Below are positions 1 through 64,000 of a stretch of DNA of 64,000 nt, one piece after another (within the stretch, counting starts at the first letter, position 1; every line of letters starts with the position of its first letter). A program made the translations under genes and the position numbers. The notes under the pieces were generated by a model. That model was not told the DNA's origin and made no database searches. It worked only from the letters and a program-made list of their open reading frames with translations. Source of the stretch: a virus (lineage: Duplodnaviria; Caudoviricetes); the IMG/VR virus record IMGVR_UViG_3300014205_006854, positions 7,269 through 71,268 of that record; one strand, given 5' to 3'.

Positions 1-654
1 AGTAATAACTGATGGTGAAGCATTAGTATAAGTTTCTTGTAATCCTGTATTTCCTTGAATACCAGTTATTCCTTGAATACCTTCCAAACCTGTATTACCT
101 TGTAAACCTTGTAGTCCTATATCTCCTTGTAAACCATCTATTCCTTGAATACCTGTATTACCTTGTACGCCTTGAATTCCATTTATTCCGGTTTCACCTT
201 GTAAACCTAATCCTGTTTCGCCTTGAATTCCAGTTTCTCCTTGAATTCCATTTATTCCAGTTTCACCCTGAATACCTTGTAATCCAGTATTTCCTTGAAA
301 ACCTTGAATTCCAGTTTGTCCTTCTAAACCAATTATTCCTGTTTGTCCTTGAATTCCTTGTAAACCTGTTTCTCCTTGTGTGCCTTGAATTCCTTGAATT
401 CCTTGTAAACCTATTTCTCCTTGAAATCCTTGAATGCCTTGAACACCAGTTTCACCTTGTAGTCCATTTATTCCTGTTTGTCCCTGAATTCCTGTTTCAC
501 CTTGAATTCCTTGTAAACCAGTATTTCCATCTACACCAGTTTCACCCTGTAATCCATTTATTCCAGTTTGTCCCTGAATTCCTTGAATTCCATTTAAACC
601 AGTTACTCCTTGAATTCCTTGAAGTCCAGTTTCACCTCTATTAAAATTTGGCAT
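1..654 (-). CDS. Collagen-like (Gly-X-Y) fibre protein, 3' end runs off the window
   Basis: Not in the ORF track. ATG at 654 with upstream AGGAG; translates MPNFNRGETGLQGIQGVTG... as ~66 GXY triplets, then ETYTNASPSVIT, still open at position 1. Confidence 0.9.
   Translation of the reverse strand, partial: MPNFNRGETGLQGIQGVTGLNGIQGIQGQTGINGLQGETGVDGNTGLQGIQGETGIQGQTGINGLQGETGVQGIQGFQGEIGLQGIQGIQGTQGETGLQGIQGQTGIIGLEGQTGIQGFQGNTGLQGIQGETGINGIQGETGIQGETGLGLQGETGINGIQGVQGNTGIQGIDGLQGDIGLQGLQGNTGLEGIQGITGIQGNTGLQETYTNASPSVIT
37..636 (-). repeat. Collagen triplet repeat (9-nt periodicity; GIQ/GET/GLQ/GNT)
   Basis: Recurring plus-strand ccttgaatt/ccagtttc units; one G-X interruption (GL-GLQ). Confidence 0.95.
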
Positions 655-668
655 TTTCTATTTATCTC

Positions 669-3600
669 CTATGGAATATTAGTTTGTGTTACTGGAGGAG
701 TATGATCATACTTTACTAATCCAGTTTTAACAATTTCAGTATTTCCAACTTTATCTATAGCATAAAATTGAATATTAATCGCACCTTCATATGGTAATGT
801 AAATCTTACAAATGATTGTAAAGGATCAATTATAATATGTTCATTCCAATCAATATCAGTCGGTAATTTATAATAAATCTTATCTATTCCTGATTCTATA
901 TCTGATGCAGTTAGAATAACATCTGGCACATAGTTTTTAAACCAATTATTATTACCATCAGGTACTGAAGGATCAGTTGATATAAGTGTTTCTGGTGCAA
1001 TAGCATCAGAATATATCACATTTGATTCTTTTACAGTTTCTTGATTGCCAGCTTTATCTATTGAATAATACTTAATTATAAAAACTCCAGAAACTGTTAA
1101 TTCAATTCTATTATTAGGTAAGTCTTGATATCTTAATGAAGGATAACTACCATCAATAGAATAAAAAGTATCTGAAACTCCTGAAATAACATCTACTGGA
1201 TTTAATTGAATATATATAGGTGCTTTTTGAAAATTAGGATTAATTATAGAAGTATCAGTTGTTACTGGAGCTATTAAATCTAATTTAAAACTTAATTGTA
1301 TTAATCCACTTTGTTTTTGTGGAACATCAGAAAATTGAACTGAATTAAAATCATAAGCTTTAGCATAAACTATGTGTGCATCATTTACCATATAAAAATC
1401 TGATAGTGCACCTTGAAATTCAACCAAAAATTTAATTTTATTCAACTCTAATATATAAGTAGAATCAATATGATCTAATGACAGTGTTCCTTGAATTTTT
1501 AAAGAAGTTGCATTAATTCTTTCTTTTACATATACAGATTCAGTACCAAATGTCAATAATGCATTTTCAATATTTAATGGTAAAATACCAGAATCAAATG
1601 TAACAATATCAGATCCAATATATCCTGTAGCTAAACCAGTAGTATGAACAATTTCGTCAAATCCAATAAATTTTGAAACATCATCTCTAATAGGAACTAC
1701 TATATCTAAAGCAACTGTATCTAAACTAAAATTTACTTTATCAATACCTATATAATGATGATAATCACATAATATTTCATTTTCAGAAATTATTCCATCA
1801 ACTAAAATTTCATCATAAAATTGAGTATATCCTTTTCTTCTGGAAATAAATTCATATGTTTCTCCAATAGAAGTATAAATTGATTCTACTGATCTAATGA
1901 AATGTTTTGCAATACCTAATGAATTATCAATTTTCAAACCAAAATAATCTGACGTATATTCTAATAATCCTATATCATCACTTGAAATATTAAAAAATAT
2001 TTCTTTTCCAATAGATGAACTAGCATTTATACCTGAAGACCATAACAAATCAAATGCTGTAGAAGTATTTTCTATTTTTATTCTATATCCTGATTCTACT
2101 AATGCTTGTGCTGGTGTTTGTATTTTTGAAACTAAAAAATTACCACCAAGTTTTGTTTGTATTTCAGTTAATAATTCATCAGTTGTATAATAACCATCAT
2201 CAATAGTTATAGCAAATTCAGTTAATCCAATTTTATAATCTAATTTATCATTTTCTCCGACAGTTATTTTAAAATTAGATACTTCTAAAAATTTCTGTCC
2301 TAATCTTTTAATAATATCATTTGACTGAATATCTGCATACAATTTAAATGGTAATTTATGCCAACCATTTGTTCCTGTTGGTGCATCTACAGTTAAGTTT
2401 AAACTTGGTATTTTTTTATCTATTACTATTTCATATAATGCAGTTTTAACATTTTCTTGATTTCCGGCATTATCAATAGAAAAATATTTTATCTTATAAG
2501 AACCTGTTTCTGATAAAGTAATAACATTACCAGTTTGTGTTGTACCTAACAATGTTATAACATAATCAGGTGCTGGCCCAATAATTATTTCAGGATCAGT
2601 ACCATCTATTGTATAAAAAGTTTGCTTTAATCCTGATTCACTATCATTTCCTGTTAAAATTACTTGTACTGTATAATCATATATGTATGGTACATAATAT
2701 GGAATTAAAATAGTTCGTTCTAACGTATTTAATGCTTCATCTCTATGTGAATATGAAAAATAATATGTTACTTCTAATGTATGATTTTGAGGTAATGGTA
2801 CACTATCAAATACATAATCAATTTCAAATACATCTGTTAAAGCAAAACTCGGTCCTGATAATTTTATCCATCCATCATTAGGAGTAGAAATTGACGGGTC
2901 AACCCCGTAGGTAAAACCATTGGTTTTATTAAGTAATTTTAAAACTTTTATTTGTCCAACATCTACTAATAATGGAGTATTTTTTAATTTTAATTTTTGT
3001 TGAGCAACATCTCGCCAAATATTATTAGTTTCAGGATTTTCATTTCTTGTAACTGGATATATTTCTAATTCATCTTTATCTGCACCTTGAATTTGAGTTG
3101 CATAATATTCTTGATATACTAAAGGATCAGTTGAAACAATATTATCTCTATCAAAAATACTTAATACAGAAACAACATTTTTATTATAAGTTTTAACTTG
3201 AGAATAACTAACCCAAGTAGAATTTTCATTTGATTCTAATTGATAACCTACACCTTTAGTTGTAAAAATGATTCCTTGCAATTCTAACGTATTATCAGCA
3301 GTAACAGGAGAAATATTATCTTTACAATAATTAATATACTTAAATGATTCAATATTTCCTGCATTATCAACAGAATAATATGTTAAAGTGTTAATACCAT
3401 CACTTGGAATAATAATTTCTACTAATGGTGAATATTCATTCCATGTTCCAACATTATTCCATTGATAGTACGTTTTACTTATTCCTGAAACATTATCTTC
3501 ATATTCAAAAGTTATTTTTGGATTGTTATTTACATACCAACCTATTACTGGAATTCCTGGAGTTTCTGCAGCTGGTAATCCATCTGGTAACAAATCTTCA

Positions 3601-5114
3601 GATACATTAGTTGAAGGTGCAATTCCATCAAATTTATATTGTTTAGATTGAACAGGACTAATATTACCTTCAATATCTGCTGCAAAATACTCTAATGACC
3701 AATACCCATTATAAGGTAAAGTAAATGGCATATGATAATCTACAAATACGACAGTTTCTGTATAAATATGAGGATAATTATCATCTAATCCAAAAACAAT
3801 TAATGTTGCATCATTAGATTCTGGATCTAAAAATTTTATTTCAGATGTTGGTGAACTGGTTGCAGCAGTTGGAGATGTTAAAGTTATGAATCCATTACCT
3901 TGTTCACCTTGTTCATTTGTTTCTTCTGCAATTATAAAATCAAATGCATTATTAATTAAATTAACAATTTCTGAAATTGTTGTTTGTCCAGGAATTACAC
4001 CACGTAAATCAATAGTTCTAAATTGATCTTGATCTACCTGAATTGTCACATTATAATTTGATGTTAAATTAATTGGTGTGGATAAATCAACAGGTGATAT
4101 ATATTTAGCAGTAGTAACAACACCAGTCTCATGTAACTTATATTTAATATAGATTATTTCTGATTCGTCAGTTGATGATAGAGAGATTTCAGGAGCTATT
4201 CTATACCATCCATTATTCCCATCTATTAAATGATCTTCAGAAACATATACATTAGGTACTGTTGTATCTATCTTAATTTCAAATATTTCTGTTTCATCTT
4301 TATCTTCCCAATTACCTGCAAAATCTTTCGCATTAAATTTAATTTTGTATGAACCATTTTCAGCAAATGTTACTGAAGTTCCAGTTTTAGCATTAGCAGA
4401 TGTTCTTGGGTCATCAGGTACTGTTCCATCAGTAGTAAATGTGTAGTAAATATTTTCTACACCAGATACTAAATCAGAATAAAAGAATGTGATTGTTACT
4501 GGTTGTTTTTGAGTTCCTACTGGAAATTCAGCTTGTGAAGTTGGTGTACCTACATCAAATTTAAAAATTTTTGATTTTGTTTGTTCAACATTTCCAGCAC
4601 TATCAACAGCATAATAAAATAAAGTATGAATTCCTTCAGATGGTATAGAAAGATTAGTTGTAAATTGTGAAAATATACCTGAATCCCACTTATAAAAAAT
4701 ATCAACTACTGAAGTCATTCCAAAACTTTGAGCAGTTAAATTTATATCAAAAATATTTGTTACATACCAATCATTCAAACCATTTGGATTAGTTGAAGTA
4801 ATAGTAGTAACTGGTGCTACATTATTTAATTTTAATTCTTGTGTTTTTGTTAATTCTTTATTGCCATTATTATCAACTGAAAAATATTTTATTGTGTGAA
4901 TTGCTACACCAGATATTGGAAAAACAGTCGTTATTCCATCTGGCATATTTGGTCCAAAAAATGGTGATAATTCTGAAGGTTCAGTACCATCAAATGTATA
5001 ATAAGTTTTAATAGGAGCTGCAGAAGGATCAAATGTTGGTGTCAATTGCACAACAAAAGAATCGACTCTATTCCAACCGCTTGGTATATTGCTTATAGTA
5101 TTTGGAATACTCAT
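669..5114 (-). CDS. Large virion protein with ~8 Ig/Fn3-associated (chitobiase-C / OmpL47-like) beta-sandwich repeats
   Basis: Eight copies of a Y[FY]SxDxAGNxE-type motif, often preceded by YYTxDG and followed by DxxxPxT; lies between baseplate J and the fibre gene. Confidence 0.7.
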   Translation of the reverse strand: MSIPNTISNIPSGWNRVDSFVVQLTPTFDPSAAPIKTYYTFDGTEPSELSPFFGPNMPDGITTVFPISGVAIHTIKYFSVDNNGNKELTKTQELKLNNVAPVTTITSTNPNGLNDWYVTNIFDINLTAQSFGMTSVVDIFYKWDSGIFSQFTTNLSIPSEGIHTLFYYAVDSAGNVEQTKSKIFKFDVGTPTSQAEFPVGTQKQPVTITFFYSDLVSGVENIYYTFTTDGTVPDDPRTSANAKTGTSVTFAENGSYKIKFNAKDFAGNWEDKDETEIFEIKIDTTVPNVYVSEDHLIDGNNGWYRIAPEISLSSTDESEIIYIKYKLHETGVVTTAKYISPVDLSTPINLTSNYNVTIQVDQDQFRTIDLRGVIPGQTTISEIVNLINNAFDFIIAEETNEQGEQGNGFITLTSPTAATSSPTSEIKFLDPESNDATLIVFGLDDNYPHIYTETVVFVDYHMPFTLPYNGYWSLEYFAADIEGNISPVQSKQYKFDGIAPSTNVSEDLLPDGLPAAETPGIPVIGWYVNNNPKITFEYEDNVSGISKTYYQWNNVGTWNEYSPLVEIIIPSDGINTLTYYSVDNAGNIESFKYINYCKDNISPVTADNTLELQGIIFTTKGVGYQLESNENSTWVSYSQVKTYNKNVVSVLSIFDRDNIVSTDPLVYQEYYATQIQGADKDELEIYPVTRNENPETNNIWRDVAQQKLKLKNTPLLVDVGQIKVLKLLNKTNGFTYGVDPSISTPNDGWIKLSGPSFALTDVFEIDYVFDSVPLPQNHTLEVTYYFSYSHRDEALNTLERTILIPYYVPYIYDYTVQVILTGNDSESGLKQTFYTIDGTDPEIIIGPAPDYVITLLGTTQTGNVITLSETGSYKIKYFSIDNAGNQENVKTALYEIVIDKKIPSLNLTVDAPTGTNGWHKLPFKLYADIQSNDIIKRLGQKFLEVSNFKITVGENDKLDYKIGLTEFAITIDDGYYTTDELLTEIQTKLGGNFLVSKIQTPAQALVESGYRIKIENTSTAFDLLWSSGINASSSIGKEIFFNISSDDIGLLEYTSDYFGLKIDNSLGIAKHFIRSVESIYTSIGETYEFISRRKGYTQFYDEILVDGIISENEILCDYHHYIGIDKVNFSLDTVALDIVVPIRDDVSKFIGFDEIVHTTGLATGYIGSDIVTFDSGILPLNIENALLTFGTESVYVKERINATSLKIQGTLSLDHIDSTYILELNKIKFLVEFQGALSDFYMVNDAHIVYAKAYDFNSVQFSDVPQKQSGLIQLSFKLDLIAPVTTDTSIINPNFQKAPIYIQLNPVDVISGVSDTFYSIDGSYPSLRYQDLPNNRIELTVSGVFIIKYYSIDKAGNQETVKESNVIYSDAIAPETLISTDPSVPDGNNNWFKNYVPDVILTASDIESGIDKIYYKLPTDIDWNEHIIIDPLQSFVRFTLPYEGAINIQFYAIDKVGNTEIVKTGLVKYDHTPPVTQTNIP

Positions 5115-5117
5115 TTT

Positions 5118-8100
5118 TTATGCTTCCGTTATTGATGTAGCTACAACTATATTGCCTGGTACTAAATATTCTAAATTTTGGCATGGAATATTCTTTGCTC
5201 CAGATTCTCCATAAACAATATATGAAACTGAATATGTATGTGCATTTGGCTGATCACTATTTATCGTAGAAATAATTACTTCACCATTTTCAGAAATAAA
5301 TGCTTGTCCAGATGCAGAATCAACTTCATTTGCATCAGTCACAAAATTCAATTTTATATCATCTTCGTATACTGCATAAAATCCATTATCTGAATTACTT
5401 CCTAATGTTTTATAGATTAATGCATTTTGTCCTGTAGAATATGAATTAACAAAACTGGCTTGATATGGAATAAATTCTGAATTTATCTGTTCTCTGTTTA
5501 TTCTTGTATAATCTGCTTTTACCATTTTTGTTAATGGTAATAATACAGAACTTACTTTATCTACTTCCTCTATTGCATGTACAATATCACTTTGTGCAAG
5601 TTTATTACCAACTTTTAATTTTGAATGAACTTTAGATATTGCATCTTTTATATTTAATTTCACAGTTGTTTCATCAATTTCATTATCTAAAGATTCTAAA
5701 ACTACTGCTAATTCATAATCAACAAATGTTTTTAAAACTTCTTTTACTAAAACATCTGCAGCTATATGTGAATCCACATTAATCTTATCTTGTACTATTT
5801 TAACTAAAGGATTAGATGTATAAGTAATAGTTAAAATTTCACCATAAGAATAATCAACAGTTACAGTTGAACCATTTGGAATTGATGATGTAACTGATCT
5901 AGAAATTGATACATTTTTTTCATTTTCTTTTTTAATCAAATAATCAGAATTTACAAAATATATAGTAGAACCATTTCTAATTACAATAGATTCAGTATCA
6001 ATTCCTTTGTTACTTAATTCTTTAAATTCATTATCAATTAAAGTAACATTTTCTGTAAAATCAAAAACATTTCCATTTGGAATACCATTATCATAAAGTA
6101 TTTGGATACTTCGTTGTGCTTTTACTGAATTTCCTTCTAACAAAATATCATCAATATTATTAAATTTATAATTAACATTTTCTTGTAATAATCCACTATC
6201 ACTACCTTCCACAGATAAAATTGTATCTGCTGGCTGATTTTGTAAAATTATAGGACTACTATCATGATATCTGTAAGTTGATGTAACTATATCACTAGTA
6301 GATAATCCAATTGAATCATTTATGATATTATTTTTATCGATAATAAAAGAAATTCCATCATCTTCTATCCATAAACTTTGTAAAATATTATCATTTAATA
6401 AATTGGCATCAACTTCACCACCTGCAGCATTTGATATTACTATTTCTGGTGTATTGAAAATTTTTATTGTATAATCATATGTAGCTGATAATTTATTACC
6501 AGATACTAAAGGATTTGTTAATTGAATGAATCCATTCAACAAATTAATAGTATAATCTACATTTTCAACTAAAATAATGTCATTTTTATAAATTGTATAT
6601 GATTTTTTAACGATCATTTGATGATCTAATGATGCAGATACTTCACCGCCAAGTGCAGCATTAATTATTATTTCATTAAGTACATTTTCTCTATAATCAT
6701 ATTTTGCAGTAATAACATCACCAGTAATTAAAGGTTCTACAAATGATATTAATCCTGTTGATAAATCCAATTTTACTTGTGATTGTTTTAACATTGCAAT
6801 ATTGTTTTTATAAATAATCCAATTTCCTAATAAATCATAAATTTTACCTTTAGAAACATTCGTAACATTTTCTACGTTAAAAATGTTTTTTGTTGCAGAA
6901 ACATCAGTGCTAACAGACTTAAAAGTAAATCCATCAATATCAAATACATCTACAGGATCATCAATTTTTTGATTAAATAAAAATCCAATAAAATCTTGAT
7001 ATTGTGTTTGAGTTCCACCCATAATATATACATCAACTTTTCCAAAAACATGTTTTTGTCTTACTTCATCATAATCACGTTGCATTAATTTATTACCAGC
7101 TGTTACTACTATAGCATCTAATACATTAGGCGTTTCTGCTGCTGTTCGTTTATATCCATAAGCAGTACCAACATCTAAACCAACTAAAGCATATTGTGCT
7201 CTATCAGCTAATGAAGAATTTGATTCTCTGTCTGTTCCACCTAATGCTGCTAATAAATTTGTAACATTTAAACCTGAAACAGGTGAACTTATAACAGTTC
7301 CTGCACCAACATTTCCAATACTTCCAGGATCTATTGCTTGTGTTTCAACACTAATTTCATATCTATTTCGTAATGCATTAAAATATTTACTTAACTGATT
7401 AACATCTAATGTTACTTCTGCTAAAGTTTCAAATACAACTGATTGAGTTAATTCTGTAGGAATAGTACTTGGTCTAGTTCCTTTCAAAATAGTTATACTT
7501 TTTGTTGGTGCAATATCAGTCCAAAATGTTGATGTTACAGTTGAATTGGTTTCTTCTTTTCTAAATATTCCATAATTTGCAGCTAATTGATCAAATTTAA
7601 AATCAATCATTGCTTGTAAATCTTCATCAGTATCTATAAAAAATGCTTCTTTTAATTGTAATTTATAAGTTGAATCTGCTACTGGATCAGAAATATTATC
7701 ACCATCAGCATCATCCAATTTTCTTAATGTTAAAAATGATTGTGATCTAGATATAAAATCTTCTCTAATATATGAATATGAAATTTCATGTGCATTAGGA
7801 TCTATATGTAATTGTCTGGTAACAGATCCAGGTTTAACATCTAATTTTGGTTCACGATCTAAAAGTTCAGTTATATAATCTAGAGAAATATCATTTTCAG
7901 ATCTAACTGTTGAACTTAAAATATTAGTTGGAATAAGTAATGGGGTAGCTGTTACTTCTATAGAATATGCACTTTCTTCGCCTAAATTATCAACTGCTGT
8001 AATAACATAATATTGAGGTTTATCTTCAAGAAGATTTTGATGTACATACAAATAAATATATACGGTTGAATATGTTTCTTCTATAACAGTAGTTTTATGA

Positions 8101-8333
8101 CCTCCAACATCAGTTACTTCTGTGGTAGAACTTAACACTTCTTTTTTTGTTTCAGAAAATTCTGTAATCAAAATGTTATTTAATTTTGCATAACCACTAA
8201 TTCCACCACCTGAAGTTGTTGAATTATAAATATTATAACCTTTAACATTTAATTCAGGATTCTTAATCCATCGAACTTCAGCTTTATTTTGATAAACAGT
8301 AGTGGTAATTCCTGTAGGCGCTGATATGCTCAT
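5118..8333 (-). CDS. Baseplate wedge protein, baseplate-J/gp6-like, with N-terminal Fn3 domain
   Basis: Fn3-like start (APTGIT...VRW...GYNIY); J-like motifs GSIGNVGAGTV, GGTDRESNSSLADR, GKVDVYI; C-terminal wedge segment AQSDIVHAIEEV. Confidence 0.85.
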   Translation of the reverse strand: MSISAPTGITTTVYQNKAEVRWIKNPELNVKGYNIYNSTTSGGGISGYAKLNNILITEFSETKKEVLSSTTEVTDVGGHKTTVIEETYSTVYIYLYVHQNLLEDKPQYYVITAVDNLGEESAYSIEVTATPLLIPTNILSSTVRSENDISLDYITELLDREPKLDVKPGSVTRQLHIDPNAHEISYSYIREDFISRSQSFLTLRKLDDADGDNISDPVADSTYKLQLKEAFFIDTDEDLQAMIDFKFDQLAANYGIFRKEETNSTVTSTFWTDIAPTKSITILKGTRPSTIPTELTQSVVFETLAEVTLDVNQLSKYFNALRNRYEISVETQAIDPGSIGNVGAGTVISSPVSGLNVTNLLAALGGTDRESNSSLADRAQYALVGLDVGTAYGYKRTAAETPNVLDAIVVTAGNKLMQRDYDEVRQKHVFGKVDVYIMGGTQTQYQDFIGFLFNQKIDDPVDVFDIDGFTFKSVSTDVSATKNIFNVENVTNVSKGKIYDLLGNWIIYKNNIAMLKQSQVKLDLSTGLISFVEPLITGDVITAKYDYRENVLNEIIINAALGGEVSASLDHQMIVKKSYTIYKNDIILVENVDYTINLLNGFIQLTNPLVSGNKLSATYDYTIKIFNTPEIVISNAAGGEVDANLLNDNILQSLWIEDDGISFIIDKNNIINDSIGLSTSDIVTSTYRYHDSSPIILQNQPADTILSVEGSDSGLLQENVNYKFNNIDDILLEGNSVKAQRSIQILYDNGIPNGNVFDFTENVTLIDNEFKELSNKGIDTESIVIRNGSTIYFVNSDYLIKKENEKNVSISRSVTSSIPNGSTVTVDYSYGEILTITYTSNPLVKIVQDKINVDSHIAADVLVKEVLKTFVDYELAVVLESLDNEIDETTVKLNIKDAISKVHSKLKVGNKLAQSDIVHAIEEVDKVSSVLLPLTKMVKADYTRINREQINSEFIPYQASFVNSYSTGQNALIYKTLGSNSDNGFYAVYEDDIKLNFVTDANEVDSASGQAFISENGEVIISTINSDQPNAHTYSVSYIVYGESGAKNIPCQNLEYLVPGNIVVATSITEA

Positions 8334-8336
8334 TAT

Positions 8337-9842
8337 TTATCCCCTATATAACTTTTTTGAATTCAATTGAGTCAAATCAATAGTGGCTTCATATTCTTTG
8401 CCAGCTTGATTCACAACATTAACAGTAGCAGTATAATAAGTAATATCTACATCAGAAATTGTAACTTCAATATTTCTTATAAAATTTATAAATTCTTCAT
8501 CACTAACTTCTTGATATTGCTCTTGCTGTATTTGTGCATTCTTTAAATTTGATAATGCACTAATCAATTCACCAGCAATTCTAGTTTTCAAATAAGATGG
8601 TAATTGTTTTGTACCTATAATAGTATTAAATACAGTTCCATACCATGTTGCAACTTTATCTGAACCTTTAATAGTAATACTTATCTTTTTTAAATCCTGA
8701 ATTAATTTTTCTTCTCTTTCAATAGTTACATATTCTCCTAAACTATCAACTAAATAATCAGCTAGATCAGAATTTCCTTGACATTTAACACAATATTCTA
8801 ATGATGTACCATAATCAATTGTTATTCTATCAGAATTTTTCTGTGTTTGATAATAATATGAAATAGTTACATCATCACCATCTTGCGGCTTATATGCAAT
8901 TTTAACTAATCCAACTTCTGGATCTATATCTAAAACTTGAACTCTTTCACCATTTATTTTAACAACAACTGCATTATTCAAAGTATCATAAAATGAATTT
9001 GTAAATGATTGATATAATGGTAATAATGGATAATGTGAAGTTTGAAAAATAGAATTTGTACCATTAAATTGATTAGTTACATTTTCATCTACTATATATT
9101 TTCTACTAGTTAACAAATTATCATAAAAAACTATATCTTTTGCAGAAGGAATTAAAGATCTGGTTGATGGTAAAAATTGCCATCCATTATTAACTTTTGC
9201 AAAATAAATAACATTAACATTTTGACCAGTTGCTGGCTTTTCTTTTAAATAAATTGCACCATTTTCTGCATCTAATGTTTTTATTTTTGCTTTAAAATAA
9301 TATGAAATTAAAACTTCATCTGTAACCAATGGTTTAAATGATAATTGTATTCTACCAAATTTTGCATCAATATCTACAATATCTATTGCAGGCAAAATAT
9401 CACCATTTAGTTTTATTATTATATCATTCGTTGAAACTATAGAATTAAAATCAAAATTATTAGATTTTAAAATAGGTTTTCCTGAAACATAAAAGAAATC
9501 ATCATTTCCAGTAAATTGTTCAGAAACATTTTCATCAATAATTTCTATTTGCACTATTACATCATCAGTGGTTGCTAAAATATTACGTTTACTTCCATCA
9601 TATATAGGTGCATTTTGTAATGGTATAAATTCATGTTCAATTATAGTATCAGTAACATTTTCTTTTACTTGTTTTTCTGTAGTAGAATTTCTTGATCTAA
9701 CAAAATCATTTATTCTAACTACAGCATCATAACTGGTAGCTAAACGATTCAACACAATAGTCTTATTATCACTATCAGGAATTTGATCTTCCTCAATAAT
9801 AGTGTGATTACAATTATTTCCTAATTTTATTTCATAAGACAT
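8337..9842 (-). CDS. Baseplate wedge protein with C-terminal gp25-like domain
   Basis: C-terminal KLIQDLKKI...WYGT..NTIIG...FIRNIEV resembles the gp25/sheath-initiator fold; three N-terminal beta modules; adjacent to baseplate J. Confidence 0.7.
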   Translation of the reverse strand: MSYEIKLGNNCNHTIIEEDQIPDSDNKTIVLNRLATSYDAVVRINDFVRSRNSTTEKQVKENVTDTIIEHEFIPLQNAPIYDGSKRNILATTDDVIVQIEIIDENVSEQFTGNDDFFYVSGKPILKSNNFDFNSIVSTNDIIIKLNGDILPAIDIVDIDAKFGRIQLSFKPLVTDEVLISYYFKAKIKTLDAENGAIYLKEKPATGQNVNVIYFAKVNNGWQFLPSTRSLIPSAKDIVFYDNLLTSRKYIVDENVTNQFNGTNSIFQTSHYPLLPLYQSFTNSFYDTLNNAVVVKINGERVQVLDIDPEVGLVKIAYKPQDGDDVTISYYYQTQKNSDRITIDYGTSLEYCVKCQGNSDLADYLVDSLGEYVTIEREEKLIQDLKKISITIKGSDKVATWYGTVFNTIIGTKQLPSYLKTRIAGELISALSNLKNAQIQQEQYQEVSDEEFINFIRNIEVTISDVDITYYTATVNVVNQAGKEYEATIDLTQLNSKKLYRG

Positions 9843-9856
9843 TTTTATTATTCCAT

Positions 9857-10357
9857 TTATTCAGGTATAAATACACCTTTAAAATAATTGCGCATATCTT
9901 CTGTAGTAGAAAAAATATGTGTGCTATTCTCTTTATTTTTTAAAGCATAAATAGAATCTAATAATGCTGTTGTTTGTGTTTTAGCAATCGATTTTCTATC
10001 TATCTTTTCAGCTAACTGTTCAATCATATCATGTAATTTTTTAGCTTTATATTCTAATCTTTCATACTTATATTTGATATTTTCTATGAATGGCTTTTTT
10101 GCTTTTTCAATTATCCTTCCAGAATTTGCATCTAACTGTTTAGCAATTACTTGAACATCTGACAATTTAGAATTATAAATACTTTGTCCAATTGTAGAAT
10201 CTATTGATAATATCTCTGCTAATGTTTGTTGTAAATTATCTTTCTCAGCAAACATAAAATTTATCTGTTCATCAATATTTTCAATTTCAATTGATAAAAA
10301 AGCTCTTAATTCATTCAATTGTTCAAGACTTAAAGTGCCTAAAAAATTAAATGCCAA
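9857..10357 (-). CDS. Hypothetical helical protein (TTG start)
   Basis: 166-aa ORF, GGAG RBS upstream of TTG, coiled-coil character. Confidence 0.7.
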   Translation of the reverse strand: MAFNFLGTLSLEQLNELRAFLSIEIENIDEQINFMFAEKDNLQQTLAEILSIDSTIGQSIYNSKLSDVQVIAKQLDANSGRIIEKAKKPFIENIKYKYERLEYKAKKLHDMIEQLAEKIDRKSIAKTQTTALLDSIYALKNKENSTHIFSTTEDMRNYFKGVFIPE

Positions 10358-10392
10358 AATACAACTCCGTGTTTATTATATTGATTGATTAT

Positions 10393-10448
10393 ATTGTTCT
10401 CCCGAGAACTACAAACCCGGTCAATGAACAATGGAAGGATAGTAGTTT
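10393..10448 (-). ncRNA. K-turn/pseudoknot structured RNA motif, copy 1 of 4
   Basis: Sense RNA AAACUAC-UAUCCUUCC-AUUGUUC-AUU-GA-CCGGG-UUU-GUAGUU-CUCGG-GA-GAACAAU; three helices, tandem GA/AG with 3-nt bulge; contains a G-U wobble that would be an A-C mismatch on the other strand. Confidence 0.75.
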
Positions 10449-10491
10449 GATTATGGCGTTATTAAAATAGTTTGATAAACATTTTAGAAAA

Positions 10492-13400
10492 TTACTTACC
10501 AAATAATAACATTAAAACACCTTCAGCAGCTTGTGCTACTTCTGCAGTTCCAACACCACCATATGCTAATACAACACCAGCAGTATATCCTTCAGGTCCA
10601 CTATCTGGTCCACTCTTTGCAGTTTTAATAGCACTCTTCAAATATTCATTTCCACCAACATTAATTGGAACATGTAAAGCATATACTGAACCAATATCAA
10701 ACATAGCAATTAATAAATCTACTAAATCTTTAATTCTTTGAATAAATGATTTTATATAAGCAATTTTCTTTTGAATCAAATTGATAAAATTAATAATTGC
10801 TTGAGTCATTTTTTCGATAGAATTTAATAATGACTTTAAAAAATCTTCTAAATAATCTATTATTTCAAACAAAAATGGAAATAACTCTTTCATTGATTTA
10901 GTTCTATACCAATCTGGCGGATTTTTATATCCTGCTCTATTTGCTGTTTTAGAATATCCATCACATCTTTGCGCTGTTATTCCGTTTTGACAATAAACAG
11001 AATCATAAAATTCTATAAATGGTATATTTTCTGACGATGCACCTAATGTAAAATCTTCGTTAACTTTATATGCTATTCTTTTAGATATACCAGAATTTGA
11101 ACAACTTCCATTAACATTATAAAAACAACATCTATTCTCATATCCAGGACATAATGTCGTACCATTATCACATTCAATTGGTTGCCAATATGTTTTATTA
11201 AACAATGAATTAGTACATTTAAAATTCGATTCAAATCCAGCATAATATGAATAAGAACATTGTGCAGTAACATTATTAACATTTAAATAATCTGTTAAAG
11301 TGTTACTTTTTAATTGTACTCTACCTTTATATATATCTAAAATTTGATAATTTTCTTGTGATAATGGTATTGTTTTTTCAATGTCATCATCAATTGAATA
11401 TTTCAATTGTATTTGTAATGATGTCGCTTCTAAATTTGATTTTAAAGTAATAATAGGATCATTTTTAAGTGAACCAACATTAATAAGTTGATTTTTAATA
11501 CTTTCTTGTTTTCCAGAAAAACTTCTAATTTTGTATGTGACATCTAAATCATCATTTAATAAAAAGAAATTAGGTTTTAAAAATACTATAGTGCTATTTT
11601 CTTGAGAAAAATGATATTCATTTTTTGGAATTGAAAATATATCAGGATTTTCAGTTTTATTTTTTCTAGATATTGTTACATCTAAACTACTAGTTACAAT
11701 ATTTTTATTTTTTAATGATATCGCTTTTCCAGCTTTTATGTTTTCATATCTATTTACATCTATAGGTAATGATTCATTTTTTTCAACAGTATCACCACAA
11801 CTAAAATGTCTACATCTTGCTTCACCAGTTAAATTCTCTATAAATGTTGATTTTGGCATCAAAGCTATTTCTGCTGATTTTGGACCAATAGCATACAAAT
11901 TTTCATACTTAAATGCTAATCTTTCAATCTTGTTTCCAGCAGTATCATATTTAACAATGTCAATAAGATCGGAATATTTTTGTCCTAAAAGTTCTTCTTT
12001 TATTTTTTTATCATCCCCAACAGATGCTGAACATACAACATAATAATAAATTTTGTCATTTTGTAAAGGCGTTTTATTATTTGTTTTATCATCAAATACT
12101 AACTTTAAACCATCTGGTGAACCCATCAATTCTAAAATAGCACTAATACTACCAGAATCAAATATACTTCTTGACTCATCTTCACTTTTACCTGTAGCAA
12201 TCATTATAGATTCCCAAATAGTAGTAGTACCAACACATACATAATCACCAACTGCATATCCTGTCATTCTATCAGTCCAATATGCTTTTGTTTCTACACC
12301 ATTAACAATATAATCACAAGGAACAAATTCACCACCTTGAACTTCACTTCTAAAAATTACATAAGCATTAGGCAATGCACCTTCAGCTGCTGTAAATGTA
12401 ACTCTACATTTATCTTTTCCTGCAATGCCTGTAATACTAGACGGTGGATTAAAATTTACTTTAAATTCTAATTGAAATATTCTTGCCATTTTATAAATTT
12501 TCTGAATTAATGGAAAAATATTTCCGCTATCCATAGCCAATACTAAACAACCTGCTTTAGCATCAGCACTAAATTTTGGTCTATTAGTATCAGCAGGATC
12601 ATCAAGCGATGCACAAATTTTATTTATAAAAGCTTTGGATCCACCCTTAATAGAATTAAATCTATCACCTACTGCAAATTGCAATCCAGTTACATCTATT
12701 CCAGTAAATGCTTCCGGGGTTAAAGTAGGACTTATTTTAGATTCAGTAGGTAAAAGTGGTAAAAAATAAATTCCACTTGCTTCTAATTGTTTCTTTAATT
12801 GTTCTAAAATAGTAATTAATGCTTTTATCAACAATTTTGCAGGATCAGTTAAATCAATTATAAAAACTTTCACTGTCTCCAAAACTACATTTAATAATTC
12901 TAAAACAGTAACAAATACTCCTAAAATATCAGATAATCCTTCTGCTGTTTCCTTAATTTCCTTAGGTAATTGTAATGTAGCAACACTCCATTCTAAAATT
13001 CCTGCTACACCTTTTGCTTTTACTAAAATTTCATATGTTAACAAATTAGTATCATCAGTAGTAAATACTAAAACATCTTCTACTTTTTTTATTAAATGTG
13101 GATTAAAATTCAAATTAAAATTTTCTTGTGTTCCTGGTGCTATTATCTTTACAACATTTTCAGGCCATGCTGCACCAGCTGAAGTTGTTAATTTAAATTC
13201 TGGATAATTCTCTTCAAAATGATATCCAACATTCAAATTCGCTGTTCCCTCATTCTTTATCACAATAGTTCTTTGAGAAGACGTATCTACAGGTACTTCA
13301 GAAAAATCTATAAAATTAGGCTTTATATTAGCTTTAGGTAATTGTGCACCTGAACCAACAAGTCCTATCTGAACGTTAGGATTATTGATATCATTAGTCT

Positions 13401-15747
13401 GTAAATTTAAAGTTGCTGGATAACTTTGAACACTACTTGGAGTAAACGTAATACTCAATTCTTTAGATTCTTGCTGATTCAATAAAATATTTAACTCATC
13501 TAACACATAAGCTAAACTATTAACAGTAGCATTTATAGCTAATTGAGCTTCTCCAACATTTTTAATGGTCAATGTTTTTTGCAAAATTGTATTTATACTA
13601 ACAATTCCAAAATCAATTGGAGATAATGATGTTTCAATTTGTGAAGTTGATCCAATACCTGTAGCTTGTATTTTAATATCTGGAGTATCTAAATCATTAC
13701 TTGAAAATGTTATCTCACATTCTTCTTCTTGTAGTATAGTCGGTAAAAATTTTATAATAAATTCATATTCACCTTTTGGATCTATAATAAAATTATTCAT
13801 ATCAGAATAAAATTTATCATTAGGTGAAAATACAACACTATCTATAGTCAATATTCCATCACCAAGATTCAATATTTTTATTGTTTTGGTTGATAATTCA
13901 TTCAATGAAACATTTCCAAATTCAACTATTTTTTTATCAATACTAATATCAGGAGAAACACCATTAGCACTAATATTGACTAATTTGATAGGATTTGTAA
14001 AATCATCAGATTTTATTGTTAATACTGCATTATCGAGTCCAATAAATGTAGATTCATGTTTTATAGAAATAGTTTCAATTTTCGAAAAAGTCTTTGGAAA
14101 ATTATGACTTAAAATAAAATTTGGATTATCAATTAATACTTCTGTTACAGTTAATGGAATAGTATTCCCAGAAGAAATACTTAACGTTCCAGTTTTCTCT
14201 TCTCCAATATTTATATTGTTAAAATTAAATTCATCCTCTACTAATATTTTAGGTGATCCACCTTTTCCTTTTAAATCAACTTGTAAAGATGTTGCTAATA
14301 CAGAAACTATCAATATTCCATTGTTCTCTGTTTCATCAATAGCTACATATGAAATGTCAACATATTTTTTTTCTTTTGACTGAATAACAATAATATTATC
14401 ACTAGAAAATTGTGTCAAATTGCTATTTAATTCAACTGTTAAATCTATACTAGAATTATTTGTTATTGCTAATTTCTTTATTGCTTCACTACCTATTTTA
14501 TTAGTACCAAAATTTATAAAATTAGTATTAACTGAAATAGGGATTGTCGATACACCACTTAATGGAATTAAAATTGTAGATGAATCAGGATCATTACTAT
14601 TTATAATCAAATTTTCACTATATGAAGTAATTGTATCTGGAATAAAAGTGATAATTAAATCACTAAAAGAATTAGGATCTATAGAAACATTAGTTGGTAA
14701 AACAGTAAAAACAGAATTTGAACAACTTGCAACAACATTTAAAGAAACAGTACCTCTATTAAAAATTCTAACCTTTTTATTTGTGTTAGAAAAAAGTGCA
14801 ACACTTCCAAAATTTAAACTATTATCTTCTATTTCAATATTAGGTTCATATGAACCTTTACCACTCAAATCTATTTCTAAATTTCCTGTAGTAATATCAT
14901 TACTAAATATTGTTAATTTACCATTTAACTGTGTCGAATCTTCAGGTTTAAATTTAACTTTAATAATCGCTGTTTCATATTGTTGTAATACATAAGATGT
15001 TTCTGAATTTAAAGTAAATCCACTCGACACAACAACATTTGAAATAATTAGCTCTACACTACCATTATTAGATAATGTTACATCTAATTCCCTAAAATCA
15101 TTTATTGCCACACTTCCAAAATCTAATGATAATTTATCTGAAGCTATAATAGGCACTAAAGCATTAGCTGTTACATTTAAATCAACTATAGGTGTAAGAC
15201 TATTATTGTGAATAGAAATAACAGTTGCATAATTTCCAGAAAAAGCAGATAAAAATGTAACTTGTACTTTTGTTTCTTCTAGCGGTAAAATTGATGCAGT
15301 TGTTTTATTAACAGAAAATTTAGAATCACTACTAACAATATTAGAAATTTTCAATATTCCTTTTGATGAAATATTCTTAATAGTAAATTCTGCAGTTTTT
15401 GATTGATTTATAGCACTATTTCCTATTTCTAACAAAGTTGGAATAATACTTATCTCAGGCTTAATTCCAATTCCAACAACATTTAACTGTGAACTAACTA
15501 AACCTGCTGTTACTGTCACATTAGCAGAATATTGCTGAATCAACTGAGGTTTAAATTTGACAATAACATTTGCAGTCTTATTAGCTTTAACTAAAATAGA
15601 AATTGGAGAAACTAAAAAATTCAAATCATTTACTGAAATAGTTGCTGTAATATCATAATTAGAATCATTTATAACATTAAAATTTTTAATCAATTCTTCA
15701 TCTACTACCACTTCACCAAAATTTATTTTTGTAATTGATAATTTCAT
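10492..15747 (-). CDS. Large virion protein: nine N-terminal ASH/PapD-like (choice-of-anchor D) Ig repeats fused to a helical and Cys-rich C-terminal half
   Basis: Nine ~100-aa repeats starting [LI][DN]FGxVx[IV] with N.G...L.I and SND motifs; later CxxxxCG, C..C..CPGY clusters. Confidence 0.7.
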   Translation of the reverse strand: MKLSITKINFGEVVVDEELIKNFNVINDSNYDITATISVNDLNFLVSPISILVKANKTANVIVKFKPQLIQQYSANVTVTAGLVSSQLNVVGIGIKPEISIIPTLLEIGNSAINQSKTAEFTIKNISSKGILKISNIVSSDSKFSVNKTTASILPLEETKVQVTFLSAFSGNYATVISIHNNSLTPIVDLNVTANALVPIIASDKLSLDFGSVAINDFRELDVTLSNNGSVELIISNVVVSSGFTLNSETSYVLQQYETAIIKVKFKPEDSTQLNGKLTIFSNDITTGNLEIDLSGKGSYEPNIEIEDNSLNFGSVALFSNTNKKVRIFNRGTVSLNVVASCSNSVFTVLPTNVSIDPNSFSDLIITFIPDTITSYSENLIINSNDPDSSTILIPLSGVSTIPISVNTNFINFGTNKIGSEAIKKLAITNNSSIDLTVELNSNLTQFSSDNIIVIQSKEKKYVDISYVAIDETENNGILIVSVLATSLQVDLKGKGGSPKILVEDEFNFNNINIGEEKTGTLSISSGNTIPLTVTEVLIDNPNFILSHNFPKTFSKIETISIKHESTFIGLDNAVLTIKSDDFTNPIKLVNISANGVSPDISIDKKIVEFGNVSLNELSTKTIKILNLGDGILTIDSVVFSPNDKFYSDMNNFIIDPKGEYEFIIKFLPTILQEEECEITFSSNDLDTPDIKIQATGIGSTSQIETSLSPIDFGIVSINTILQKTLTIKNVGEAQLAINATVNSLAYVLDELNILLNQQESKELSITFTPSSVQSYPATLNLQTNDINNPNVQIGLVGSGAQLPKANIKPNFIDFSEVPVDTSSQRTIVIKNEGTANLNVGYHFEENYPEFKLTTSAGAAWPENVVKIIAPGTQENFNLNFNPHLIKKVEDVLVFTTDDTNLLTYEILVKAKGVAGILEWSVATLQLPKEIKETAEGLSDILGVFVTVLELLNVVLETVKVFIIDLTDPAKLLIKALITILEQLKKQLEASGIYFLPLLPTESKISPTLTPEAFTGIDVTGLQFAVGDRFNSIKGGSKAFINKICASLDDPADTNRPKFSADAKAGCLVLAMDSGNIFPLIQKIYKMARIFQLEFKVNFNPPSSITGIAGKDKCRVTFTAAEGALPNAYVIFRSEVQGGEFVPCDYIVNGVETKAYWTDRMTGYAVGDYVCVGTTTIWESIMIATGKSEDESRSIFDSGSISAILELMGSPDGLKLVFDDKTNNKTPLQNDKIYYYVVCSASVGDDKKIKEELLGQKYSDLIDIVKYDTAGNKIERLAFKYENLYAIGPKSAEIALMPKSTFIENLTGEARCRHFSCGDTVEKNESLPIDVNRYENIKAGKAISLKNKNIVTSSLDVTISRKNKTENPDIFSIPKNEYHFSQENSTIVFLKPNFFLLNDDLDVTYKIRSFSGKQESIKNQLINVGSLKNDPIITLKSNLEATSLQIQLKYSIDDDIEKTIPLSQENYQILDIYKGRVQLKSNTLTDYLNVNNVTAQCSYSYYAGFESNFKCTNSLFNKTYWQPIECDNGTTLCPGYENRCCFYNVNGSCSNSGISKRIAYKVNEDFTLGASSENIPFIEFYDSVYCQNGITAQRCDGYSKTANRAGYKNPPDWYRTKSMKELFPFLFEIIDYLEDFLKSLLNSIEKMTQAIINFINLIQKKIAYIKSFIQRIKDLVDLLIAMFDIGSVYALHVPINVGGNEYLKSAIKTAKSGPDSGPEGYTAGVVLAYGGVGTAEVAQAAEGVLMLLFGK

Positions 15748-15755
15748 ATACTTCC

Positions 15756-15959
15756 TTAACTTAATTCAGTAATTTTCTTTTTAATTTCCTGTAACTTAAC
15801 ATCTGAATCACTAACAACACCCATTGTTTGCAATGTATCTAACTTTTTAGATATTTCTTTCATCTCTACTTTCACAATTTCTTTAGTCAACCTTTGTATT
15901 TCTTCTGCAAAATCTTGAATAGCAAATCGATTCTTTTTATTCCAATTAAGTTCTTCCAT
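15756..15959 (-). CDS. Small hypothetical coiled-coil protein
   Basis: 67-aa ORF with AAGG RBS, tightly packed between two large genes. Confidence 0.65.
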   Translation of the reverse strand: MEELNWNKKNRFAIQDFAEEIQRLTKEIVKVEMKEISKKLDTLQTMGVVSDSDVKLQEIKKKITELS

Positions 15960-15974
15960 TTAATTACCTTAATT

Positions 15975-18900
15975 TTAAATTAATAAATCATCTATATAAT
16001 CTATTTGTACTTGATTCGCTGCTATCAACTGATTATTCTGATCTATCTCATTATACTTATTTCCAATTTTAACATATGAACCTGTTCTCTTATTCAAACG
16101 TTGTTGTACTGGTGGAATTCTTGATTCATATAATGTATCAGTTAATTCAGTATTAATTAAATAATTTTCTCTTGCTTCAATCTCAATAATTCTACTATCT
16201 ATTTTACTATCTCTACCAGAAAATATTGTTTGTCTAGTATTAATTTCAGAATAATTTATAGTTGAATAATTTATAGTAACATTTCCTTTATCTGTTCTCC
16301 ATGCTCTTTTAGCTTCATATACTACTGGATCTAAAATTTCTTCATTACCAAAATTAGGCATTGTAATAACTTCACAATCAATAATCTCATTAGAAGTATC
16401 ATTTTCATCATTATCTTCAAATCCTAATTTATTTTTAGCTGTACAACTTAAAACTTTTATACTTGAATCTACACCTTCATTTGTACTATATAATTTTAAA
16501 TGATTTGTAGATGCATCAGCAACATAAGCAATAACTGAATCTATTTTAGTTTTAACTTCTAATGGAGTAACAAACTTATTATTAACAAAATCTCCAGTAC
16601 CAGCTGTAGCAATTGCACCTTCACCACTTGTCAATTTTAAATTTTCTGCAGTAGTATCAGTTCCCGATGTAGATACTAAAACAGAAGAACCTGTACCTTG
16701 TGTTCCTGATGTCAATACATACTTCAAACCATTATGTACACAAGTAAATCCCAAAAACGCAGCTCTTAATTTAATATCTGTAGGTGCTTGTTTTCTAACC
16801 TCTAATTGAATCTTTTCTGCAATTTCTTCACTTGTCAATTGCATACCTATTTCTATAGGATAAGATGTACTTCCATTCAAACTTATCAAAATTTCAGATG
16901 TTGCAGATAATAATCTTGTAAACGGTCTAGTTCCAGATTCTAATGTTCCAACTGTACAAGCAAAAACAACAGAATACTGATCAACAACATCTACTTCTAA
17001 TAATAGCTCATCATCATTTTCTAACATATAATAATTAGGTATTCTACTCATCAACATTGCTCTAGATACGTTTGCAATATAATGCTCATTAACATTAATA
17101 AGTGCAAGTAAATCAGGTATTGTCATTGTTCCATTTAACACTATATCCATATCTTTTCTATTTCCAGTAGACCAATATAAATATGCTGTTAAATTAGTAT
17201 TTGTTTTAGTCAATCTACAAGATGTTACATCATGACCATTTTCTTGTGTCTGTGTATCAAACTTTAAAATAGGTGCAGCATTTCTAGTTTTAACTTTTCC
17301 ATCACTAACAAATGATAATGCATTCATTTTATCTAAAGCAAAAAATCCTAAAACATTACAAATAGAATTAGAACTAGAAGGTCCGGAAGCAAATAACAAA
17401 TTACTCAACACAGGAAAAGAAATTGTCATTTTATCAGTGATAGAATTAAAAGATACTGTAATTACCGGCAAACTTGGTAAAATAGCTTCATTCATTCTTG
17501 TTTGTATTTCTGTTGCTAAATCAGTTCCATTATAAAATCCAGGAGTAATTATAGCTGTGTATATCGTGGAATCAGCAACTTCTTTAAAATCTATACCATC
17601 ATTCACACCAGATTCTATCTTAATTGTTTTATCTGAAACAAAAACTGAAGAACCACTACCAACTGTTCCTGAAACTATTCTCAACATGTTAGTAAAATTT
17701 TGCCATACTGCAGATTCATTATAAGTACATAACACATCAGAATAAATCAAATTCAATTTAGTCTGAATTTCTAATGCAATAGCATTTCCTGCATAAGTAT
17801 TTTGTGTAATAACAATAGGTTCTTGTGAATCATCACCATCAATATCAACTTTCAATAAATCTTTTCCATCATCACCATAATTAGTTCCTAAAGCAAATCC
17901 TAATATTGTTCTTGCACTACCTCCAGTAATCTGTATAGATGCTATTGATCCGGTAAGCACAGATGTCATTTTTAAATAACCAGAATTATTAAGAAAAGTC
18001 ATTCCTGTAAAACCACTAGTAAATAGAGTAACTAACTCATTTACTGTTACAACATCTATATTTCCTACATTTCCAGTTCCATCACTTGTAGTGGTTGCAG
18101 AAAAACCAATCATTACTAAAAAATCATCATTAATTCCTTGATGAACACCAATTGATGATGTATTACCTCTTCTAAATACAGAAAACTTAAATGCATCAGA
18201 TACAGTATATTCAACTAATGCATTTGAAGGTGAAAAAGTAGAATTAATTATTGATTGTAATTGACTAACTATTTGTGCTGCTGTATATCTTCCTTGTGGA
18301 AATGTCAATATTCCTGAAATAACAGAATTAACTTCTAATGAAAATTTATCATTAACATTTGTTACTACTACAAAAATACAATCATTTTCAGATGTATAAC
18401 TCAATGAACCTGTCTTATCAGTAGTATCATTAAATCCTATTGTATATGCAACTGATTTTGATTTATTAACACCAGAATTAAATAATAGTGAAAAATCAGA
18501 TAAATAAGATGTTATAGTAAATCTATTCGGCACTGTACCGTAATTAACTATATAATCCGTTTGAGTAATATCTAATTGATTATTAATTTCTGTAGCTAAT
18601 CCTTGACCACTGTAATTTCCAGGAGTAAGAATTATTGTATTATTAGATGTACCATCATAATAATCTAAATGATCATTAACACCTGCTTTTATTACAAATC
18701 TTGACGTTATTGTACTACCTTGTATTGGATTAGCTACTGTTGCAGTAAAAGTAACTGATTGTTCTACTAAACTATTTACTTTTAATTTTAAATCATCATT
18801 AGGTTCTAAATTAAATGGTGACAAAATAGTATTTTGATAAACAGCTGGTAAATCGCCAGGTATAACATAATTTCCAGCATTTGCTGCAGAATATGTATAA

Positions 18901-21900
18901 CCTTCTGTTCCTACTCTACTATTAGTCACTGAAATAGCAGGTAATTTTTCAGGAATAAAATTCACAATTTGTTGATATAAACCTGATGGAGAATAACTTC
19001 CTGCTATATGTTTACTTGTACCAAATCTTACTAATGGAATTGGATTATTGTAAATTTTATTTGTTGCTAAAGCATCTAAAATTAATACTTCTGATCCTGC
19101 ATTAGTAAAACTAGAAAATGCTTGTGATTTCAATTGTAAACTTAATAATCCATTATCTCTTAAATATCTCAAATTATTTAAATTGGTTAATACACCAAAA
19201 GCACCATTTAATTCTTCTTCTATTTCATCTAATGGATTTTGTGGTGCAGTACCAACATCATCTTTATGATTTGAAAAAGCACCTCTTTGATTTAAAAGTG
19301 CTATTTGTTCTTGTTCACATTTTGCTATTTCTTTAAGTATTAATTCTTTCCAAGCGACTAGAAAAACTTCATTATCATATAAAACTAAATTTTCAATATT
19401 TGTAATATATTCTTCATCATTTACTAAATACGATTTTTCTAAAAGTTTTGCTGAAAATTCATCAACTGATTTATTTACTTTTAAAGGTTCACCATAAAAT
19501 TCTGGTGTAGCAGATAATGTAGGTCTCCATGCAGGATTAAAATAATCGGAATTAGAAAAATCTACTTGTCTATCTGAATAAATGTAATTTAAAAAATCTG
19601 TATCTGTTGTTTGATTAAATCCAATATAATACAAAATAGAATTTATAGAATCTTTCCCTGATACTGTTAATAATTTAAATGTCTGTGCACAACTAAATTC
19701 GAATTTTTTCCATCTTGATTTAAATATTACACTATATGTTCTTCCTAATTGAGATGTAGAATTCATAGCATCAGCAATTGCATCAGCTAACTCACCAGTA
19801 ACATATTCTCCATAATCTATACTGGCAATAACTTCTACATTTGATGTTTCACAAAAACTTAATTTACAATTAGAGCTATCTATCTTTATTTTACCATTAG
19901 GATAAAGTCTTGGCCATCCTCTTGAACCATAATCATAAATTAATGTGGATGGAACATTATAGCTTTGCCACAATGAATTAATATTAATTCCTGATTCCCT
20001 TAATAATAAAAATGAATAACAAATTCTATTTCCATCAATTATATTAGAAATTGATAATCCTTCAGTTATTAAATAATTTGTTAATGCTTGTACTGTAGGA
20101 TAATATTGTTCTTTTCCTTTTTCTTCTTGAGGAGGATTAAATCCTAATAATGTTCTTACATCTCTATTAGAATCTGATGCAGCTAATACTTCAACTTCTG
20201 AATTTAAACCATATGTACCTGAATAAATACAAAAAACTTGTTCTCTACTAAAATATTCACAAGTTGAATCAGTAAATCCTGCTAATCTTAATTGTGCTTG
20301 AATAGATTTTGCTACATCTTTTCCATTATTTATTCCTGAACAAAATAATGGTCCAACTTTAGTTGTACCTAAATATCCTAAATGTATACCACTACCACTC
20401 CACTGCGTACCATAATCATCATTATTTTCTCCTAAACTTGTATCTATCTCACATTTTCTAAAATCACCAATCTTTATTTCTGCAGTAGTGTCATCAATTT
20501 TAACATTCAATAAATTATTAGCATATTTACCATCAATTTCAAATGGAATATCAAATCCCATATCATTTGCTAAATCTGTTGAATTATCAATTGAAACTGT
20601 TGAATTAGGTCCACCAGTTCCTGAAAATACAGTAAATACTAACAATTGTGAATTAAATAAAATTCCACATTCTCTGAATCCACTTTCACGTAATATTAAA
20701 TGTGTTGAAAATCCCAATCTTAAATTCAAAGTATTATTTGTAACTTGAAATTTATTAAATGTATCTTTCAAAGATATTTTTATTCTTGTATCATCTTCTA
20801 CAGATTCAATATCAATTCCATTAATAGGATCTAAAACTGAAATAACTTCACTAATAGATAACATACCATTAACGTCTTCATTAAATCCAATGGTTGATAA
20901 AGGTGTGCCACTAACTTCTAATAATTGAAAATTATAATAACCAATAACATCACATTCTATAGTAATATTTCCGTCTATTGTTGGCAATGCATTTAATCCT
21001 ATTGAAGAAATAGAAATATTTAATTTATCACATAATTCTTGAGCTGTAAAAACCATTACTGGATTTATAGTAACAACATCAGGAGAAAACCCTAAAATTA
21101 AATTAGGAGATTTAAAACCATCAAAAATTTGAAAATAATGTGTTCCACCTTGTTGATTATGTGTTATTCTTATTCTACCACTTTCAACTACAGATTCAGG
21201 ATCAGGATCTTTATCAACAACTTCAGCTGTTACTCCAATCCAATCTCTATTTAAAACTGCAACTACTTCTTCTGGTGTTGCTGCACTCATATCAACAAAA
21301 TCTTCTTTATGAAATGTTGCTGTTTGTTGTTGTTGTCCATCTACTGATAATAACAAAGTAGATTCTTCACGCAAATTATAAATTGGCAAAGTATTTTCAG
21401 TATAAGCATATTCTTCAGAAATAAAAGAAACTGTTATTGTATTTGTTTCATTTTTAATGAACTGAATCGAATCACCATCTCTTAAACTAAATGATTCTGC
21501 ATTTTCTGATATGATTGACGTTTTAGTAGCCTTACTAAATACTTTTGTTGTAACTACATTATCAATAGTTATTTTAAAAGATTCACCTTCTAAAATACCA
21601 TAAGGTGGTTCTAAAGTATTTATCGTTTCAAGTATATCTATATTGTTTAAAATCCCTTGTATAGTACTTGCTAAAGTTTCACCAGCTAATGTTTGAGGTA
21701 ATGTTATCAATTCAGATAATTTTATTTCTTGAGTTTCATTATTTATTGTCAATTTAAAATTTTCATTAGTTAAATCAACATCAAAAATATTTGTTAATAA
21801 TACTTTTGATGTTGATGATCCATGACGGTCTCTTGACCATATATCAAAATTAGTTCCGCAAGGTGTACTTAATGAATATCCTCTAAATGGAACAATTGGT

Positions 21901-22244
21901 ACATCTAAATATTCAGCACCATTATGTTCTATTCTAAATCTTCCATCATAAATTTTTAAAGTTGAATTAGCTGCAGGATCTGAAATTGTAAAACAATCTT
22001 CTTGTAATGGCTGTTGTAATGATAATCCAGTTAAATATTTTAATTCTCGTTCAAATTCATAAATATCTTCGTGAACTTGATCTACTTGTTTTTTGAATGG
22101 AAGATCTTTTAAAATTAGTTTATTTATTGATGTTAAAGCTGTAGTATTAGATTCTTCAAGTTGAGAGTTTTGTTCAACTAATTCTTCTTTTGTATCTTCT
22201 AAAACATTTTCATCTCTTTGAATAAGCGGAATTATAAAAGACAT
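15975..22244 (-). CDS. Giant (2089 aa) putative tail/baseplate-associated protein with internal beta-rich repeats
   Basis: Repeated ...S(G)TxGxxSxVxV segments (e.g. IYSGTYGLNSEVEV, IVSGTVGSGSSVFV, LTSGTQGTGSSVLV); coiled-coil termini; position in baseplate cluster. Confidence 0.6.
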   Translation of the reverse strand: MSFIIPLIQRDENVLEDTKEELVEQNSQLEESNTTALTSINKLILKDLPFKKQVDQVHEDIYEFERELKYLTGLSLQQPLQEDCFTISDPAANSTLKIYDGRFRIEHNGAEYLDVPIVPFRGYSLSTPCGTNFDIWSRDRHGSSTSKVLLTNIFDVDLTNENFKLTINNETQEIKLSELITLPQTLAGETLASTIQGILNNIDILETINTLEPPYGILEGESFKITIDNVVTTKVFSKATKTSIISENAESFSLRDGDSIQFIKNETNTITVSFISEEYAYTENTLPIYNLREESTLLLSVDGQQQQTATFHKEDFVDMSAATPEEVVAVLNRDWIGVTAEVVDKDPDPESVVESGRIRITHNQQGGTHYFQIFDGFKSPNLILGFSPDVVTINPVMVFTAQELCDKLNISISSIGLNALPTIDGNITIECDVIGYYNFQLLEVSGTPLSTIGFNEDVNGMLSISEVISVLDPINGIDIESVEDDTRIKISLKDTFNKFQVTNNTLNLRLGFSTHLILRESGFRECGILFNSQLLVFTVFSGTGGPNSTVSIDNSTDLANDMGFDIPFEIDGKYANNLLNVKIDDTTAEIKIGDFRKCEIDTSLGENNDDYGTQWSGSGIHLGYLGTTKVGPLFCSGINNGKDVAKSIQAQLRLAGFTDSTCEYFSREQVFCIYSGTYGLNSEVEVLAASDSNRDVRTLLGFNPPQEEKGKEQYYPTVQALTNYLITEGLSISNIIDGNRICYSFLLLRESGININSLWQSYNVPSTLIYDYGSRGWPRLYPNGKIKIDSSNCKLSFCETSNVEVIASIDYGEYVTGELADAIADAMNSTSQLGRTYSVIFKSRWKKFEFSCAQTFKLLTVSGKDSINSILYYIGFNQTTDTDFLNYIYSDRQVDFSNSDYFNPAWRPTLSATPEFYGEPLKVNKSVDEFSAKLLEKSYLVNDEEYITNIENLVLYDNEVFLVAWKELILKEIAKCEQEQIALLNQRGAFSNHKDDVGTAPQNPLDEIEEELNGAFGVLTNLNNLRYLRDNGLLSLQLKSQAFSSFTNAGSEVLILDALATNKIYNNPIPLVRFGTSKHIAGSYSPSGLYQQIVNFIPEKLPAISVTNSRVGTEGYTYSAANAGNYVIPGDLPAVYQNTILSPFNLEPNDDLKLKVNSLVEQSVTFTATVANPIQGSTITSRFVIKAGVNDHLDYYDGTSNNTIILTPGNYSGQGLATEINNQLDITQTDYIVNYGTVPNRFTITSYLSDFSLLFNSGVNKSKSVAYTIGFNDTTDKTGSLSYTSENDCIFVVVTNVNDKFSLEVNSVISGILTFPQGRYTAAQIVSQLQSIINSTFSPSNALVEYTVSDAFKFSVFRRGNTSSIGVHQGINDDFLVMIGFSATTTSDGTGNVGNIDVVTVNELVTLFTSGFTGMTFLNNSGYLKMTSVLTGSIASIQITGGSARTILGFALGTNYGDDGKDLLKVDIDGDDSQEPIVITQNTYAGNAIALEIQTKLNLIYSDVLCTYNESAVWQNFTNMLRIVSGTVGSGSSVFVSDKTIKIESGVNDGIDFKEVADSTIYTAIITPGFYNGTDLATEIQTRMNEAILPSLPVITVSFNSITDKMTISFPVLSNLLFASGPSSSNSICNVLGFFALDKMNALSFVSDGKVKTRNAAPILKFDTQTQENGHDVTSCRLTKTNTNLTAYLYWSTGNRKDMDIVLNGTMTIPDLLALINVNEHYIANVSRAMLMSRIPNYYMLENDDELLLEVDVVDQYSVVFACTVGTLESGTRPFTRLLSATSEILISLNGSTSYPIEIGMQLTSEEIAEKIQLEVRKQAPTDIKLRAAFLGFTCVHNGLKYVLTSGTQGTGSSVLVSTSGTDTTAENLKLTSGEGAIATAGTGDFVNNKFVTPLEVKTKIDSVIAYVADASTNHLKLYSTNEGVDSSIKVLSCTAKNKLGFEDNDENDTSNEIIDCEVITMPNFGNEEILDPVVYEAKRAWRTDKGNVTINYSTINYSEINTRQTIFSGRDSKIDSRIIEIEARENYLINTELTDTLYESRIPPVQQRLNKRTGSYVKIGNKYNEIDQNNQLIAANQVQIDYIDDLLI

Positions 22245-22399
22245 TACAATGTACTCCCTCTATCAAATTTCAAAGTACTATTAGCTGCTTTCAAATGTGC
22301 TTCTTCAATTGAATTTATCAATTTAGTAATTTGTAAATTTATCTTTTTAGATAAACTTTCAAAATCAACTTCTTTAGTTTCTTCTTGTTTCAAAATCAT
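22244..22399 (-). CDS. Small 51-aa protein (MILKQEETKEVDFES...), not in the ORF track
   Basis: ATGA overlap with the endonuclease stop and TAATG overlap with the 2089-aa start; contains the GAGGGAG RBS of the next gene. Confidence 0.7.
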   Translation of the reverse strand: MILKQEETKEVDFESLSKKINLQITKLINSIEEAHLKAANSTLKFDRGSTL

Positions 22400-23646
22400 A
22401 TTAATTTCCCCGTTTCTACGCCAGCCACAGGTATTGCATTATCACTATATTGAACTAACGTTTTTACTTCATATTTTTGAAGTTCTTTAGCTGTTTGAAT
22501 TTTTGTACCAAAAATCTTAAGAGGTTCTATTAATTCGTCTTTTGCAAAAATCTTAAAATTGAAAGTTGGATTTTGTTCAGAAACTAATTTATGTTTTAAT
22601 AAATCTTTTTCTCGAACATAACCTTTTGTATCTATATAAGTATTCCAATCTTCAACATAAAAATCTGGAAAATAAGTATGTTTAACATTATTATTATCAA
22701 CATACTTAAAAAACTCAATATTTCCATGTGTTCTAAACTTCATCTTTTTAGAAGTTAACCATGCTGCAAAACGAATTTCATAACTACCTTGAAAACGTTG
22801 ACCATTATACTCATAAAGTTTTATTGGTCCAAACTTTGTTTTAAGTGCTTTATGCAATTTTAAATGTTGTGTTTCTTTTGCTGTTCTTATTTTAATACCT
22901 AATCTTTCTAATATTTTTCTAACTATTATTCTTTTCAAAGAATAAGTTTTTGCTATAAATATATGATGTAAAACTTTTTCAGTATAATCATACACAATTT
23001 TATCACATAGCGATAAATTTTGAATAATTTCATTAATTTGGTTAGATTCTTTAATTCGTTTATTCAACATTCTAGAACTTTTATTATTTCTTAAAATATG
23101 ATTCTGTTTAAGAATAGCACATACAGTTCTTTTCGAAATTCCCATTTTTATTGCAATCGTTTTGTATGAATCACCGCTATTTTTATATGAATCAATTATT
23201 TTTTCTATTTCTACATCACTAACATAATTTCTAAATTTCTTTCTGAAATTAGTCTTTTGTTTTGAAGGATGCTGCAAATGCCAAGTTTCTCCAGATGTAC
23301 GTTTATAAAATTTAAAATGTTCAAAAAGAATTTGATTTACAATTTCAACTTTCAAAAAATATTTTTGAGCTATAACTTTTATATTTGTAAACTTTTCATA
23401 TTCACATTTTACTTGATTCAATAAATCATAATTTTTAAAAATAATGTTAAATTTATTCGTTTCTTTATCTTTTAATCTTAATTTCCATCTTTTAATTCCT
23501 TGTTCATATTGTTCAGCTTTACGTAAAATATCTAAAATAGTTGGTCTACTAACATTATATTTTAATTCTAATAAATGTACAGATATATTACTTGTTTTAT
23601 ATTCTGCTATTATTTTTAATTTAAGATCTTCACTTATTTTTTTCAT
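22396..23646 (-). CDS. Free-standing putative homing endonuclease (HTH repeats plus TnsA-N-like PD-(D/E)XK domain)
   Basis: FQGSYEIRFA...TYFPDFYV...YIDTKG catalytic pattern; several N-terminal HTH-like repeats; Lys-rich. Confidence 0.8.
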   Translation of the reverse strand: MKKISEDLKLKIIAEYKTSNISVHLLELKYNVSRPTILDILRKAEQYEQGIKRWKLRLKDKETNKFNIIFKNYDLLNQVKCEYEKFTNIKVIAQKYFLKVEIVNQILFEHFKFYKRTSGETWHLQHPSKQKTNFRKKFRNYVSDVEIEKIIDSYKNSGDSYKTIAIKMGISKRTVCAILKQNHILRNNKSSRMLNKRIKESNQINEIIQNLSLCDKIVYDYTEKVLHHIFIAKTYSLKRIIVRKILERLGIKIRTAKETQHLKLHKALKTKFGPIKLYEYNGQRFQGSYEIRFAAWLTSKKMKFRTHGNIEFFKYVDNNNVKHTYFPDFYVEDWNTYIDTKGYVREKDLLKHKLVSEQNPTFNFKIFAKDELIEPLKIFGTKIQTAKELQKYEVKTLVQYSDNAIPVAGVETGKLI

Positions 23647-24248
23647 AATAAACGACCAATTTCTACACCAGCTACAGGAATTGGCCCAAGTAAAGGAGGA
23701 GCTGGCACCCCAACAATTACTGTATTTACTATTGCTGTTGACATTGATAATGCAATTCCATCACCTATAGCCATTGCTGTTGATAATGTTTGTGCACCTG
23801 TAAATCCACTAGCTGAAAGCATTTGAAAAATTGAAGCACCTAAAGTAGCTCCTACTATTCCTACAATAGGTCCTGTTCCTGAACCAATAGCTGTCGGTCC
23901 ACCAGCAGAAGTAACTATACCCATTAAAGTAATATGTTCAGCAAATGCAGATCCTATAGCCATTGCAGTAGTTAATGTTTGTGCACCTGTAAATCCTTTA
24001 GCAACCATCATCGTATAAATATTTTGTCCAACTATCGGTCCTACTAATCCAACTACTTTACCAGTACCAATTCCAGGTCCAGGTCCTGTTCCAAATGTGC
24101 TACCATTGTATATATTCATCGCTAAAATATTAGTGATTATTCCATTACCTAATGCCATTGAAAATGTTACTGTCTGTGCACCTGTAAATCCACTAGTAGC
24201 AAATTTTGCAGCTATCTGTGCACCTAATATTGGACCGGCAATCGGCAT
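23643..24248 (-). CDS. Gly/Ala-rich protein with three internal repeats; candidate spike-tip protein
   Basis: Three GFTGAQT units (identical 17-bp DNA TGTGCACCTGTAAATCC at 23791, 23980, 24175); AGGAG RBS. Confidence 0.5.
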   Translation of the reverse strand: MPIAGPILGAQIAAKFATSGFTGAQTVTFSMALGNGIITNILAMNIYNGSTFGTGPGPGIGTGKVVGLVGPIVGQNIYTMMVAKGFTGAQTLTTAMAIGSAFAEHITLMGIVTSAGGPTAIGSGTGPIVGIVGATLGASIFQMLSASGFTGAQTLSTAMAIGDGIALSMSTAIVNTVIVGVPAPPLLGPIPVAGVEIGRLL

Positions 24249-24321
24249 CTTTAGTTAATCTCCTGAATAATTCTAAAGCATCTAGAATCAACTTTAATAG
24301 GATAAATAATAAGTATATATT

Positions 24322-24377
24322 ATTGTTCTCCCAAGAACTACCGGCTTGGTCTATGAACAATGGTGGGATAGTAGTTT
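24322..24377 (-). ncRNA. K-turn/pseudoknot structured RNA motif, copy 2 of 4
   Basis: AAACUAC-UAUCCCACC-AUUGUUC-AUA-GA-CCAAG-CCG-GUAGUU-CUUGG-GA-GAACAAU; CCAAG/CUUGG is a compensatory variant of CCGAG/CUCGG. Confidence 0.75.
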
Positions 24378-24417
24378 GATTTATTTAAGAATGTTCAATT
24401 TATAAAAAGTATAGAAA

Positions 24418-25401
24418 TTATAAATTTTCAATTAAATCTTTAAGAATATAAACAAATTTTGCTGACGGAGCAGCAATTACAATATCACCAGCTTTTTCTA
24501 TCTTAACAATTTTTCTAAGCAAATTTTTCTGTCTTAATTTAGTAAATTCATTTACTACTTTCGAAAATATATTATTCTGTTTTAAAGATTCTATATTCAA
24601 CTTATAAATATCAATCATTTCTTTAACACCAGCTGGTCTTACTACATCAAGTTTAATTGATTTAGCATATAACCACATTGCTGTATTCACAATATTTTTA
24701 CTTTTGAATTTATCTTTCAGTTTTTTCATCACTTGTGATTTTTGATCAATTGACTTAAAATCACTTGAAACAAATTCAACTGTAGAATCATCAAATGTGT
24801 CTTGTATTTTTGTTTTGTTTGTTTTTTGTAAAGCATTAGCTATTGCTTCTTGTGAATCTGATTCAGTACCAATTTCTATATCATCTATAACATGTCTTCT
24901 AACACCATCTTGTGCTAAAAAATAAATTATTCTTTTTTCATTTTTAATATGATCTAAAATTCTTGGTATTAACTTATTATAAATGAAACTTCTATTTTCT
25001 TTACTTCCTATTACTAATGATCCATTTTTTGTAATAGCTGTATTTTCTTTAAACCATTGATCACTACCACCATCAAATTTCATAGCTTTTGTTGGATCTT
25101 TCAAATCTACAGAATAAAGAATATTGAAGTTATCATTTTTTATTTCTTTTAATCGTTTCTGATATACATTTTCTTTTTTAGGATTATGTTGTCTTTTTTC
25201 TTCAGTTGGTAATGATTTAACTTTTACCAATCTATCTTGTTTTTGTGGTGTTTTATGACGAACATATTTTTCTAACCAAGGAGCCCTTTGAATATATTTA
25301 TCTCTATGCGAATTCATTGCTTCAGGAAATTCTGGTGTTCTTGGATCTTTAGTTTCTTTTATCCATTTAGCTTCTTTTAAAACTGCAGCAATTATATTCA
25401 T
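24418..25401 (-). CDS. Hypothetical basic protein
   Basis: 327-aa ORF; no recognisable family; starts MNIIAAVLKEA. Confidence 0.7.
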   Translation of the reverse strand: MNIIAAVLKEAKWIKETKDPRTPEFPEAMNSHRDKYIQRAPWLEKYVRHKTPQKQDRLVKVKSLPTEEKRQHNPKKENVYQKRLKEIKNDNFNILYSVDLKDPTKAMKFDGGSDQWFKENTAITKNGSLVIGSKENRSFIYNKLIPRILDHIKNEKRIIYFLAQDGVRRHVIDDIEIGTESDSQEAIANALQKTNKTKIQDTFDDSTVEFVSSDFKSIDQKSQVMKKLKDKFKSKNIVNTAMWLYAKSIKLDVVRPAGVKEMIDIYKLNIESLKQNNIFSKVVNEFTKLRQKNLLRKIVKIEKAGDIVIAAPSAKFVYILKDLIENL

Positions 25402-25739
25402 TCTTTATTTCCTTCATTAGTTGGCATTACACTTACATCAATATATCCACCTCCACCAACTTGCATTGTATATGAAATTCTACCATGTGGCTTTTGTGTC
25501 ATAGAATCAAACGGTAATCCATCATCAGTTTTTATTCCACCAATATATTCACTCCATTTATTCAAAATATCAATTACTGGTTTTGGATTTTCTACCCATG
25601 GAACATCAAAATCACGAACACAAGATCCATGTACTGTAAGAACATATCCATGTTCTAAAGCTATATCACGCATTATACCGTAAAATGTAACATACATCAT
25701 AGGCACCCAATTTCTTGTGTTATTTACTCTTTTTTCCAT
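25398..25739 (-). CDS. Small phage protein with a minimal nucleotidyltransferase-like motif
   Basis: VHGSCVRDFD (GS...DxD) plus KPHGR and YIDVSV; ATGA overlap with the downstream gene. Confidence 0.45.
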   Translation of the reverse strand: MEKRVNNTRNWVPMMYVTFYGIMRDIALEHGYVLTVHGSCVRDFDVPWVENPKPVIDILNKWSEYIGGIKTDDGLPFDSMTQKPHGRISYTMQVGGGGYIDVSVMPTNEGNKE

Positions 25740-25814
25740 ATTAAAACAAAAATTATAAAAGTTTTAGAAAAGACAAATTTTTGTATTTTTCTTATTTTAT
25801 TTCGAGGCGTGAGT

Positions 25815-25995
25815 AATTAATACTATTAATTTTAGAATTATTAATAAATAAAATATATAATAAAATCATAAATATAAACTATAACCTAATCACCAACCTA
25901 AACTTCTAATTAATATAAATAAACTACATCAAACAAATACAACAACCAATAACATCCAACCTAGATCTAGGTATCTATAATTAATAGTATTAATT
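25815..25995. promoter_or_regulatory. Paired 17-bp palindromes flanking a G-free tract and a 14-bp palindrome
   Basis: AATTAATA-C-TATTAATT (25815-25831) and AATTAATA-G-TATTAATT (25979-25995); no G on the plus strand from 25836 to 25963; ACCTAGATCTAGGT at 25959-25972. Confidence 0.55.
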
Positions 25996-26092
25996 CTGCG
26001 CGTCAGCGGCAGTAAGCTGAATAAGTGTCAGATACAATTTGTTCTTCGATAGAAACTGTTCGAAACAAGTGTTTATCCCCACCACACGTAAC

Positions 26093-26122
26093 AATAGCCA
26101 AAGTATTTAAACCTTGGCTATT
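26093..26122 (-). terminator. Probable intrinsic terminator hairpin, possibly bidirectional
   Basis: AATAGCCAA...TTGGCTATT 9-bp stem, 9 nt after the stop of the 422-aa gene. Confidence 0.65.
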
Positions 26123-26131
26123 TTAAAAATC

Positions 26132-27400
26132 TTATTTTATAACGGTAAATGGTATAGTTGTTGATTTGTTGTTGATTGATACTTTTGTGAAATATTTTCC
26201 AGATGGAAGATTAGAATTTAACATTACTGAATGAGTACCTGGAAGCATTCTAGATTCAACAACTTTCTTAACCATATTACCATTAACGGTATATAGCTTG
26301 ATTGATACGAGTGATTCCTGAGATAAGGAGAATGAGATTCTAGATGATGGATTACATGGATTAGGATATATTTTTGTTAAAGAAGATTTAGAAGTAGAAG
26401 TTTCTATTGAAGTTGATGTATGTGTTGTATCAAGTGTGAAAGAAGAATCAGGATTACTAAATGTATGAAAAACAGTTGGTGTATACATCATGATTGGATA
26501 AGTAGTATTGATAGAAAAAGAATATATTTTCCATGTTGTATAATCAGTTGTATAATTATAAATTGAATAAATTGTATTTTCTGTAATAATAAAAAGTTTT
26601 TCCTGAAAATAAATTACTTTCAAATTAGTATATTTTTCATTAGAAAATTTGATAGTTTCACTTGAATCTCTATAGTTAATAAAATAGATGCAAGAATCAA
26701 TATTGTTTATATACCATATGGAAGTAGAAAAAGAAACTGTTTCAAATTCTTTCATTTCATTATACTTAATATTAGGATTTTTATATGATAATGATGTATT
26801 TGTTTTTATTATTATTGTATCATTTAGTTGTGTTACCATTACTAATTGATTTGTTGTTGTTATAAATCTAATTGCATTATCTTTTCCATTAAAAAAAGAG
26901 AATGTTTTAACGTTTGTTGCTATGGTGTCATTTTTGAATGTATCGTCTCTTTTTAAATCATATTTGTAATTATAATATGTTGATATACCGTGGATAGTTG
27001 TTCTGTATAATACATGAGATATAGTATCCAGAACGTACATGTATTTGCAATTTCCTGTTCCTGTGATTGTAGGGTTATTAACGGTGAAAGTATCAGGTAC
27101 TTTTATGATTGAATTTTTAGAAAAGTTACGTTCATATTTGAATGTGAAAGTATCTCTTGGAATAGCATTTTCAATGTGAGTTGAATAATAATAAAAGTTG
27201 CTATCAGTAAAATAAACCAGTTTTGTATCTGTAGTATCGTGAACTGAAGTAAGAGTGCTTTCGATAACGATTGTTTTGTTACCAAAAGAGTTTGTTAATG
27301 GTTTGATGTTTGGTGTGTAGAATGAGTTGATTGTGCCTTCAGAAATCGTCAATGTAAATGTTGAGATTGTGAAGATTAAGATTGTGATGATTGCTTTCAT
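26132..27400 (-). CDS. Secreted protein with C-terminal T9SS type-A sorting / FlgD-Ig-like domain
   Basis: Hydrophobic signal peptide MKAIITILIFTISTF; C-terminal KIYPNPCNPSSRISFSL...IKLYTVNG...LPSGKYF signature; AAGGAG RBS. Confidence 0.8.
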   Translation of the reverse strand: MKAIITILIFTISTFTLTISEGTINSFYTPNIKPLTNSFGNKTIVIESTLTSVHDTTDTKLVYFTDSNFYYYSTHIENAIPRDTFTFKYERNFSKNSIIKVPDTFTVNNPTITGTGNCKYMYVLDTISHVLYRTTIHGISTYYNYKYDLKRDDTFKNDTIATNVKTFSFFNGKDNAIRFITTTNQLVMVTQLNDTIIIKTNTSLSYKNPNIKYNEMKEFETVSFSTSIWYINNIDSCIYFINYRDSSETIKFSNEKYTNLKVIYFQEKLFIITENTIYSIYNYTTDYTTWKIYSFSINTTYPIMMYTPTVFHTFSNPDSSFTLDTTHTSTSIETSTSKSSLTKIYPNPCNPSSRISFSLSQESLVSIKLYTVNGNMVKKVVESRMLPGTHSVMLNSNLPSGKYFTKVSINNKSTTIPFTVIK

Positions 27401-27482
27401 TTGATTCTCCTTTTTGGTTTATATTTTTCCTTATATTAAGATATCAACCACATTTTAAAAAAAGGATAAAAATAAGACTATA

Positions 27483-27509
27483 ATACCCCTATTTTTACAA
27501 TAGAGGTAT
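27483..27509 (-). terminator. Probable terminator hairpin
   Basis: 11-bp stem with one U-G wobble on the minus strand, 5-nt loop, T-rich sequence downstream; after the 85-aa gene. Confidence 0.5.
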
Positions 27510-27541
27510 AAATTATAATAAAATCGTGGAATTAACTATAT

Positions 27542-27799
27542 TTAATCAGTAACTATAATACCATTAGAATTACCATCTGGAAAATATAAAGCGTAAGATC
27601 CTTCAAGGATGAATTTTGCCAGATATGGACCTTTATCATCATAAATTACAGTAGATTGATCTTTGTTATTAACAGTTCTAATGTATAACGCTATTTCTTT
27701 TGTTTTTGTATTATATTCATGAACTCTATCAATACAAGAACCAGCTACATCAAAAATTCTATATTTTTGATGTTCAGAATTTTCAATACTAAGAATCAT
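27542..27799 (-). CDS. Hypothetical protein
   Basis: 85-aa ORF with AGGAG RBS. Confidence 0.7.
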   Translation of the reverse strand: MILSIENSEHQKYRIFDVAGSCIDRVHEYNTKTKEIALYIRTVNNKDQSTVIYDDKGPYLAKFILEGSYALYFPDGNSNGIIVTD

Positions 27800-27811
27800 A
27801 AAATGACTCCT

Positions 27812-28075
27812 TTATTTAATTATGAAAAATTTAGAAATTCCTATTCTTTCAAAAACGTTTAAAACATGTGCATTTAAATTTTGTAGTATTACATCTGAAT
27901 CATAATCTCTTTTTAGAAAAACAACTGCAGCAATTGTACTTGATCCAATATTATCAATATTTGAAAAATCTAACACTATTTTTCTAGCTTTCAAAATATC
28001 TGGTGTAAAATCTATAAATCTAACATCTTCATCTAGAAAAATAGTACAATCGTCTTGAATCCATTGTACTTTCAA
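27812..28075 (-). CDS. STAS-domain protein (anti-sigma-factor antagonist-like)
   Basis: KIVLDFSNIDNIGSSTI and VFERIGISKFF match the SpoIIAA/RsbV pattern; TTG start with AAGGA RBS. Confidence 0.75.
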   Translation of the reverse strand: MKVQWIQDDCTIFLDEDVRFIDFTPDILKARKIVLDFSNIDNIGSSTIAAVVFLKRDYDSDVILQNLNAHVLNVFERIGISKFFIIK

Positions 28076-28156
28076 GTTATTCCTTCGTGGAATTTATTCT
28101 TTTAGCTTACATCTTTTCTAATCTAGTTTTTATTTGTTAAATTTATATTGATGCTT

Positions 28157-29416
28157 TCACAGATTTTGTAAAATCTTTTTAATTATATTTTTATTAACTT
28201 TATAATTGAATGATAATTTTGATGCAGAAGTTCCATTTTCATATTCGGTTATTATTTGTTTTGCATATTTTTGACTAAAATCTTTGAAAAAATAAATTGC
28301 TCGTTGTTGTTGATTAGCCCGCTGTTTTATATTTAATTTGTTAAATATATTTTTAAAATTTTTTAATTTATATTTTTGTCGTAATTCTTTAAATCCAAAC
28401 CCATTTTCAAGATAATCTAGTTTTATTTTATCGCCAATTTGTGTAATCAAATGTTGTAATTCTAGTTCTTTATATTCTTTTGAATTTCTCAATGGTAAAT
28501 ATTTGTTATAAATAAATGAAATTAAATCTTTTCTAATATTATATTTTTTTGCTATTAAATTTAAATTAATTTTATTTACTGCATAATCTATTTTTAAATC
28601 ATTGATATTTATTCTATTTAGAATTTCTTGTAAAATTAAATTATCTGTTTTATGTTCATATAAATATTTTTCTATATTGATATTAAGTTTTTTGTCTATT
28701 TCTAAAATTTCTAATTTATTAAGTTCATTTTTCGTTAATATTGTTAATTTTAAGTCTTTGTACTTATTTTTAACAATTTCTATTTTTCTTTTGTCTTCAT
28801 TCGAGAAAAAACCTTTTATTTCTACAAATTCATCTGTATTTATTAAATAAAAATCTGGACAATAAGTTCTCAATTTATTATTATCATCAAAATATTCAAA
28901 CCTTTTAATTTTTTTATGACATAAAAATTGAATATTTTTAGATTCTAAATATAAGGCGTATTTAAATTCCCAGCTTCCTTGATATTTAATATCTTTATAA
29001 TAATACCAATTAACATTTCCACCACACTTTTGTGTTTTTCCATAACGATGTCCTTTTATACCTAAACTTTGCTTTATACTTTCAGTTTCACGCCGAGCTT
29101 CTTTATTTGTTTTTATTTTAATATTATGAAATTTTAAAATTTTAGAAATTATACATCTGTTTATTTCATATAATCTAGATAAACTTCTAAGATTTCCTCC
29201 GCAGGTTTTATAATCATCACAAATTTTTAATGCTAATGGTGAAGACATTATTTCATCTGAATAACCTTTTCCTAATCCAGAAATTTTTTCAGAAGTAACA
29301 ATATCAAATTTCTTTTTATATTCTGTATATGTTATCGAATGTAATTTTACATGCCGTGGCATTCCAATAGATGATAATTTCTTGTTGCAAATTTTACAAA
29401 AAGTTATTTTACTCAT
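28157..29416 (-). CDS. Free-standing putative homing endonuclease (Zn-finger/HTH plus TnsA-N-like PD-(D/E)XK domain)
   Basis: CKIC...H..LH N-terminus; YQGSWEFKYA...TYCPDFYL...FVEIKG; TAATG-coupled to the spike gene. Confidence 0.8.
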   Translation of the reverse strand: MSKITFCKICNKKLSSIGMPRHVKLHSITYTEYKKKFDIVTSEKISGLGKGYSDEIMSSPLALKICDDYKTCGGNLRSLSRLYEINRCIISKILKFHNIKIKTNKEARRETESIKQSLGIKGHRYGKTQKCGGNVNWYYYKDIKYQGSWEFKYALYLESKNIQFLCHKKIKRFEYFDDNNKLRTYCPDFYLINTDEFVEIKGFFSNEDKRKIEIVKNKYKDLKLTILTKNELNKLEILEIDKKLNINIEKYLYEHKTDNLILQEILNRININDLKIDYAVNKINLNLIAKKYNIRKDLISFIYNKYLPLRNSKEYKELELQHLITQIGDKIKLDYLENGFGFKELRQKYKLKNFKNIFNKLNIKQRANQQQRAIYFFKDFSQKYAKQIITEYENGTSASKLSFNYKVNKNIIKKILQNL

Positions 29417-31647
29417 TATATTGACGCCTTAACTGACTTGCTACCTAAAAGTGGTAATCCGCATAAATAATCCAAGTGGCTTATTCCAGGTCCTGGCATT
29501 CCAGTTACTACGCCTCCTTGTGCTGGAATACTTCCTAATGATACCATTGGTGCTGATACCTCTGCTTTTGTACCTGAACTTAAAGTTGCTTTTACTAAAC
29601 CACTTACTTTAACAGTTTGTGATACTGCATTTATTTCTATTTTTCCAGCTTTTGTTTTTACAGTAATATTTCCAGCAGTGATATCAGCAGTATAATTTCC
29701 TGTTTTAATTGATAATTTTTTATTTCCGGTAGTAATAGATTCTGTGATATTTCCTGTGGTAACATTTGTCTTTTTATTTCCAGTTGTTATTGATTCTTCT
29801 ATTCCACCAGTTGTTACAGTTGTCTTTTTACTTCCAGTTGTGATTGTTTCTTTTATGCTTCCAACTTTAATAGAAGTTGTTTTTCCGCCTGTTACTATAG
29901 TTTCTTTTATATTGCCAGTTGTTATTAATAATTTTCTATCACCTAAAACAATTGTTTCTTCAATGTTGCCTGCAGTTAACGTAGATGTTAAATCACCTAA
30001 TGTTAATGTTGTTTTTCTACTTCCTAACATTAGTAATTCTGTTTTTGATCCTAAAACTATTTTAAGAGCATCAACAGTAGACATTGGTGTATTTGGAATT
30101 GGTGTTGATAATCCTGTAATTGTTGTATCTCTACTACCACCAATTTTTTCTTGTTTGTCTTTTATAACAATTTCTTTATATGAAGAACCATACACACTAT
30201 TGATGTCATTGATATAATTTTGAACTTTGACACCTAAAATATCTTCTTGAATTTTTCCAGCGACTGTTATTAAATATGAACCAGTTACATTAACATTAAA
30301 ATCGCCATTAATATCATAAACTACGTTGCCGTTAGTTTTTAATGATTTAGATATTTTATTTTCATCACTTCCAAGAATATCAGTATAGATAGATTTTTTT
30401 GCTATTGTTGTTTTGCTTCTATTAAATGCATCAACACCTAAAGTTTCTCTAGTACCACCGGTTGTAATTAAATCTATAGAAGTTTGATCTTTGCCACTTG
30501 CACCTACTGCCCATTTAACTAATCCATCAAAATTCGCTTCCCAAGATCTACCTGCACCTAAAGGAGCTTGTCCGGTTGAAGCTGCGATATTAGTAAATAA
30601 ATGGCCTTGTTTATCTATATCTATTTTTGTTCCTGATTTCCAAAATTTTAATTGTAATGCTGATGCCAATGATTCATATTCTTCTGGTAAACATTCCATA
30701 TCATCAACATTTGCTTGTGCTGAATCTGAAGATCCAAAAATTTGTGGTCTTAAAATTTTTCCATAATGTGTTAAATCAGTTTTATTTGAAGGAATGTTTG
30801 TACCTAAAACGAATGAAATATATGGACTTTTAAAAGTTACATCTTTTCCTGAATTTATTTCAGAAACTGGTAATTTTCCATCAGTTTTTTCAGTAATATC
30901 TATTCTATATTCATTATAAGCTTTTCCACCTTTTCCTACTGGTTTTTGTGAATCAGTAAAAATTTGAACTATTTTTCCATTAGATAAAAATGATGGTTGC
31001 AAAGTGTCAGTACCACCTGGTACAGGTTCTCTTGTAATCATTCCGTTGTAAATTCTTGAACCAGTAGTTTGTTGATAATATTGAACTGATGATAAACGAA
31101 TTGATTGATCAGCAGAAACTATTTCTATTTCATTAAGTTTATTATTTGATAAATAAACATTATCATCTAAATATAATTCTGAACCTTGCGTTGATTCAGC
31201 TTGAATTTCACCTGGATATATTTTTTTTCTTTTAGAACGAACTGAATTGTAGCCAATTTTATCTTTTATTGTTTTTATATCTTCAAGAGTATTTGCTGCT
31301 TTGCCTCTTGAAAGTCTATATTCAAGTAGTTGTTCAAGATTTGCTTCAATATATCCTAAAACAATTGGATCAGCTGTTGTTTGAGTTTGTCTGATCCATC
31401 CGCAAACAGCAATTGAACCTTCTTCTGGCATCCCTTTTAAACTTCCTCTTGGAGATGCCATCGCAGAATTTAATTTTATTTGTACACGTAAACCAACATC
31501 ATCAACCCATACTAAATCAACTAATCCTGATTCATAATCAACCCTGTCAACGAATCCTAAACGTAGATATTGCAGATCATTTTCATATCTACCATGCCAT
31601 GGTTTTTCTTTAGATTTTAAATTTCTACCGTATCCTTCTACACTCAT
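29416..31647 (-). CDS. Baseplate central spike protein (gp5/gpV/VgrG-like)
   Basis: N-terminal OB-fold pattern (GFVDRVD...KGMPEEGSIAVCGW); C-terminal beta-helix with 9-residue G-spaced repeats; apex HLDYLCGLP. Confidence 0.8.
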   Translation of the reverse strand: MSVEGYGRNLKSKEKPWHGRYENDLQYLRLGFVDRVDYESGLVDLVWVDDVGLRVQIKLNSAMASPRGSLKGMPEEGSIAVCGWIRQTQTTADPIVLGYIEANLEQLLEYRLSRGKAANTLEDIKTIKDKIGYNSVRSKRKKIYPGEIQAESTQGSELYLDDNVYLSNNKLNEIEIVSADQSIRLSSVQYYQQTTGSRIYNGMITREPVPGGTDTLQPSFLSNGKIVQIFTDSQKPVGKGGKAYNEYRIDITEKTDGKLPVSEINSGKDVTFKSPYISFVLGTNIPSNKTDLTHYGKILRPQIFGSSDSAQANVDDMECLPEEYESLASALQLKFWKSGTKIDIDKQGHLFTNIAASTGQAPLGAGRSWEANFDGLVKWAVGASGKDQTSIDLITTGGTRETLGVDAFNRSKTTIAKKSIYTDILGSDENKISKSLKTNGNVVYDINGDFNVNVTGSYLITVAGKIQEDILGVKVQNYINDINSVYGSSYKEIVIKDKQEKIGGSRDTTITGLSTPIPNTPMSTVDALKIVLGSKTELLMLGSRKTTLTLGDLTSTLTAGNIEETIVLGDRKLLITTGNIKETIVTGGKTTSIKVGSIKETITTGSKKTTVTTGGIEESITTGNKKTNVTTGNITESITTGNKKLSIKTGNYTADITAGNITVKTKAGKIEINAVSQTVKVSGLVKATLSSGTKAEVSAPMVSLGSIPAQGGVVTGMPGPGISHLDYLCGLPLLGSKSVKASI

Positions 31648-33659
31648 CTGTTACTCCGTTGAGGATTTACTTTTTGTGCGCGAGATGCTGCAGAACTTTT
31701 ATCATATATTGTCAACATCGATTGACCTTCATCATCTAGCGTCAATGCAGTGTTATTTGGATCTGCAGTTAAATTATAAGTATCAGGTGTTAATTTCTGT
31801 GCTTTTTCACTTCTTAAATTATTTCTATTTTGTGAAATAGTTTTACTCATTAAGCTATTTGAATTAAAACTCAAATTCATTCCATATTTAAAAAATGGTA
31901 TTAGTTCATAACCTTCACCATCAGTATTTTGAATATCATTTAATGGATCAGGATTTTCTATTGTTAAATCTTTTTTTAATTCCCATCCAATAGAAGGTTG
32001 AGCTGAAACATCATCATTTGTAGAAACATAATTTGATTCTTTAGCATCATTTTTCTTTTTCTTTCCAAAACAAACATCATCAAACATTTGTAAAAAATTA
32101 GCAGGTTCACTATCAGTTACTGATTCACCATCAACTAATTTTTTTGTATCTTTTAAACCACCAACATTTCTGAACCAAGAATTTTTAATTGCATTTCCTG
32201 AATTATCTAGAATTTTTTTTCTTTCAGCAATTACTGTTACTGTTGTAGTAAATGTTCCACCAAAATCAAAATTATGATCCAATCCTACGACATAATAAAA
32301 AGCATCTCTTGCTGGAACAAAAATAGGATAACCTAATCTAAGTTCAGGTCGACCAATAATTGTAAAAGTTCCCCTAACCAAATTTGAATTTTGTCTTACT
32401 AATTCTAATTTAGCATATTCTAAACATTTTTCTTTTGTAGTTAACCAAGGCATTGTTATAGATTTTGATCTAAAACCGAATTGTTTTGTTAATGATACAT
32501 TATAACCTACACCTTTAATAAATCCTTCACCAACGTTATAAATTTTTGTTAATCTGCCATTGACATCTATTTTAGAAACTACATCTGCTTCAGTTTGTGT
32601 AAAACTCCAACTAATAATATCAATATCTTCAATAACAGAATTTTTATTTTTCCTAACATCCATATTATAAAATGGAGGTTTAAAAACTAATTCGCCATTA
32701 ACATCCATAAAAAATTCAAATGATACTGTTTCTTTTAAATCGTTAGCTATTTCTAAATTAGATTTCATATTACTACCACTAACTTGAATAGCTTCAGGAT
32801 TTAAAACATATGGTATACATTCACCTAAAATATCATCATCTAATTTTAAATTTCCATTTTCATTTTTAAATCCAAAAATGCGTAATGATCGACCTACTTG
32901 ATCAAATCTAGATTCCCAATAAGTTAAAATTTCTTGTTTTGCTTGATCTGCACTAATATTTTCAGTATTTCCTACTAAACTAAATGGATCATCTTTTATT
33001 GGGGTTAAATTTGATGTAGAAATTATTGCTAATTGTAATAAAATATTAGGTATTGTATAACCAGCAAATTTAGTATTTTGTGAAACAATAGTTTCATTAT
33101 TAGAATTTCTAACTGGAATACCTTTTTCAATTTCTGTTTGTAATTGATCTTCTGGTATGCTACGAGGAATTTTTTTCTCAAAACTAAAAAAATCCAAAGC
33201 TGATAAAGAAGGTCTTACATTTGTATTTGCAATTTGCCACCAACGTAAAATATCTGCACATGAAACACTTATATTATATGTACCATCACTATAACTATCA
33301 GTAATTGATTGTATCACGCCCCAAAAAGCAGGATAATAAGGATATCGTTTAGCACTTGTTTGACTTTTTGGTAATGGATATCTACCTTTATAATAAATTT
33401 CAATTTCAGATAATAAACGTAATGAACTATATCTGTTATCAGCATATCTTCTAATAGAATGATCTGGCAAAGAAATAGTAAAATTAGCAGTTCCTGGTAC
33501 TGCATCAATATTTAAACTAACACTTATATTTGTTATATCATTTCTAATTTCAAAAGTATTTCCATCTTTATCTTCAATTACATCACTACCATTAATAAAC
33601 AATAATGCATCAGGTGCTAATTGAACTGTTTCTGCTTGTTTAAATTCTAATTCAGCCAT
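31644..33659 (-). CDS. Baseplate hub protein (gp27/gpD-like)
   Basis: PGTANFTIS, FEFFMDVNGELVFKPP, GTFTIIGRPELRLGYP, HNFDFGGTFTT; sits between tube initiators and spike. Confidence 0.8.
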   Translation of the reverse strand: MAELEFKQAETVQLAPDALLFINGSDVIEDKDGNTFEIRNDITNISVSLNIDAVPGTANFTISLPDHSIRRYADNRYSSLRLLSEIEIYYKGRYPLPKSQTSAKRYPYYPAFWGVIQSITDSYSDGTYNISVSCADILRWWQIANTNVRPSLSALDFFSFEKKIPRSIPEDQLQTEIEKGIPVRNSNNETIVSQNTKFAGYTIPNILLQLAIISTSNLTPIKDDPFSLVGNTENISADQAKQEILTYWESRFDQVGRSLRIFGFKNENGNLKLDDDILGECIPYVLNPEAIQVSGSNMKSNLEIANDLKETVSFEFFMDVNGELVFKPPFYNMDVRKNKNSVIEDIDIISWSFTQTEADVVSKIDVNGRLTKIYNVGEGFIKGVGYNVSLTKQFGFRSKSITMPWLTTKEKCLEYAKLELVRQNSNLVRGTFTIIGRPELRLGYPIFVPARDAFYYVVGLDHNFDFGGTFTTTVTVIAERKKILDNSGNAIKNSWFRNVGGLKDTKKLVDGESVTDSEPANFLQMFDDVCFGKKKKNDAKESNYVSTNDDVSAQPSIGWELKKDLTIENPDPLNDIQNTDGEGYELIPFFKYGMNLSFNSNSLMSKTISQNRNNLRSEKAQKLTPDTYNLTADPNNTALTLDDEGQSMLTIYDKSSAASRAQKVNPQRSNR

Positions 33660-33679
33660 ATTTACCTTTATAGTTATAT

Positions 33680-34432
33680 CTAAATACTATTAGTAAAATT
33701 TTGATAATTATAAATAGTATTTCCAGGTTCAGACATATCAGTTACTTTATACTCAAATGAATAATCATAAAAAAATGGTTGTGTATCACTTTCATTAAAA
33801 TTGAAACTATTAAAATTACCACGATAAATAGTTCCATCATATGTAATAATTACTCTTCCAACAGAATTAATCATTGCAGCATTATTCACTGTAATTTTGT
33901 TATTATAATTTATACCATTATTTCTATATGTTGCCAATAACTGATTTATGTTTTCCCAAGCAATAGAACTTTCTCTATCATCACTTGTCAAGCCACTTTC
34001 AGTATAAAACATTCCTGATACACCAGATACAGAAATAGTTACTAACTCATCATGATGTACTTGAATAACATATCCACTATCTCTAGCATCAATCCATCTA
34101 ACTCTATTCTCTGACATTTTAACTGCATATCTCAACGAAAATTGATTAGGGTTCATCAATAAGGTTAATGGTTCAGTTGGTAATTCAATATCTAATTCAA
34201 ATACAATTGGTAATGCACCTTTTTTAACGCCAGCAACTAATTTATTCAATTGTTCTATAGACTTATTATTTTCTTTTTTTCCATGTAACACATTTTTTAA
34301 ATTATCATATGCTGTATTTAATGTTTTACCTTGTTTTTTAGATCTGGCAAATATATCTCTATTTGCTAAATCTAAGTCTGTCACTGGTTTAGCATATGAT
34401 TTAAAATTTATAGTATCAAAATATGAACTCAT
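33680..34432 (-). CDS. Tail-tube initiator-like protein (gp48/gp54 or CIS-tube-like)
   Basis: LLMNPNQFSL...ISVSG...YRGNFNSFNFNESDTQPF.YDYSFEY; paralogous to the next gene. Confidence 0.65.
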   Translation of the reverse strand: MSSYFDTINFKSYAKPVTDLDLANRDIFARSKKQGKTLNTAYDNLKNVLHGKKENNKSIEQLNKLVAGVKKGALPIVFELDIELPTEPLTLLMNPNQFSLRYAVKMSENRVRWIDARDSGYVIQVHHDELVTISVSGVSGMFYTESGLTSDDRESSIAWENINQLLATYRNNGINYNNKITVNNAAMINSVGRVIITYDGTIYRGNFNSFNFNESDTQPFFYDYSFEYKVTDMSEPGNTIYNYQNFTNSI

Positions 34433-34434
34433 AA

Positions 34435-34962
34435 TTATATTTCGTTTCTTAAAAAATTACCATCTATAACTGCTAAATCACCTATAATTCTGGTAACTTT
34501 AAAATCGAAACTATATGCTAAAGAAAATGGTGTATCTGCACTTTCATCTACATTAAAACTTTCAAAATGACCTTCATATTCTTTTCCAAAATATGTTAAT
34601 ACAACAGTACCAAAACTCACAATTCTATTTGAACCTTTAGTAGAATATACTTTTCCATTATTTTTATAAAAATTTACTAAATTGTTAAAATTTATATATG
34701 ATTCACTTTGTTTTAAATTTTTTCTTGTCAATCCGTTTTGATCATATGCCATTGCTGTTGTACCTGATGCTGAAACAGATGTTAATTGTTCTCCCCAAAA
34801 TTCTTGAACAAATCCACCCATTGTTCTTGTTTCATTTATCAACTGTGAATATGATATATCTAAATTTGCAGGATTGATCAGCATGGTTAATTTTGGAGGA
34901 ATTTCTTTTAATCCTTCTATTCTCCAAACTAATGCATGTTTATTTTCTTTAACACCCTTCAT
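34435..34962 (-). CDS. Tail-tube initiator-like protein (gp48/gp54 or CIS-tube-like)
   Basis: MLINPANLDISY...SASG...YEGHFESFNVDESADTPFSLAYSFDF; directly after tape measure. Confidence 0.65.
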   Translation of the reverse strand: MKGVKENKHALVWRIEGLKEIPPKLTMLINPANLDISYSQLINETRTMGGFVQEFWGEQLTSVSASGTTAMAYDQNGLTRKNLKQSESYINFNNLVNFYKNNGKVYSTKGSNRIVSFGTVVLTYFGKEYEGHFESFNVDESADTPFSLAYSFDFKVTRIIGDLAVIDGNFLRNEI

Positions 34963-37900
34963 TATTTAGCCGCCGTATACATTTCTTCACGAACAACTTG
35001 TTTAATATGTTCTGCTTCTTTATGGTTTACAAAAATATTAACTGTTTTATTATCATTTATTTGTTGTCTTGCCCAATCTTCACCTTTTTGTTTATTAGTA
35101 GTTTTCTTTTCTTGTTGTTCAGCTAACGTATCTAATGCTGTTTGTGCAGCAGCTCCGGGTGTTCCAGCTACTGAAACAATTGCCCCTAAACCTTTAAGTA
35201 AAGGTGCTAATAAAGATTTTCCTTCTTCACTACCACCAGGCAATCTGTGTCCAAAACTTGATCCAGCTGATGCTGCACCTTGTATTGCTAATCCTGCACC
35301 TAATCCAGGCACTGATTTTACAGCTTTTTTAGCTATTGGGGATGCTTTTGCTAATGATAATGCTTTTTGAGCACCTTTCATTCCACCGGAAATCATTGCT
35401 GTATCTACTGCTTTAGAAATAAAATTTTGCAATGTATCCAAAGGTGTTATTGCTTCAGTACCTGCTTCACCAACTATTGCCGGTGTTCTCTTTTTTACTA
35501 TTCCCCCTTCAGCCATTTCTGGCAATTTTACACCATAAGATTTTAAAAGATCTTCAGCAGACTTTAATTGTCGTTCCTGATCAGTAATAAAGCTTTTTCC
35601 AAATGATTTTGGTTTACTTTTTGCTAATTCAATTTGTCCTTTAATTTTAGTACGATTTTGTGATAATTCTGTTAATTTATTAATATCTTCTGGTTTAGCA
35701 TTTGAATTTTCTAAAGCATCAATAATAGCTTGATTCATTTTAAGATTACTTTTAGAATTTTCTGTTTTATCTTTAAGTAATTTTAGTTCGCTTTCTTTTT
35801 TAGCTTTTTCATTTTTCAATGTTTCTAATTCTTTTGGATCTTTTGTAATTGAAATCTTTTTGTTTAATTCCACTAATTCTTCTTGTTTTTCTGCTTGATC
35901 TTTTTCAAATTGTCTTACCAAATCACCTTCTTTTAACAATTGATTAGTCAAATCATTTACTTGTTCTGATGCATCCATTTCTTTCAATTCTTTAGAAAAA
36001 TCTATTCCTGGTATTTTATCTAATCCTTTCATGATAGCTTTTAAACCTTTTCCAAGCCATTTTTTTACAAAATTAAATCCTGGTTCAATGACAGCAAATA
36101 TTTTTTGTAACCATAATACTAAATTTTGTTCAATTGCATCAACAACTGGTCTTGTTTGTATTCTAGCTTGTTTTGCAGCTGCTAATTCTGCTTCTTTATT
36201 AGCTTTTGAACGTGCTTTTGCCTCATCGTTTTTAGCAGTTTTTTCAGAAGCTTTTATCATTTCCAAAAGATCCATACCTTTTGGCATTTTAGAAATCATT
36301 TCTTTTATTGTAACAATTTGATCTCTATCAAGTTTTGCAACTTCACCAGCTTTTTCAAATGCAAGTAACGCAGTTGATTGCTCATCCCCTGTTAGAGAAT
36401 TTATTTTATCAATCATGCTCTTTAAATCATCCATACCTTCAAATGGTGCCATTGATTTCGCAATATTTTTTAATGCATCAAGTTGAAATGTAGCTTGTTG
36501 TTGAGGTCCTGCTTTACGTGCTTCATCTATTGATTTTTCGCTACCAGCCAATTTTAAAGTGATAAGTTGATCTTCTGTTGATAAATCAGCAAAACCACGA
36601 GATAATTTTTCAGTTGTTTCTGTGACAGCTTTAACTGGAATATTAGCTTTCACTGCAAATTTCGACATTGTTGAAATTAATGCACTTGTTTTAGCTATTC
36701 TATCACCATAAATTCCTAATCCTGTAGTTGCATTCATAATTTTGTCAAAAAACATTGATGTTGTTAATCCAGTTCCTGTAACTTGTTTTCTGAACATTGA
36801 AAATGCAGATGATGCTTGATCTGAATCTTTACTAAATTCAACACGCATTTGACCTGCTGTTTGTGCTAATTCATCAATAGATTTACCTGTCAATACAGAT
36901 TGCGCATAAAAATTTGCAAAAATATCTCCAGATGTTATTTTCTCTAATTTAAAACCTTGTGCAGTTAACGCTGCAAATGCACCTTCTGTTTCTTTTATAC
37001 TAATTCCAAATTGATTAACATATTTTTGAGTTGCTAATCTATATTCTTCAATTTTTGAATGTGCTACAGAAAAACCTTTACCAACTTGAATACCAGAACT
37101 TTCTAGTTCACCAGTACTAGCTGCCATTCTTAAAATTTCACGTCTTGCATCTTTCACTTGTTTTTCTGCTGATATCATTGCTGCTGCAAATGCACCAACT
37201 GCACCAACACCAAGCATTGCACCCATACCACCCAGACCTAATGCACCAGCTGTTCTTCCAACTGTAGCAGCACCAACTTTACCAGCAGTAGAACCTGATA
37301 CTGCTTCTTTTTTACTTTGTAATTTTTCTTTAGCTTTTTCTAACCAAGTCTGTGCACCAAATTCTTTTCTTGCTTGTCTAAATGCCTCTTTAGAAGATTT
37401 ACCTTGTTCTATCAATTCTTTAGCACGTAAACCTAATCTAGTTTTAAAAACGCCTAAATCTCTTTTACCTAAATCAGAACGTTTCTTATCATTTTTGTAA
37501 GCTTCTTTTGCTTGTTTTATTTCTTTTAATGGTGGTAATAATTTTTGTTGCTTTTCATTAATTTCTGCGATTTTTCTTTCAATGTTTCTTCTCTCACGAG
37601 CTAATGCATTTAAACGTTTCTTGCTTTTTTCATCTTGGTCATCACTTAATAATATTTTTTCTTGTACTTCATTATTTTTTTGCAACATTTTTGAATATTT
37701 ATTATATTCATCAGCTATCTTAACATTTTCGCTGTAAATGTTTCTCAAAGAACCTACTTGTTCTGTATATAATGTTCCTTCATCTTGTAATAATGAAATA
37801 ATTGTATCTTGTACGTCAATATTATTTTTAAATATTCCTATAGAATCTTGATTAGTACTTACAATTTTTTCTATATAATTTAATTGTTTTTCTAATTCTG

Positions 37901-38219
37901 CTGAATTTTGAGGTGAAACTTTTTTATCAAAATTTATTTTTGATACATTCTTAGAGATATTTTTAAGACTACTTTCAAAATTTTTAAATTGATCTGGTGA
38001 CAATACACGCTTTAGACTTTTTATATTAGCACTATTTAAAGCTTTTGCACTTCTATCTAATATACTATCAACACTTTTAAATTTAGCTTTTGCAAAATCT
38101 TCAATAGAAGAAATCGCATCATATGATGACTTTCTAGCCTTCTCAAGTCCCTTTATCAGACTATCTGTATTAGTCTGGAACTCTGTTTCATATGTTACTT
38201 TTTCTTTAACTGGTGCCAC
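34962..38219 (-). CDS. Tape measure protein
   Basis: 1085-aa helical/coiled-coil protein with a central Gly/Ala hydrophobic stretch and a MAEGGIV..PAIVGEAGTEAITPL motif; follows tube/chaperone genes. Confidence 0.85.
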   Translation of the reverse strand: MAPVKEKVTYETEFQTNTDSLIKGLEKARKSSYDAISSIEDFAKAKFKSVDSILDRSAKALNSANIKSLKRVLSPDQFKNFESSLKNISKNVSKINFDKKVSPQNSAELEKQLNYIEKIVSTNQDSIGIFKNNIDVQDTIISLLQDEGTLYTEQVGSLRNIYSENVKIADEYNKYSKMLQKNNEVQEKILLSDDQDEKSKKRLNALARERRNIERKIAEINEKQQKLLPPLKEIKQAKEAYKNDKKRSDLGKRDLGVFKTRLGLRAKELIEQGKSSKEAFRQARKEFGAQTWLEKAKEKLQSKKEAVSGSTAGKVGAATVGRTAGALGLGGMGAMLGVGAVGAFAAAMISAEKQVKDARREILRMAASTGELESSGIQVGKGFSVAHSKIEEYRLATQKYVNQFGISIKETEGAFAALTAQGFKLEKITSGDIFANFYAQSVLTGKSIDELAQTAGQMRVEFSKDSDQASSAFSMFRKQVTGTGLTTSMFFDKIMNATTGLGIYGDRIAKTSALISTMSKFAVKANIPVKAVTETTEKLSRGFADLSTEDQLITLKLAGSEKSIDEARKAGPQQQATFQLDALKNIAKSMAPFEGMDDLKSMIDKINSLTGDEQSTALLAFEKAGEVAKLDRDQIVTIKEMISKMPKGMDLLEMIKASEKTAKNDEAKARSKANKEAELAAAKQARIQTRPVVDAIEQNLVLWLQKIFAVIEPGFNFVKKWLGKGLKAIMKGLDKIPGIDFSKELKEMDASEQVNDLTNQLLKEGDLVRQFEKDQAEKQEELVELNKKISITKDPKELETLKNEKAKKESELKLLKDKTENSKSNLKMNQAIIDALENSNAKPEDINKLTELSQNRTKIKGQIELAKSKPKSFGKSFITDQERQLKSAEDLLKSYGVKLPEMAEGGIVKKRTPAIVGEAGTEAITPLDTLQNFISKAVDTAMISGGMKGAQKALSLAKASPIAKKAVKSVPGLGAGLAIQGAASAGSSFGHRLPGGSEEGKSLLAPLLKGLGAIVSVAGTPGAAAQTALDTLAEQQEKKTTNKQKGEDWARQQINDNKTVNIFVNHKEAEHIKQVVREEMYTAAK

Positions 38220-38222
38220 TTA

Positions 38223-38720
38223 TTATTTTTCCTTTTTATCTTCTTCTTCTTCTTTTCTATTTTCTTCTGCCTGCTCTTTCAACTTATCTTCAACTTCTAT
38301 ATTCTTCAAAATACCAATTTTTCTCAACTGTCCTTCACTTTCAACTGCTAATTTCAAATATTCTGTATGCACAAATGAAATTACATCATCATGCCATGTT
38401 CCAATAATTTTCCTTATTTTTTCTAACGCATCAATCTTTAACTGAATTTTTTCTTCATCAGTTTTAGCTTCATCATAATTAAATCGTATTTTATTAACAG
38501 CTTTTATCGACATTACAACAGTTTCAATTTTACTTTTTGTAAAATAAGCTAAACCACTATAACCATTACATGCTTGATTTAATTCTACTTCATCTTCAGC
38601 TGTTAAAGTTTCTAAAGTCAAACTTAAATCATCATTTATTTTAACTTCTTTTTTCGCTTTACCAAGTTCAGTTATTTTTGATAAAAATGCATATGCATCA
38701 TCTACTTTAGTTACAGCCAT
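38223..38720 (-). CDS. Putative tail assembly chaperone
   Basis: LTLETLTAEDE...VVMSIKAVN...WHDDVISFVHTEY pattern; immediately upstream of tape measure. Confidence 0.6.
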   Translation of the reverse strand: MAVTKVDDAYAFLSKITELGKAKKEVKINDDLSLTLETLTAEDEVELNQACNGYSGLAYFTKSKIETVVMSIKAVNKIRFNYDEAKTDEEKIQLKIDALEKIRKIIGTWHDDVISFVHTEYLKLAVESEGQLRKIGILKNIEVEDKLKEQAEENRKEEEEDKKEK

Positions 38721-38896
38721 TTTACCCCCATTGATGTAGAATATGTTGAAGAATTACAATTCTTTACATCCCATTTAAATACATTATTATCTGATGAATT
38801 ATTAAATACTATAGGTTTATCAATAGCAACAATAATTGGTTTTTCTGATTTACGAATTCTTGCTATCAAATTTTTAATTATATTCTTATAGTCCAT
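38711..38896 (-). CDS. Small hypothetical protein (likely start MDYKNII at 38896)
   Basis: Fills the gap between the 95-aa and 165-aa genes with short overlaps at both ends. Confidence 0.4.
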   Translation of the reverse strand: MDYKNIIKNLIARIRKSEKPIIVAIDKPIVFNNSSDNNVFKWDVKNCNSSTYSTSMGVKWL

Positions 38897-39173
38897 CATC
38901 TTCATCCTCATTCAGTTCAGTAATATCATCTTCATCATTTTCTAAAAATTCTTCATCTAGAACTATTCCTGTTTCCTTTAAAAAATCTTCTGCTACTTCA
39001 TCATCTGATGGGGCACCAACTTCATCTTGATATTTAGCAATTGTTTTCATAGCTTCATCTCTTGGTTTAACAGCATTTTTAATTCTTTCACGTGTTTCAA
39101 CTACACTTTCATTGCCTAATGCTGCTTTTTTCTGATTCAACTTGTTAATTGCATCTTCACGAATCGGATCCAT
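38886..39173 (-). CDS. Acidic hypothetical protein
   Basis: 95-aa ORF with AGGAGG RBS. Confidence 0.75.
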   Translation of the reverse strand: MDPIREDAINKLNQKKAALGNESVVETRERIKNAVKPRDEAMKTIAKYQDEVGAPSDDEVAEDFLKETGIVLDEEFLENDEDDITELNEDEDDGL

Positions 39174-39234
39174 AAAACCTCCTTTTAATTTTAATTTAAT
39201 CTGAAATATACAAAGTTATTAACGTTTTAGAAAA

Positions 39235-40698
39235 TTATTCAAATGATATACTATCTAGATTATCATTTTGTAACTTTTTCAATCCCATTTTTCGCTTTAA
39301 CATTATCTTTTGTGCATTTTCTTTTATTCTACGTTGCTGTTCTTTTTTCTCTTCCAAAATATCTCTGGCTTCAATATTTATTTCTTTCTTCTCCGCTGCC
39401 TTAACTACATTTTGATATTCATCTTCTGTTTCATCAAATACAGATTCATCTACCAAACCAACTTCAATATCTTCATCTTGTTCTTTTATTGATTCACCCT
39501 TATCATCTCTAACAATATCTTTTTTAATAGGTAATGGTTTATCTTTAGATTTATTTTGTAATGATTGTTGATACTCTAATGCCTTTTGTTCTATGTCTAT
39601 TTTTTCATTCATTGTTTCATCAAAAACTAATTTTTTAACATCTATTTTTAATTCAGAAAAAGCTTTATCATTTATGATATCTTCATAGCTAACATTTTCA
39701 TGATAAAATCCTGCTTGTTTAGAAGAATTAACTATTTTTTCATTTGTTTCATCATCACCTACAATAATTTCAGCTTTACTTAATGTTACATTCAAATTTT
39801 CTTCTTCATCAACTTCAGTTCTTTTTGCTTTAAAATATCTAGCAATTTCAACTTCAGTTCTTTTCTTCAATAAATTTTTCTTTAATGCTCTTTTTAAATA
39901 GTTAATAATAGCTAAATCATGATCATCTAATTTTTTTCCAGATACTTCATCAATCATAACTTGATTAACTCTATCAGCATATTGTTGTTTTGTTTCACCT
40001 TCTTTTCTCTTAAACTGATTAGCAATATTAGCACCTAAATCAACTAATCCTTCACTAGTTTTTTCTTCACCATTTTCATCAAATTCTTCATTATCTGTAT
40101 CAAACTTTTTACTAACAGACATTGTTCCTTTTACTTTATTGTATGCTTTAGGATTAGTAAAAGCACATACATAACTTGTCATATACTCGAATTTATGCCA
40201 TGAACGTTTCTCATTTTCTATCAAATCTGTTTGTTTATTAATTATAATCCAATAAAATTGAACATCATTCATATTATGAATAAATTCAATATTGTATGTT
40301 GCACCTTGAAAAATATTCCACAAATTTCTAGAATATGAATCTTTAACAAATTCATCTATTTTGTTAATTGCTGAATTTACTCTTATTTCTAGTTGTTCAT
40401 ATTGTTCATATAATTCTACAATAATAGATGGTCTAAATTTTGAAACATATTTTAATGTTTTTGCAAATTCTATTTTATTGCCACAAATTTTACAAAGTGA
40501 TGCTGAAACTATCTCGATCATTAAATTAAAATTATAAATCTTTGGCAAAAATTTATATTTTTCACTTAACTCCAAACGCTCATTTTTTTTCAATGAACGC
40601 ATCGTAACAATTGTAGTATAAAACTCAAATGTATGAGATACATATCCTTCCATAATTAAAGAATACACATCTTCAAACACTTTATCACTTTTCTTCAT
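39235..40698 (-). CDS. Hypothetical protein, possibly tail assembly chaperone-like
   Basis: 487 aa; N-terminal IVTMRSLKKNE chaperone-like pattern, acidic coiled-coil C-terminus; directly after the tube gene. Confidence 0.5.
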   Translation of the reverse strand: MKKSDKVFEDVYSLIMEGYVSHTFEFYTTIVTMRSLKKNERLELSEKYKFLPKIYNFNLMIEIVSASLCKICGNKIEFAKTLKYVSKFRPSIIVELYEQYEQLEIRVNSAINKIDEFVKDSYSRNLWNIFQGATYNIEFIHNMNDVQFYWIIINKQTDLIENEKRSWHKFEYMTSYVCAFTNPKAYNKVKGTMSVSKKFDTDNEEFDENGEEKTSEGLVDLGANIANQFKRKEGETKQQYADRVNQVMIDEVSGKKLDDHDLAIINYLKRALKKNLLKKRTEVEIARYFKAKRTEVDEEENLNVTLSKAEIIVGDDETNEKIVNSSKQAGFYHENVSYEDIINDKAFSELKIDVKKLVFDETMNEKIDIEQKALEYQQSLQNKSKDKPLPIKKDIVRDDKGESIKEQDEDIEVGLVDESVFDETEDEYQNVVKAAEKKEINIEARDILEEKKEQQRRIKENAQKIMLKRKMGLKKLQNDNLDSISFE

Positions 40699-40737
40699 AT
40701 AGTATATGCTAATTTTATATTATAAATACAGAAATAA

Positions 40738-40792
40738 TGTACTCTCCCGAGGACTACAAACTCGGTCTATGAGTACTTGAAGATAGTAGTCT
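40738..40792 (-). ncRNA. K-turn/pseudoknot structured RNA motif, copy 3 of 4
   Basis: AGACUAC-UAUCUUCAA-GUACUC-AUA-GA-CCGAG-UUU-GUAGUC-CUCGG-GA-GAGUAC; compensatory changes in two helices (GUACUC/GAGUAC, GACUAC/GUAGUC). Confidence 0.8.
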
Positions 40793-40800
40793 AAAAAGAT

Positions 40801-40832
40801 ATTTATGGAGAGATTTTACCCTCTCCATAAAT
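40801..40832 (-). terminator. Intrinsic terminator after the tail tube gene
   Basis: Perfect 12-bp stem ATTTATGGAGAG/CTCTCCATAAAT, 8-nt loop, T-runs on both strands. Confidence 0.8.
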
Positions 40833-40840
40833 TTTTTTGA

Positions 40841-41467
40841 TTAGTTCGACAGAGCGAACATTTTGCTTCTATTTACTTCATTGATTGCATCATCAGATTC
40901 ACCATCAAATTCACCAAGAGCGAATACGTTAGTAATCATAAGTGATGTATCTTGAGTTGCTGCTGTATCACCCATATTAAATGATTTAGAATAATCTGTC
41001 ATCCAACAACCTTCATAAGTTGTAAGAATTACTCTTGCACCATCTTCTGATTGAGCTGCACCAGCTTGATAATTAAGAAATGTAGGAATAACTATAGATT
41101 CTTTGACATCAAAAGGCCATCTGTGATGTTTTAAAGATCTCATTAAACCAGAAGAACCAGCTTTATATCCAAATACTTGCATAATGTCTTTTAAATACAT
41201 CATCATAATTGAACATGAAGCTTGAAGCTCTGTTAATCCAACACCAAGTTCTGCAATTTGATCTCCAAAACCCATACCTCTATGTGGTTCTACCGATCTA
41301 TTTTGAGTTGGATTCCAACTTTGTAATAAACCAATCTGAGCAGGTGTTGTACCTGTATCTGCATCAATACTAAACAACTTAACCTTCTGTGTATTAAGAA
41401 GTCTGGTATTGGGCGACGTACCTTCACGGTATACATATCCACCGTTATTAGGTTTTTGTGAAGCCAT
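40841..41467 (-). CDS. Tail tube protein
   Basis: 208 aa after the sheath; GLLQSWNPTQNR...IAELGVG...TYEGCWMTDYS; AGGAGG RBS. Confidence 0.85.
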   Translation of the reverse strand: MASQKPNNGGYVYREGTSPNTRLLNTQKVKLFSIDADTGTTPAQIGLLQSWNPTQNRSVEPHRGMGFGDQIAELGVGLTELQASCSIMMMYLKDIMQVFGYKAGSSGLMRSLKHHRWPFDVKESIVIPTFLNYQAGAAQSEDGARVILTTYEGCWMTDYSKSFNMGDTAATQDTSLMITNVFALGEFDGESDDAINEVNRSKMFALSN

Positions 41468-41500
41468 TGTACCTCCTTAAATTACTATTAAGAGAAAAAC

Positions 41501-41523
41501 TGGAGGGGATATTTTCCCCTCCA
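41501..41523 (-). terminator. Hairpin/terminator between sheath and tube genes
   Basis: TGGAGGGGA/TCCCCTCCA 9-bp stem followed by GTTTTTCTCTT on the minus strand. Confidence 0.7.
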
Positions 41524-41529
41524 TATAAC

Positions 41530-44223
41530 TTAGAATTTGATTCTAATATTGAATACAACTTCAATCCAATTTAAACCAACTATTGGACGATAGTAAGCTG
41601 AACATCTAATAAAGTCTGGTTGAGCAGAATCTCTTTCTGCACTTACACCTTTGTAAGCATCAATAATCTGAGCATCTTTTTCAGCTTGTAAAACAGCCGC
41701 TAAAGATGTTTCAACTTCTGATGTCAAATTAGATACAAACTTACGTCCAATATAACCATCCAAAGCTCTTCTGGATTCTTGTTGTGTGTAATCTCTAATA
41801 GTAGTTATGTTCAATTCTCTGGTTAATGTAGATTCCATTCTTGTAGTTAAACAATGTCTAACAACGAATGGTCCACCACCCATAATAACTGTAACACCTT
41901 TTGTTGCAACCATATCCATAGTTGCTTCATCCATTTCTCTAATTAGAGCCTTAAATCCAACAATCTGTTTTCTTGTCATCGGTTCAGCAACATCATAAGC
42001 TGTGCTTACATTCACACCAATTAAAGCTGCTGCTAAGAAAGAACCATCAACAACATTTTGAACAGCTGTTCCATCTGCAGCAATCAATTCTGTAACTGCT
42101 CCATCAGGATAAAGTGCAACCATTCTTTCACTGTTAATAGTTGCTGCATAATTAGCAGCTTCTAAAGGTTCTGTTCCAACTGCAAATCCAAAGAATGAAA
42201 TTCTTTCTCGTCTCATTCTCTTAGATGACATAACATTACAATGTTGACTTGTATATTCAATAACAGATTTTGAAGTTGTTACTGGGAAAATAACTGCTGG
42301 ATTAACTCCACTAACAGGATATTTTAATCTATCTATCACTTCAAAATAAGATTGATCTGCGGCCACTTCTGAATTCGTAGCTCTCTTAGTTTGACAAGTT
42401 ATAAGAACAATTGCTCCATTCATGAATAATATATTGGAAGCAAACACCAAAGGATTCTCAGCAGATAAATCACCATACTCATTAGTTATGTTTTTGAACT
42501 TGGTAAATACTTTGCATTCGTAATTACTTTTGTTATATTCATAAGTAACATAATATGTTTCACCTACTGCTGGCTCTTTACCTGATTTGTCAAATGTAAT
42601 AAGATTTGTAGAATCACCAACACTTGTGTCTTCTGTATTATCTACAATCAAATTCATACCAGGTACACTTGTTATTGGTATTGTACTTGTAACAAATATA
42701 GCATCTTTTGTAACATCAATTTCAAGTGTATCTGCAGCAGCATAAAGAGGATCAGCAGATAATGTAAACATTAATCCTGTAATAGAATCAACATACGTTT
42801 CATCTGTTGTACCAGTTCCTGAAGAACCAGAAACAACAGATGAAGTTACTGTAAATTCAGTATTAGAAGTAAATGTCAATGTTACAGTTTCATCTATTGT
42901 ATATCCTTTAGAAACAGTTGGACCAGTAAACCAATTTGCACCAGTAAAAGATGCACTTGCTACATTTTCTGTGCCAGGTATAGCAATACCTAATTGTCCA
43001 TCTTCTGAAGATATTACTTTATATGTTCCAGAACCAGATGTGCCAGCAACAACAACTTCTATTGTATAAGTATCATCTTCCATTCTTGAACGCCAATAAG
43101 TCACTAATACTGTTGCTCCAATAGCTGGTATAGATTTAAGGTAAATTTTTCCAGTATCACCATCAATTCTTGCAACAGCAACTTGAGTACCATTTACTTT
43201 TACAATAACTTTACTAGTATCTTCAGTTACTAAATCTTTACCATTTCCATCAACAATAGGTGAAAATTTTGTAGTAATTATTTTGTTACTAACTAAAAAC
43301 TGTGAAGAAACATCTTCATTATAAATCTTATCATCAACAGTCTGACCAACAATCTGCGAATCATCTAAAAATTCACTTCCTGTAGTATGTTCATTGATAA
43401 CTAATTTATATCCAGTTCCCCAAACGATAGAATCACCAATTATCGCATAATCCACACTTTCAATATAATCAGCTGTTTCAGGTGAAAGTCCTACTCTAAT
43501 CATCCTTATAGGATCAGAATATGGTAAATCATCTGATGTATTAGCATGTGAATTCCAATAATATGTAACTGTAACTGTATCAGTACTTAGAGGAGCAACA
43601 CTTAAAACAAATGATCCATCAGAACCATTTAAACTTGACACATTAGCTACTGAATTATTTACTTTTACAGTAATATGAATTACATTTGTTGTTGTTTTTC
43701 CCGCATTAGAACCATCTACTATAGGTGCATATGCAGTATAAAATGTTTTATTCACGCCATCTGCTTGAATAGAAATATTCTCATCAACAACTTTCGTATC
43801 AGTCTTTTTATAAAAGTATGTCAATTCAACTAATGAACCATTAGCAGGTGCTAAAGCAAGTGTAATCAATCCTGTTGATCCATTCACTTTTGCAACAATT
43901 ACTTGTGTTCCATCAACTTTTACAACAACATCATTTGGATTGTTTGTAATAGTAGCAGAATTATCCCCTTTTACTAAAGGAAAATTCAATACAGTGAAAG
44001 CTTTAGTAGTTCCATCACCCTGTTTCTTCTCATCTACTTTCTTCTGATCACGTGTTGCAGAACTTCCTCTTGCAATATCATAACCTTCTACTGTTTTTGT
44101 TTCATCAGCGACTCCAATCAATGCTGGAACACGCAGATTACCTAGTAACCCAACAACTGCTGGATCTAACTTGGTCTCTGTGTAAACCCCCGGTGGGCTG
44201 TACTCTTGGAATGGACCGGCCAT
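41530..44223 (-). CDS. Tail sheath protein with inserted beta-sandwich domains
   Basis: YSPPGVYTE start; C-terminal sheath motifs EPMTRKQIVGF, VRHCLTT, ELNITTIRDY, YRPIVGLNWIEVVF. Confidence 0.92.
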   Translation of the reverse strand: MAGPFQEYSPPGVYTETKLDPAVVGLLGNLRVPALIGVADETKTVEGYDIARGSSATRDQKKVDEKKQGDGTTKAFTVLNFPLVKGDNSATITNNPNDVVVKVDGTQVIVAKVNGSTGLITLALAPANGSLVELTYFYKKTDTKVVDENISIQADGVNKTFYTAYAPIVDGSNAGKTTTNVIHITVKVNNSVANVSSLNGSDGSFVLSVAPLSTDTVTVTYYWNSHANTSDDLPYSDPIRMIRVGLSPETADYIESVDYAIIGDSIVWGTGYKLVINEHTTGSEFLDDSQIVGQTVDDKIYNEDVSSQFLVSNKIITTKFSPIVDGNGKDLVTEDTSKVIVKVNGTQVAVARIDGDTGKIYLKSIPAIGATVLVTYWRSRMEDDTYTIEVVVAGTSGSGTYKVISSEDGQLGIAIPGTENVASASFTGANWFTGPTVSKGYTIDETVTLTFTSNTEFTVTSSVVSGSSGTGTTDETYVDSITGLMFTLSADPLYAAADTLEIDVTKDAIFVTSTIPITSVPGMNLIVDNTEDTSVGDSTNLITFDKSGKEPAVGETYYVTYEYNKSNYECKVFTKFKNITNEYGDLSAENPLVFASNILFMNGAIVLITCQTKRATNSEVAADQSYFEVIDRLKYPVSGVNPAVIFPVTTSKSVIEYTSQHCNVMSSKRMRRERISFFGFAVGTEPLEAANYAATINSERMVALYPDGAVTELIAADGTAVQNVVDGSFLAAALIGVNVSTAYDVAEPMTRKQIVGFKALIREMDEATMDMVATKGVTVIMGGGPFVVRHCLTTRMESTLTRELNITTIRDYTQQESRRALDGYIGRKFVSNLTSEVETSLAAVLQAEKDAQIIDAYKGVSAERDSAQPDFIRCSAYYRPIVGLNWIEVVFNIRIKF

Positions 44224-44280
44224 TTTGTAAACTCCTTTTTGTTTGTTTATTTCTTTAGCATCTTAATTTATCTTATCCAT

Positions 44281-45363
44281 CTAAAAACTATTTCTATTAA
44301 CAAAATTATCTATCTTATTTTTCACAACATTAATATTTTTTAATTCATTATCCCAAATAACTAAACAATTTATCTTAGCTAATTTATAATCATCAATTTC
44401 ATCTTGTTCATACTGTTCTTTTGTTCTACCATTAAATCTTTTTTGATGCCAATATAAACCGTTGTATTCTATCACTTTGTCGATATTAAAAATACCATTT
44501 CTAAAATCTTCTGTAACTTTATTCTGAATTTCATACCATTCTTCTAAGCCATTTAATGTTTTAAGATAATCATCATTTTTTATTACTACAAAATCTGGAT
44601 TTCTATAATAACTTGTTTTAAATCTTAAACTTTTACAACCTTTTTTACTACCACCTACATAAACTATGTTTTTAGATAAGCTTTGTAAAATTTGTTCATC
44701 TGCATTTATATTTCTTTGCTTAAAAATAAACGCATCATAATTACATCTACCTTCTTTCCAAGCAGTTTTCATATTAACAGAATTTCTTTTACTTAAAGCT
44801 TCGCTTTCTTTTTTACTAACAACTTGTGCATTAAATATGCGCTTATAATCCTGATTAGAAATTTTATGTATTTTAGTAACATGACTTACTAAAGTTTTTC
44901 TTTTAGCTCCACAAATTTTACATTCAACAAGATCATCTTCTCCTAAACTTTTATGTTCATCTAATTCTAGCTTAACAGTTTTAATAGAATTAGAATGTAT
45001 TTGTTTAATTGCCTCTTCACAACTTATATCAAAATCAAATTTTTCATAAATAGGCATATTTTTCAACAATTTAAAATTTTTAGGTGCTATTCTAATATAT
45101 TGATTCTTTATCTTATTTTTTAATTTTTTCTGTTTCAAACAATATAATCTTAATAAAAATGTTAAATTATGTTCGTACAATTTAAATGAATAATTCAAAT
45201 TTAATAATCTAATAATTTCTTTTTTTGATTTTGATTCAATTATATACCATTTAAATAATTGTTCTTTAGTCGGTTTACAAGTTTTACAAAATATTCTGGC
45301 ATCATCTACATCTTGTGAACCACCACATCTTTTACAAATTTTAGCATTTTTACACATATTCAA
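44281..45363 (-). CDS. Free-standing putative homing endonuclease (Zn-finger plus Vsr/DUF559-like domain)
   Basis: CKRC, CKTC, CKICG..H...H; YRNPDFVV...KVIEYNGLYWH...LVIWDNE. Confidence 0.75.
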   Translation of the reverse strand: MNMCKNAKICKRCGGSQDVDDARIFCKTCKPTKEQLFKWYIIESKSKKEIIRLLNLNYSFKLYEHNLTFLLRLYCLKQKKLKNKIKNQYIRIAPKNFKLLKNMPIYEKFDFDISCEEAIKQIHSNSIKTVKLELDEHKSLGEDDLVECKICGAKRKTLVSHVTKIHKISNQDYKRIFNAQVVSKKESEALSKRNSVNMKTAWKEGRCNYDAFIFKQRNINADEQILQSLSKNIVYVGGSKKGCKSLRFKTSYYRNPDFVVIKNDDYLKTLNGLEEWYEIQNKVTEDFRNGIFNIDKVIEYNGLYWHQKRFNGRTKEQYEQDEIDDYKLAKINCLVIWDNELKNINVVKNKIDNFVNRNSF

Positions 45364-45616
45364 ACAATTTATTTCCGCATGAACAGTTTAGATTAGTTAC
45401 TGGTACAGTATCTTTAGAATATTGATATTCTAATCCACAAGAACATTTTACATGTAGGTATGTATCGCTTGTTGGAGGAACGAATAATTGATCGACATAA
45501 TCAGTTAATTCTTTTTTATTTTGATAATAAGATCCATTTCTTTTTAATACAGCACATTTTTGAGCTGCAAGAGGAACTTTACAATCGATTATGAATGATA
45601 TAACTGGTTTTGTCAT
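45350..45616 (-). CDS. Small Zn-ribbon protein
   Basis: Two CSCG motifs plus an N-terminal Cys pair. Confidence 0.7.
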   Translation of the reverse strand: MTKPVISFIIDCKVPLAAQKCAVLKRNGSYYQNKKELTDYVDQLFVPPTSDTYLHVKCSCGLEYQYSKDTVPVTNLNCSCGNKLFEYV

Positions 45617-45618
45617 AA

Positions 45619-45900
45619 TTATTTTGTATCAGCATTAGCTAATTTTTTTTTCACTTCTTCTTCAACTTGTTTTTGCATTTGTTTTTGTGTGTAGTCTGCA
45701 GTGATAGCTTGTATATTACTGTCATATATAAAACTCATTTTTTCAGCTTTTTTCTGTGCTGTTTGATATTCTAGTACAGCGATATCTTTATCAAATTCCA
45801 TCAGTTTCAAGTTGAAAGCTGTTGAGTTATCAACTTGAACTTGAATATCAGGTTGAGTAGTTTCTGGTTTTTTTTCTGTTGTTTCTTTTTCTGCTGACAT
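45619..45900 (-). CDS. Small coiled-coil hypothetical protein
   Basis: 93-aa ORF with AGGAG RBS. Confidence 0.7.
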   Translation of the reverse strand: MSAEKETTEKKPETTQPDIQVQVDNSTAFNLKLMEFDKDIAVLEYQTAQKKAEKMSFIYDSNIQAITADYTQKQMQKQVEEEVKKKLANADTK

Positions 45901-45931
45901 TTTTTGAATCTCCTTTAATTTGTTTTAATTT

Positions 45932-48900
45932 TTATGCATTTAATAAATTTATATATTTCCATGCTTTACTGCCACTGCCATCAAGTGGTATACATATAGC
46001 TAAATATGGATCAGCACCAAAGTCTGAAGACGCATACATCGCACCTATTTCAAATGGTACTCCAGCTGGTGTTGTTGAATCATATGAAGTAGGTATTTTA
46101 ACATATGATATTCCTGAAACAGTTAAATTATTTGTAACTTTAGCTGAACCAGTTACTTTTAATTTAGTCCCATTTTCAAATGCTCCACCAATACCAACAT
46201 CTCTAGTAGCAGAACTTGCTTCTAATACATCACCGCCGCCAGCTTGTAGTAGTAGTTTTGTACTATGTACAGCAATTATACCATAACCAGTATTTCCTAA
46301 AAATAGTCTAGCTAGTTGTCCAGAAGAATTCCAACCTTGTCCTCCGTCAATTAATACTGTACCAGCAACTTGTAAATCTTGAGCAACATTACCACCTGTA
46401 GATGAAAAATTTGTTCCAATTCCTACTCTACCTGCTGTTGTTATTCTTAAATTTGTATTTCCATTATAATTGAAATTTAATTGATTTAAATGATCAACAT
46501 TTGATGCCATATATAAATTGGCAAATCTATTAGTTGGAGAACCCAAATTAGAAGTATTAGAGGTATTACCTAAAAAATTACTTTGAGTTTTTATAGGAAT
46601 TGAAAAAGTAGCTTGAGTATCTAAAAGTTCTAATAATACTACATTTTTTGAAGAAACATAATATCCATCATATGCAGGATCATTTTCATAATAATATTCT
46701 ATTTTTCCTCTATTAGTATTTTGAAATGTTAAGAATGATTGATAACCAGGAGCAAATACACTTGTACCAATATTGATAGTATTGTATGTTAAACTTGTTT
46801 TATCAGGTCCATTACTTCCTAAAATTAAACTTGCATTTCCTGATCCATGTGTTAAATTTACAACTGATTTTGCATCGTACCAAACTTCAAAAGGATTAGT
46901 TGGATTTGCTGTATTGATACCAATTAAATTTGTATTTGTTCCAGTATTGTGTTTGATATATAATGCAGGAGTTTCATTATTAAAGCCTAATTTTATTGCT
47001 TTATTAGCTGATGTAGAATTATGATTATATGCAAGATATAAATAATTTGTACCAGCAGCAGCAGCATTAGTTCCAATACCTATTCCTACATCTGCTCCAG
47101 AACCTAATGTTTGGTTTGCAATCATAAGAGGGTATGTTACAGATGCATATGGTGTTGTTCCAATACCAACATTACCACTAATATTTGTATTACCATTGTC
47201 TAATACAGTAAATTTCTGAACACCTGAACTATTTGCCATATATGTTAAGAATGAAGCACCTACATCACCAATACCTTTAATTTCTAGTCTTGTTGATGCA
47301 CCTGGATCTGTACCTATACCTATATTTCCTAAAGAAACTAGTGGTCCTTGTTCAAATGTATGTTTGGTTGCTCTATATTTCATATTAACATAAGCATTAT
47401 TTGCATCATTTACAGAAGATATAACTGATGCACCAGTACTATCACTCATATGTATGTTTACATTTGTAGTTGCTTTAATATGAAATTTGGCAGCAGGTGT
47501 TGTTCCTATACCAACAGCACCACTATTCATAAATTGAATAATATGTCCAGCATTATTATCAATAACTATTTGTTGATTAGCATCATCATGTCTAATTGCA
47601 AATTTTAATGCTGAACCACTTGTAAAGAAACTGAGATTATTGCTTGCAGTAGCACCAGCAATTCCATCAAAATTTATATTTGTAGAACCTGCTGTTGATT
47701 TTATAGTCATACTTTGATTAAGACTACCAAAAACGTCCAGATTAGAACCTGGATTAGTTGAACCTATACCAATTTTTCCTAATGCATTAATACTTAATCT
47801 TACAACATCAGATGTTGCAAGATGTAAAGCAGCAGCTGAAACATTATTCATAACCAAATCATTATCTAATGCTATGAATCCATCAGTAAATGTTTTTCTA
47901 TAAGAACCTATACCTTGTTGTATTTCAGAAAGTGAATTTCCTGCTGCATTAGAAAACCCAATAGAATTTCTATTATTTGTACTACTATTATATTGAAATT
48001 TTATTCCACAATCTGGACTTGCCATTAAATGTAATAATGCTGCTGCTGATGTTGTTCCAATACCTACATTTTTATTTCCAGAGCCAGTAATAATTAATGC
48101 ATTTCCTGTTCCAGTATTATTTACTTCAATTACGTTTCCAGCACCATTTGCTGTTTTATTTATAATCAATGCTTGTTGATTTTCATCTTGATCTATTTCA
48201 AATTTATCTGTTGTTGTTATTTCTGTATTTACTATTGTTGTTGTACCTGTTACAGATAGATTTCCAGTAATTGTAGTAGTACCAGTACCAGCATGTAAGT
48301 GAATTGCTGATTGTGGAGTTGCAGTTCCTAAACCTATTCTTCCTGCTGCTGTAATAACAATTGTAGATGCTGCTGCTGTTGTATCATCTGTTATTATTAG
48401 TTGATCTGCTGCAGCATTATTTTTTATGCTAAATGTTGCAAGTCCACCTGCTGCAAATGATAAATTGGCTGCTTGTGTAGCTCCAGCAAGACCATCTATA
48501 GAAACATTTGCTGAACCACCTGTAGATTTAATTCTTAAATTTTGATTTGCTGCACCAAATATATCTACATTTGTTAAAGGTACAGATGAACCTATGCCTA
48601 TTTTTCCATCTGTTTGAACTCGCATTTTCTCAGCACCAGCATTTGATAAAATAAAATTACTATTAAAATCTATTGCTGAATTCATATAAAGTGTGCCGAT
48701 TCTATGAGTAGCATCACCTATATCAGAACCTGTTGTAAGCTTAATTGTTGTTGCAGTACCATCATAATACTGTTTCAAACTATTAACATGAATTCTGTGA
48801 TCTACAGTTACCATGCCAGGTGTAATAATAGTTGCAGATCTAGCTATTGCTGCTAATTTAACACATCTGTGAAATATTCCATTAGCATCGGTGAAAGTCC

Positions 48901-49522
48901 ATAAAGCTGTATCAGATAAATTTTGAACTGCAGTTGGATATTTTTGACGAATATCAGAAAAAGCGCCATGTTTAAAAGCTATAATATCTTGAACTTGTCT
49001 AACTCTATTTGCTGTTGGAACACCAAGTCCAGAAACTAATAATGATGTATCTTGATATTCTGAACCAATAACTGGAGCAACCTCAGCAAAATAAAAATCT
49101 AACCATACTGAACCTTGTTCAGTTCCTGATGTCCAAGTATAATCATCTATTAAAGATTTTGTATAATCATCATCAGTTAAAGCACCAGTTGCATCTTGAC
49201 TTTTAAATGTAAAATTAGATTTAGCAAAAAGCATATAACCATCAACAAAAATTATTCCAGCACCATTAACTGAACCATCTCCACCCAATATTAAAAAATC
49301 GCCATCTGCAAGGAAATTTCCAACAATTTTAAATCCATCGTTATATGTTGAACCAGATGGGAAATTAGCGGAAATTAATTGTCTAATAAACTGATCTGAA
49401 ACAGATTGTAATTCCCTAATTTCTGAATCAGCTAAAGCTACGCCCTTTTGAAAATTAAGACGATATCTTTTCGCTGGATTGTATAAATCCGATGAATAAT
49501 TTCCATTATATGGTAGTGACAT
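45932..49522 (-). CDS. Tail fibre protein with DUF4815/DUF6519-like N-terminal domain and ~10 GxxGIGTxxP repeats
   Basis: YNPAKRYRLNFQKGVALADSEIRELQ start; repeated G[KRN][IV]GIG[TS] units; AAGGAG RBS. Confidence 0.75.
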   Translation of the reverse strand: MSLPYNGNYSSDLYNPAKRYRLNFQKGVALADSEIRELQSVSDQFIRQLISANFPSGSTYNDGFKIVGNFLADGDFLILGGDGSVNGAGIIFVDGYMLFAKSNFTFKSQDATGALTDDDYTKSLIDDYTWTSGTEQGSVWLDFYFAEVAPVIGSEYQDTSLLVSGLGVPTANRVRQVQDIIAFKHGAFSDIRQKYPTAVQNLSDTALWTFTDANGIFHRCVKLAAIARSATIITPGMVTVDHRIHVNSLKQYYDGTATTIKLTTGSDIGDATHRIGTLYMNSAIDFNSNFILSNAGAEKMRVQTDGKIGIGSSVPLTNVDIFGAANQNLRIKSTGGSANVSIDGLAGATQAANLSFAAGGLATFSIKNNAAADQLIITDDTTAAASTIVITAAGRIGLGTATPQSAIHLHAGTGTTTITGNLSVTGTTTIVNTEITTTDKFEIDQDENQQALIINKTANGAGNVIEVNNTGTGNALIITGSGNKNVGIGTTSAAALLHLMASPDCGIKFQYNSSTNNRNSIGFSNAAGNSLSEIQQGIGSYRKTFTDGFIALDNDLVMNNVSAAALHLATSDVVRLSINALGKIGIGSTNPGSNLDVFGSLNQSMTIKSTAGSTNINFDGIAGATASNNLSFFTSGSALKFAIRHDDANQQIVIDNNAGHIIQFMNSGAVGIGTTPAAKFHIKATTNVNIHMSDSTGASVISSVNDANNAYVNMKYRATKHTFEQGPLVSLGNIGIGTDPGASTRLEIKGIGDVGASFLTYMANSSGVQKFTVLDNGNTNISGNVGIGTTPYASVTYPLMIANQTLGSGADVGIGIGTNAAAAGTNYLYLAYNHNSTSANKAIKLGFNNETPALYIKHNTGTNTNLIGINTANPTNPFEVWYDAKSVVNLTHGSGNASLILGSNGPDKTSLTYNTINIGTSVFAPGYQSFLTFQNTNRGKIEYYYENDPAYDGYYVSSKNVVLLELLDTQATFSIPIKTQSNFLGNTSNTSNLGSPTNRFANLYMASNVDHLNQLNFNYNGNTNLRITTAGRVGIGTNFSSTGGNVAQDLQVAGTVLIDGGQGWNSSGQLARLFLGNTGYGIIAVHSTKLLLQAGGGDVLEASSATRDVGIGGAFENGTKLKVTGSAKVTNNLTVSGISYVKIPTSYDSTTPAGVPFEIGAMYASSDFGADPYLAICIPLDGSGSKAWKYINLLNA

Positions 49523-49579
49523 CTATAGCTCCTTTACGAACTTTTAAAAACAAAATTTATTAAACTGATTATATTTGAG

Positions 49580-49634
49580 AATGTTCTCCCGAGAACTACC
49601 ACTCGGTCTATGAACATTTGTGGATTAGTAGTTT
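49580..49634 (-). ncRNA. K-turn/pseudoknot structured RNA motif, copy 4 of 4
   Basis: AAACUAC-UAAUCCACA-AAUGUUC-AUA-GA-CCGAG-UG-GUAGUU-CUCGG-GA-GAACAUU; AUGUUC/GAACAU covaries with UUGUUC/GAACAA. Confidence 0.75.
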
Positions 49635-49672
49635 GTGCGTTTAAATAAACAAATTATAAATACAATATAAAA

Positions 49673-50881
49673 TTATTTAGATCTTAAATTAGTAATATAA
49701 TTTGGATTTAAAACGACAGGATTCATATCTGGTATGAGTCCCATTTGATGTCCAGAATTTTGCATTCTAGAATCATACTGTTTATTTTCATAAGCTGCTT
49801 CTTTTTCATTTTCTAGCGCTCTTTTAAAAGACTCTTCGCCATAATCTATATTGATATATCTTACCTTCGTTACTAATGGAACAGCTAGCTCCCAATCAAC
49901 TGTAAGAGAGAAATTGATGCCACCTGTAAAATTATATTCTTCAGGTATATCCATTTCAGTATCTTCTGATTCACCTGACAACGAAAATTCAGAAACATTT
50001 ATACCTTCATCAACTAATACATTTTGCCACTTTGCCCAAAATATAGATACAGCATAATCAACTAATCTTTCTTGTTGATCAGGATCTTGAGCAATTCCAA
50101 TCATATCAACACTTAATTCCCATCTACCACCATATACTTTAGCTGTTTCCATCATTTCTTTTTCTATAATTACAGCTTGCTCATCATCTTTTTTTAATCT
50201 ATCACCAAATGCTAAAATAACACCTGGGATAGCGGTGTTATTAGCCCAATAAAAATCTGTTTCAAATGGTCCTAATCTTGTCCCTAGTTTTTGATAATCA
50301 GCATTTACTTGAATATGCATTAAATCAACATCAGAAATAATTGATGGTTTAAATAAAACTAAACCAGTATTATAATCAATTGTATAATCAATATCTCTTT
50401 TAAATTCACCATAATCATGCGGTGCATATATTACTTCTGATCCAGGATTTATTGGAATATTTCTTAAGATAAAACCTTGTGTAGATTGAATATATTTAAC
50501 AACTAAATTTTCTTCTCCAATTGTTAAAAATGGATCAACAACAAATTTCTTTTCTTCAATCATCTTGATAATATAAATGCCTGGTGCAGACATTTGTTCA
50601 ATATTGAATGAATCATCTTTAACCCATTCAATAGAATTACCTTTTATTGTTTGTAAATTAGCAAGTAAACTATATGAAATATCTGTTCTAATAAAATTAT
50701 CTAAACCAAGTTTTTGTGAACTTCCAGATACACTTCTTATTAGTAACATTGTTTTCTGACGTTCTTCTTCAGGAAATTTTGTTACAACTGCAGTTTTACA
50801 AAAAATAGGATGCTCAGAAACAATTTCTTGAAATACTTGTACAAGTCTTTTCTTCAAAGCATTACTAATCGCAAAATACAA
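49673..50881 (-). CDS. Putative tail terminator/completion protein
   Basis: Split tail-terminator-like pattern (LKKRLVQVFQE...IRSVSGS / WELSVDMIGIAQDPDQQERL) around an inserted beta domain; position between neck and sheath. Confidence 0.55.
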   Translation of the reverse strand: MYFAISNALKKRLVQVFQEIVSEHPIFCKTAVVTKFPEEERQKTMLLIRSVSGSSQKLGLDNFIRTDISYSLLANLQTIKGNSIEWVKDDSFNIEQMSAPGIYIIKMIEEKKFVVDPFLTIGEENLVVKYIQSTQGFILRNIPINPGSEVIYAPHDYGEFKRDIDYTIDYNTGLVLFKPSIISDVDLMHIQVNADYQKLGTRLGPFETDFYWANNTAIPGVILAFGDRLKKDDEQAVIIEKEMMETAKVYGGRWELSVDMIGIAQDPDQQERLVDYAVSIFWAKWQNVLVDEGINVSEFSLSGESEDTEMDIPEEYNFTGGINFSLTVDWELAVPLVTKVRYINIDYGEESFKRALENEKEAAYENKQYDSRMQNSGHQMGLIPDMNPVVLNPNYITNLRSK

Positions 50882-50882
50882 A

Positions 50883-51089
50883 TTATACTCCGTATTCTTT
50901 CAATATTTCAGAAATAACATTTTCTTTACTAATATCATTTAAAATTTTAGCTGTTAATTTCTGTTTTTTTGCTTCTTTTATAATTTCTGCAATTATACTA
51001 TGAGTTTCATTTCTAGTAAAATTACCTAAATCATAATCTATTTTTTGTGTTTTCATAATTTTTTTTAGTATTCTTTCTGATCTAAGCAA
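50883..51089 (-). CDS. Small hypothetical protein
   Basis: 68-aa helical, Lys-rich ORF overlapping the upstream gene. Confidence 0.55.
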   Translation of the reverse strand: MLRSERILKKIMKTQKIDYDLGNFTRNETHSIIAEIIKEAKKQKLTAKILNDISKENVISEILKEYGV

Positions 51090-51316
51090 AAACGATTCGC
51101 TATAAATGCTCCTATTTTTTCTCCTGTTAATTCTGAAATTAATACAATATTTGGTTCAATATAATCATCTATTAAATACAATCTTCCTTTAAAGATTCCT
51201 TGAACTGGATTAACACATACAACTTTATCACCAGGATTCAATAATGATGCTTTTTTGTCAACATTGTCAATTTTATCTGCTACTAAAATAAGTTCCTCTA
51301 CATGATTCATTGTCAA
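51065..51316 (-). CDS. Small SH3/KOW-like protein
   Basis: LNPGDKVVCV...KGRLYLI pattern; AGGGAG RBS. Confidence 0.6.
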   Translation of the reverse strand: MTMNHVEELILVADKIDNVDKKASLLNPGDKVVCVNPVQGIFKGRLYLIDDYIEPNIVLISELTGEKIGAFIANRFCLDQKEY

Positions 51317-51385
51317 ATCTCCCTTTTGAATTTTATATATTTGTTATATATATACGAATTATAAACTTAATATAAAATTTACAAA

Positions 51386-52477
51386 TTAAGAATAAGAATT
51401 TAGAGCATTTAATAGGCAACCTCGTGAAACAGCATTCAATTGATCTGATGCCTTTTTAACATTTTTTATTTTGAATGGTAAACTTTTTGCTTTTAATTCT
51501 TCTTCAAAAAGTACTTCAAAATTTTTAACTTTAGATGTTCCACCACTTACAACAACAGAAATTGGTTCTGGAAAATTAGGAACATTTTTTGCAGATGCTA
51601 TATATTTTTCTAACTTATTACAAGTATATCTAATTAAATTCTCATAATAAATTTTTATAGCTTCTTGTTCTCTACCTTGTGGATTTTTAATATCTACGCC
51701 AGATTCTTTTATGGCTGTCATTCTTGATGCAGTTAATCCTACTGCTGATGCAGAATTTTCATCAATCCAATCTCCAGATCTAGCTATAGAAAATTGATGT
51801 TCATCTTGTGAAATTCCCATAAATGACAATGCAACATTAACCATTCCAGCTCCAAATGAAAGAGATAATCCTGTAAATCCTTCATCTTCTAATTCTGCCC
51901 AACAAACAGCGAATGCTTCATTCAATGGTCTTGCATCAAATCCAAATGATGTTAAAAATGATTTCAAAATATTATCGTGATAAACCACATTATAATCAGC
52001 ATCAATAGGCATAGCTGGTACTGAATAATAACACACTTCATTTTTTTCTAATGGATCACCAACTATGCTATGAAGTATAATTTTAATCATACTTAAAGCT
52101 TCTTTTTCATGTGTAGAAATAACACCTTTTGATAATGGTCTTCGTATTTCCCTATTGAAAAAATTTGCCATCTGTAATGCTTCTTCGCCTATAACATATA
52201 AATACTTTTTATCAGAACCTTCGATATAGTTAGCTTTTAATTTATTAAGCATATTTTTTGACATCATATTATTTTCAATATCAAAAAAAGCATCTCTTTG
52301 CATTTTATAACTTATTTTACCATTATTAAAAATACTGGAAATTACTGTCATTGTACCCACATCCAAACCAATACCTAAACTTCTGGAATTTTCTTTTTCT
52401 CTTTTAGTATATTTTCTTTTTTCTTCTTGTTTTTCTTCTTGAAGATCCTGTTCTTCTTTTCCCAATTCAATATCCAT
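51386..52477 (-). CDS. Actin-superfamily ATPase (MreB/FtsA/MamK-like)
   Basis: Phosphate-1 GIGLDVGT, connect-1 LNEAFAV, phosphate-2 LSFGAG, adenosine VSGGTS motifs. Confidence 0.85.
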   Translation of the reverse strand: MDIELGKEEQDLQEEKQEEKRKYTKREKENSRSLGIGLDVGTMTVISSIFNNGKISYKMQRDAFFDIENNMMSKNMLNKLKANYIEGSDKKYLYVIGEEALQMANFFNREIRRPLSKGVISTHEKEALSMIKIILHSIVGDPLEKNEVCYYSVPAMPIDADYNVVYHDNILKSFLTSFGFDARPLNEAFAVCWAELEDEGFTGLSLSFGAGMVNVALSFMGISQDEHQFSIARSGDWIDENSASAVGLTASRMTAIKESGVDIKNPQGREQEAIKIYYENLIRYTCNKLEKYIASAKNVPNFPEPISVVVSGGTSKVKNFEVLFEEELKAKSLPFKIKNVKKASDQLNAVSRGCLLNALNSYS

Positions 52478-53139
52478 TATTTTTTTCCTCCTTTTAATCT
52501 TTTCATTTTTTCTAAAGTATTACTTAAATCATTATTTGATTCTTCTATAATACCTATTTTATTAATATTCACATTAAATTTAGATTCATCTACATCTAAA
52601 AATATATTTTTAGGATCATCTTTTTCATTTTCATCATATTTTGACGAATTAGTAGCAATAGATTGTTGTATGCCACCAGTTGAATTTATTTCTTTAACCA
52701 TTTCTTTAGCTACTTCTTTGGCTACTGACATTACTGATTGATTTGATTTCATCATTTCAGTAGCCATTGTTTTAGCCATTTCTTTAACCATCTCCATCAT
52801 TTCTTCTTTATTAATATTTTGTTGTTGCTGTGGTTGAATTTGTTCTGTTTGTATTGTTGGCGTTACAAGTGCACGTTTCAACATATCTTTACCTTCAATA
52901 ATTTCTATCCATCCTTGTCGAATAGCTTGATGTAAATCTCTGGATTTATTTATTTCCAATTCATTAAAACTTGTTGATGCACCATAATGAATAGTTTTTC
53001 CTAAATCTCTAATTAAAACTGAACCTATTACTTTACCTACAACAACCATATTTTTACCCACTTGTTTTTGATGCATCATTTTTGCTGTATTTTTCCAAAA
53101 CTGACCCATCAAAGTTTGTTGAAAATTATTTGCTAACAT
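52477..53139 (-). CDS. Hypothetical protein, translationally coupled to the actin-like gene
   Basis: 220 aa; repeated KEMAK/KEVAKEMVKE helix; TAATG overlap. Confidence 0.7.
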   Translation of the reverse strand: MLANNFQQTLMGQFWKNTAKMMHQKQVGKNMVVVGKVIGSVLIRDLGKTIHYGASTSFNELEINKSRDLHQAIRQGWIEIIEGKDMLKRALVTPTIQTEQIQPQQQQNINKEEMMEMVKEMAKTMATEMMKSNQSVMSVAKEVAKEMVKEINSTGGIQQSIATNSSKYDENEKDDPKNIFLDVDESKFNVNINKIGIIEESNNDLSNTLEKMKRLKGGKK

Positions 53140-53627
53140 CAGAATATTTTCCTAGTTATTGTTCGTAACCGATCCATAGCATATTTTCTAGTTCTTTTCA
53201 TCGCTGCTTGAACAAAGCCCTTACCTCTTGTAAATCCTGGATGAACAAATTTTCCTTCTTTCATAGCTTTAGGGGATGCCCATCTAAATAAACCATTAGC
53301 AGCATTAATAGGTATAGGAGCATCTGATTTAGTCAAATAAATCATTTTATGTTTTCTAACACCTGTATTTACATATTTAGCATGTTCAGCATCAACAGTA
53401 TATTTAACACCTGGTACAACTTTCATTGGTGTTGCTGTAACACTATTATACATTGTTCCTGTATCTATTAAATCTCTCTTCTTAATTTCGCTTCTAATAT
53501 TCTCTTTACCTTTTTCTGCTGTTTTAGCAATTATCTTTTTCAACGCATCATTATACTTTTTTTTGATTTTTTTTGAATCAAATCCTTTTTTTCTAATTCT
53601 TAATTTTATTTTAGTTCTTACAGCCAT
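53139..53627 (-). CDS. HK97-gp10-like / virion morphogenesis tail-completion protein
   Basis: Basic; DLIDTGTMYNSV and HPG..RGKGFVQAAM motifs. Confidence 0.65.
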   Translation of the reverse strand: MAVRTKIKLRIRKKGFDSKKIKKKYNDALKKIIAKTAEKGKENIRSEIKKRDLIDTGTMYNSVTATPMKVVPGVKYTVDAEHAKYVNTGVRKHKMIYLTKSDAPIPINAANGLFRWASPKAMKEGKFVHPGFTRGKGFVQAAMKRTRKYAMDRLRTITRKIF

Positions 53628-53629
53628 TT

Positions 53630-53920
53630 TTATTTATCTTGTTCAATAAACTTTGCATTATTTAAAACCATATCAGGATATGAACAATTTGTATCTTTAT
53701 ATACTTCTGTTTCATAATATTGTTCTAAATTATGTTCTCTTTGTTTTTTGATAAATTGATGAATATTTGTCATATCATGAGCATGTCTAAATTTTGCTAT
53801 TTGTCCTGATATTTTCTTAGGTTTATCATTCAAAATAACAAAATCATTTGAAACATTTTTTTGCGACTCTTCAAGCCTTCTAGAAAATGTTTTTGTTGGA
53901 GCTATGATCAAATCACTCAT
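53630..53920 (-). CDS. Hypothetical protein
   Basis: 96-aa ORF in a tightly packed run. Confidence 0.65.
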   Translation of the reverse strand: MSDLIIAPTKTFSRRLEESQKNVSNDFVILNDKPKKISGQIAKFRHAHDMTNIHQFIKKQREHNLEQYYETEVYKDTNCSYPDMVLNNAKFIEQDK

Positions 53921-53923
53921 ATT

Positions 53924-54214
53924 TTAAGATTGAAAAGTTGGAGTTAAAAAATTCTTTTCAAAAACACTAATTTTACCAAATTCATCTTTCCAAGGTGTAT
54001 CATAAGACGTAGGTTCTATGTAATTGAACTCTTTAGCTAATTTATTAGCATCAATAGATGTTAAACCATCGTTTGTTAATTTAGGTGTGAATGTTGCGTT
54101 AGTATTATTAATAAATGTTTCAACATTAGCTTTGTCTGATACATTTTTAATTTCAAATTTAGTTCTTAAACTTGAAAGTAATTGTGTAGTGATTGGTACA
54201 GTTACAGTATTCAT
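53924..54214 (-). CDS. Hypothetical protein
   Basis: 96-aa ORF with AAGG RBS. Confidence 0.65.
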   Translation of the reverse strand: MNTVTVPITTQLLSSLRTKFEIKNVSDKANVETFINNTNATFTPKLTNDGLTSIDANKLAKEFNYIEPTSYDTPWKDEFGKISVFEKNFLTPTFQS

Positions 54215-54217
54215 AAT

Positions 54218-54808
54218 TTATTTCCTTTTTAGTATAGATTTAGCAATTTTTTTAATTAAATCTTCTTGATCATTTATATAAATATTTTTAATTTCATTTT
54301 GTTGTGTAGATAATACTGCATATTTTGTTTCAAATTCAATTGGCTTAAAATCTACATTAATTCTTTTTCCTGGTTTTAAATACGCCAAAGTCATATGTGG
54401 CTTATATACACTATATTTGGGATTCTTAAAAGGAAATATCTCTGCTAATTTTTTATTCAATTCAATTAAATCAGGTGAATCAATTTTAATATGAGCAACT
54501 GATGCATCATCATTATCAAAATATTCTATAACATTTGTTAATTTTATTCTTAATGGTTTATTGAAAATATTTTTTATTAATTCATAAGAATTATCACCAT
54601 CAGTTCCATACATAATAGTTATATGTGGTCTTGATTCAATTCCATGAATAGTATTATTTTGTTCAAGCGCCAAATCTTCTATTGGGATGCTTCTGGATAT
54701 TTCTTTTATTTCTTCATAAATAATTTCTGGAACTGGAGCCATTAAACAACCATGGCTATAACTTTCAGCTGCTAAAATTATTTTTGATGCTAATTTTTTA
54801 ATGTTCAT
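54218..54808 (-). CDS. 2H phosphoesterase (2'-5' RNA ligase / Acb1-like fold)
   Basis: Two HxT motifs: PHITIMYG and PHMTLAY. Confidence 0.85.
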   Translation of the reverse strand: MNIKKLASKIILAAESYSHGCLMAPVPEIIYEEIKEISRSIPIEDLALEQNNTIHGIESRPHITIMYGTDGDNSYELIKNIFNKPLRIKLTNVIEYFDNDDASVAHIKIDSPDLIELNKKLAEIFPFKNPKYSVYKPHMTLAYLKPGKRINVDFKPIEFETKYAVLSTQQNEIKNIYINDQEDLIKKIAKSILKRK

Positions 54809-54813
54809 ATATT

Positions 54814-55440
54814 TTAAGAATCCCTTTTAGTTAATGTAAATCCAGTTTTAGCAAGTTCAAATTCGAACCCAAATTCTGCTGCTAAATCTTGAATGTTATC
54901 TTCATCTTCTTTTATTCTAGAATAATTATCTACAACATATGAAACTTCAATTTTAATTGGTTCTATTCCACCTTTAGTAATTAAATAATCTCTAATATCC
55001 ATTCTTCGAATAGAAGTTAATTTATCACTAATATATTTATAAATTTCTTTTAAACATTTAGTAATATTCTCAACTTGACCATCTAAATCTAGAAAATTTA
55101 ATAAAGCACTTTTCAATACTGCTTCTTTTAATATTTCATTAGATAATTTTGAATAACGTGAATTTTGATTTTTTGCTATCAATTTATCGATTTCTTTTGC
55201 CATTATTTTACTATCTGTTTTCCATTTAATAGTATTATCAGAATTTGTAACTAAATAATTTTCAACGATAGAAGATAATTCTTTAAATTTTTGTGAATTT
55301 TTATCTTTCCAATTACTGCCTACTAAATGTTTAACTATTTTCTCAGCAGCGTATTCTAATGTTTTATTTCCAAAATCATTATTTTTTGCTAATTCTATAA
55401 TTTCTTTCGCAACATATTGTAAATCCAAACTAGCGGCCAT
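54814..55440 (-). CDS. Hypothetical helical protein
   Basis: 208 aa, AGGAG RBS; internal KLSNEILKEAV motif. Confidence 0.7.
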   Translation of the reverse strand: MAASLDLQYVAKEIIELAKNNDFGNKTLEYAAEKIVKHLVGSNWKDKNSQKFKELSSIVENYLVTNSDNTIKWKTDSKIMAKEIDKLIAKNQNSRYSKLSNEILKEAVLKSALLNFLDLDGQVENITKCLKEIYKYISDKLTSIRRMDIRDYLITKGGIEPIKIEVSYVVDNYSRIKEDEDNIQDLAAEFGFEFELAKTGFTLTKRDS

Positions 55441-55449
55441 ATTTTCTCC

Positions 55450-58176
55450 TTAATAATTTATATTACTAAAATTTATTGAACGTCCTTTTACAATATTATT
55501 CAATTCGCCTAATCCTGAATTAATTCCTTTTTCTTCTGTTCTTAAATTTTCTCTTTCTTTAGGTGAATCTATTTCAGGAACTTTAATTCCTTTTTTATCA
55601 AGTCCAGGTTGCTGAGTTTTATTAGGTAATGGTTGTACTGGTAATTTATATCTAACATCTGTAGTGTCTATTACTTCCATAGAAAAAGTTTGTTGTAAAA
55701 CAACTCCACCAGGTCCTTCAGTAGGAGTAACTGGACCTACTGAACATCTATCACCATTTCTTCTCATAATTAAATCACGTTGTGTAATTAATGGCGTAGG
55801 ACCTGTCCATGTTTCTATCTGATAGTTTAGTTTTAAACCTCTTTCAGTTTGATTAATTCTTTGTTCAGTTGTTAAATTAGCAATTATAATTGGAAATGGT
55901 CCATCATAACCACCAATAAATCCAGAACCAAAACAAATTTCACAATCTTGATCAGCTCTTTTATGAGTTCTTAATTTAATATCCCTTGTCATACAAGGAC
56001 ATACTTCACCAGCTTTTTTCTTCAAAAATAATAATACTCTTTCACCAGCTTGATCTAATAGCCATGCATTTCTTCTAACAGCCTCTTGATAAATATATGA
56101 ATTAATTTCAGGTGTAATTGTAACTGCATCAATCAAATCTAAATCAGTTTCATCTTCTAAAGTTAATAATGATACCTTATAAAAATATTTTTTTCTTAAT
56201 CCTAATTTTGTAGTATGTAATTTAGTTTTGTATGAAACAATAACAGTTGAATGTTCATTAGGAATAGGTGGTGTAATCCATTGTTTTAAAACTTCATCAT
56301 ATACTTTATCTGTCAATAATGTTACTATTCCTTCATAACCTTGAACTTTTTTGATATAAGCTTTTTTACCATCTATTGTAACATTTACCTCTTCTATTTT
56401 ATCTGTTGGTTTATTTGTTCCTGTACTATCAACAATTGGACATTTAGAAGTTTGAATATTATATTCTAAAATCTGATTTAATGGTTCTATTTTAATTGCT
56501 CTGCCAGATTCAAGTCTAAATTTATTCCATTTTGTTTCAATTGGTACATCAGCAGATTTTCCGACAAGTTCTACATATAGATCATCTTTATAAGCATCAT
56601 ATGAGTTCATCTGGAGCCACGTAGATGTATTGTTATTATAAAGATATGTTACTATTATACTTCCTGTACGGGTGATTCTAAAAGCTCCCAATGCATCAGA
56701 AGTCATTATTGATATTGGCAAATCTGGATTACCATTATAAAATCTATTTGTAGTGTATACATCTGCTGTTTGTGATCTATCTCTTGAAACTTGAATGAAA
56801 TTTTGATCATCAAATTTTACTCTAAAAATACAAGAACTAATTGCTGTATGTGGAACATCCCATATAGGTAAACTATAATCAATAGCAATATCAAAATCTT
56901 TAGTAAGTTTAAATGTTGATGTTATTTTAGATTCTTGTTTTAAACCAACTTTATCAGAAAAAATTATACCATTAAATTGAAATAATAATTCTGCTATGTC
57001 TGATTCTTTCCATTTAGTAGCATCTAACGTTGCCAAACTAAAATTGTCATTTATATTTTTATTAAGTGCAACTGTTCTTTTAAATTGTTCTGATACATCT
57101 TCATTTATTATTTGTGTATCTAATGTATAATCTTGAAAATAAGTTTGTGTTAAAATTTGTGAATTTAATTTTTCATACTTACCAACTAATTCAACATCAG
57201 ATCTGTAAATATTATATCCAATTGTTTTAGTATTAATTGGATGCATATCATCCCATCTTATTTCCAACATATTAGGAACAAATGGTGATATCACATGAAC
57301 ATTAGTAACTTGATAATTATTTTTTGCAATTTCTGAAGCATATACTTCTGTAAATACTTGGCTTATGTTTCCTACTTTATCTTTAGCAAAAAACTTTAAT
57401 GTAGTTATTTTATTTTCTGGTACACTTATTGGTGTTGTATAAATATTCGAATTAACAGTTGGATTAGCATTATTTGTTGTATAAAAAATTGTAGCAGTAG
57501 GATCATCACATATTAAAGAAACACTAATAGTAGAAAAATAATTTCCGCCAACTGGTGATGCTTCAACAACTGGCATCACTGTATCTATCACATATATTTC
57601 AGTTCTTTCAATATCTGAATTGTTATTATTATCAACACCTATAAATCTTAGTACTGTACTTCCTTCATTAGAAATATTTAATGGTGTAGAATAAACATTA
57701 GATGATAAATTTGGTTTAGTATTATCTAATGTGTAATAAATTACAACATTTGGTTCTGATGCTGTTAATATTACAACTTGAGTAGAATCAAAAGTTGAAC
57801 CATGTGGATCTGCATAAACTATTGGTGCAGTAAAATCAGGATTAGGAATAGTAATAAATTCCCAATAATCACGACCAATATCGCCTAATTGATCTTCAAT
57901 AGTAGCTGCAACTTGCACTCTTTCACTAAATTCAAAATCATCGTGATTTATAATAACAGCAATATGAGTTGGAATTAAATTTTTCTTTGTTATAGTTCCA
58001 AAATATCCACTTTGAAACACACCATTAGTAATAGCATTGATATTGTTAATAGTTACATTCAATGATGAAATATTTAAGCCATTTTGATCAAATACTTCAA
58101 AATATACTGGCGCAGTTAATACAGCACCAATTAAATTTCTGTCAGGTAAAATATTTAAATATTCTGGTAATGCCAT
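55450..58176 (-). CDS. Neck/head-closure protein (gp14-like C-terminus) with N-terminal Ig/Fn3 modules
   Basis: C-terminal RRNAWLLDQAGERV...CPC...CEICFGSGFIGGY Zn-binding head-closure pattern; two chitobiase-C/Fn3-associated repeats and an Fn3 domain. Confidence 0.7.
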   Translation of the reverse strand: MALPEYLNILPDRNLIGAVLTAPVYFEVFDQNGLNISSLNVTINNINAITNGVFQSGYFGTITKKNLIPTHIAVIINHDDFEFSERVQVAATIEDQLGDIGRDYWEFITIPNPDFTAPIVYADPHGSTFDSTQVVILTASEPNVVIYYTLDNTKPNLSSNVYSTPLNISNEGSTVLRFIGVDNNNNSDIERTEIYVIDTVMPVVEASPVGGNYFSTISVSLICDDPTATIFYTTNNANPTVNSNIYTTPISVPENKITTLKFFAKDKVGNISQVFTEVYASEIAKNNYQVTNVHVISPFVPNMLEIRWDDMHPINTKTIGYNIYRSDVELVGKYEKLNSQILTQTYFQDYTLDTQIINEDVSEQFKRTVALNKNINDNFSLATLDATKWKESDIAELLFQFNGIIFSDKVGLKQESKITSTFKLTKDFDIAIDYSLPIWDVPHTAISSCIFRVKFDDQNFIQVSRDRSQTADVYTTNRFYNGNPDLPISIMTSDALGAFRITRTGSIIVTYLYNNNTSTWLQMNSYDAYKDDLYVELVGKSADVPIETKWNKFRLESGRAIKIEPLNQILEYNIQTSKCPIVDSTGTNKPTDKIEEVNVTIDGKKAYIKKVQGYEGIVTLLTDKVYDEVLKQWITPPIPNEHSTVIVSYKTKLHTTKLGLRKKYFYKVSLLTLEDETDLDLIDAVTITPEINSYIYQEAVRRNAWLLDQAGERVLLFLKKKAGEVCPCMTRDIKLRTHKRADQDCEICFGSGFIGGYDGPFPIIIANLTTEQRINQTERGLKLNYQIETWTGPTPLITQRDLIMRRNGDRCSVGPVTPTEGPGGVVLQQTFSMEVIDTTDVRYKLPVQPLPNKTQQPGLDKKGIKVPEIDSPKERENLRTEEKGINSGLGELNNIVKGRSINFSNINY

Positions 58177-58177
58177 T

Positions 58178-58327
58178 TTATTTTACAAGTCCTTCAACTT
58201 TTAAAATTTCAAACAATGTTTCTCTAGCTGTATCCAATATACTTAATCTTGTATCATTAGTATCAGGTAATTCTTCAAATGGATCAAGTGCTGAATCCAT
58301 TTTTAACATAAATTCCAATTTGTTCAT
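58178..58327 (-). CDS. Small 49-aa protein (MNKLEFMLKMDS...), not in the ORF track
   Basis: ATGA overlap with the 88-aa gene; stop 1 nt before the neck gene start. Confidence 0.6.
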   Translation of the reverse strand: MNKLEFMLKMDSALDPFEELPDTNDTRLSILDTARETLFEILKVEGLVK

Positions 58328-58590
58328 TTTTTAATTTTCTTATTAGAAGCTAAAACAAAATCTTTACCATTTACTACCCAATCTTCACCTGTTAATTTTT
58401 TCAAAAATGAAGTTATCCAATTTCTATCCATATTAAATGATAAACCATTACTTCTAATAGTTTCACCAACTTTTTTTGCAAATTGTGATATATCATCTTT
58501 ATAATGTTGCCATAACATTTTTATTTTATTAGTAGTTTGAATATCTACCGCTTCTTTAAAAATTTCTGACGAAAGCTTTGTCATATTCAT
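58324..58590 (-). CDS. Small hypothetical protein
   Basis: 88 aa; starts MNMTKLSSEIFKEAV; ATGA-coupled on both sides. Confidence 0.7.
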   Translation of the reverse strand: MNMTKLSSEIFKEAVDIQTTNKIKMLWQHYKDDISQFAKKVGETIRSNGLSFNMDRNWITSFLKKLTGEDWVVNGKDFVLASNKKIKK

Positions 58591-59111
58591 GCTTTTACCT
58601 CTTCTTGCACTGCAGTTGTTTTTGGTTTGAACACAATATGCTTATTACGCCAAGCAAAATAACCACCACCACCAGTTACTAAAAATCCTACAATAGCCAT
58701 TATAATATTCAAAATTGTATCTACACGCATTGATTTATCTACTTGTACTTCTGTAACTTTATTTGCTTTTTCTAATGTTGAAACTACTTCTATTAAAATT
58801 TCTCTAGTTTCTTGCAATGATTCGATAGCTTTATCTAAATCTCTCTGAATATATTGTTGTTGAACTTCCAATCTTGTTATTCTATCACCAATAACACGCC
58901 GCGGACTTTCAACAGATGTTAATTCTGCATATTTTTTTTCATCTACTATTGGGGATTCTTCTAATTGTTGTCCATCTTTTTGCAGTAACTGTTGTTGTGT
59001 TTGTTGAACAACTTTTAATCTATCTTTCAAACCAAGACTTTTCGAACTTTCTCTACCATAAGGTGAAGTGAATACACAAAATATCAATAATAGAATAAAA
59101 ATTGTTTTCAT
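58587..59111 (-). CDS. Membrane protein: signal peptide, coiled coil, C-terminal TM helix
   Basis: MKTIFILLLIFC...; ILNIIMAIVGFLVTGGGGYFAW; GGGGAA RBS. Confidence 0.75.
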   Translation of the reverse strand: MKTIFILLLIFCVFTSPYGRESSKSLGLKDRLKVVQQTQQQLLQKDGQQLEESPIVDEKKYAELTSVESPRRVIGDRITRLEVQQQYIQRDLDKAIESLQETREILIEVVSTLEKANKVTEVQVDKSMRVDTILNIIMAIVGFLVTGGGGYFAWRNKHIVFKPKTTAVQEEVKA

Positions 59112-59133
59112 ATAAAAAATTCCCCTTATTGAT

Positions 59134-60603
59134 TCAATTTTGAATTTTAAATTTTTGTAAAATATTTTCTGCTGCTTCTAATTCTGTTAATTTTTTGCCC
59201 TGTTCAGCATATTCATCAGCTAACTCTAATAAATATTTTCCAACTTGACCTACAAGTGGTCCAGGTTTAGCATTCAACGTATCCATAATCTGCTGACCAC
59301 TTAATATCGGTTTCTTATTTACTTGAATAGGAGACTCCTTTATTCTTTTTATTTCTTCCCTCAACTCAGGAATAACATTTTCTATAGGATAACTTCCTAA
59401 AGAATCTGCCTCTGCTAAATCTAATAATGAATCAGTTAATTCATCTCCCATATCTCTAATTAATTTTCTAATTGCTTTAGATGATGCATTTTCTAAATGG
59501 TGTGGCCTCATATGTTCTTTAACAAGTTTTACAACTTTATCAATAGTTTTTTTATCAAATTTCAATCTGTATAAAATTGCTTCTGCCATTTCAGCACCAA
59601 TATCTTCATGTCCTAAAAATTGAATTTTATCACCAACAAATTTTTGAACAGAAGGTTTTCCAACATCATGTAACAATGCAGCCAACTGTCCTTCTATGGT
59701 TTTCGGTGCATTTTTCAAAACTAATAATGTATGTCTAAAAACATCTCCTTCTGAATGATGTTCAGGACTTTGTTTCACACCTTGCAATGCTTCAATTTCT
59801 GGTAAAACAAATTTCAATAATCCTGTTATTTTCATGAATTTAACAGCTTTATATAATTTACCAATATTCATCAACTTTTCTAATTCACCCATAATACGTT
59901 CAGAAGACACAATTTGAATTCTTTCAGCATTTCTTCTAACTGTTTTCAAAACAGATAATGGTACTTGCCAATCATACTTAGCTTGAAAACGACAAAGTCT
60001 AAGCATTCTTAATGGATCATTAGAAAATATTTTATCCAATGAAACATTTGGATGACCTCTCAAAATCCCTTTTTTAATATCATCTTTACTTGTTCCAGTC
60101 ATATCAACAATTTCACCATTTGTCAAATCCTTCAATAACATATTTACTGTAAAGTCACGTCTTTCATTGTCATCTTGTAAACTACCTTGTTCTGTTATTC
60201 TTTGTCTTGATGTTTCATCTGGAAATGATTCTTTCATTGTATCAGCAAATTCTATAATAGCACCTTTTGTTTTATATTCTTCATTTTTATATTCTATGTT
60301 TTCTTTAAATGTAATTTGCCATATAGGATAACCAGCACCTAATTGTCTTGGCATAGATATTAAATCATTATTATCAAATACATTATAAATATATTTAGTT
60401 AACTTTTCTGCACCATTTTGCATCTCTACAACAATATCTAAATCTTTAGCCTCAAGTCCCATATATTCATCTCTAACGTACCCACCAACTGCGTAAGCTT
60501 TATTAGCAAATTCAGTTCCTTTTAAAAGTTGTTTAAGTAATCTTTCAACTTCTTTTTCTGCTAATGTTGCAATAATATTTATCGCTAATTTATCAATATT
60601 CAT
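59134..60603 (-). CDS. cca: Class II CCA-adding tRNA nucleotidyltransferase with HD domain
   Basis: AVGGYVRD...DLDI, RRDFTVN, DPLRMLR..RF; HD domain H..EGDVFRHT...LLHDVGKP...GHE. Confidence 0.92.
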   Translation of the reverse strand: MNIDKLAINIIATLAEKEVERLLKQLLKGTEFANKAYAVGGYVRDEYMGLEAKDLDIVVEMQNGAEKLTKYIYNVFDNNDLISMPRQLGAGYPIWQITFKENIEYKNEEYKTKGAIIEFADTMKESFPDETSRQRITEQGSLQDDNERRDFTVNMLLKDLTNGEIVDMTGTSKDDIKKGILRGHPNVSLDKIFSNDPLRMLRLCRFQAKYDWQVPLSVLKTVRRNAERIQIVSSERIMGELEKLMNIGKLYKAVKFMKITGLLKFVLPEIEALQGVKQSPEHHSEGDVFRHTLLVLKNAPKTIEGQLAALLHDVGKPSVQKFVGDKIQFLGHEDIGAEMAEAILYRLKFDKKTIDKVVKLVKEHMRPHHLENASSKAIRKLIRDMGDELTDSLLDLAEADSLGSYPIENVIPELREEIKRIKESPIQVNKKPILSGQQIMDTLNAKPGPLVGQVGKYLLELADEYAEQGKKLTELEAAENILQKFKIQN

Positions 60604-60604
60604 T

Positions 60605-61036
60605 TTAATATACCCTATGATAGCTTGGTCTATTTTTTCGTCTTTCTAAATTAAACTTATTTTTTCTTCTATATACTTTATGTTTAACTCTATTCTTAAA
60701 TCTATTTTTTAAATAATATCTATGTGATTTTAATCTATCTGGACCATGTTTTTTATGTTCACGTTTAACACGCATCGTATATGCTGTTTTTACTATATCA
60801 TTTACTAAAAATTCATCAGTAGGATTAACATAAGACAAATCTTCATCTACAGTATATAATTCATTACTATCTTCAAATGGCTCAACAACATATCCAAATT
60901 GTGAATCGTCAATTTCATGAACATCTTTCACAATACCATAATTACCTTTTAATCCAGTCACTATTGTTTCATTATCATCCAACCAATCTTCATTTTCTAT
61001 TCTAACTAAATCACCAACATACAAATCATTTTTCAT
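60605..61036 (-). CDS. Bipartite protein: acidic SH3/KOW-like N-terminus, very basic C-terminus
   Basis: VGDLVRI...GIVKDV; the tail after KTAY is strongly Lys/Arg-rich. Confidence 0.7.
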   Translation of the reverse strand: MKNDLYVGDLVRIENEDWLDDNETIVTGLKGNYGIVKDVHEIDDSQFGYVVEPFEDSNELYTVDEDLSYVNPTDEFLVNDIVKTAYTMRVKREHKKHGPDRLKSHRYYLKNRFKNRVKHKVYRRKNKFNLERRKNRPSYHRVY

Positions 61037-61764
61037 AATGGATTTCCTTGATTCGTAGGTTTTTGTTCTCTATAATATTGTCCACGATATCTATCAATTG
61101 GTTGATCAACTGTTTTATATCTGTGAGTATTATCTCTTTTAGGTGAATTACTATACTCTTCACTATTTTTATTATCTCTTTTATGTCTAACATCTTGCAA
61201 AATGCCATATGATTTAGAACTAGGATGTTCAGTATCAGGTAATACTAAATCATTATACTGTAATAAAGCTTCGTCATTAATCCAATCTCTATCTGGTGAC
61301 ATAATTTCTAATTGTTTTAAACCTTTAGATTTATTCCAGTTTTGAATTCCTTCTGGCATACCTCGTTGTGCAATTTTTATTTTACTAAAAGCTGATAAAA
61401 CTTCTTCAAAAATAAAATTTGCATATAATTCTTTAACTTCATCTTTAATCTTAAACCAGTTTATATCAGCAAAAATGTTTCTATCATCTATACATAAATC
61501 AAAAAATATTTTTCTGGATGTAATAAAATCAGTTGATGTTGCATTCTCATTTATTTTATGAAATTTTATTTTATTATTATTTAAAAAATCTATCACAGGT
61601 TTTAATTCATTTCTAACAGTCCAAATTATTATATAACAACCCATATCATAAAAACTATTAATTACTTCATTAGCATTAGCAATCATATTACCAATTGCTA
61701 GTGGATCTTCTAATTTTTCTGCTATAGTTCCATCGAAATCTATTGCTATAATATACTGTCTCAT
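61033..61764 (-). CDS. HAD-superfamily phosphatase with C-terminal extension
   Basis: IAIDFDGT (motif I), IIWT (II), RK (III), IDD (IV). Confidence 0.85.
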   Translation of the reverse strand: MRQYIIAIDFDGTIAEKLEDPLAIGNMIANANEVINSFYDMGCYIIIWTVRNELKPVIDFLNNNKIKFHKINENATSTDFITSRKIFFDLCIDDRNIFADINWFKIKDEVKELYANFIFEEVLSAFSKIKIAQRGMPEGIQNWNKSKGLKQLEIMSPDRDWINDEALLQYNDLVLPDTEHPSSKSYGILQDVRHKRDNKNSEEYSNSPKRDNTHRYKTVDQPIDRYRGQYYREQKPTNQGNPL

Positions 61765-61765
61765 T

Positions 61766-61942
61766 TTACCACCATTTCTTCAATTCAACTTTCAATTTAT
61801 CTTTTTGTTGTTTCATTTCATTAGAAACAAAACCTTCACAACATGCACAATTAACTAAATCACTTTCTGTCACATTATCATATTTACATAATTGATTAAT
61901 ACACTTCGACCATTTTTCTTGATATACTAATACTAAATTCAT
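61766..61942 (-). CDS. Small 58-aa Cys-containing protein (MNLVLVYQEKW...), not in the ORF track
   Basis: Starts immediately after the endonuclease stop and fills the gap exactly; CxxxxC and CACC. Confidence 0.6.
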   Translation of the reverse strand: MNLVLVYQEKWSKCINQLCKYDNVTESDLVNCACCEGFVSNEMKQQKDKLKVELKKWW

Positions 61943-63013
61943 TTATTTTAAAAAATTCAGTTGATCGTCTAATTGATTAAAGCACTCTTGTCTATTTTCA
62001 TGCAAATGTACCACTGGTTTAACAATTTGATATTTCAATCCTAATTTTTTATATGTTTCTAATTTATTACCCCATTGATATTCTTCAGTTCTTTCAAGAC
62101 CATCAACTTCTAAATATAGATCATTAACTAAAAAATCTGCATGATATAAAGTTTTCCCGATTCTTGGATGTGGAATATGTTTTATTTTATTTTCTATTAA
62201 CCATTCATCAACATCTCTTTCATGTAAAGAATCCCATCTATGCCCATCTGATGCTATACCATAATATCCAAAATGTTTTTTCTTTCCAAAATTTGGCCTA
62301 TCACTTTTTATTTTGGAACATTCATTACATATAAGCTTATTTTTATTAGATTGATATAATTTGTTGCATTTAATACATTCTTTATAAATTTTGTCACCAA
62401 TAATTGTTTGTTTCATTTTAATGTTTTCTTTTTTGCATTTTTCACATTTAACAAATGTCATAAATTTATTATTAACTTCTACTATATTTTTGCAATATAC
62501 ACATTTTCTTATATATTTTTTTAATATTGGTTGTGTTAAATTATTTTCTTTACATTTGTTGCATCTATACGTTGCAGGTGTATGTACATTTTTAACTTCT
62601 TCTTTATTGTTGCAAACATAACATGTTCTAAAATATTTTTTATTTTCTATTAAATTTCTTTTAATTAGTTCTTTTTCTTTTCTGCAATTTTCACAATATA
62701 CAACTGTTGCTCTAGCTTTTTTAACTATAAAAGTATTATTACAAAATTGATTAATACATTTTCTTACAACATTTATTTTTCTTTGTGATAATCTTATTTT
62801 TTCAATATTTTCTTTTCTACATTGTTTGCAAATATGCACAGTTCTACCAATTTCTAAATCACGCTTCTTAAAAGTTTTGCATTGTTTGCAATATCTAAAA
62901 GTATTTCTAAAAATTTTTTCATCAATTTCTTTTTGTTTACATTTTTTACAAATAAAATTTTTATTTGTAAAAAATTTTTGTTTTAATTCTTTTTTACATC
63001 TAAGGCAAATCAT
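61943..63013 (-). CDS. Free-standing putative endonuclease with many CxxC Zn-ribbons and a C-terminal PD-(D/E)XK domain
   Basis: About ten CxxC pairs; SDGH..DSLHERDVD...HADFLV..LYLEVDG. Confidence 0.75.
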   Translation of the reverse strand: MICLRCKKELKQKFFTNKNFICKKCKQKEIDEKIFRNTFRYCKQCKTFKKRDLEIGRTVHICKQCRKENIEKIRLSQRKINVVRKCINQFCNNTFIVKKARATVVYCENCRKEKELIKRNLIENKKYFRTCYVCNNKEEVKNVHTPATYRCNKCKENNLTQPILKKYIRKCVYCKNIVEVNNKFMTFVKCEKCKKENIKMKQTIIGDKIYKECIKCNKLYQSNKNKLICNECSKIKSDRPNFGKKKHFGYYGIASDGHRWDSLHERDVDEWLIENKIKHIPHPRIGKTLYHADFLVNDLYLEVDGLERTEEYQWGNKLETYKKLGLKYQIVKPVVHLHENRQECFNQLDDQLNFLK

Positions 63014-63014
63014 T

Positions 63015-64000
63015 TCAACTTCCGACTCTAATTGTACTTGTACCCATTACCCAACGTTTTATATTAGCACCACCAGTATTATGTACTACTATATTATCAG
63101 CAATATAATTTCTGAATGGTTCTTTCATTTCCATATCATAAGTTTCATCTTCACCAAAATATTCCATTTTTTCAAATTCTTCTAAATATAATTCTAAATT
63201 ATTTTCATCTAATACCCAAATCATTTCACCTTTTACAAGATTTTGTAATTGTACTTCTTCATTTTTATTATTAAAATATATGTGTGTTTTAGTAGATATA
63301 CATTCTTTGCCATTTTTTGTGGTCAATTTATATAATTCTTGAATACCATTAGTCCAAACTTTCACAACTTCATTTTCAATCAATTTATTGTTAAATAAAT
63401 CCATTGAATAACTTTTCTTTATTTGTCTATTAAATGATTCTTTTATAGTAATTAATTCATTTTTTTCTAGATCAAAAACCTTAGCATTTTTGAAAATACA
63501 CCAAGGCCCTAGTGCGGCGCTTCTTGCAAACGTGTATTTACTTTGTGATAGTCCTTTTGTTATATGAATTCTTTTCTTTGCTAATTCAGTTTGTTGATTA
63601 ACTTGATCTTGTAAAGATGAAGCCATACTTTGATATTTATCACTTCGATTTATGTCAAGTGAAATACCATTTAAACTATAGCTGAATTCTTCGTTGACCC
63701 ATAAAATTGCTAAATCCCATAATGCATAAGACATTGCTTGTAATAATAACAATGGTTGCCATACAGCTGGATAATTCATTAAAGAAAAACCAGTATCTGG
63801 AGGAACTAAATTTATATAATTTGCAGCTTGCATTAAATGTGAAAATAATTGAAAATCAGGCCATCTATATCCTCTTGTTTGAGTAAAGCCACCTATTGCT
63901 TGTTCATTACTTGGAGGTGAGAAATGATAATCACGGTCTGGATCTATATCTCTAAGTTTTACTCTTAATTGAGTTATTAAATACATTATTTGAGGAGGAT
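63015..64000 (-). CDS. Putative neck/head-tail adaptor protein containing a mini-intein; 5' end probably outside the window
   Basis: Frame open upstream of 63986 to the edge and no RBS there; EEFSYSLNGISLDINRSDKY segment typical of jumbo-phage connector-like proteins. Confidence 0.55.
   Translation of the reverse strand, partial: PPQIMYLITQLRVKLRDIDPDRDYHFSPPSNEQAIGGFTQTRGYRWPDFQLFSHLMQAANYINLVPPDTGFSLMNYPAVWQPLLLLQAMSYALWDLAILWVNEEFSYSLNGISLDINRSDKYQSMASSLQDQVNQQTELAKKRIHITKGLSQSKYTFARSAALGPWCIFKNAKVFDLEKNELITIKESFNRQIKKSYSMDLFNNKLIENEVVKVWTNGIQELYKLTTKNGKECISTKTHIYFNNKNEEVQLQNLVKGEMIWVLDENNLELYLEEFEKMEYFGEDETYDMEMKEPFRNYIADNIVVHNTGGANIKRWVMGTSTIRVGS
63078..63500 (-). mobile_element. Mini-intein (141 aa, no endonuclease domain)
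   Basis: Begins C (CIFKNAKV), block B TxxH (STKTH), block F YDMEM, ends IVVHN followed by the Thr nucleophile. Confidence 0.93.

Follow-up and report, generated by a model that had tools for sequence, protein, structure and literature searches.

A compact structured RNA of about 56 nt, encoded on the gene-sense strand, recurs four times between the tail genes of what appears to be an uncultured giant phage. It combines a kink-turn-type internal loop with a pseudoknot between the hairpin loop and the 5′ flank. This architecture, first proposed from a sequence-only reading of the same DNA, is now supported by covariation among homologues. We favour, with a probability of roughly 40%, an element that is bound by a protein and serves as a ribonucleoprotein (RNP) boundary mark on late messages. 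The role in setting the stoichiometry of mRNA segments that was originally suggested is plausible.

Four copies at the boundaries of tail-gene blocks

The element was found in a 71,268-bp IMG/VR contig. CheckV puts its completeness at about 15%, and the contig is therefore a fragment of a very large phage genome. The window (the whole stretch of 64,000 nt that was analysed) represents most of this contig, and element copies were counted over the whole contig. All long ORFs of the window lie on the minus strand (ORF table). Sequencing runs matching the phage DNA come from landfill and groundwater metagenomes, and all are DNA runs.

The four predicted copies were all confirmed on the minus (gene-sense) strand. 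Copy 1 (10393-10448) lies upstream of a 166-aa gene (9857-10357, minus strand), an ORF with orthologues in relatives whose product starts MAFNFLGTLS; orthologous copies of the element mark this position as a probable ancestral site. Read along the minus strand, copy 1 consists of the pseudoknot 5′ strand (10442-10447), a CU-rich linker (10433-10441), the C-stem (10426-10432 with 10393-10399), the bulge AUU plus GA (10421-10425), the NC stem (10416-10420 with 10402-10406), the pseudoknot 3′ strand within the loop (10407-10412) and the return-strand GA (10400-10401). Copy 2 (24322-24377, minus strand; hairpin 24322-24361, pseudoknot 5′ strand 24371-24376) looks like an extra specific to this lineage and carries the compensatory change CCAAG/CUUGG. 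Copy 3 (40738-40792, minus strand; hairpin 40739-40776, pseudoknot 5′ strand 40786-40791) occupies a second probable ancestral site; the putative tail-tube gene and its terminator hairpin lie directly upstream of it, and syntenic copies occur here in 48 related loci. Copy 4 (49580-49634, minus strand; hairpin 49580-49618, pseudoknot 5′ strand 49628-49633), apparently another lineage-specific extra, is located upstream of a tail-fibre-like gene of 1196 aa (45932-49522, minus strand, family match).

A degenerate pattern gave exactly four matches in the 71,268-bp contig; the opposite strand and a reversed control had zero. The four copies scored 79-87 bits with a covariance model that was trained on them, and which they therefore match by construction; the next best score in the 64 kb, with filters off, was 15 bits. 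According to the ORF list the gap to the preceding stop is 38-48 nt and that to the following start 35-73 nt, the spacing that had been claimed. Each of them opens a block of co-oriented tail genes, in agreement with the proposed position at block boundaries.

The tail sheath gene (41530-44223, minus strand) was identified by a family match and is directly followed by a plain terminator (41501-41523, minus strand). Its downstream neighbour, a 208-aa protein (40841-41467, minus strand), had no match in a family search and is regarded as the putative tail tube from its position right after the sheath gene. The 487-aa gene downstream of copy 3 (39235-40698, minus strand) gave weak leads to tail assembly chaperones (scores < 0.9) and probably encodes a low-copy tail assembly factor. 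Further tail proteins and a neck/tail-completion protein were recognized in the window by family matches. The gene upstream of copy 1 (10492-15747, minus strand) encodes a 1751-aa protein with Ig-like repeats of the ASH/HYDIN/Cep192 type (PF22073, 195 bits; PF22544, 172 bits), which are unusual in a phage structural protein.

Several other genes of this region deserve mention. A T9SS C-terminal sorting domain (PF18962, 32.8 bits, above cut-off) was found in a 422-aa protein (26132-27400, minus strand) and hints at a host from the FCB group, against which stand the strong Shine-Dalgarno sites of the phage. Two paralogous ORFs among the tail genes (22396-23646 and 28157-29416, both minus strand) have PHROG matches of the endonuclease, HNH and resolvase-like type and are probably homing endonucleases. 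Adjoining the structural genes are an RNA ligase/2H-phosphoesterase-like protein (54218-54808, minus strand) and a CCA-adding tRNA nucleotidyltransferase (59134-60603, minus strand), which together look like an RNA-repair kit. An accessory island between copies 2 and 3 encodes an 87-aa STAS-domain protein with an anti-sigma-antagonist fold (27812-28075, minus strand), and a phosphoheptose-isomerase-like auxiliary gene is found at 61033-61764 (minus strand; PHROG 1238, E = 5e-24).

All three helices covary on the gene-sense strand

At the 5′ end of the element a 6-nt strand, AACUAC or GACUAC, precedes a CU-rich linker of 8-9 nt, which is followed by a C-stem of 6-7 bp, a 3-nt bulge (AUU or AUA), GA and an NC stem of 5 bp. 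The hairpin loop ends in the complement of the 5′-most strand, giving a 6-bp pseudoknot with the 5′ flank, and the 3′ part is formed by the NC return strand, GA and the C-stem return strand. As the pseudoknot helix directly adjoins the NC stem, coaxial stacking of both is possible. Among the four window copies 98.6% of the cells pair, against 33-55% in slid controls, and double compensatory changes were observed at 5 pairs, distributed across all three helices.

This covariation, already pointed out for all helices in the sequence-only reading, became far stronger once homologues were included. In an alignment of 27 sequences from the closer relatives (group A), comprising the four window copies and 23 homologues, 96.6% of the cells pair in the full structure with its pseudoknot (slid controls, 33-50%), and 12 of the 18 pairs show compensatory double changes. 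The C helix covaries at 5 of its 7 pairs and the NC helix, which is 99.3% paired, at 3 of 5. The 6-bp pseudoknot helix is 91.4% paired despite some rows being out of register, and has double changes at 4 of 6 pairs. Furthermore, a pseudoknot of 5-8 bp was found in 30/30 distinct sequences, in about ten sequence versions: its strand reads, among other forms, ACUAC, ACUGC, ACUGU, ACUAU, AUUACC, CUACAC or AAUCAUC, and in each case the loop of the same sequence provides the complement. Where a genome carries two differing copies, each 5′ strand again matches its own loop, indicating that the pairing is intramolecular. The same nested helices were returned independently by RNAalifold.

Support for the element comes from covariation and not from stability. 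By minimum free energy, copies 1, 2 and 4 do not reach significance (z = 0.04 to 0.64), and a value of z = -3.65 was obtained for the intergenic region of copy 3, which includes a further hairpin (P0, see below). We also considered a switch between the CU-rich linker and the purine-rich 3′ strand. Own combinations pair over 5.34 bp on average and swapped ones over 5.25 bp (permutation p = 0.16); this complementarity is therefore compositional and does not point to a specific alternative helix.

The alignment of 27 contains 19 G.U cells, which identify the RNA as the gene-sense strand; these pairs and the bulge/GA signature exist on that strand only, as had been claimed. A strict descriptor (UCA-NN-GA-C ... 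G-(G/A)A-GA), which demanded 5 or more bp in the C-stem and 3 or more in the NC stem, was run over 1.96 Mb from 160 related loci: 48 of these matched on the sense strand, and there was no antisense match. A repeated intergenic element with inverted repeats could in principle be a DNA-level site (a protein-binding palindrome or a recombination site) or else a self-cleaving ribozyme. The G.U cells, the strand asymmetry and the 48:0 ratio of sense to antisense matches all point to RNA, and the stem sequences vary freely while pairing is kept. The small self-cleaving ribozymes (hammerhead, twister, twister-sister, pistol, hatchet, HDV-like) gave no Rfam match, no conserved catalytic core was seen, and invariance among unpaired bases is confined to the kink-turn, which makes the self-cleavage option raised earlier unlikely. 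To these two possibilities taken together we give the least credence of all.

No catalogued RNA family matches the element

Rfam 15 was searched with the whole window at gathering score and with three short regions at E up to 10. Only noise was obtained, such as IsrR (19.7 bits) on a neighbouring AU hairpin or L10_leader (12 bits) on the wrong strand, so that the claimed absence from catalogued families holds. The SAM-I and c-di-GMP-II models produced no match at gathering score or at E up to 10 and the element is one hairpin, in line with the earlier statement that the ligand cores of those families are absent. The C box RUGAUGA and the D box CUGA are likewise absent, the core of the element being UCAUNGAC / GGAGA. 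No paper describing the element was found in full-text literature searches. A stimulator of stop-codon read-through was set aside, the element being too far from the stop; a CRISPR repeat or guide scaffold and a tRNA-like processing signal were set aside on consideration.

Two groups of relatives and two shared sites

An exact-consensus DNA pattern retrieved 7 matches from IMG/VR, all of them GC-rich chance matches without the other helices, and no relative was found with the sheath as a single-protein query. Relatives were therefore collected through the 208-aa putative tube: 787 homologues were detected, and an alignment of 30 led to 80 viral and 80 metagenomic loci. Where the tube protein is at least about 46% identical, each locus has one model match, always just downstream of the tube homologue. 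The covariance model found no match in loci with more distant tube proteins, nor did model R1 in the distant phages Tunturi_5 and LR745208.1. A scan of genome contigs with the tube alignment added three relatives only, which are distant (36-38% identity) and give no host clue. The element thus appears to be clade-specific, within a group of uncultured giant phages.

The relatives fall into two groups. Group A elements have the kink-turn hairpin and the pseudoknot and, at the tube site, a GC-rich hairpin P0 of varying sequence immediately before the element. In the sister group the same kink-turn core is combined with a GC-rich C-stem, a loop of 2-6 nt and mostly a U-rich tail, and there is no pseudoknot. 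The sister-group hairpin follows the tube stop codon at 14-25 nt (median 22, sd 3), is separated by 52-197 nt from the next start, and looks like the terminator of the tube gene. In group A the distance from the hairpin to the start codon has a median of 35 nt. At one locus (L025:10621-10678) a GC-rich C-stem like that of the sister group is combined with a 6-nt loop that could pair over 4-5 bp with the 5′ flank; this element is possibly an intermediate form between the groups.

In both groups a second conserved copy precedes the MAFDFLG gene, which is orthologous to the gene that follows copy 1 in the window. Synteny thus points to two ancestral sites, one after the putative tail-tube gene and one before the gene starting MAF(N/D)FLG. 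No further copy was detected in relatives within 10 kb of the tube gene, an interval that covers the position of copy 4, and whole-contig searches found 2-3 copies per genome; the position of copy 2 lies outside the 10-kb flanks, and its status as an extra copy rests on these whole-contig counts. On these grounds copies 2 and 4 look like extras of this lineage. The description as a four-copy element therefore applies to this phage but not to its relatives, which have 2-3 copies and share only the two ancestral sites. Overall, the element is restricted to the late structural region, with 2-4 copies per genome.

A kink-turn of a predicted protein-dependent type

The 3-nt bulge AUN follows a Watson-Crick C helix in 27/27 group A and 13/13 sister-group sequences. 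Taken as a sequence pattern, GA stands opposite GA in all window copies and in 24 of the 27 aligned sequences, the remaining three having A at 2n, the -1b.-1n pair is C-G in 27/27, and 3b.3n is a Watson-Crick C-G pair in every sequence; at this level the canonical kink-turn with C-G at -1 and 3b.3n, as claimed, is borne out. A 2n = A variant forms a kink-turn when bound by L7Ae (PMC3985660). The conserved core, UC, the bulge AUN and GA-C on the 5′ strand and G-GA-GA on the 3′ strand, is kept beyond what a kink-turn requires. Invariance covers the kink-turn and its closing pairs (-2 U-A, -1 C-G, 3b.3n C-G), and no other unpaired base is invariant. A standard kink-turn has a tight kink with cross-strand A-minor contacts, and ions, a protein or a tertiary contact induce its folding; a kinked three-dimensional shape of this sort would be expected from the pattern.

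The identity of the 3b.3n pair bears on how the kink may form. A Watson-Crick pair at this position, notably C-G, blocks folding in metal ions alone, according to the Lilley rules (PMC4382518), which were upheld in tests on new kink-turns (PMC8191799). Kink-turns predisposed to ion-induced folding have a non-Watson-Crick 3b.3n pair, usually with 3n = G, and riboswitch kink-turns avoid a Watson-Crick pair there whereas protein-bound ones such as that of U4 select it (PMC4382518). L7Ae regulatory leaders use kink-turns that are unfolded without protein (PMC6298567). The rules predict that the hairpin of the element should not be folded in Mg2+ alone, a prediction that carries over to this element what was derived on variants of Kt-7. 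The pseudoknot of group A could nevertheless fold the kink-turn without any protein, as tertiary contacts do in SAM-I according to work cited in PMC4382518.

The sequence-only reading had listed a riboswitch among the possible functions. In a riboswitch of this kind the kink-turn-guided pseudoknot would create a ligand pocket, as in SAM-I or c-di-GMP-II. The resemblance to known aptamers in the way the kink-turn brings the loop into a pseudoknot is real, and the size is that of small riboswitches. However, the Rfam searches found no match, the kink-turn bases are the sole invariant unpaired ones, and the 3b.3n C-G pair is unlike those of riboswitch kink-turns (PMC4382518). Moreover, the distance to the start codon varies with no conserved expression platform, and the neighbouring genes are structural and not metabolic. 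The sister group keeps the hairpin without the pseudoknot, which indicates that the conserved unit is the hairpin and not a ligand pocket. Together, the invariant C-G at 3b.3n and the pseudoknot-free sister group favour a role in protein docking, and we regard a riboswitch as very improbable.

Terminator hairpins and an AT-rich box near the copies

Intrinsic terminators are characterized by a GC-rich hairpin followed by a U-tract. This feature is missing from the window copies, whose C-stems are AU-rich and which lack a U-tract, and is present in the sister-group hairpins at the tube site. It is also present in hairpin P0 (40801-40832, minus strand; 13 pairs scored, 4 of them G-C, then AUCUUUUU), a terminator-like structure that ends 8 nt before copy 3 and is separate from the element. 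Two features, the geometry of the sister group and the hairpins that precede the tube copies of group A, link the element with the end of the tube cistron, as would befit a service to the upstream gene. A steep drop in expression is expected from the tube towards the next gene, the probable assembly chaperone for which we have weak leads.

The surroundings of the other copies are different. An AT-rich box, TTTCTA-N5-TTTAT, occurs directly after a stop codon at 10475-10490 (minus strand), about 27 nt upstream of copy 1. Exact copies were found at 24402-24417, upstream of copy 2, and at 25755-25770, and copies with one mismatch at 49656-49671, upstream of copy 4, at 39218-39233 and at 51361-51376, all on the minus strand; copies 1, 2 and 4 of the element thus lie about 20-27 nt downstream of a box. 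In relatives the box is sense-biased, intergenic and often abuts a stop codon, and it is confined to group A, being absent from sister-group and out-group loci. It also occurs in loci L179-L184, L015, L019, L106 and L107. About half of the raw matches in relatives are coding coincidences (peptide FLKSLS). A scan for sigma-70 promoters gave fewer matches than in shuffled sequences and was thus uninformative. The box is possibly the late promoter of this phage group, in which case copies 1, 2 and 4 would be 5′-leader elements or even parts of a small transcription unit.

As a 5′ leader, the element would belong to the downstream block, on transcripts starting at the box or reading through the tube terminator, and would stabilize them against decay that depends on the 5′ end or act by antitermination. 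RNAs that render RNA polymerase resistant to terminators exist in the HK022 put sites and the EAR element. Such a function would suit the opening of co-oriented tail-gene blocks by all four window copies, the sense-biased, group A-specific box ahead of three of them, the position of copy 3 after and not before the tube terminator hairpin, and the fairly short distance to the start codon in group A. Yet the box is only a putative promoter, and relatives have a second box between the element and the start codon, from which transcription would bypass the element. In the sister group, furthermore, the hairpin stays close to the upstream stop at a nearly constant distance, and the next start is far away. 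On balance we consider a leader function rather unlikely.

The two boxes that flank the element in relatives would also be compatible with an independent RNA gene, in which a box promoter and a short leader precede a 55-nt fold released as a trans-acting kink-turn sRNA or sRNP; the extra copies of this phage do look like copies of a cassette of box plus element. Group A copies are not followed by a terminator, however, the tube-site copies have no box and come immediately after a hairpin, and the sister-group hairpin begins 22 nt after a stop codon. A small RNA gene of this kind is very unlikely.

Candidate binders and enzymes

The L7Ae family (PF01248) is absent from five phage contigs, three of which are 91-98% complete, with positive controls detected. 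No candidate binder emerges from these contigs, which counts against a protein-bound element. The same five contigs contain no RNase III (PF14622) and no RNA polymerase beta subunit (PF00562), so the transcription and processing of these messages presumably fall to host enzymes. RNase III of the host would thus be available if the element were an endonuclease processing site, like the RNase III sites of the T7 and SP82 polycistronic mRNAs. An irregular hairpin of about 55 nt repeated between cistrons has the general appearance of such a site, and in group A the helices and G.A pairs, when unkinked, would form a stack of about 20 pairs that contains an internal loop. The sister-group hairpins, however, have 14-17 pairs only, the internal loop follows exactly the kink-turn consensus, which a cleavage bubble does not need, and the phage supplies no RNase III gene of its own. 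Processing by an endonuclease is accordingly an improbable explanation.

A proposed boundary mark on late messages

In the reading that we favour, the element would be a cis-acting structured RNA in the intercistronic regions of late (tail) transcripts. A putative docking protein, not of the L7Ae family, would fold the kink on binding, and in group A the kink would let the loop fold back onto the 5′ flank, where 5-8 bp would form and close a compact pseudoknot. The resulting RNP might act as a boundary mark behind a cistron, in the ancestral state that of the abundant tail tube, govern 3′-end formation or termination and read-through into the next gene block, and protect the flanking mRNA segments from exonucleases. 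The analysis shows the sequence pattern, the fold, its conservation and its positions, from which the kinked three-dimensional shape, the protein partner and the effect on expression are inferred. Besides the lack of a candidate binder, two observations argue against a boundary mark: with their AU-rich C-stems and no U-tract the window copies would not be terminators themselves, and copies 1, 2 and 4 follow a promoter-like box and not a terminator, an arrangement that a 5′ leader fits at least equally well.

The knot might also act with no protein at all, as a bacterial counterpart of the viral xrRNAs that stops PNPase, RNase R or RNase J and would uncouple the decay of neighbouring mRNA segments. 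The compact pseudoknotted topology, with a pseudoknot helix placed to stack on the NC stem, the intercistronic positions and the failure to find a binder gene are all compatible with such a barrier. It is harder to reconcile with the sister group, which conserves the kink-turn bases without having a pseudoknot, with the C-G pair at 3b.3n that disfavours unaided kinking (PMC4382518), or with helices that are short, AU-rich and of no unusual stability. An RNA-only exonuclease barrier therefore seems quite unlikely. A more specific form of the boundary mark would join the two ideas: a phage kink-turn RNP with a new, non-L7Ae binder from phage or host that gates termination and read-through at the boundaries of the tail operon, the pseudoknot of group A locking the protein-induced kink into an exonuclease-resistant knot. 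This version is speculative and on the doubtful side; if true, giant phages would have a new way of controlling late-gene dosage, and kink-turn-binding proteins would gain a new family.

To our knowledge, the structured regulatory RNAs of giant phages are almost unexplored. The element is small, is very well supported by covariation and has a kink-turn of the protein-dependent type in viruses without an L7Ae gene. Any binder would be a new kink-turn reader and would provide, together with the element, a compact orthogonal RNA-protein pair such as synthetic biology already employs; should there be none, the element would be a pseudoknotted mRNA boundary or exonuclease barrier from the bacterial world. 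Either way, it offers a handle on how giant phages set the differing doses of tube, chaperone and baseplate from long co-oriented operons.

Comparison with known systems

Short repeats between the cistrons of polycistronic messages are known from the RNase III sites of T7 and SP82, from REP hairpins and from chloroplast barriers of the PPR10 type, which define segment ends or differential stability. The element resembles them in its placement and differs in being a kink-turn with a pseudoknot at 2-4 sites of the tail region, known from sequence alone. With the SAM-I (RF00162) and c-di-GMP-II (RF01786) riboswitches it shares a kink-turn that bends a helix so that the terminal loop forms a pseudoknot with a distant strand. 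Unlike them, it is a single hairpin of about 55 nt that has neither a multi-helix junction nor ligand-core bases, its C-G pair at 3b.3n is not of the metal-ion-foldable kind, and some of its homologues lack the pseudoknot.

The internal loop itself is that of a standard kink-turn of the Kt-7 type, with a 3-nt bulge, tandem G.A/A.G pairs, C-G at -1b.-1n and flanking helices. Its Watson-Crick 3b.3n pair is shared with protein-dependent kink-turns, those of archaeal l7ae mRNA leaders (PMC5539422, PMC6298567), U4 snRNA and box C/D RNAs. Like the kink-turn of the archaeal l7ae leader, the element resides in untranslated mRNA and is used repeatedly, but it lies between tail genes and not in the leader of a ribosomal-protein gene. 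In contrast to L7Ae-dependent kink-turns, it has no C/D boxes, its loop forms a pseudoknot with the 5′ flank, and the phage genomes that carry it have no L7Ae-family gene. A further kink-turn from the bacterial world is that of OLE RNA, which is the required recognition site for OapC, a homologue of YbxF/L7Ae (PMC9723947). OLE is a non-coding RNA of about 600 nt from Bacillota, whereas the element, 55 nt long, would act in cis on mRNA with a partner that is putative; its role as a protein site, established for the kink-turn of OLE, is here a prediction.

Follow-up and report, generated by a model that had tools for sequence, protein, structure and literature searches.

How can one phage gene come to have two ends? 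In the window analyzed here (the whole stretch of 64,000 nt, part of a 71-kb genome, IMG/VR IMGVR_UViG_3300014205_006854; Duplodnaviria; Caudoviricetes), a conserved structural gene encoding a glycine-rich protein of 201 aa is followed by a nuclease ORF that ends in nearly the same 12 residues (Table 1). The original prediction was that this ORF is a homing endonuclease flanked by a recoded duplicate of the 3' end of its host gene. It is supported by a nuclease-free relative, by recurrence of the layout at related loci and by a series of decaying nuclease copies, and we consider it probable that the 201-aa structural gene was invaded at its 3' end by a cassette with a free-standing homing endonuclease, which replaced the gene end.

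A tblastn search with the host protein gave zero matches among 50,697 deposited phage genomes, and the lineage is therefore uncultured; an IMG/VR scan with the same protein as a single query returned no relatives. The host gene has 17 homologues (46-93% identity), and the comparison covered 25 related loci or contigs. The AF2 model of the host protein (pLDDT 87.8, pTM 0.82) consists of three helix-helix-hairpin repeats, and the tail (residues 193-200) forms the last beta strand of the model, in the third repeat. The C-terminal 12 residues are conserved, with P191, G194 and G198 invariant. Among PDB folds the model found no clear match (Foldseek E 0.3 or worse), and the top VIA-align hits were membrane transporters with a Z of 6.1, which is within noise for helical models.

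Table 1. Features of the two cassettes and their surroundings, in window coordinates.
Feature	Coordinates	Strand	Details and evidence
Host gene, 201-aa glycine-rich protein, three repeats	24248..23643	-	Conserved; between spike-like 743-aa and 2089-aa genes
Working (replacement) 3' end of host gene, IPVAGVEIGRLL and stop	23643..23681	-	Lys-to-Arg (AAA to CGT); ends in ATGA starting nuclease ORF
Inserted segment relative to empty allele, ~1247 nt	22420..23666	-	Boundaries +/- roughly 10 nt; L005 alignment, repeat spacing
Homing endonuclease ORF (probable), 416 aa	23646..22396	-	Pfam, PHROG, T7 endonuclease I profile; absent from L005
Four helix-turn-helix modules, residues about 6-248	22903..23631	-	AF2 helices 6-43, 73-110, 131-181, 211-248; HTH_23
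PD-(D/E)XK core, residues 277-373	22528..22818	-	E290, P327-D328, D339, K341; pLDDT >90
Five-codon linker YSDNA, from end of nuclease homology to old tail	22435..22449	-	TAG TGA TAA in +2 frame (22447..22439)
Displaced original 3' end of host gene, IPVAGVETGKLI and stop	22396..22434	-	20/21 nt with L005; in frame as nuclease C-terminus
51-aa ORF	22399..22244	-	Predicted ATGA coupling to nuclease ORF here, to host gene in empty allele
2089-aa structural gene	15975..22244	-	Right-hand homology for homing (proposed); synteny
Second cassette, same nuclease family	28143..29439	-	419-aa ORF 29416..28157, after 743-aa spike-like gene

The terminal codons of the host gene are ATT CCT GTA GCT GGT GTA GAA ATT GGT CGT TTA TTA TGA, and those of the nuclease ORF are ATA CCT GTG GCT GGC GTA GAA ACG GGG AAA TTA ATA TGA. 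The two copies share 9 of 12 residues and 29 of 39 nt, with four purely synonymous codon differences and three that replace the residue (I/T, R/K, L/I). In a repeat search they form a direct repeat of 41 nt with 76% identity and a spacing of 1247 nt. The duplication with its synonymous recoding is thus confirmed in coordinates and sequence, and both stops lie, as had also been claimed, in ATGA overlaps, the upstream one starting the nuclease ORF and the downstream one the 51-aa ORF. A similarity over 12 residues might be thought to arise by chance in an AT-rich genome, and by itself the match is weak (tblastn E 0.85). However, when the C-terminal 12-mers of all 134 ORFs of at least 50 aa in the 71-kb genome were compared, it was the only 9/12 match in 8911 pairs (the runner-up, with 7, involved spurious ORFs), both copies align to the nuclease-free relative L005, which is collinear to either side, and the layout recurs at two further loci (L012 and L013). 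The L005 alignments and the tail-pair survey refute chance similarity, the probability of which we put at close to nil; the duplicate is certain because it is collinear with L005.

L005 (source sample JGI 3300044603) is a contig of only 1242 nt that is 92-93% identical to the window (93% for the host protein) and has no nuclease. Its host gene terminates in IPVAGIETGKLI and is followed directly, via the same ATGA, by a 50-aa ORF (800-952 of L005, arranged as the 51-aa ORF is in the window) and then by the big gene. An endonuclease-free relative had been expected to end with the downstream version of the tail followed by the small ORF, and L005 does. Positions 1-786 of L005 align to 24451-23660 of the window and positions 763-1242 to 22436-21955, and the insertion point is about seven codons, and no more than 12, upstream of the host gene's stop. 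Mismatches against L005 are reciprocal between the two tail copies: the displaced copy agrees at 20 and the working copy at 14 of the last 21 nt, and over the first 18 nt of the site the working copy agrees at 15 and the displaced copy at 12. The downstream copy is therefore the native one, in agreement with the proposal that the element displaced the original terminus, and the last 7-8 codons of the present host gene arrived with the cassette. Besides the nuclease gene, the inserted segment contains the new half of the tail and the left half of the site in a recoded copy. Identity to L005 dips around the junction, as co-conversion of the flanks might cause: it is 0.75 and 0.88 in the two 40-nt bins upstream and 0.82 in the one just downstream, with most other bins at 0.90-1.00, although these are short stretches and other divergent patches occur (0.62 at L005 324-363). 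L005 could also represent a secondary deletion between the two repeats instead of a never-invaded allele, because such a deletion yields the same chimeric tail.

The nuclease ORF matches endonuclease families in PHROG; in Pfam it matches HTH_23 (residues 150-181) and, borderline, Phage_endo_I (PF05367, 29.8 bits against a cut-off of 29.1). A three-sequence profile matches T7 endonuclease I structures (four chains, E 1.6e-8 to 9e-6), D328, D339 and K341 align to the T7 endonuclease I segment ..TPDF..VETKG, and 25 family members show no variation at E290, P327, D328 and K341. Pfam and PDB searches with the nuclease returned only a PD-(D/E)XK core of the T7 endonuclease I type and helix-turn-helix (HTH) domains, with no LAGLIDADG, GIY-YIG or WHO/HO match. 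Foldseek with the whole model gave weak rows only, to the catalytic domain of I-Bth0305I (probability 0.96) and to T7 endonuclease I chains, and our assignment rests on the sequence evidence, not on these rows. The nuclease fold is present with intact catalytic residues, from which cleavage is predicted, and the modelled HTH modules are taken to be the putative DNA-recognition part. A word-indexed search found a single relative, P0019; the family is visible only by exhaustive search, which gave 879 representatives with varied N-termini.

The C-terminus of the window nuclease differs in origin from the rest. P0019 terminates at the equivalent of residue 399, family members align no further than about residue 405, and residues 397-416 have a pLDDT below 50 in the model. 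On these alignments and this model, the appended 17-20 C-terminal residues are foreign to the nuclease family and predicted to be disordered. A Pfam alignment that reaches residue 411 raised the alternative that the tail is part of the nuclease fold, which we rejected on the same three observations.

Among relatives, the nuclease is sporadic at this one site: it is found in the window, at the P0019 locus, in L012 and in L013, is decayed in L010 and L019, and is absent from L005 and nine empty loci. P0019 (contigs of SRR23086379/84/91) shares 40% identity with the window nuclease, overlaps by 4 nt the upstream 201-aa gene (P0012, ending GRLL) and is followed by a 60-nt spacer. L012 has a host tail GRLV, a 368-aa nuclease and then an orphan VGIDTGKLV, and L013 a host tail GRII, a 356-aa nuclease and then IDGKVL (each of these four ends at a stop codon); at the residue level, the displaced tail of both is closer than the working tail to the uninvaded type. 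At least two diverged nuclease lineages thus occur at the same site, each with its own duplicate tail. The working tail carries Gly-Arg (GGK CGW) at all four occupied loci (P0012/P0019 counted as one), although CGN codons account for only 18% of those for Arg here, and so does that of the decayed locus L019; the tail of all nine empty loci is Gly-Lys (GGN AAR), and Gly-Arg occurs in none of them. Displaced Gly-Lys tails persist downstream in the window, L012, L013 and L010. In the window, the replacement tail completes the host frame at its full length of 201 aa, with P191, G194 and G198 all retained.

Two loci preserve stages of decay. L019 still has GRII and its stop, together with a damaged old tail and ~40 nt from the very end of the nuclease, and L010 has a 48-aa nuclease remnant and an old-tail remnant next to a working tail that is Gly-Lys, so the Lys-to-Arg change was not part of every invasion. 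The Gly-Arg tails of L012, L013 and L019 may go back to a common ancestor, in which case the comparison amounts to about three independent contrasts and not five. Among loci without an intact nuclease, remnants of both tail copies are kept only at these two. The outcome that would have spoken against the original prediction, both tail copies in endonuclease-free relatives, was not seen: all nine nuclease-free relatives with known context have a single copy.

The same genome contains a second cassette, whose nuclease is 32% identical to the first (E 1.5e-19, tblastn). Its flanks, KSVKASI and stop at 29439..29416 and at 28166..28143, differ at five synonymous positions, and it thus duplicates the end of another, unrelated gene wholly synonymously. 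In L001, a 36-aa N-terminal remnant (stub) of the second nuclease lies in the same place.

These comparisons bear on two other explanations. One is that the gene end serves as a recombination linker for modular exchange between related phages and that the nuclease is swapped-in cargo and not the cause. The tail is conserved at the nucleotide level across the clade, gene content from the spike gene to the big gene differs among relatives, and nuclease genes are reported at boundaries of phage genetic exchange (PMC10448857). Simple homologous exchange, however, is not expected to give two tail copies, the extra copy always lies beyond the nuclease gene or its remnant and never beside other cargo, and the second cassette repeats the pattern at an unrelated gene end; we regard this explanation as very unlikely. 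The other is that the ORF is an ordinary DNA-processing enzyme, a T7-endonuclease-I-like resolvase or a domesticated or dead nuclease, that arrived once by illegitimate recombination and left the duplicate as a scar. That the nuclease core is nearest to a resolvase, that T7 endonuclease I is not site-specific, and that the intact ORF has a translational link to structural genes all fit such an origin. Against this, the gene is present or absent among genomes 92-93% identical, at least two diverged lineages sit at the same site with duplicates of their own, decayed copies exist, one genome has two paralogues at different gene ends, four N-terminal HTH modules are unlike T7 endonuclease I, and the working tails are recoded consistently. 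This explanation is therefore unlikely, and a homing cassette that replaces the gene end is the reading we pursue below.

Two parts of the original prediction apply more narrowly than the rest. The old tail was said to be absorbed in frame by the nuclease, which holds for the window, but in L012 the nuclease stop precedes the tail and in L013 the two are in different frames. The proposed capture of translational coupling through ATGA applies only to the nuclease lineage of the window and P0019, as the nucleases of L012 and L013 start after AGGAG-like sites of their own. Downstream, the stop of the 51-aa ORF overlaps the start of the 2089-aa gene (TAATG), and the latter is syntenic in L001, L004, L006, L009-L013 and L016-L019. 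The 51-aa ORF is missing from L001, the closest 79% relative. By terminating at the original ATGA, the nuclease ORF may preserve termination-reinitiation for the 51-aa ORF. A scan for promoters and terminators found sites no commoner than in shuffled sequence.

Similar gene-end replacement is known from other genomes. The organellar precedent invoked by the original prediction is real: in fungal mitochondria, mORFs occur in atp6, atp9, cox2 and nad3 of Glomus sp. (PMC3630166), and an atp6 mORF of Allomyces macrogynus is cited there (ref. 48 of PMC3630166). As in the phage, the endonuclease ORF of an mORF carries a foreign copy of the C-terminal coding part of its host gene, and the native C-terminus has moved downstream and is nearer to uninvaded relatives than the inserted one; the mORF is sometimes in phase with the host gene (PMC3630166). 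The mORFs differ in residing in organelle genomes and not in a tailed-phage genome, in their nucleases (LAGLIDADG or GIY-YIG, against a T7-endonuclease-I-type PD-(D/E)XK core with HTH modules) and in the length of the duplicate, tens to hundreds of nt compared with only 12 codons in the phage. Moreover, the phage nuclease, unlike the mORFs, is encoded by an ORF of its own that begins in an ATGA overlap, and it is this nuclease, not the host protein, that carries the old tail as a fusion. WHO elements at FBA1 of Torulaspora and Lachancea yeasts (Coughlan et al., 2020, PMC7282813) likewise home to a conserved gene, whose 3' end they exchange every time they integrate; they require no splicing and leave old ends and decayed nucleases downstream. 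Their proteins, in contrast to the phage nuclease, are intein-like and HO-related, have zinc fingers and belong to a nuclear yeast genome, and their allele-specific cleavage was demonstrated experimentally (PMC7282813), whereas cleavage by the phage nuclease is predicted from sequence. The phage cassette works like the mORF and WHO elements, but because its nuclease family differs from theirs it is not a member by descent.

Among phages, the intronless homing of the T4-like Seg and Mob nucleases (PMC2988022) resembles the present case in that free-standing nucleases lie between or within conserved genes, occur sporadically in related phages and, in mixed infections, would be passed on through break repair that also converts the flanks. 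The T4-like cases are, by contrast, intergenic or gene-splitting (mobE in nrdA, mobA in a topoisomerase gene, seg in gene 43) (PMC2988022), and their nucleases are GIY-YIG or HNH. The text of that review contains no word beginning with 'duplicat', and the literature searched, the coverage of which is incomplete and leaves absence unproven, yielded no phage in which a gene end beside a homing endonuclease is duplicated or replaced. T7 endonuclease I itself (PF05367; PDB 1fzr, 1m0d, 2pfj, 3cae) has a homologous catalytic core, with an alignable PD...(D/E)xK segment and conservation of the acidic and lysine residues, but it is a 149-aa structure-specific junction resolvase without an extra DNA-binding domain, while the window nuclease has 416 aa, about 250 N-terminal residues of HTH modules and the behaviour of a mobile gene.

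We propose that the cassette of ~1247 nt is made up of a replacement end (7-8 codons with Lys to Arg and the stop), the nuclease gene, whose start overlaps that stop in ATGA, and the left half of the target in recoded form. The four HTH modules would recognize the conserved end of uninterrupted alleles, around GGN GTA GAA ACN GGN AAA, and the T7-endonuclease-I-type core would cut this target sequence. In a mixed infection, the break would be repaired from an occupied genome, with homology provided on the left by the gene body and on the right by the old tail and the downstream genes, and repair would bring in the new tail together with the nuclease gene. The resident 3' end was pushed downstream, where in the window it forms a predicted disordered 12-residue appendix of the nuclease, attached by the 5-residue linker. 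Occupied genomes would be immune, because their working copy is recoded (AAA to CGN, and neighbours) and their old copy lacks the native left half. Because the host protein ends in 12 conserved residues that make up the final beta strand of the third repeat, a replacement end would be needed; by supplying one, the element could occupy a conserved gene without splicing.

Phage free-standing homing endonucleases are usually described as lying between genes or splitting them, and a self-supplied, rewritten gene end would explain entry into a conserved coding part without an intron, an intein or a split protein. A single clade offers an unusually complete series: an empty site, two nuclease lineages at that site, displaced tails in three states and two stages of decay. 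The candidate target is very small, about 20-40 nt, and the candidate immunity change is a single codon. We tentatively advance, as a possibility that we rate somewhat below even, the broader view that widespread nucleases with a T7-endonuclease-I-type core and an HTH array home in uncultured phages by regular gene-end replacement, which would let them reside in conserved structural genes with no need of splicing, that immunity here comes largely from one swap of Lys AAA for Arg CGN, and that in-frame capture of the old tail, by ending the nuclease at the original ATGA, keeps the downstream coupling. For annotation, the last 17 residues of the nuclease, and orphan mini-ORFs after such genes, are to be read as leftovers of a neighbouring gene, and short duplicated gene ends can be used as a search signature for mobile nuclease cassettes.

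As noted from the sequence, the 201-aa gene (here the host gene) and the nuclease ORF that follows it end in recoded copies of a single tail: the copies share 9 of 12 residues and 29 of 39 nt, and four codons differ only synonymously. When the C-terminal 12-mers of the 134 ORFs of at least 50 aa in the whole 71,268-bp genome were compared, this was the only one of 8911 pairs with 9 identities. A repeat search returned the copies as a 41-nt direct repeat (22396-22436 and 23643-23683; 76% identity, spacing 1247 nt). The region lies on the minus strand throughout, in the order 201-aa, 416-aa, 51-aa and 2089-aa gene, and the stop of each copy falls within an ATGA overlap that starts the nuclease ORF in one case and the 51-aa ORF in the other, also as anticipated. 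The codons of the upstream copy, the working tail, are common in the genome, CGT excepted; the downstream, displaced tail (22396-22434, minus strand) holds four that are rare (GTG 6%, GGC 5%, ACG 3% and GGG 2%). Its GGG AAA, which is also present in the nuclease-free allele L005, may serve the 51-aa ORF as a weak ribosome-binding site.

Features of the two nuclease cassettes in the window
Feature	Position	Strand	Remark
Glycine-rich host gene, 201 aa	24248..23643	-	ends IPVAGVEIGRLL*
Nuclease ORF, 416 aa	23646..22396	-	ends IPVAGVETGKLI*
Small ORF, 51 aa	22399..22244	-	
Big gene, 2089 aa	22244..15975	-	
Paralogous nuclease ORF, 419 aa	29416..28157	-	after the 743-aa spike-like gene
KSVKASI*, first copy	29439..29416	-	
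KSVKASI*, second copy	28166..28143	-	overlaps the paralogue's stop, out of frame

The nuclease ORF carries the Pfam domains HTH_23 (residues 150-181) and Phage_endo_I (residues 283-411; 29.8 bits, cut-off 29.1), and it matches endonuclease families in PHROGs. A three-sequence profile matched four T7 endonuclease I structures (E 1.6e-8 to 9e-6), aligning the segment ..YFPDFYV....YIDTKG with ..YTPDFLL...FVETKG of T7 endonuclease I. E290, P327, D328, F329, K341 and K351 are invariant in a 25-member family alignment, and an exhaustive search (E <= 1e-3) gave 879 family representatives, with a nuclease core common to all and variable N-termini. In the AF2 model (pLDDT 83) there are four HTH modules, and residues 277-373 form a core predicted with confidence. 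The nuclease proper does not include the last 17-20 residues, because the related protein P0019 stops where residue 399 would align, no homologue can be aligned past about residue 405, and residues 397-416 have a pLDDT below 50. Five linker codons separate the point where nuclease homology ends from the old tail, and exactly there the +2 frame reads TAG TGA TAA (22439-22447, minus strand); this might be the former nuclease stop before a frame change, or could be chance, since off-frame stops are common in the AT-rich DNA here.

Homologues of the 201-aa protein in public metagenomes (17, at 46-93% identity) are all of about 196-206 aa, and all but one have a C-terminal G-K-(L/I/V/M)-x. The nearest, P0001 (93%), lies on contig L005, where the gene ends IPVAGIETGKLI* and is followed directly by a 50-aa ORF through an ATGA overlap and then by the big gene, the arrangement that the original prediction expected of a nuclease-free relative. 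L005 equals the window minus about 1247 nt, because its positions 1-786 match window 24451-23660 (92%) and 763-1242 match window 22436-21955 (93%), with 24 nt (763-786) alignable to both tail copies. Comparing the tail copies codon by codon with L005 as reference supports the proposed downstream displacement of the original terminus: over the last 21 nt of the 39-nt site the displaced copy matches at 20 positions and the working copy at 14, and over the first 18 nt the working copy matches at 15 and the displaced copy at 12. These matches assign to the resident allele the left half of the working copy and the right half of the displaced one, so that the insert consists of a new host end of 7-8 codons (GTA GAA ATT GGT CGT TTA TTA TGA), the nuclease gene and a recoded left half-site (ATA CCT GTG GCT GGC GTA). 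Identity to L005 is minimal beside the junction (0.75 and 0.88 in two 40-nt bins upstream, 0.82 just downstream) and is 0.90-1.00 in most other bins; the dip fits conversion over short tracts flanking a break at about the midpoint of the duplicate, but is only suggestive because the stretches are short. A 40-nt patch in the host-gene loop region NIYNGSTFGTGPGPGIG (L005:324-363, window ~23890-23930) has 62% identity within surroundings otherwise 92-100% identical, and appears to be a distinct stretch of mosaic or hypervariable sequence.

The tail of the host protein contains three family-invariant positions (P191, G194 and G198). In its model (pLDDT 87.8, pTM 0.82), which shows three helix-helix-beta-hairpin repeats, residues 193-200 form the final beta strand that completes the third repeat, and on this model loss of the tail would probably destroy the protein. 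No solved structure matched the model's fold clearly; the top hits were weak and were membrane transporters. The host gene is syntenic between the spike-like and giant genes in all relatives, and its product may be a membrane-active tip protein beside the spike.

Related loci are occupied, decayed or empty. P0019 (376 aa, 40% identity end to end with the window nuclease) lies downstream of the 201-aa gene P0012 with a 4-nt overlap on three contigs, and P0012 is the only other close host-protein homologue with a GRLL end. At locus L012 a host gene with the end SIGIDTGRLV* is followed by a 368-aa nuclease (42% identity to the window's second nuclease, 28% to the first), an orphan ..VGIDTGKLV* and the big gene; 9 of 11 aligned codons differ between the tail copies (stop counted). 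L013 has the order spike gene, 446-aa nuclease, 206-aa gene with GRII*, 356-aa nuclease P0022, IDGKVL* and big gene. Its relative L019, whose spacer is alignable to L013 from position 4992 onward, retains GRII*; of the nuclease only the final ~40 nt are left, together with a damaged form of the old tail. In L010, 48 aa of the nuclease C-terminus survive along with a remnant ..SGKIL*, and the working tail is GKIV. All nine empty loci with known context (L005, L001-L003 as one, L004/L015 as one, L006, L009, L011, L016, L017 and L018) carry one tail copy, whose core is GGN AAR. At L014:1421-1561 a different ORF (MTNVNFVHIDEDSF...) begins in an ATGA overlap with the host gene stop, on a contig that ends too early to assign it.

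A Gly-Arg working tail (GGK CGW) is found at four of four occupied loci, one decayed locus and none of the nine empty ones, about three independent contrasts since L012, L013 and L019 are related; displaced tails are Gly-Lys in every visible case. CGN makes up only 18% of Arg codons in the window genome and AGA 79%. Whether the Arg codon confers immunity or is a mark inherited with the cassette, the new tail belongs to the mobile unit.

The window holds a second cassette, in which a paralogue of the nuclease (32% identity, E 1.5e-19) is flanked by two encodings of KSVKASI* with five synonymous differences. Family nucleases also lie between the spike-like and host genes at L013:1955-3295 (446 aa) and L019:1439-3010 (523 aa), so that both sites are filled in L013, as in the window. 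In L001, a 79% relative, the spike-like gene is followed by a 36-aa ORF (3436-3546) resembling the N-terminus of the second nuclease (Cys-x2-Cys ... His); DNA homology with the window ends ~70 nt inside this ORF, which appears to be what remains of a decayed copy in that position.

The comparisons show that the cassette was inserted, in which polarity, and that it recurs and decays, and the empty allele L005, together with recurrence and decay in relatives, supports the overall proposal that a cassette displaced the original terminus. For cleavage, target and immunity, we infer that the nuclease would cut the conserved gene end of empty alleles and that the break would be repaired from an occupied genome, with the gene body as left homology and the old tail and downstream genes as right homology; recoding, together with the distance now between the half-sites, would protect both copies. 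The old tail was also proposed to have been absorbed in frame, which holds for the window phage but is peculiar to it, the tail being out of frame in L013 and outside any ORF in L012. In the window phage it sets nuclease termination on the original ATGA ahead of the 51-aa ORF, and one hypothesis is that in-frame capture preserves a working overlap chain (ATGA, ATGA, TAATG). L012 and L013 have AGGAG-like sites in place of overlap coupling. In a promoter scan, promoter-like sites were no commoner than in shuffled sequence.

In fungal mitochondrial mobile ORF elements (mORFs), the native C-terminus, closer to that of relatives, lies downstream of the inserted C-terminus and the endonuclease ORF (PMC3630166); yeast WHO elements replace the FBA1 3' end at each integration (PMC7282813). 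The window locus shares this architecture, including the replaced gene 3' end, and works like both but is a member of neither, because its nuclease family differs from theirs. A review of mobile elements in phages, centred on T4, covers insertions between genes and insertions that split genes, and describes no duplicated ends (PMC2988022), and within an incomplete coverage of the literature we found no phage case of a duplicated or replaced gene end beside a homing endonuclease. The locus offers a complete comparative series together with a small candidate target that can be tested directly.
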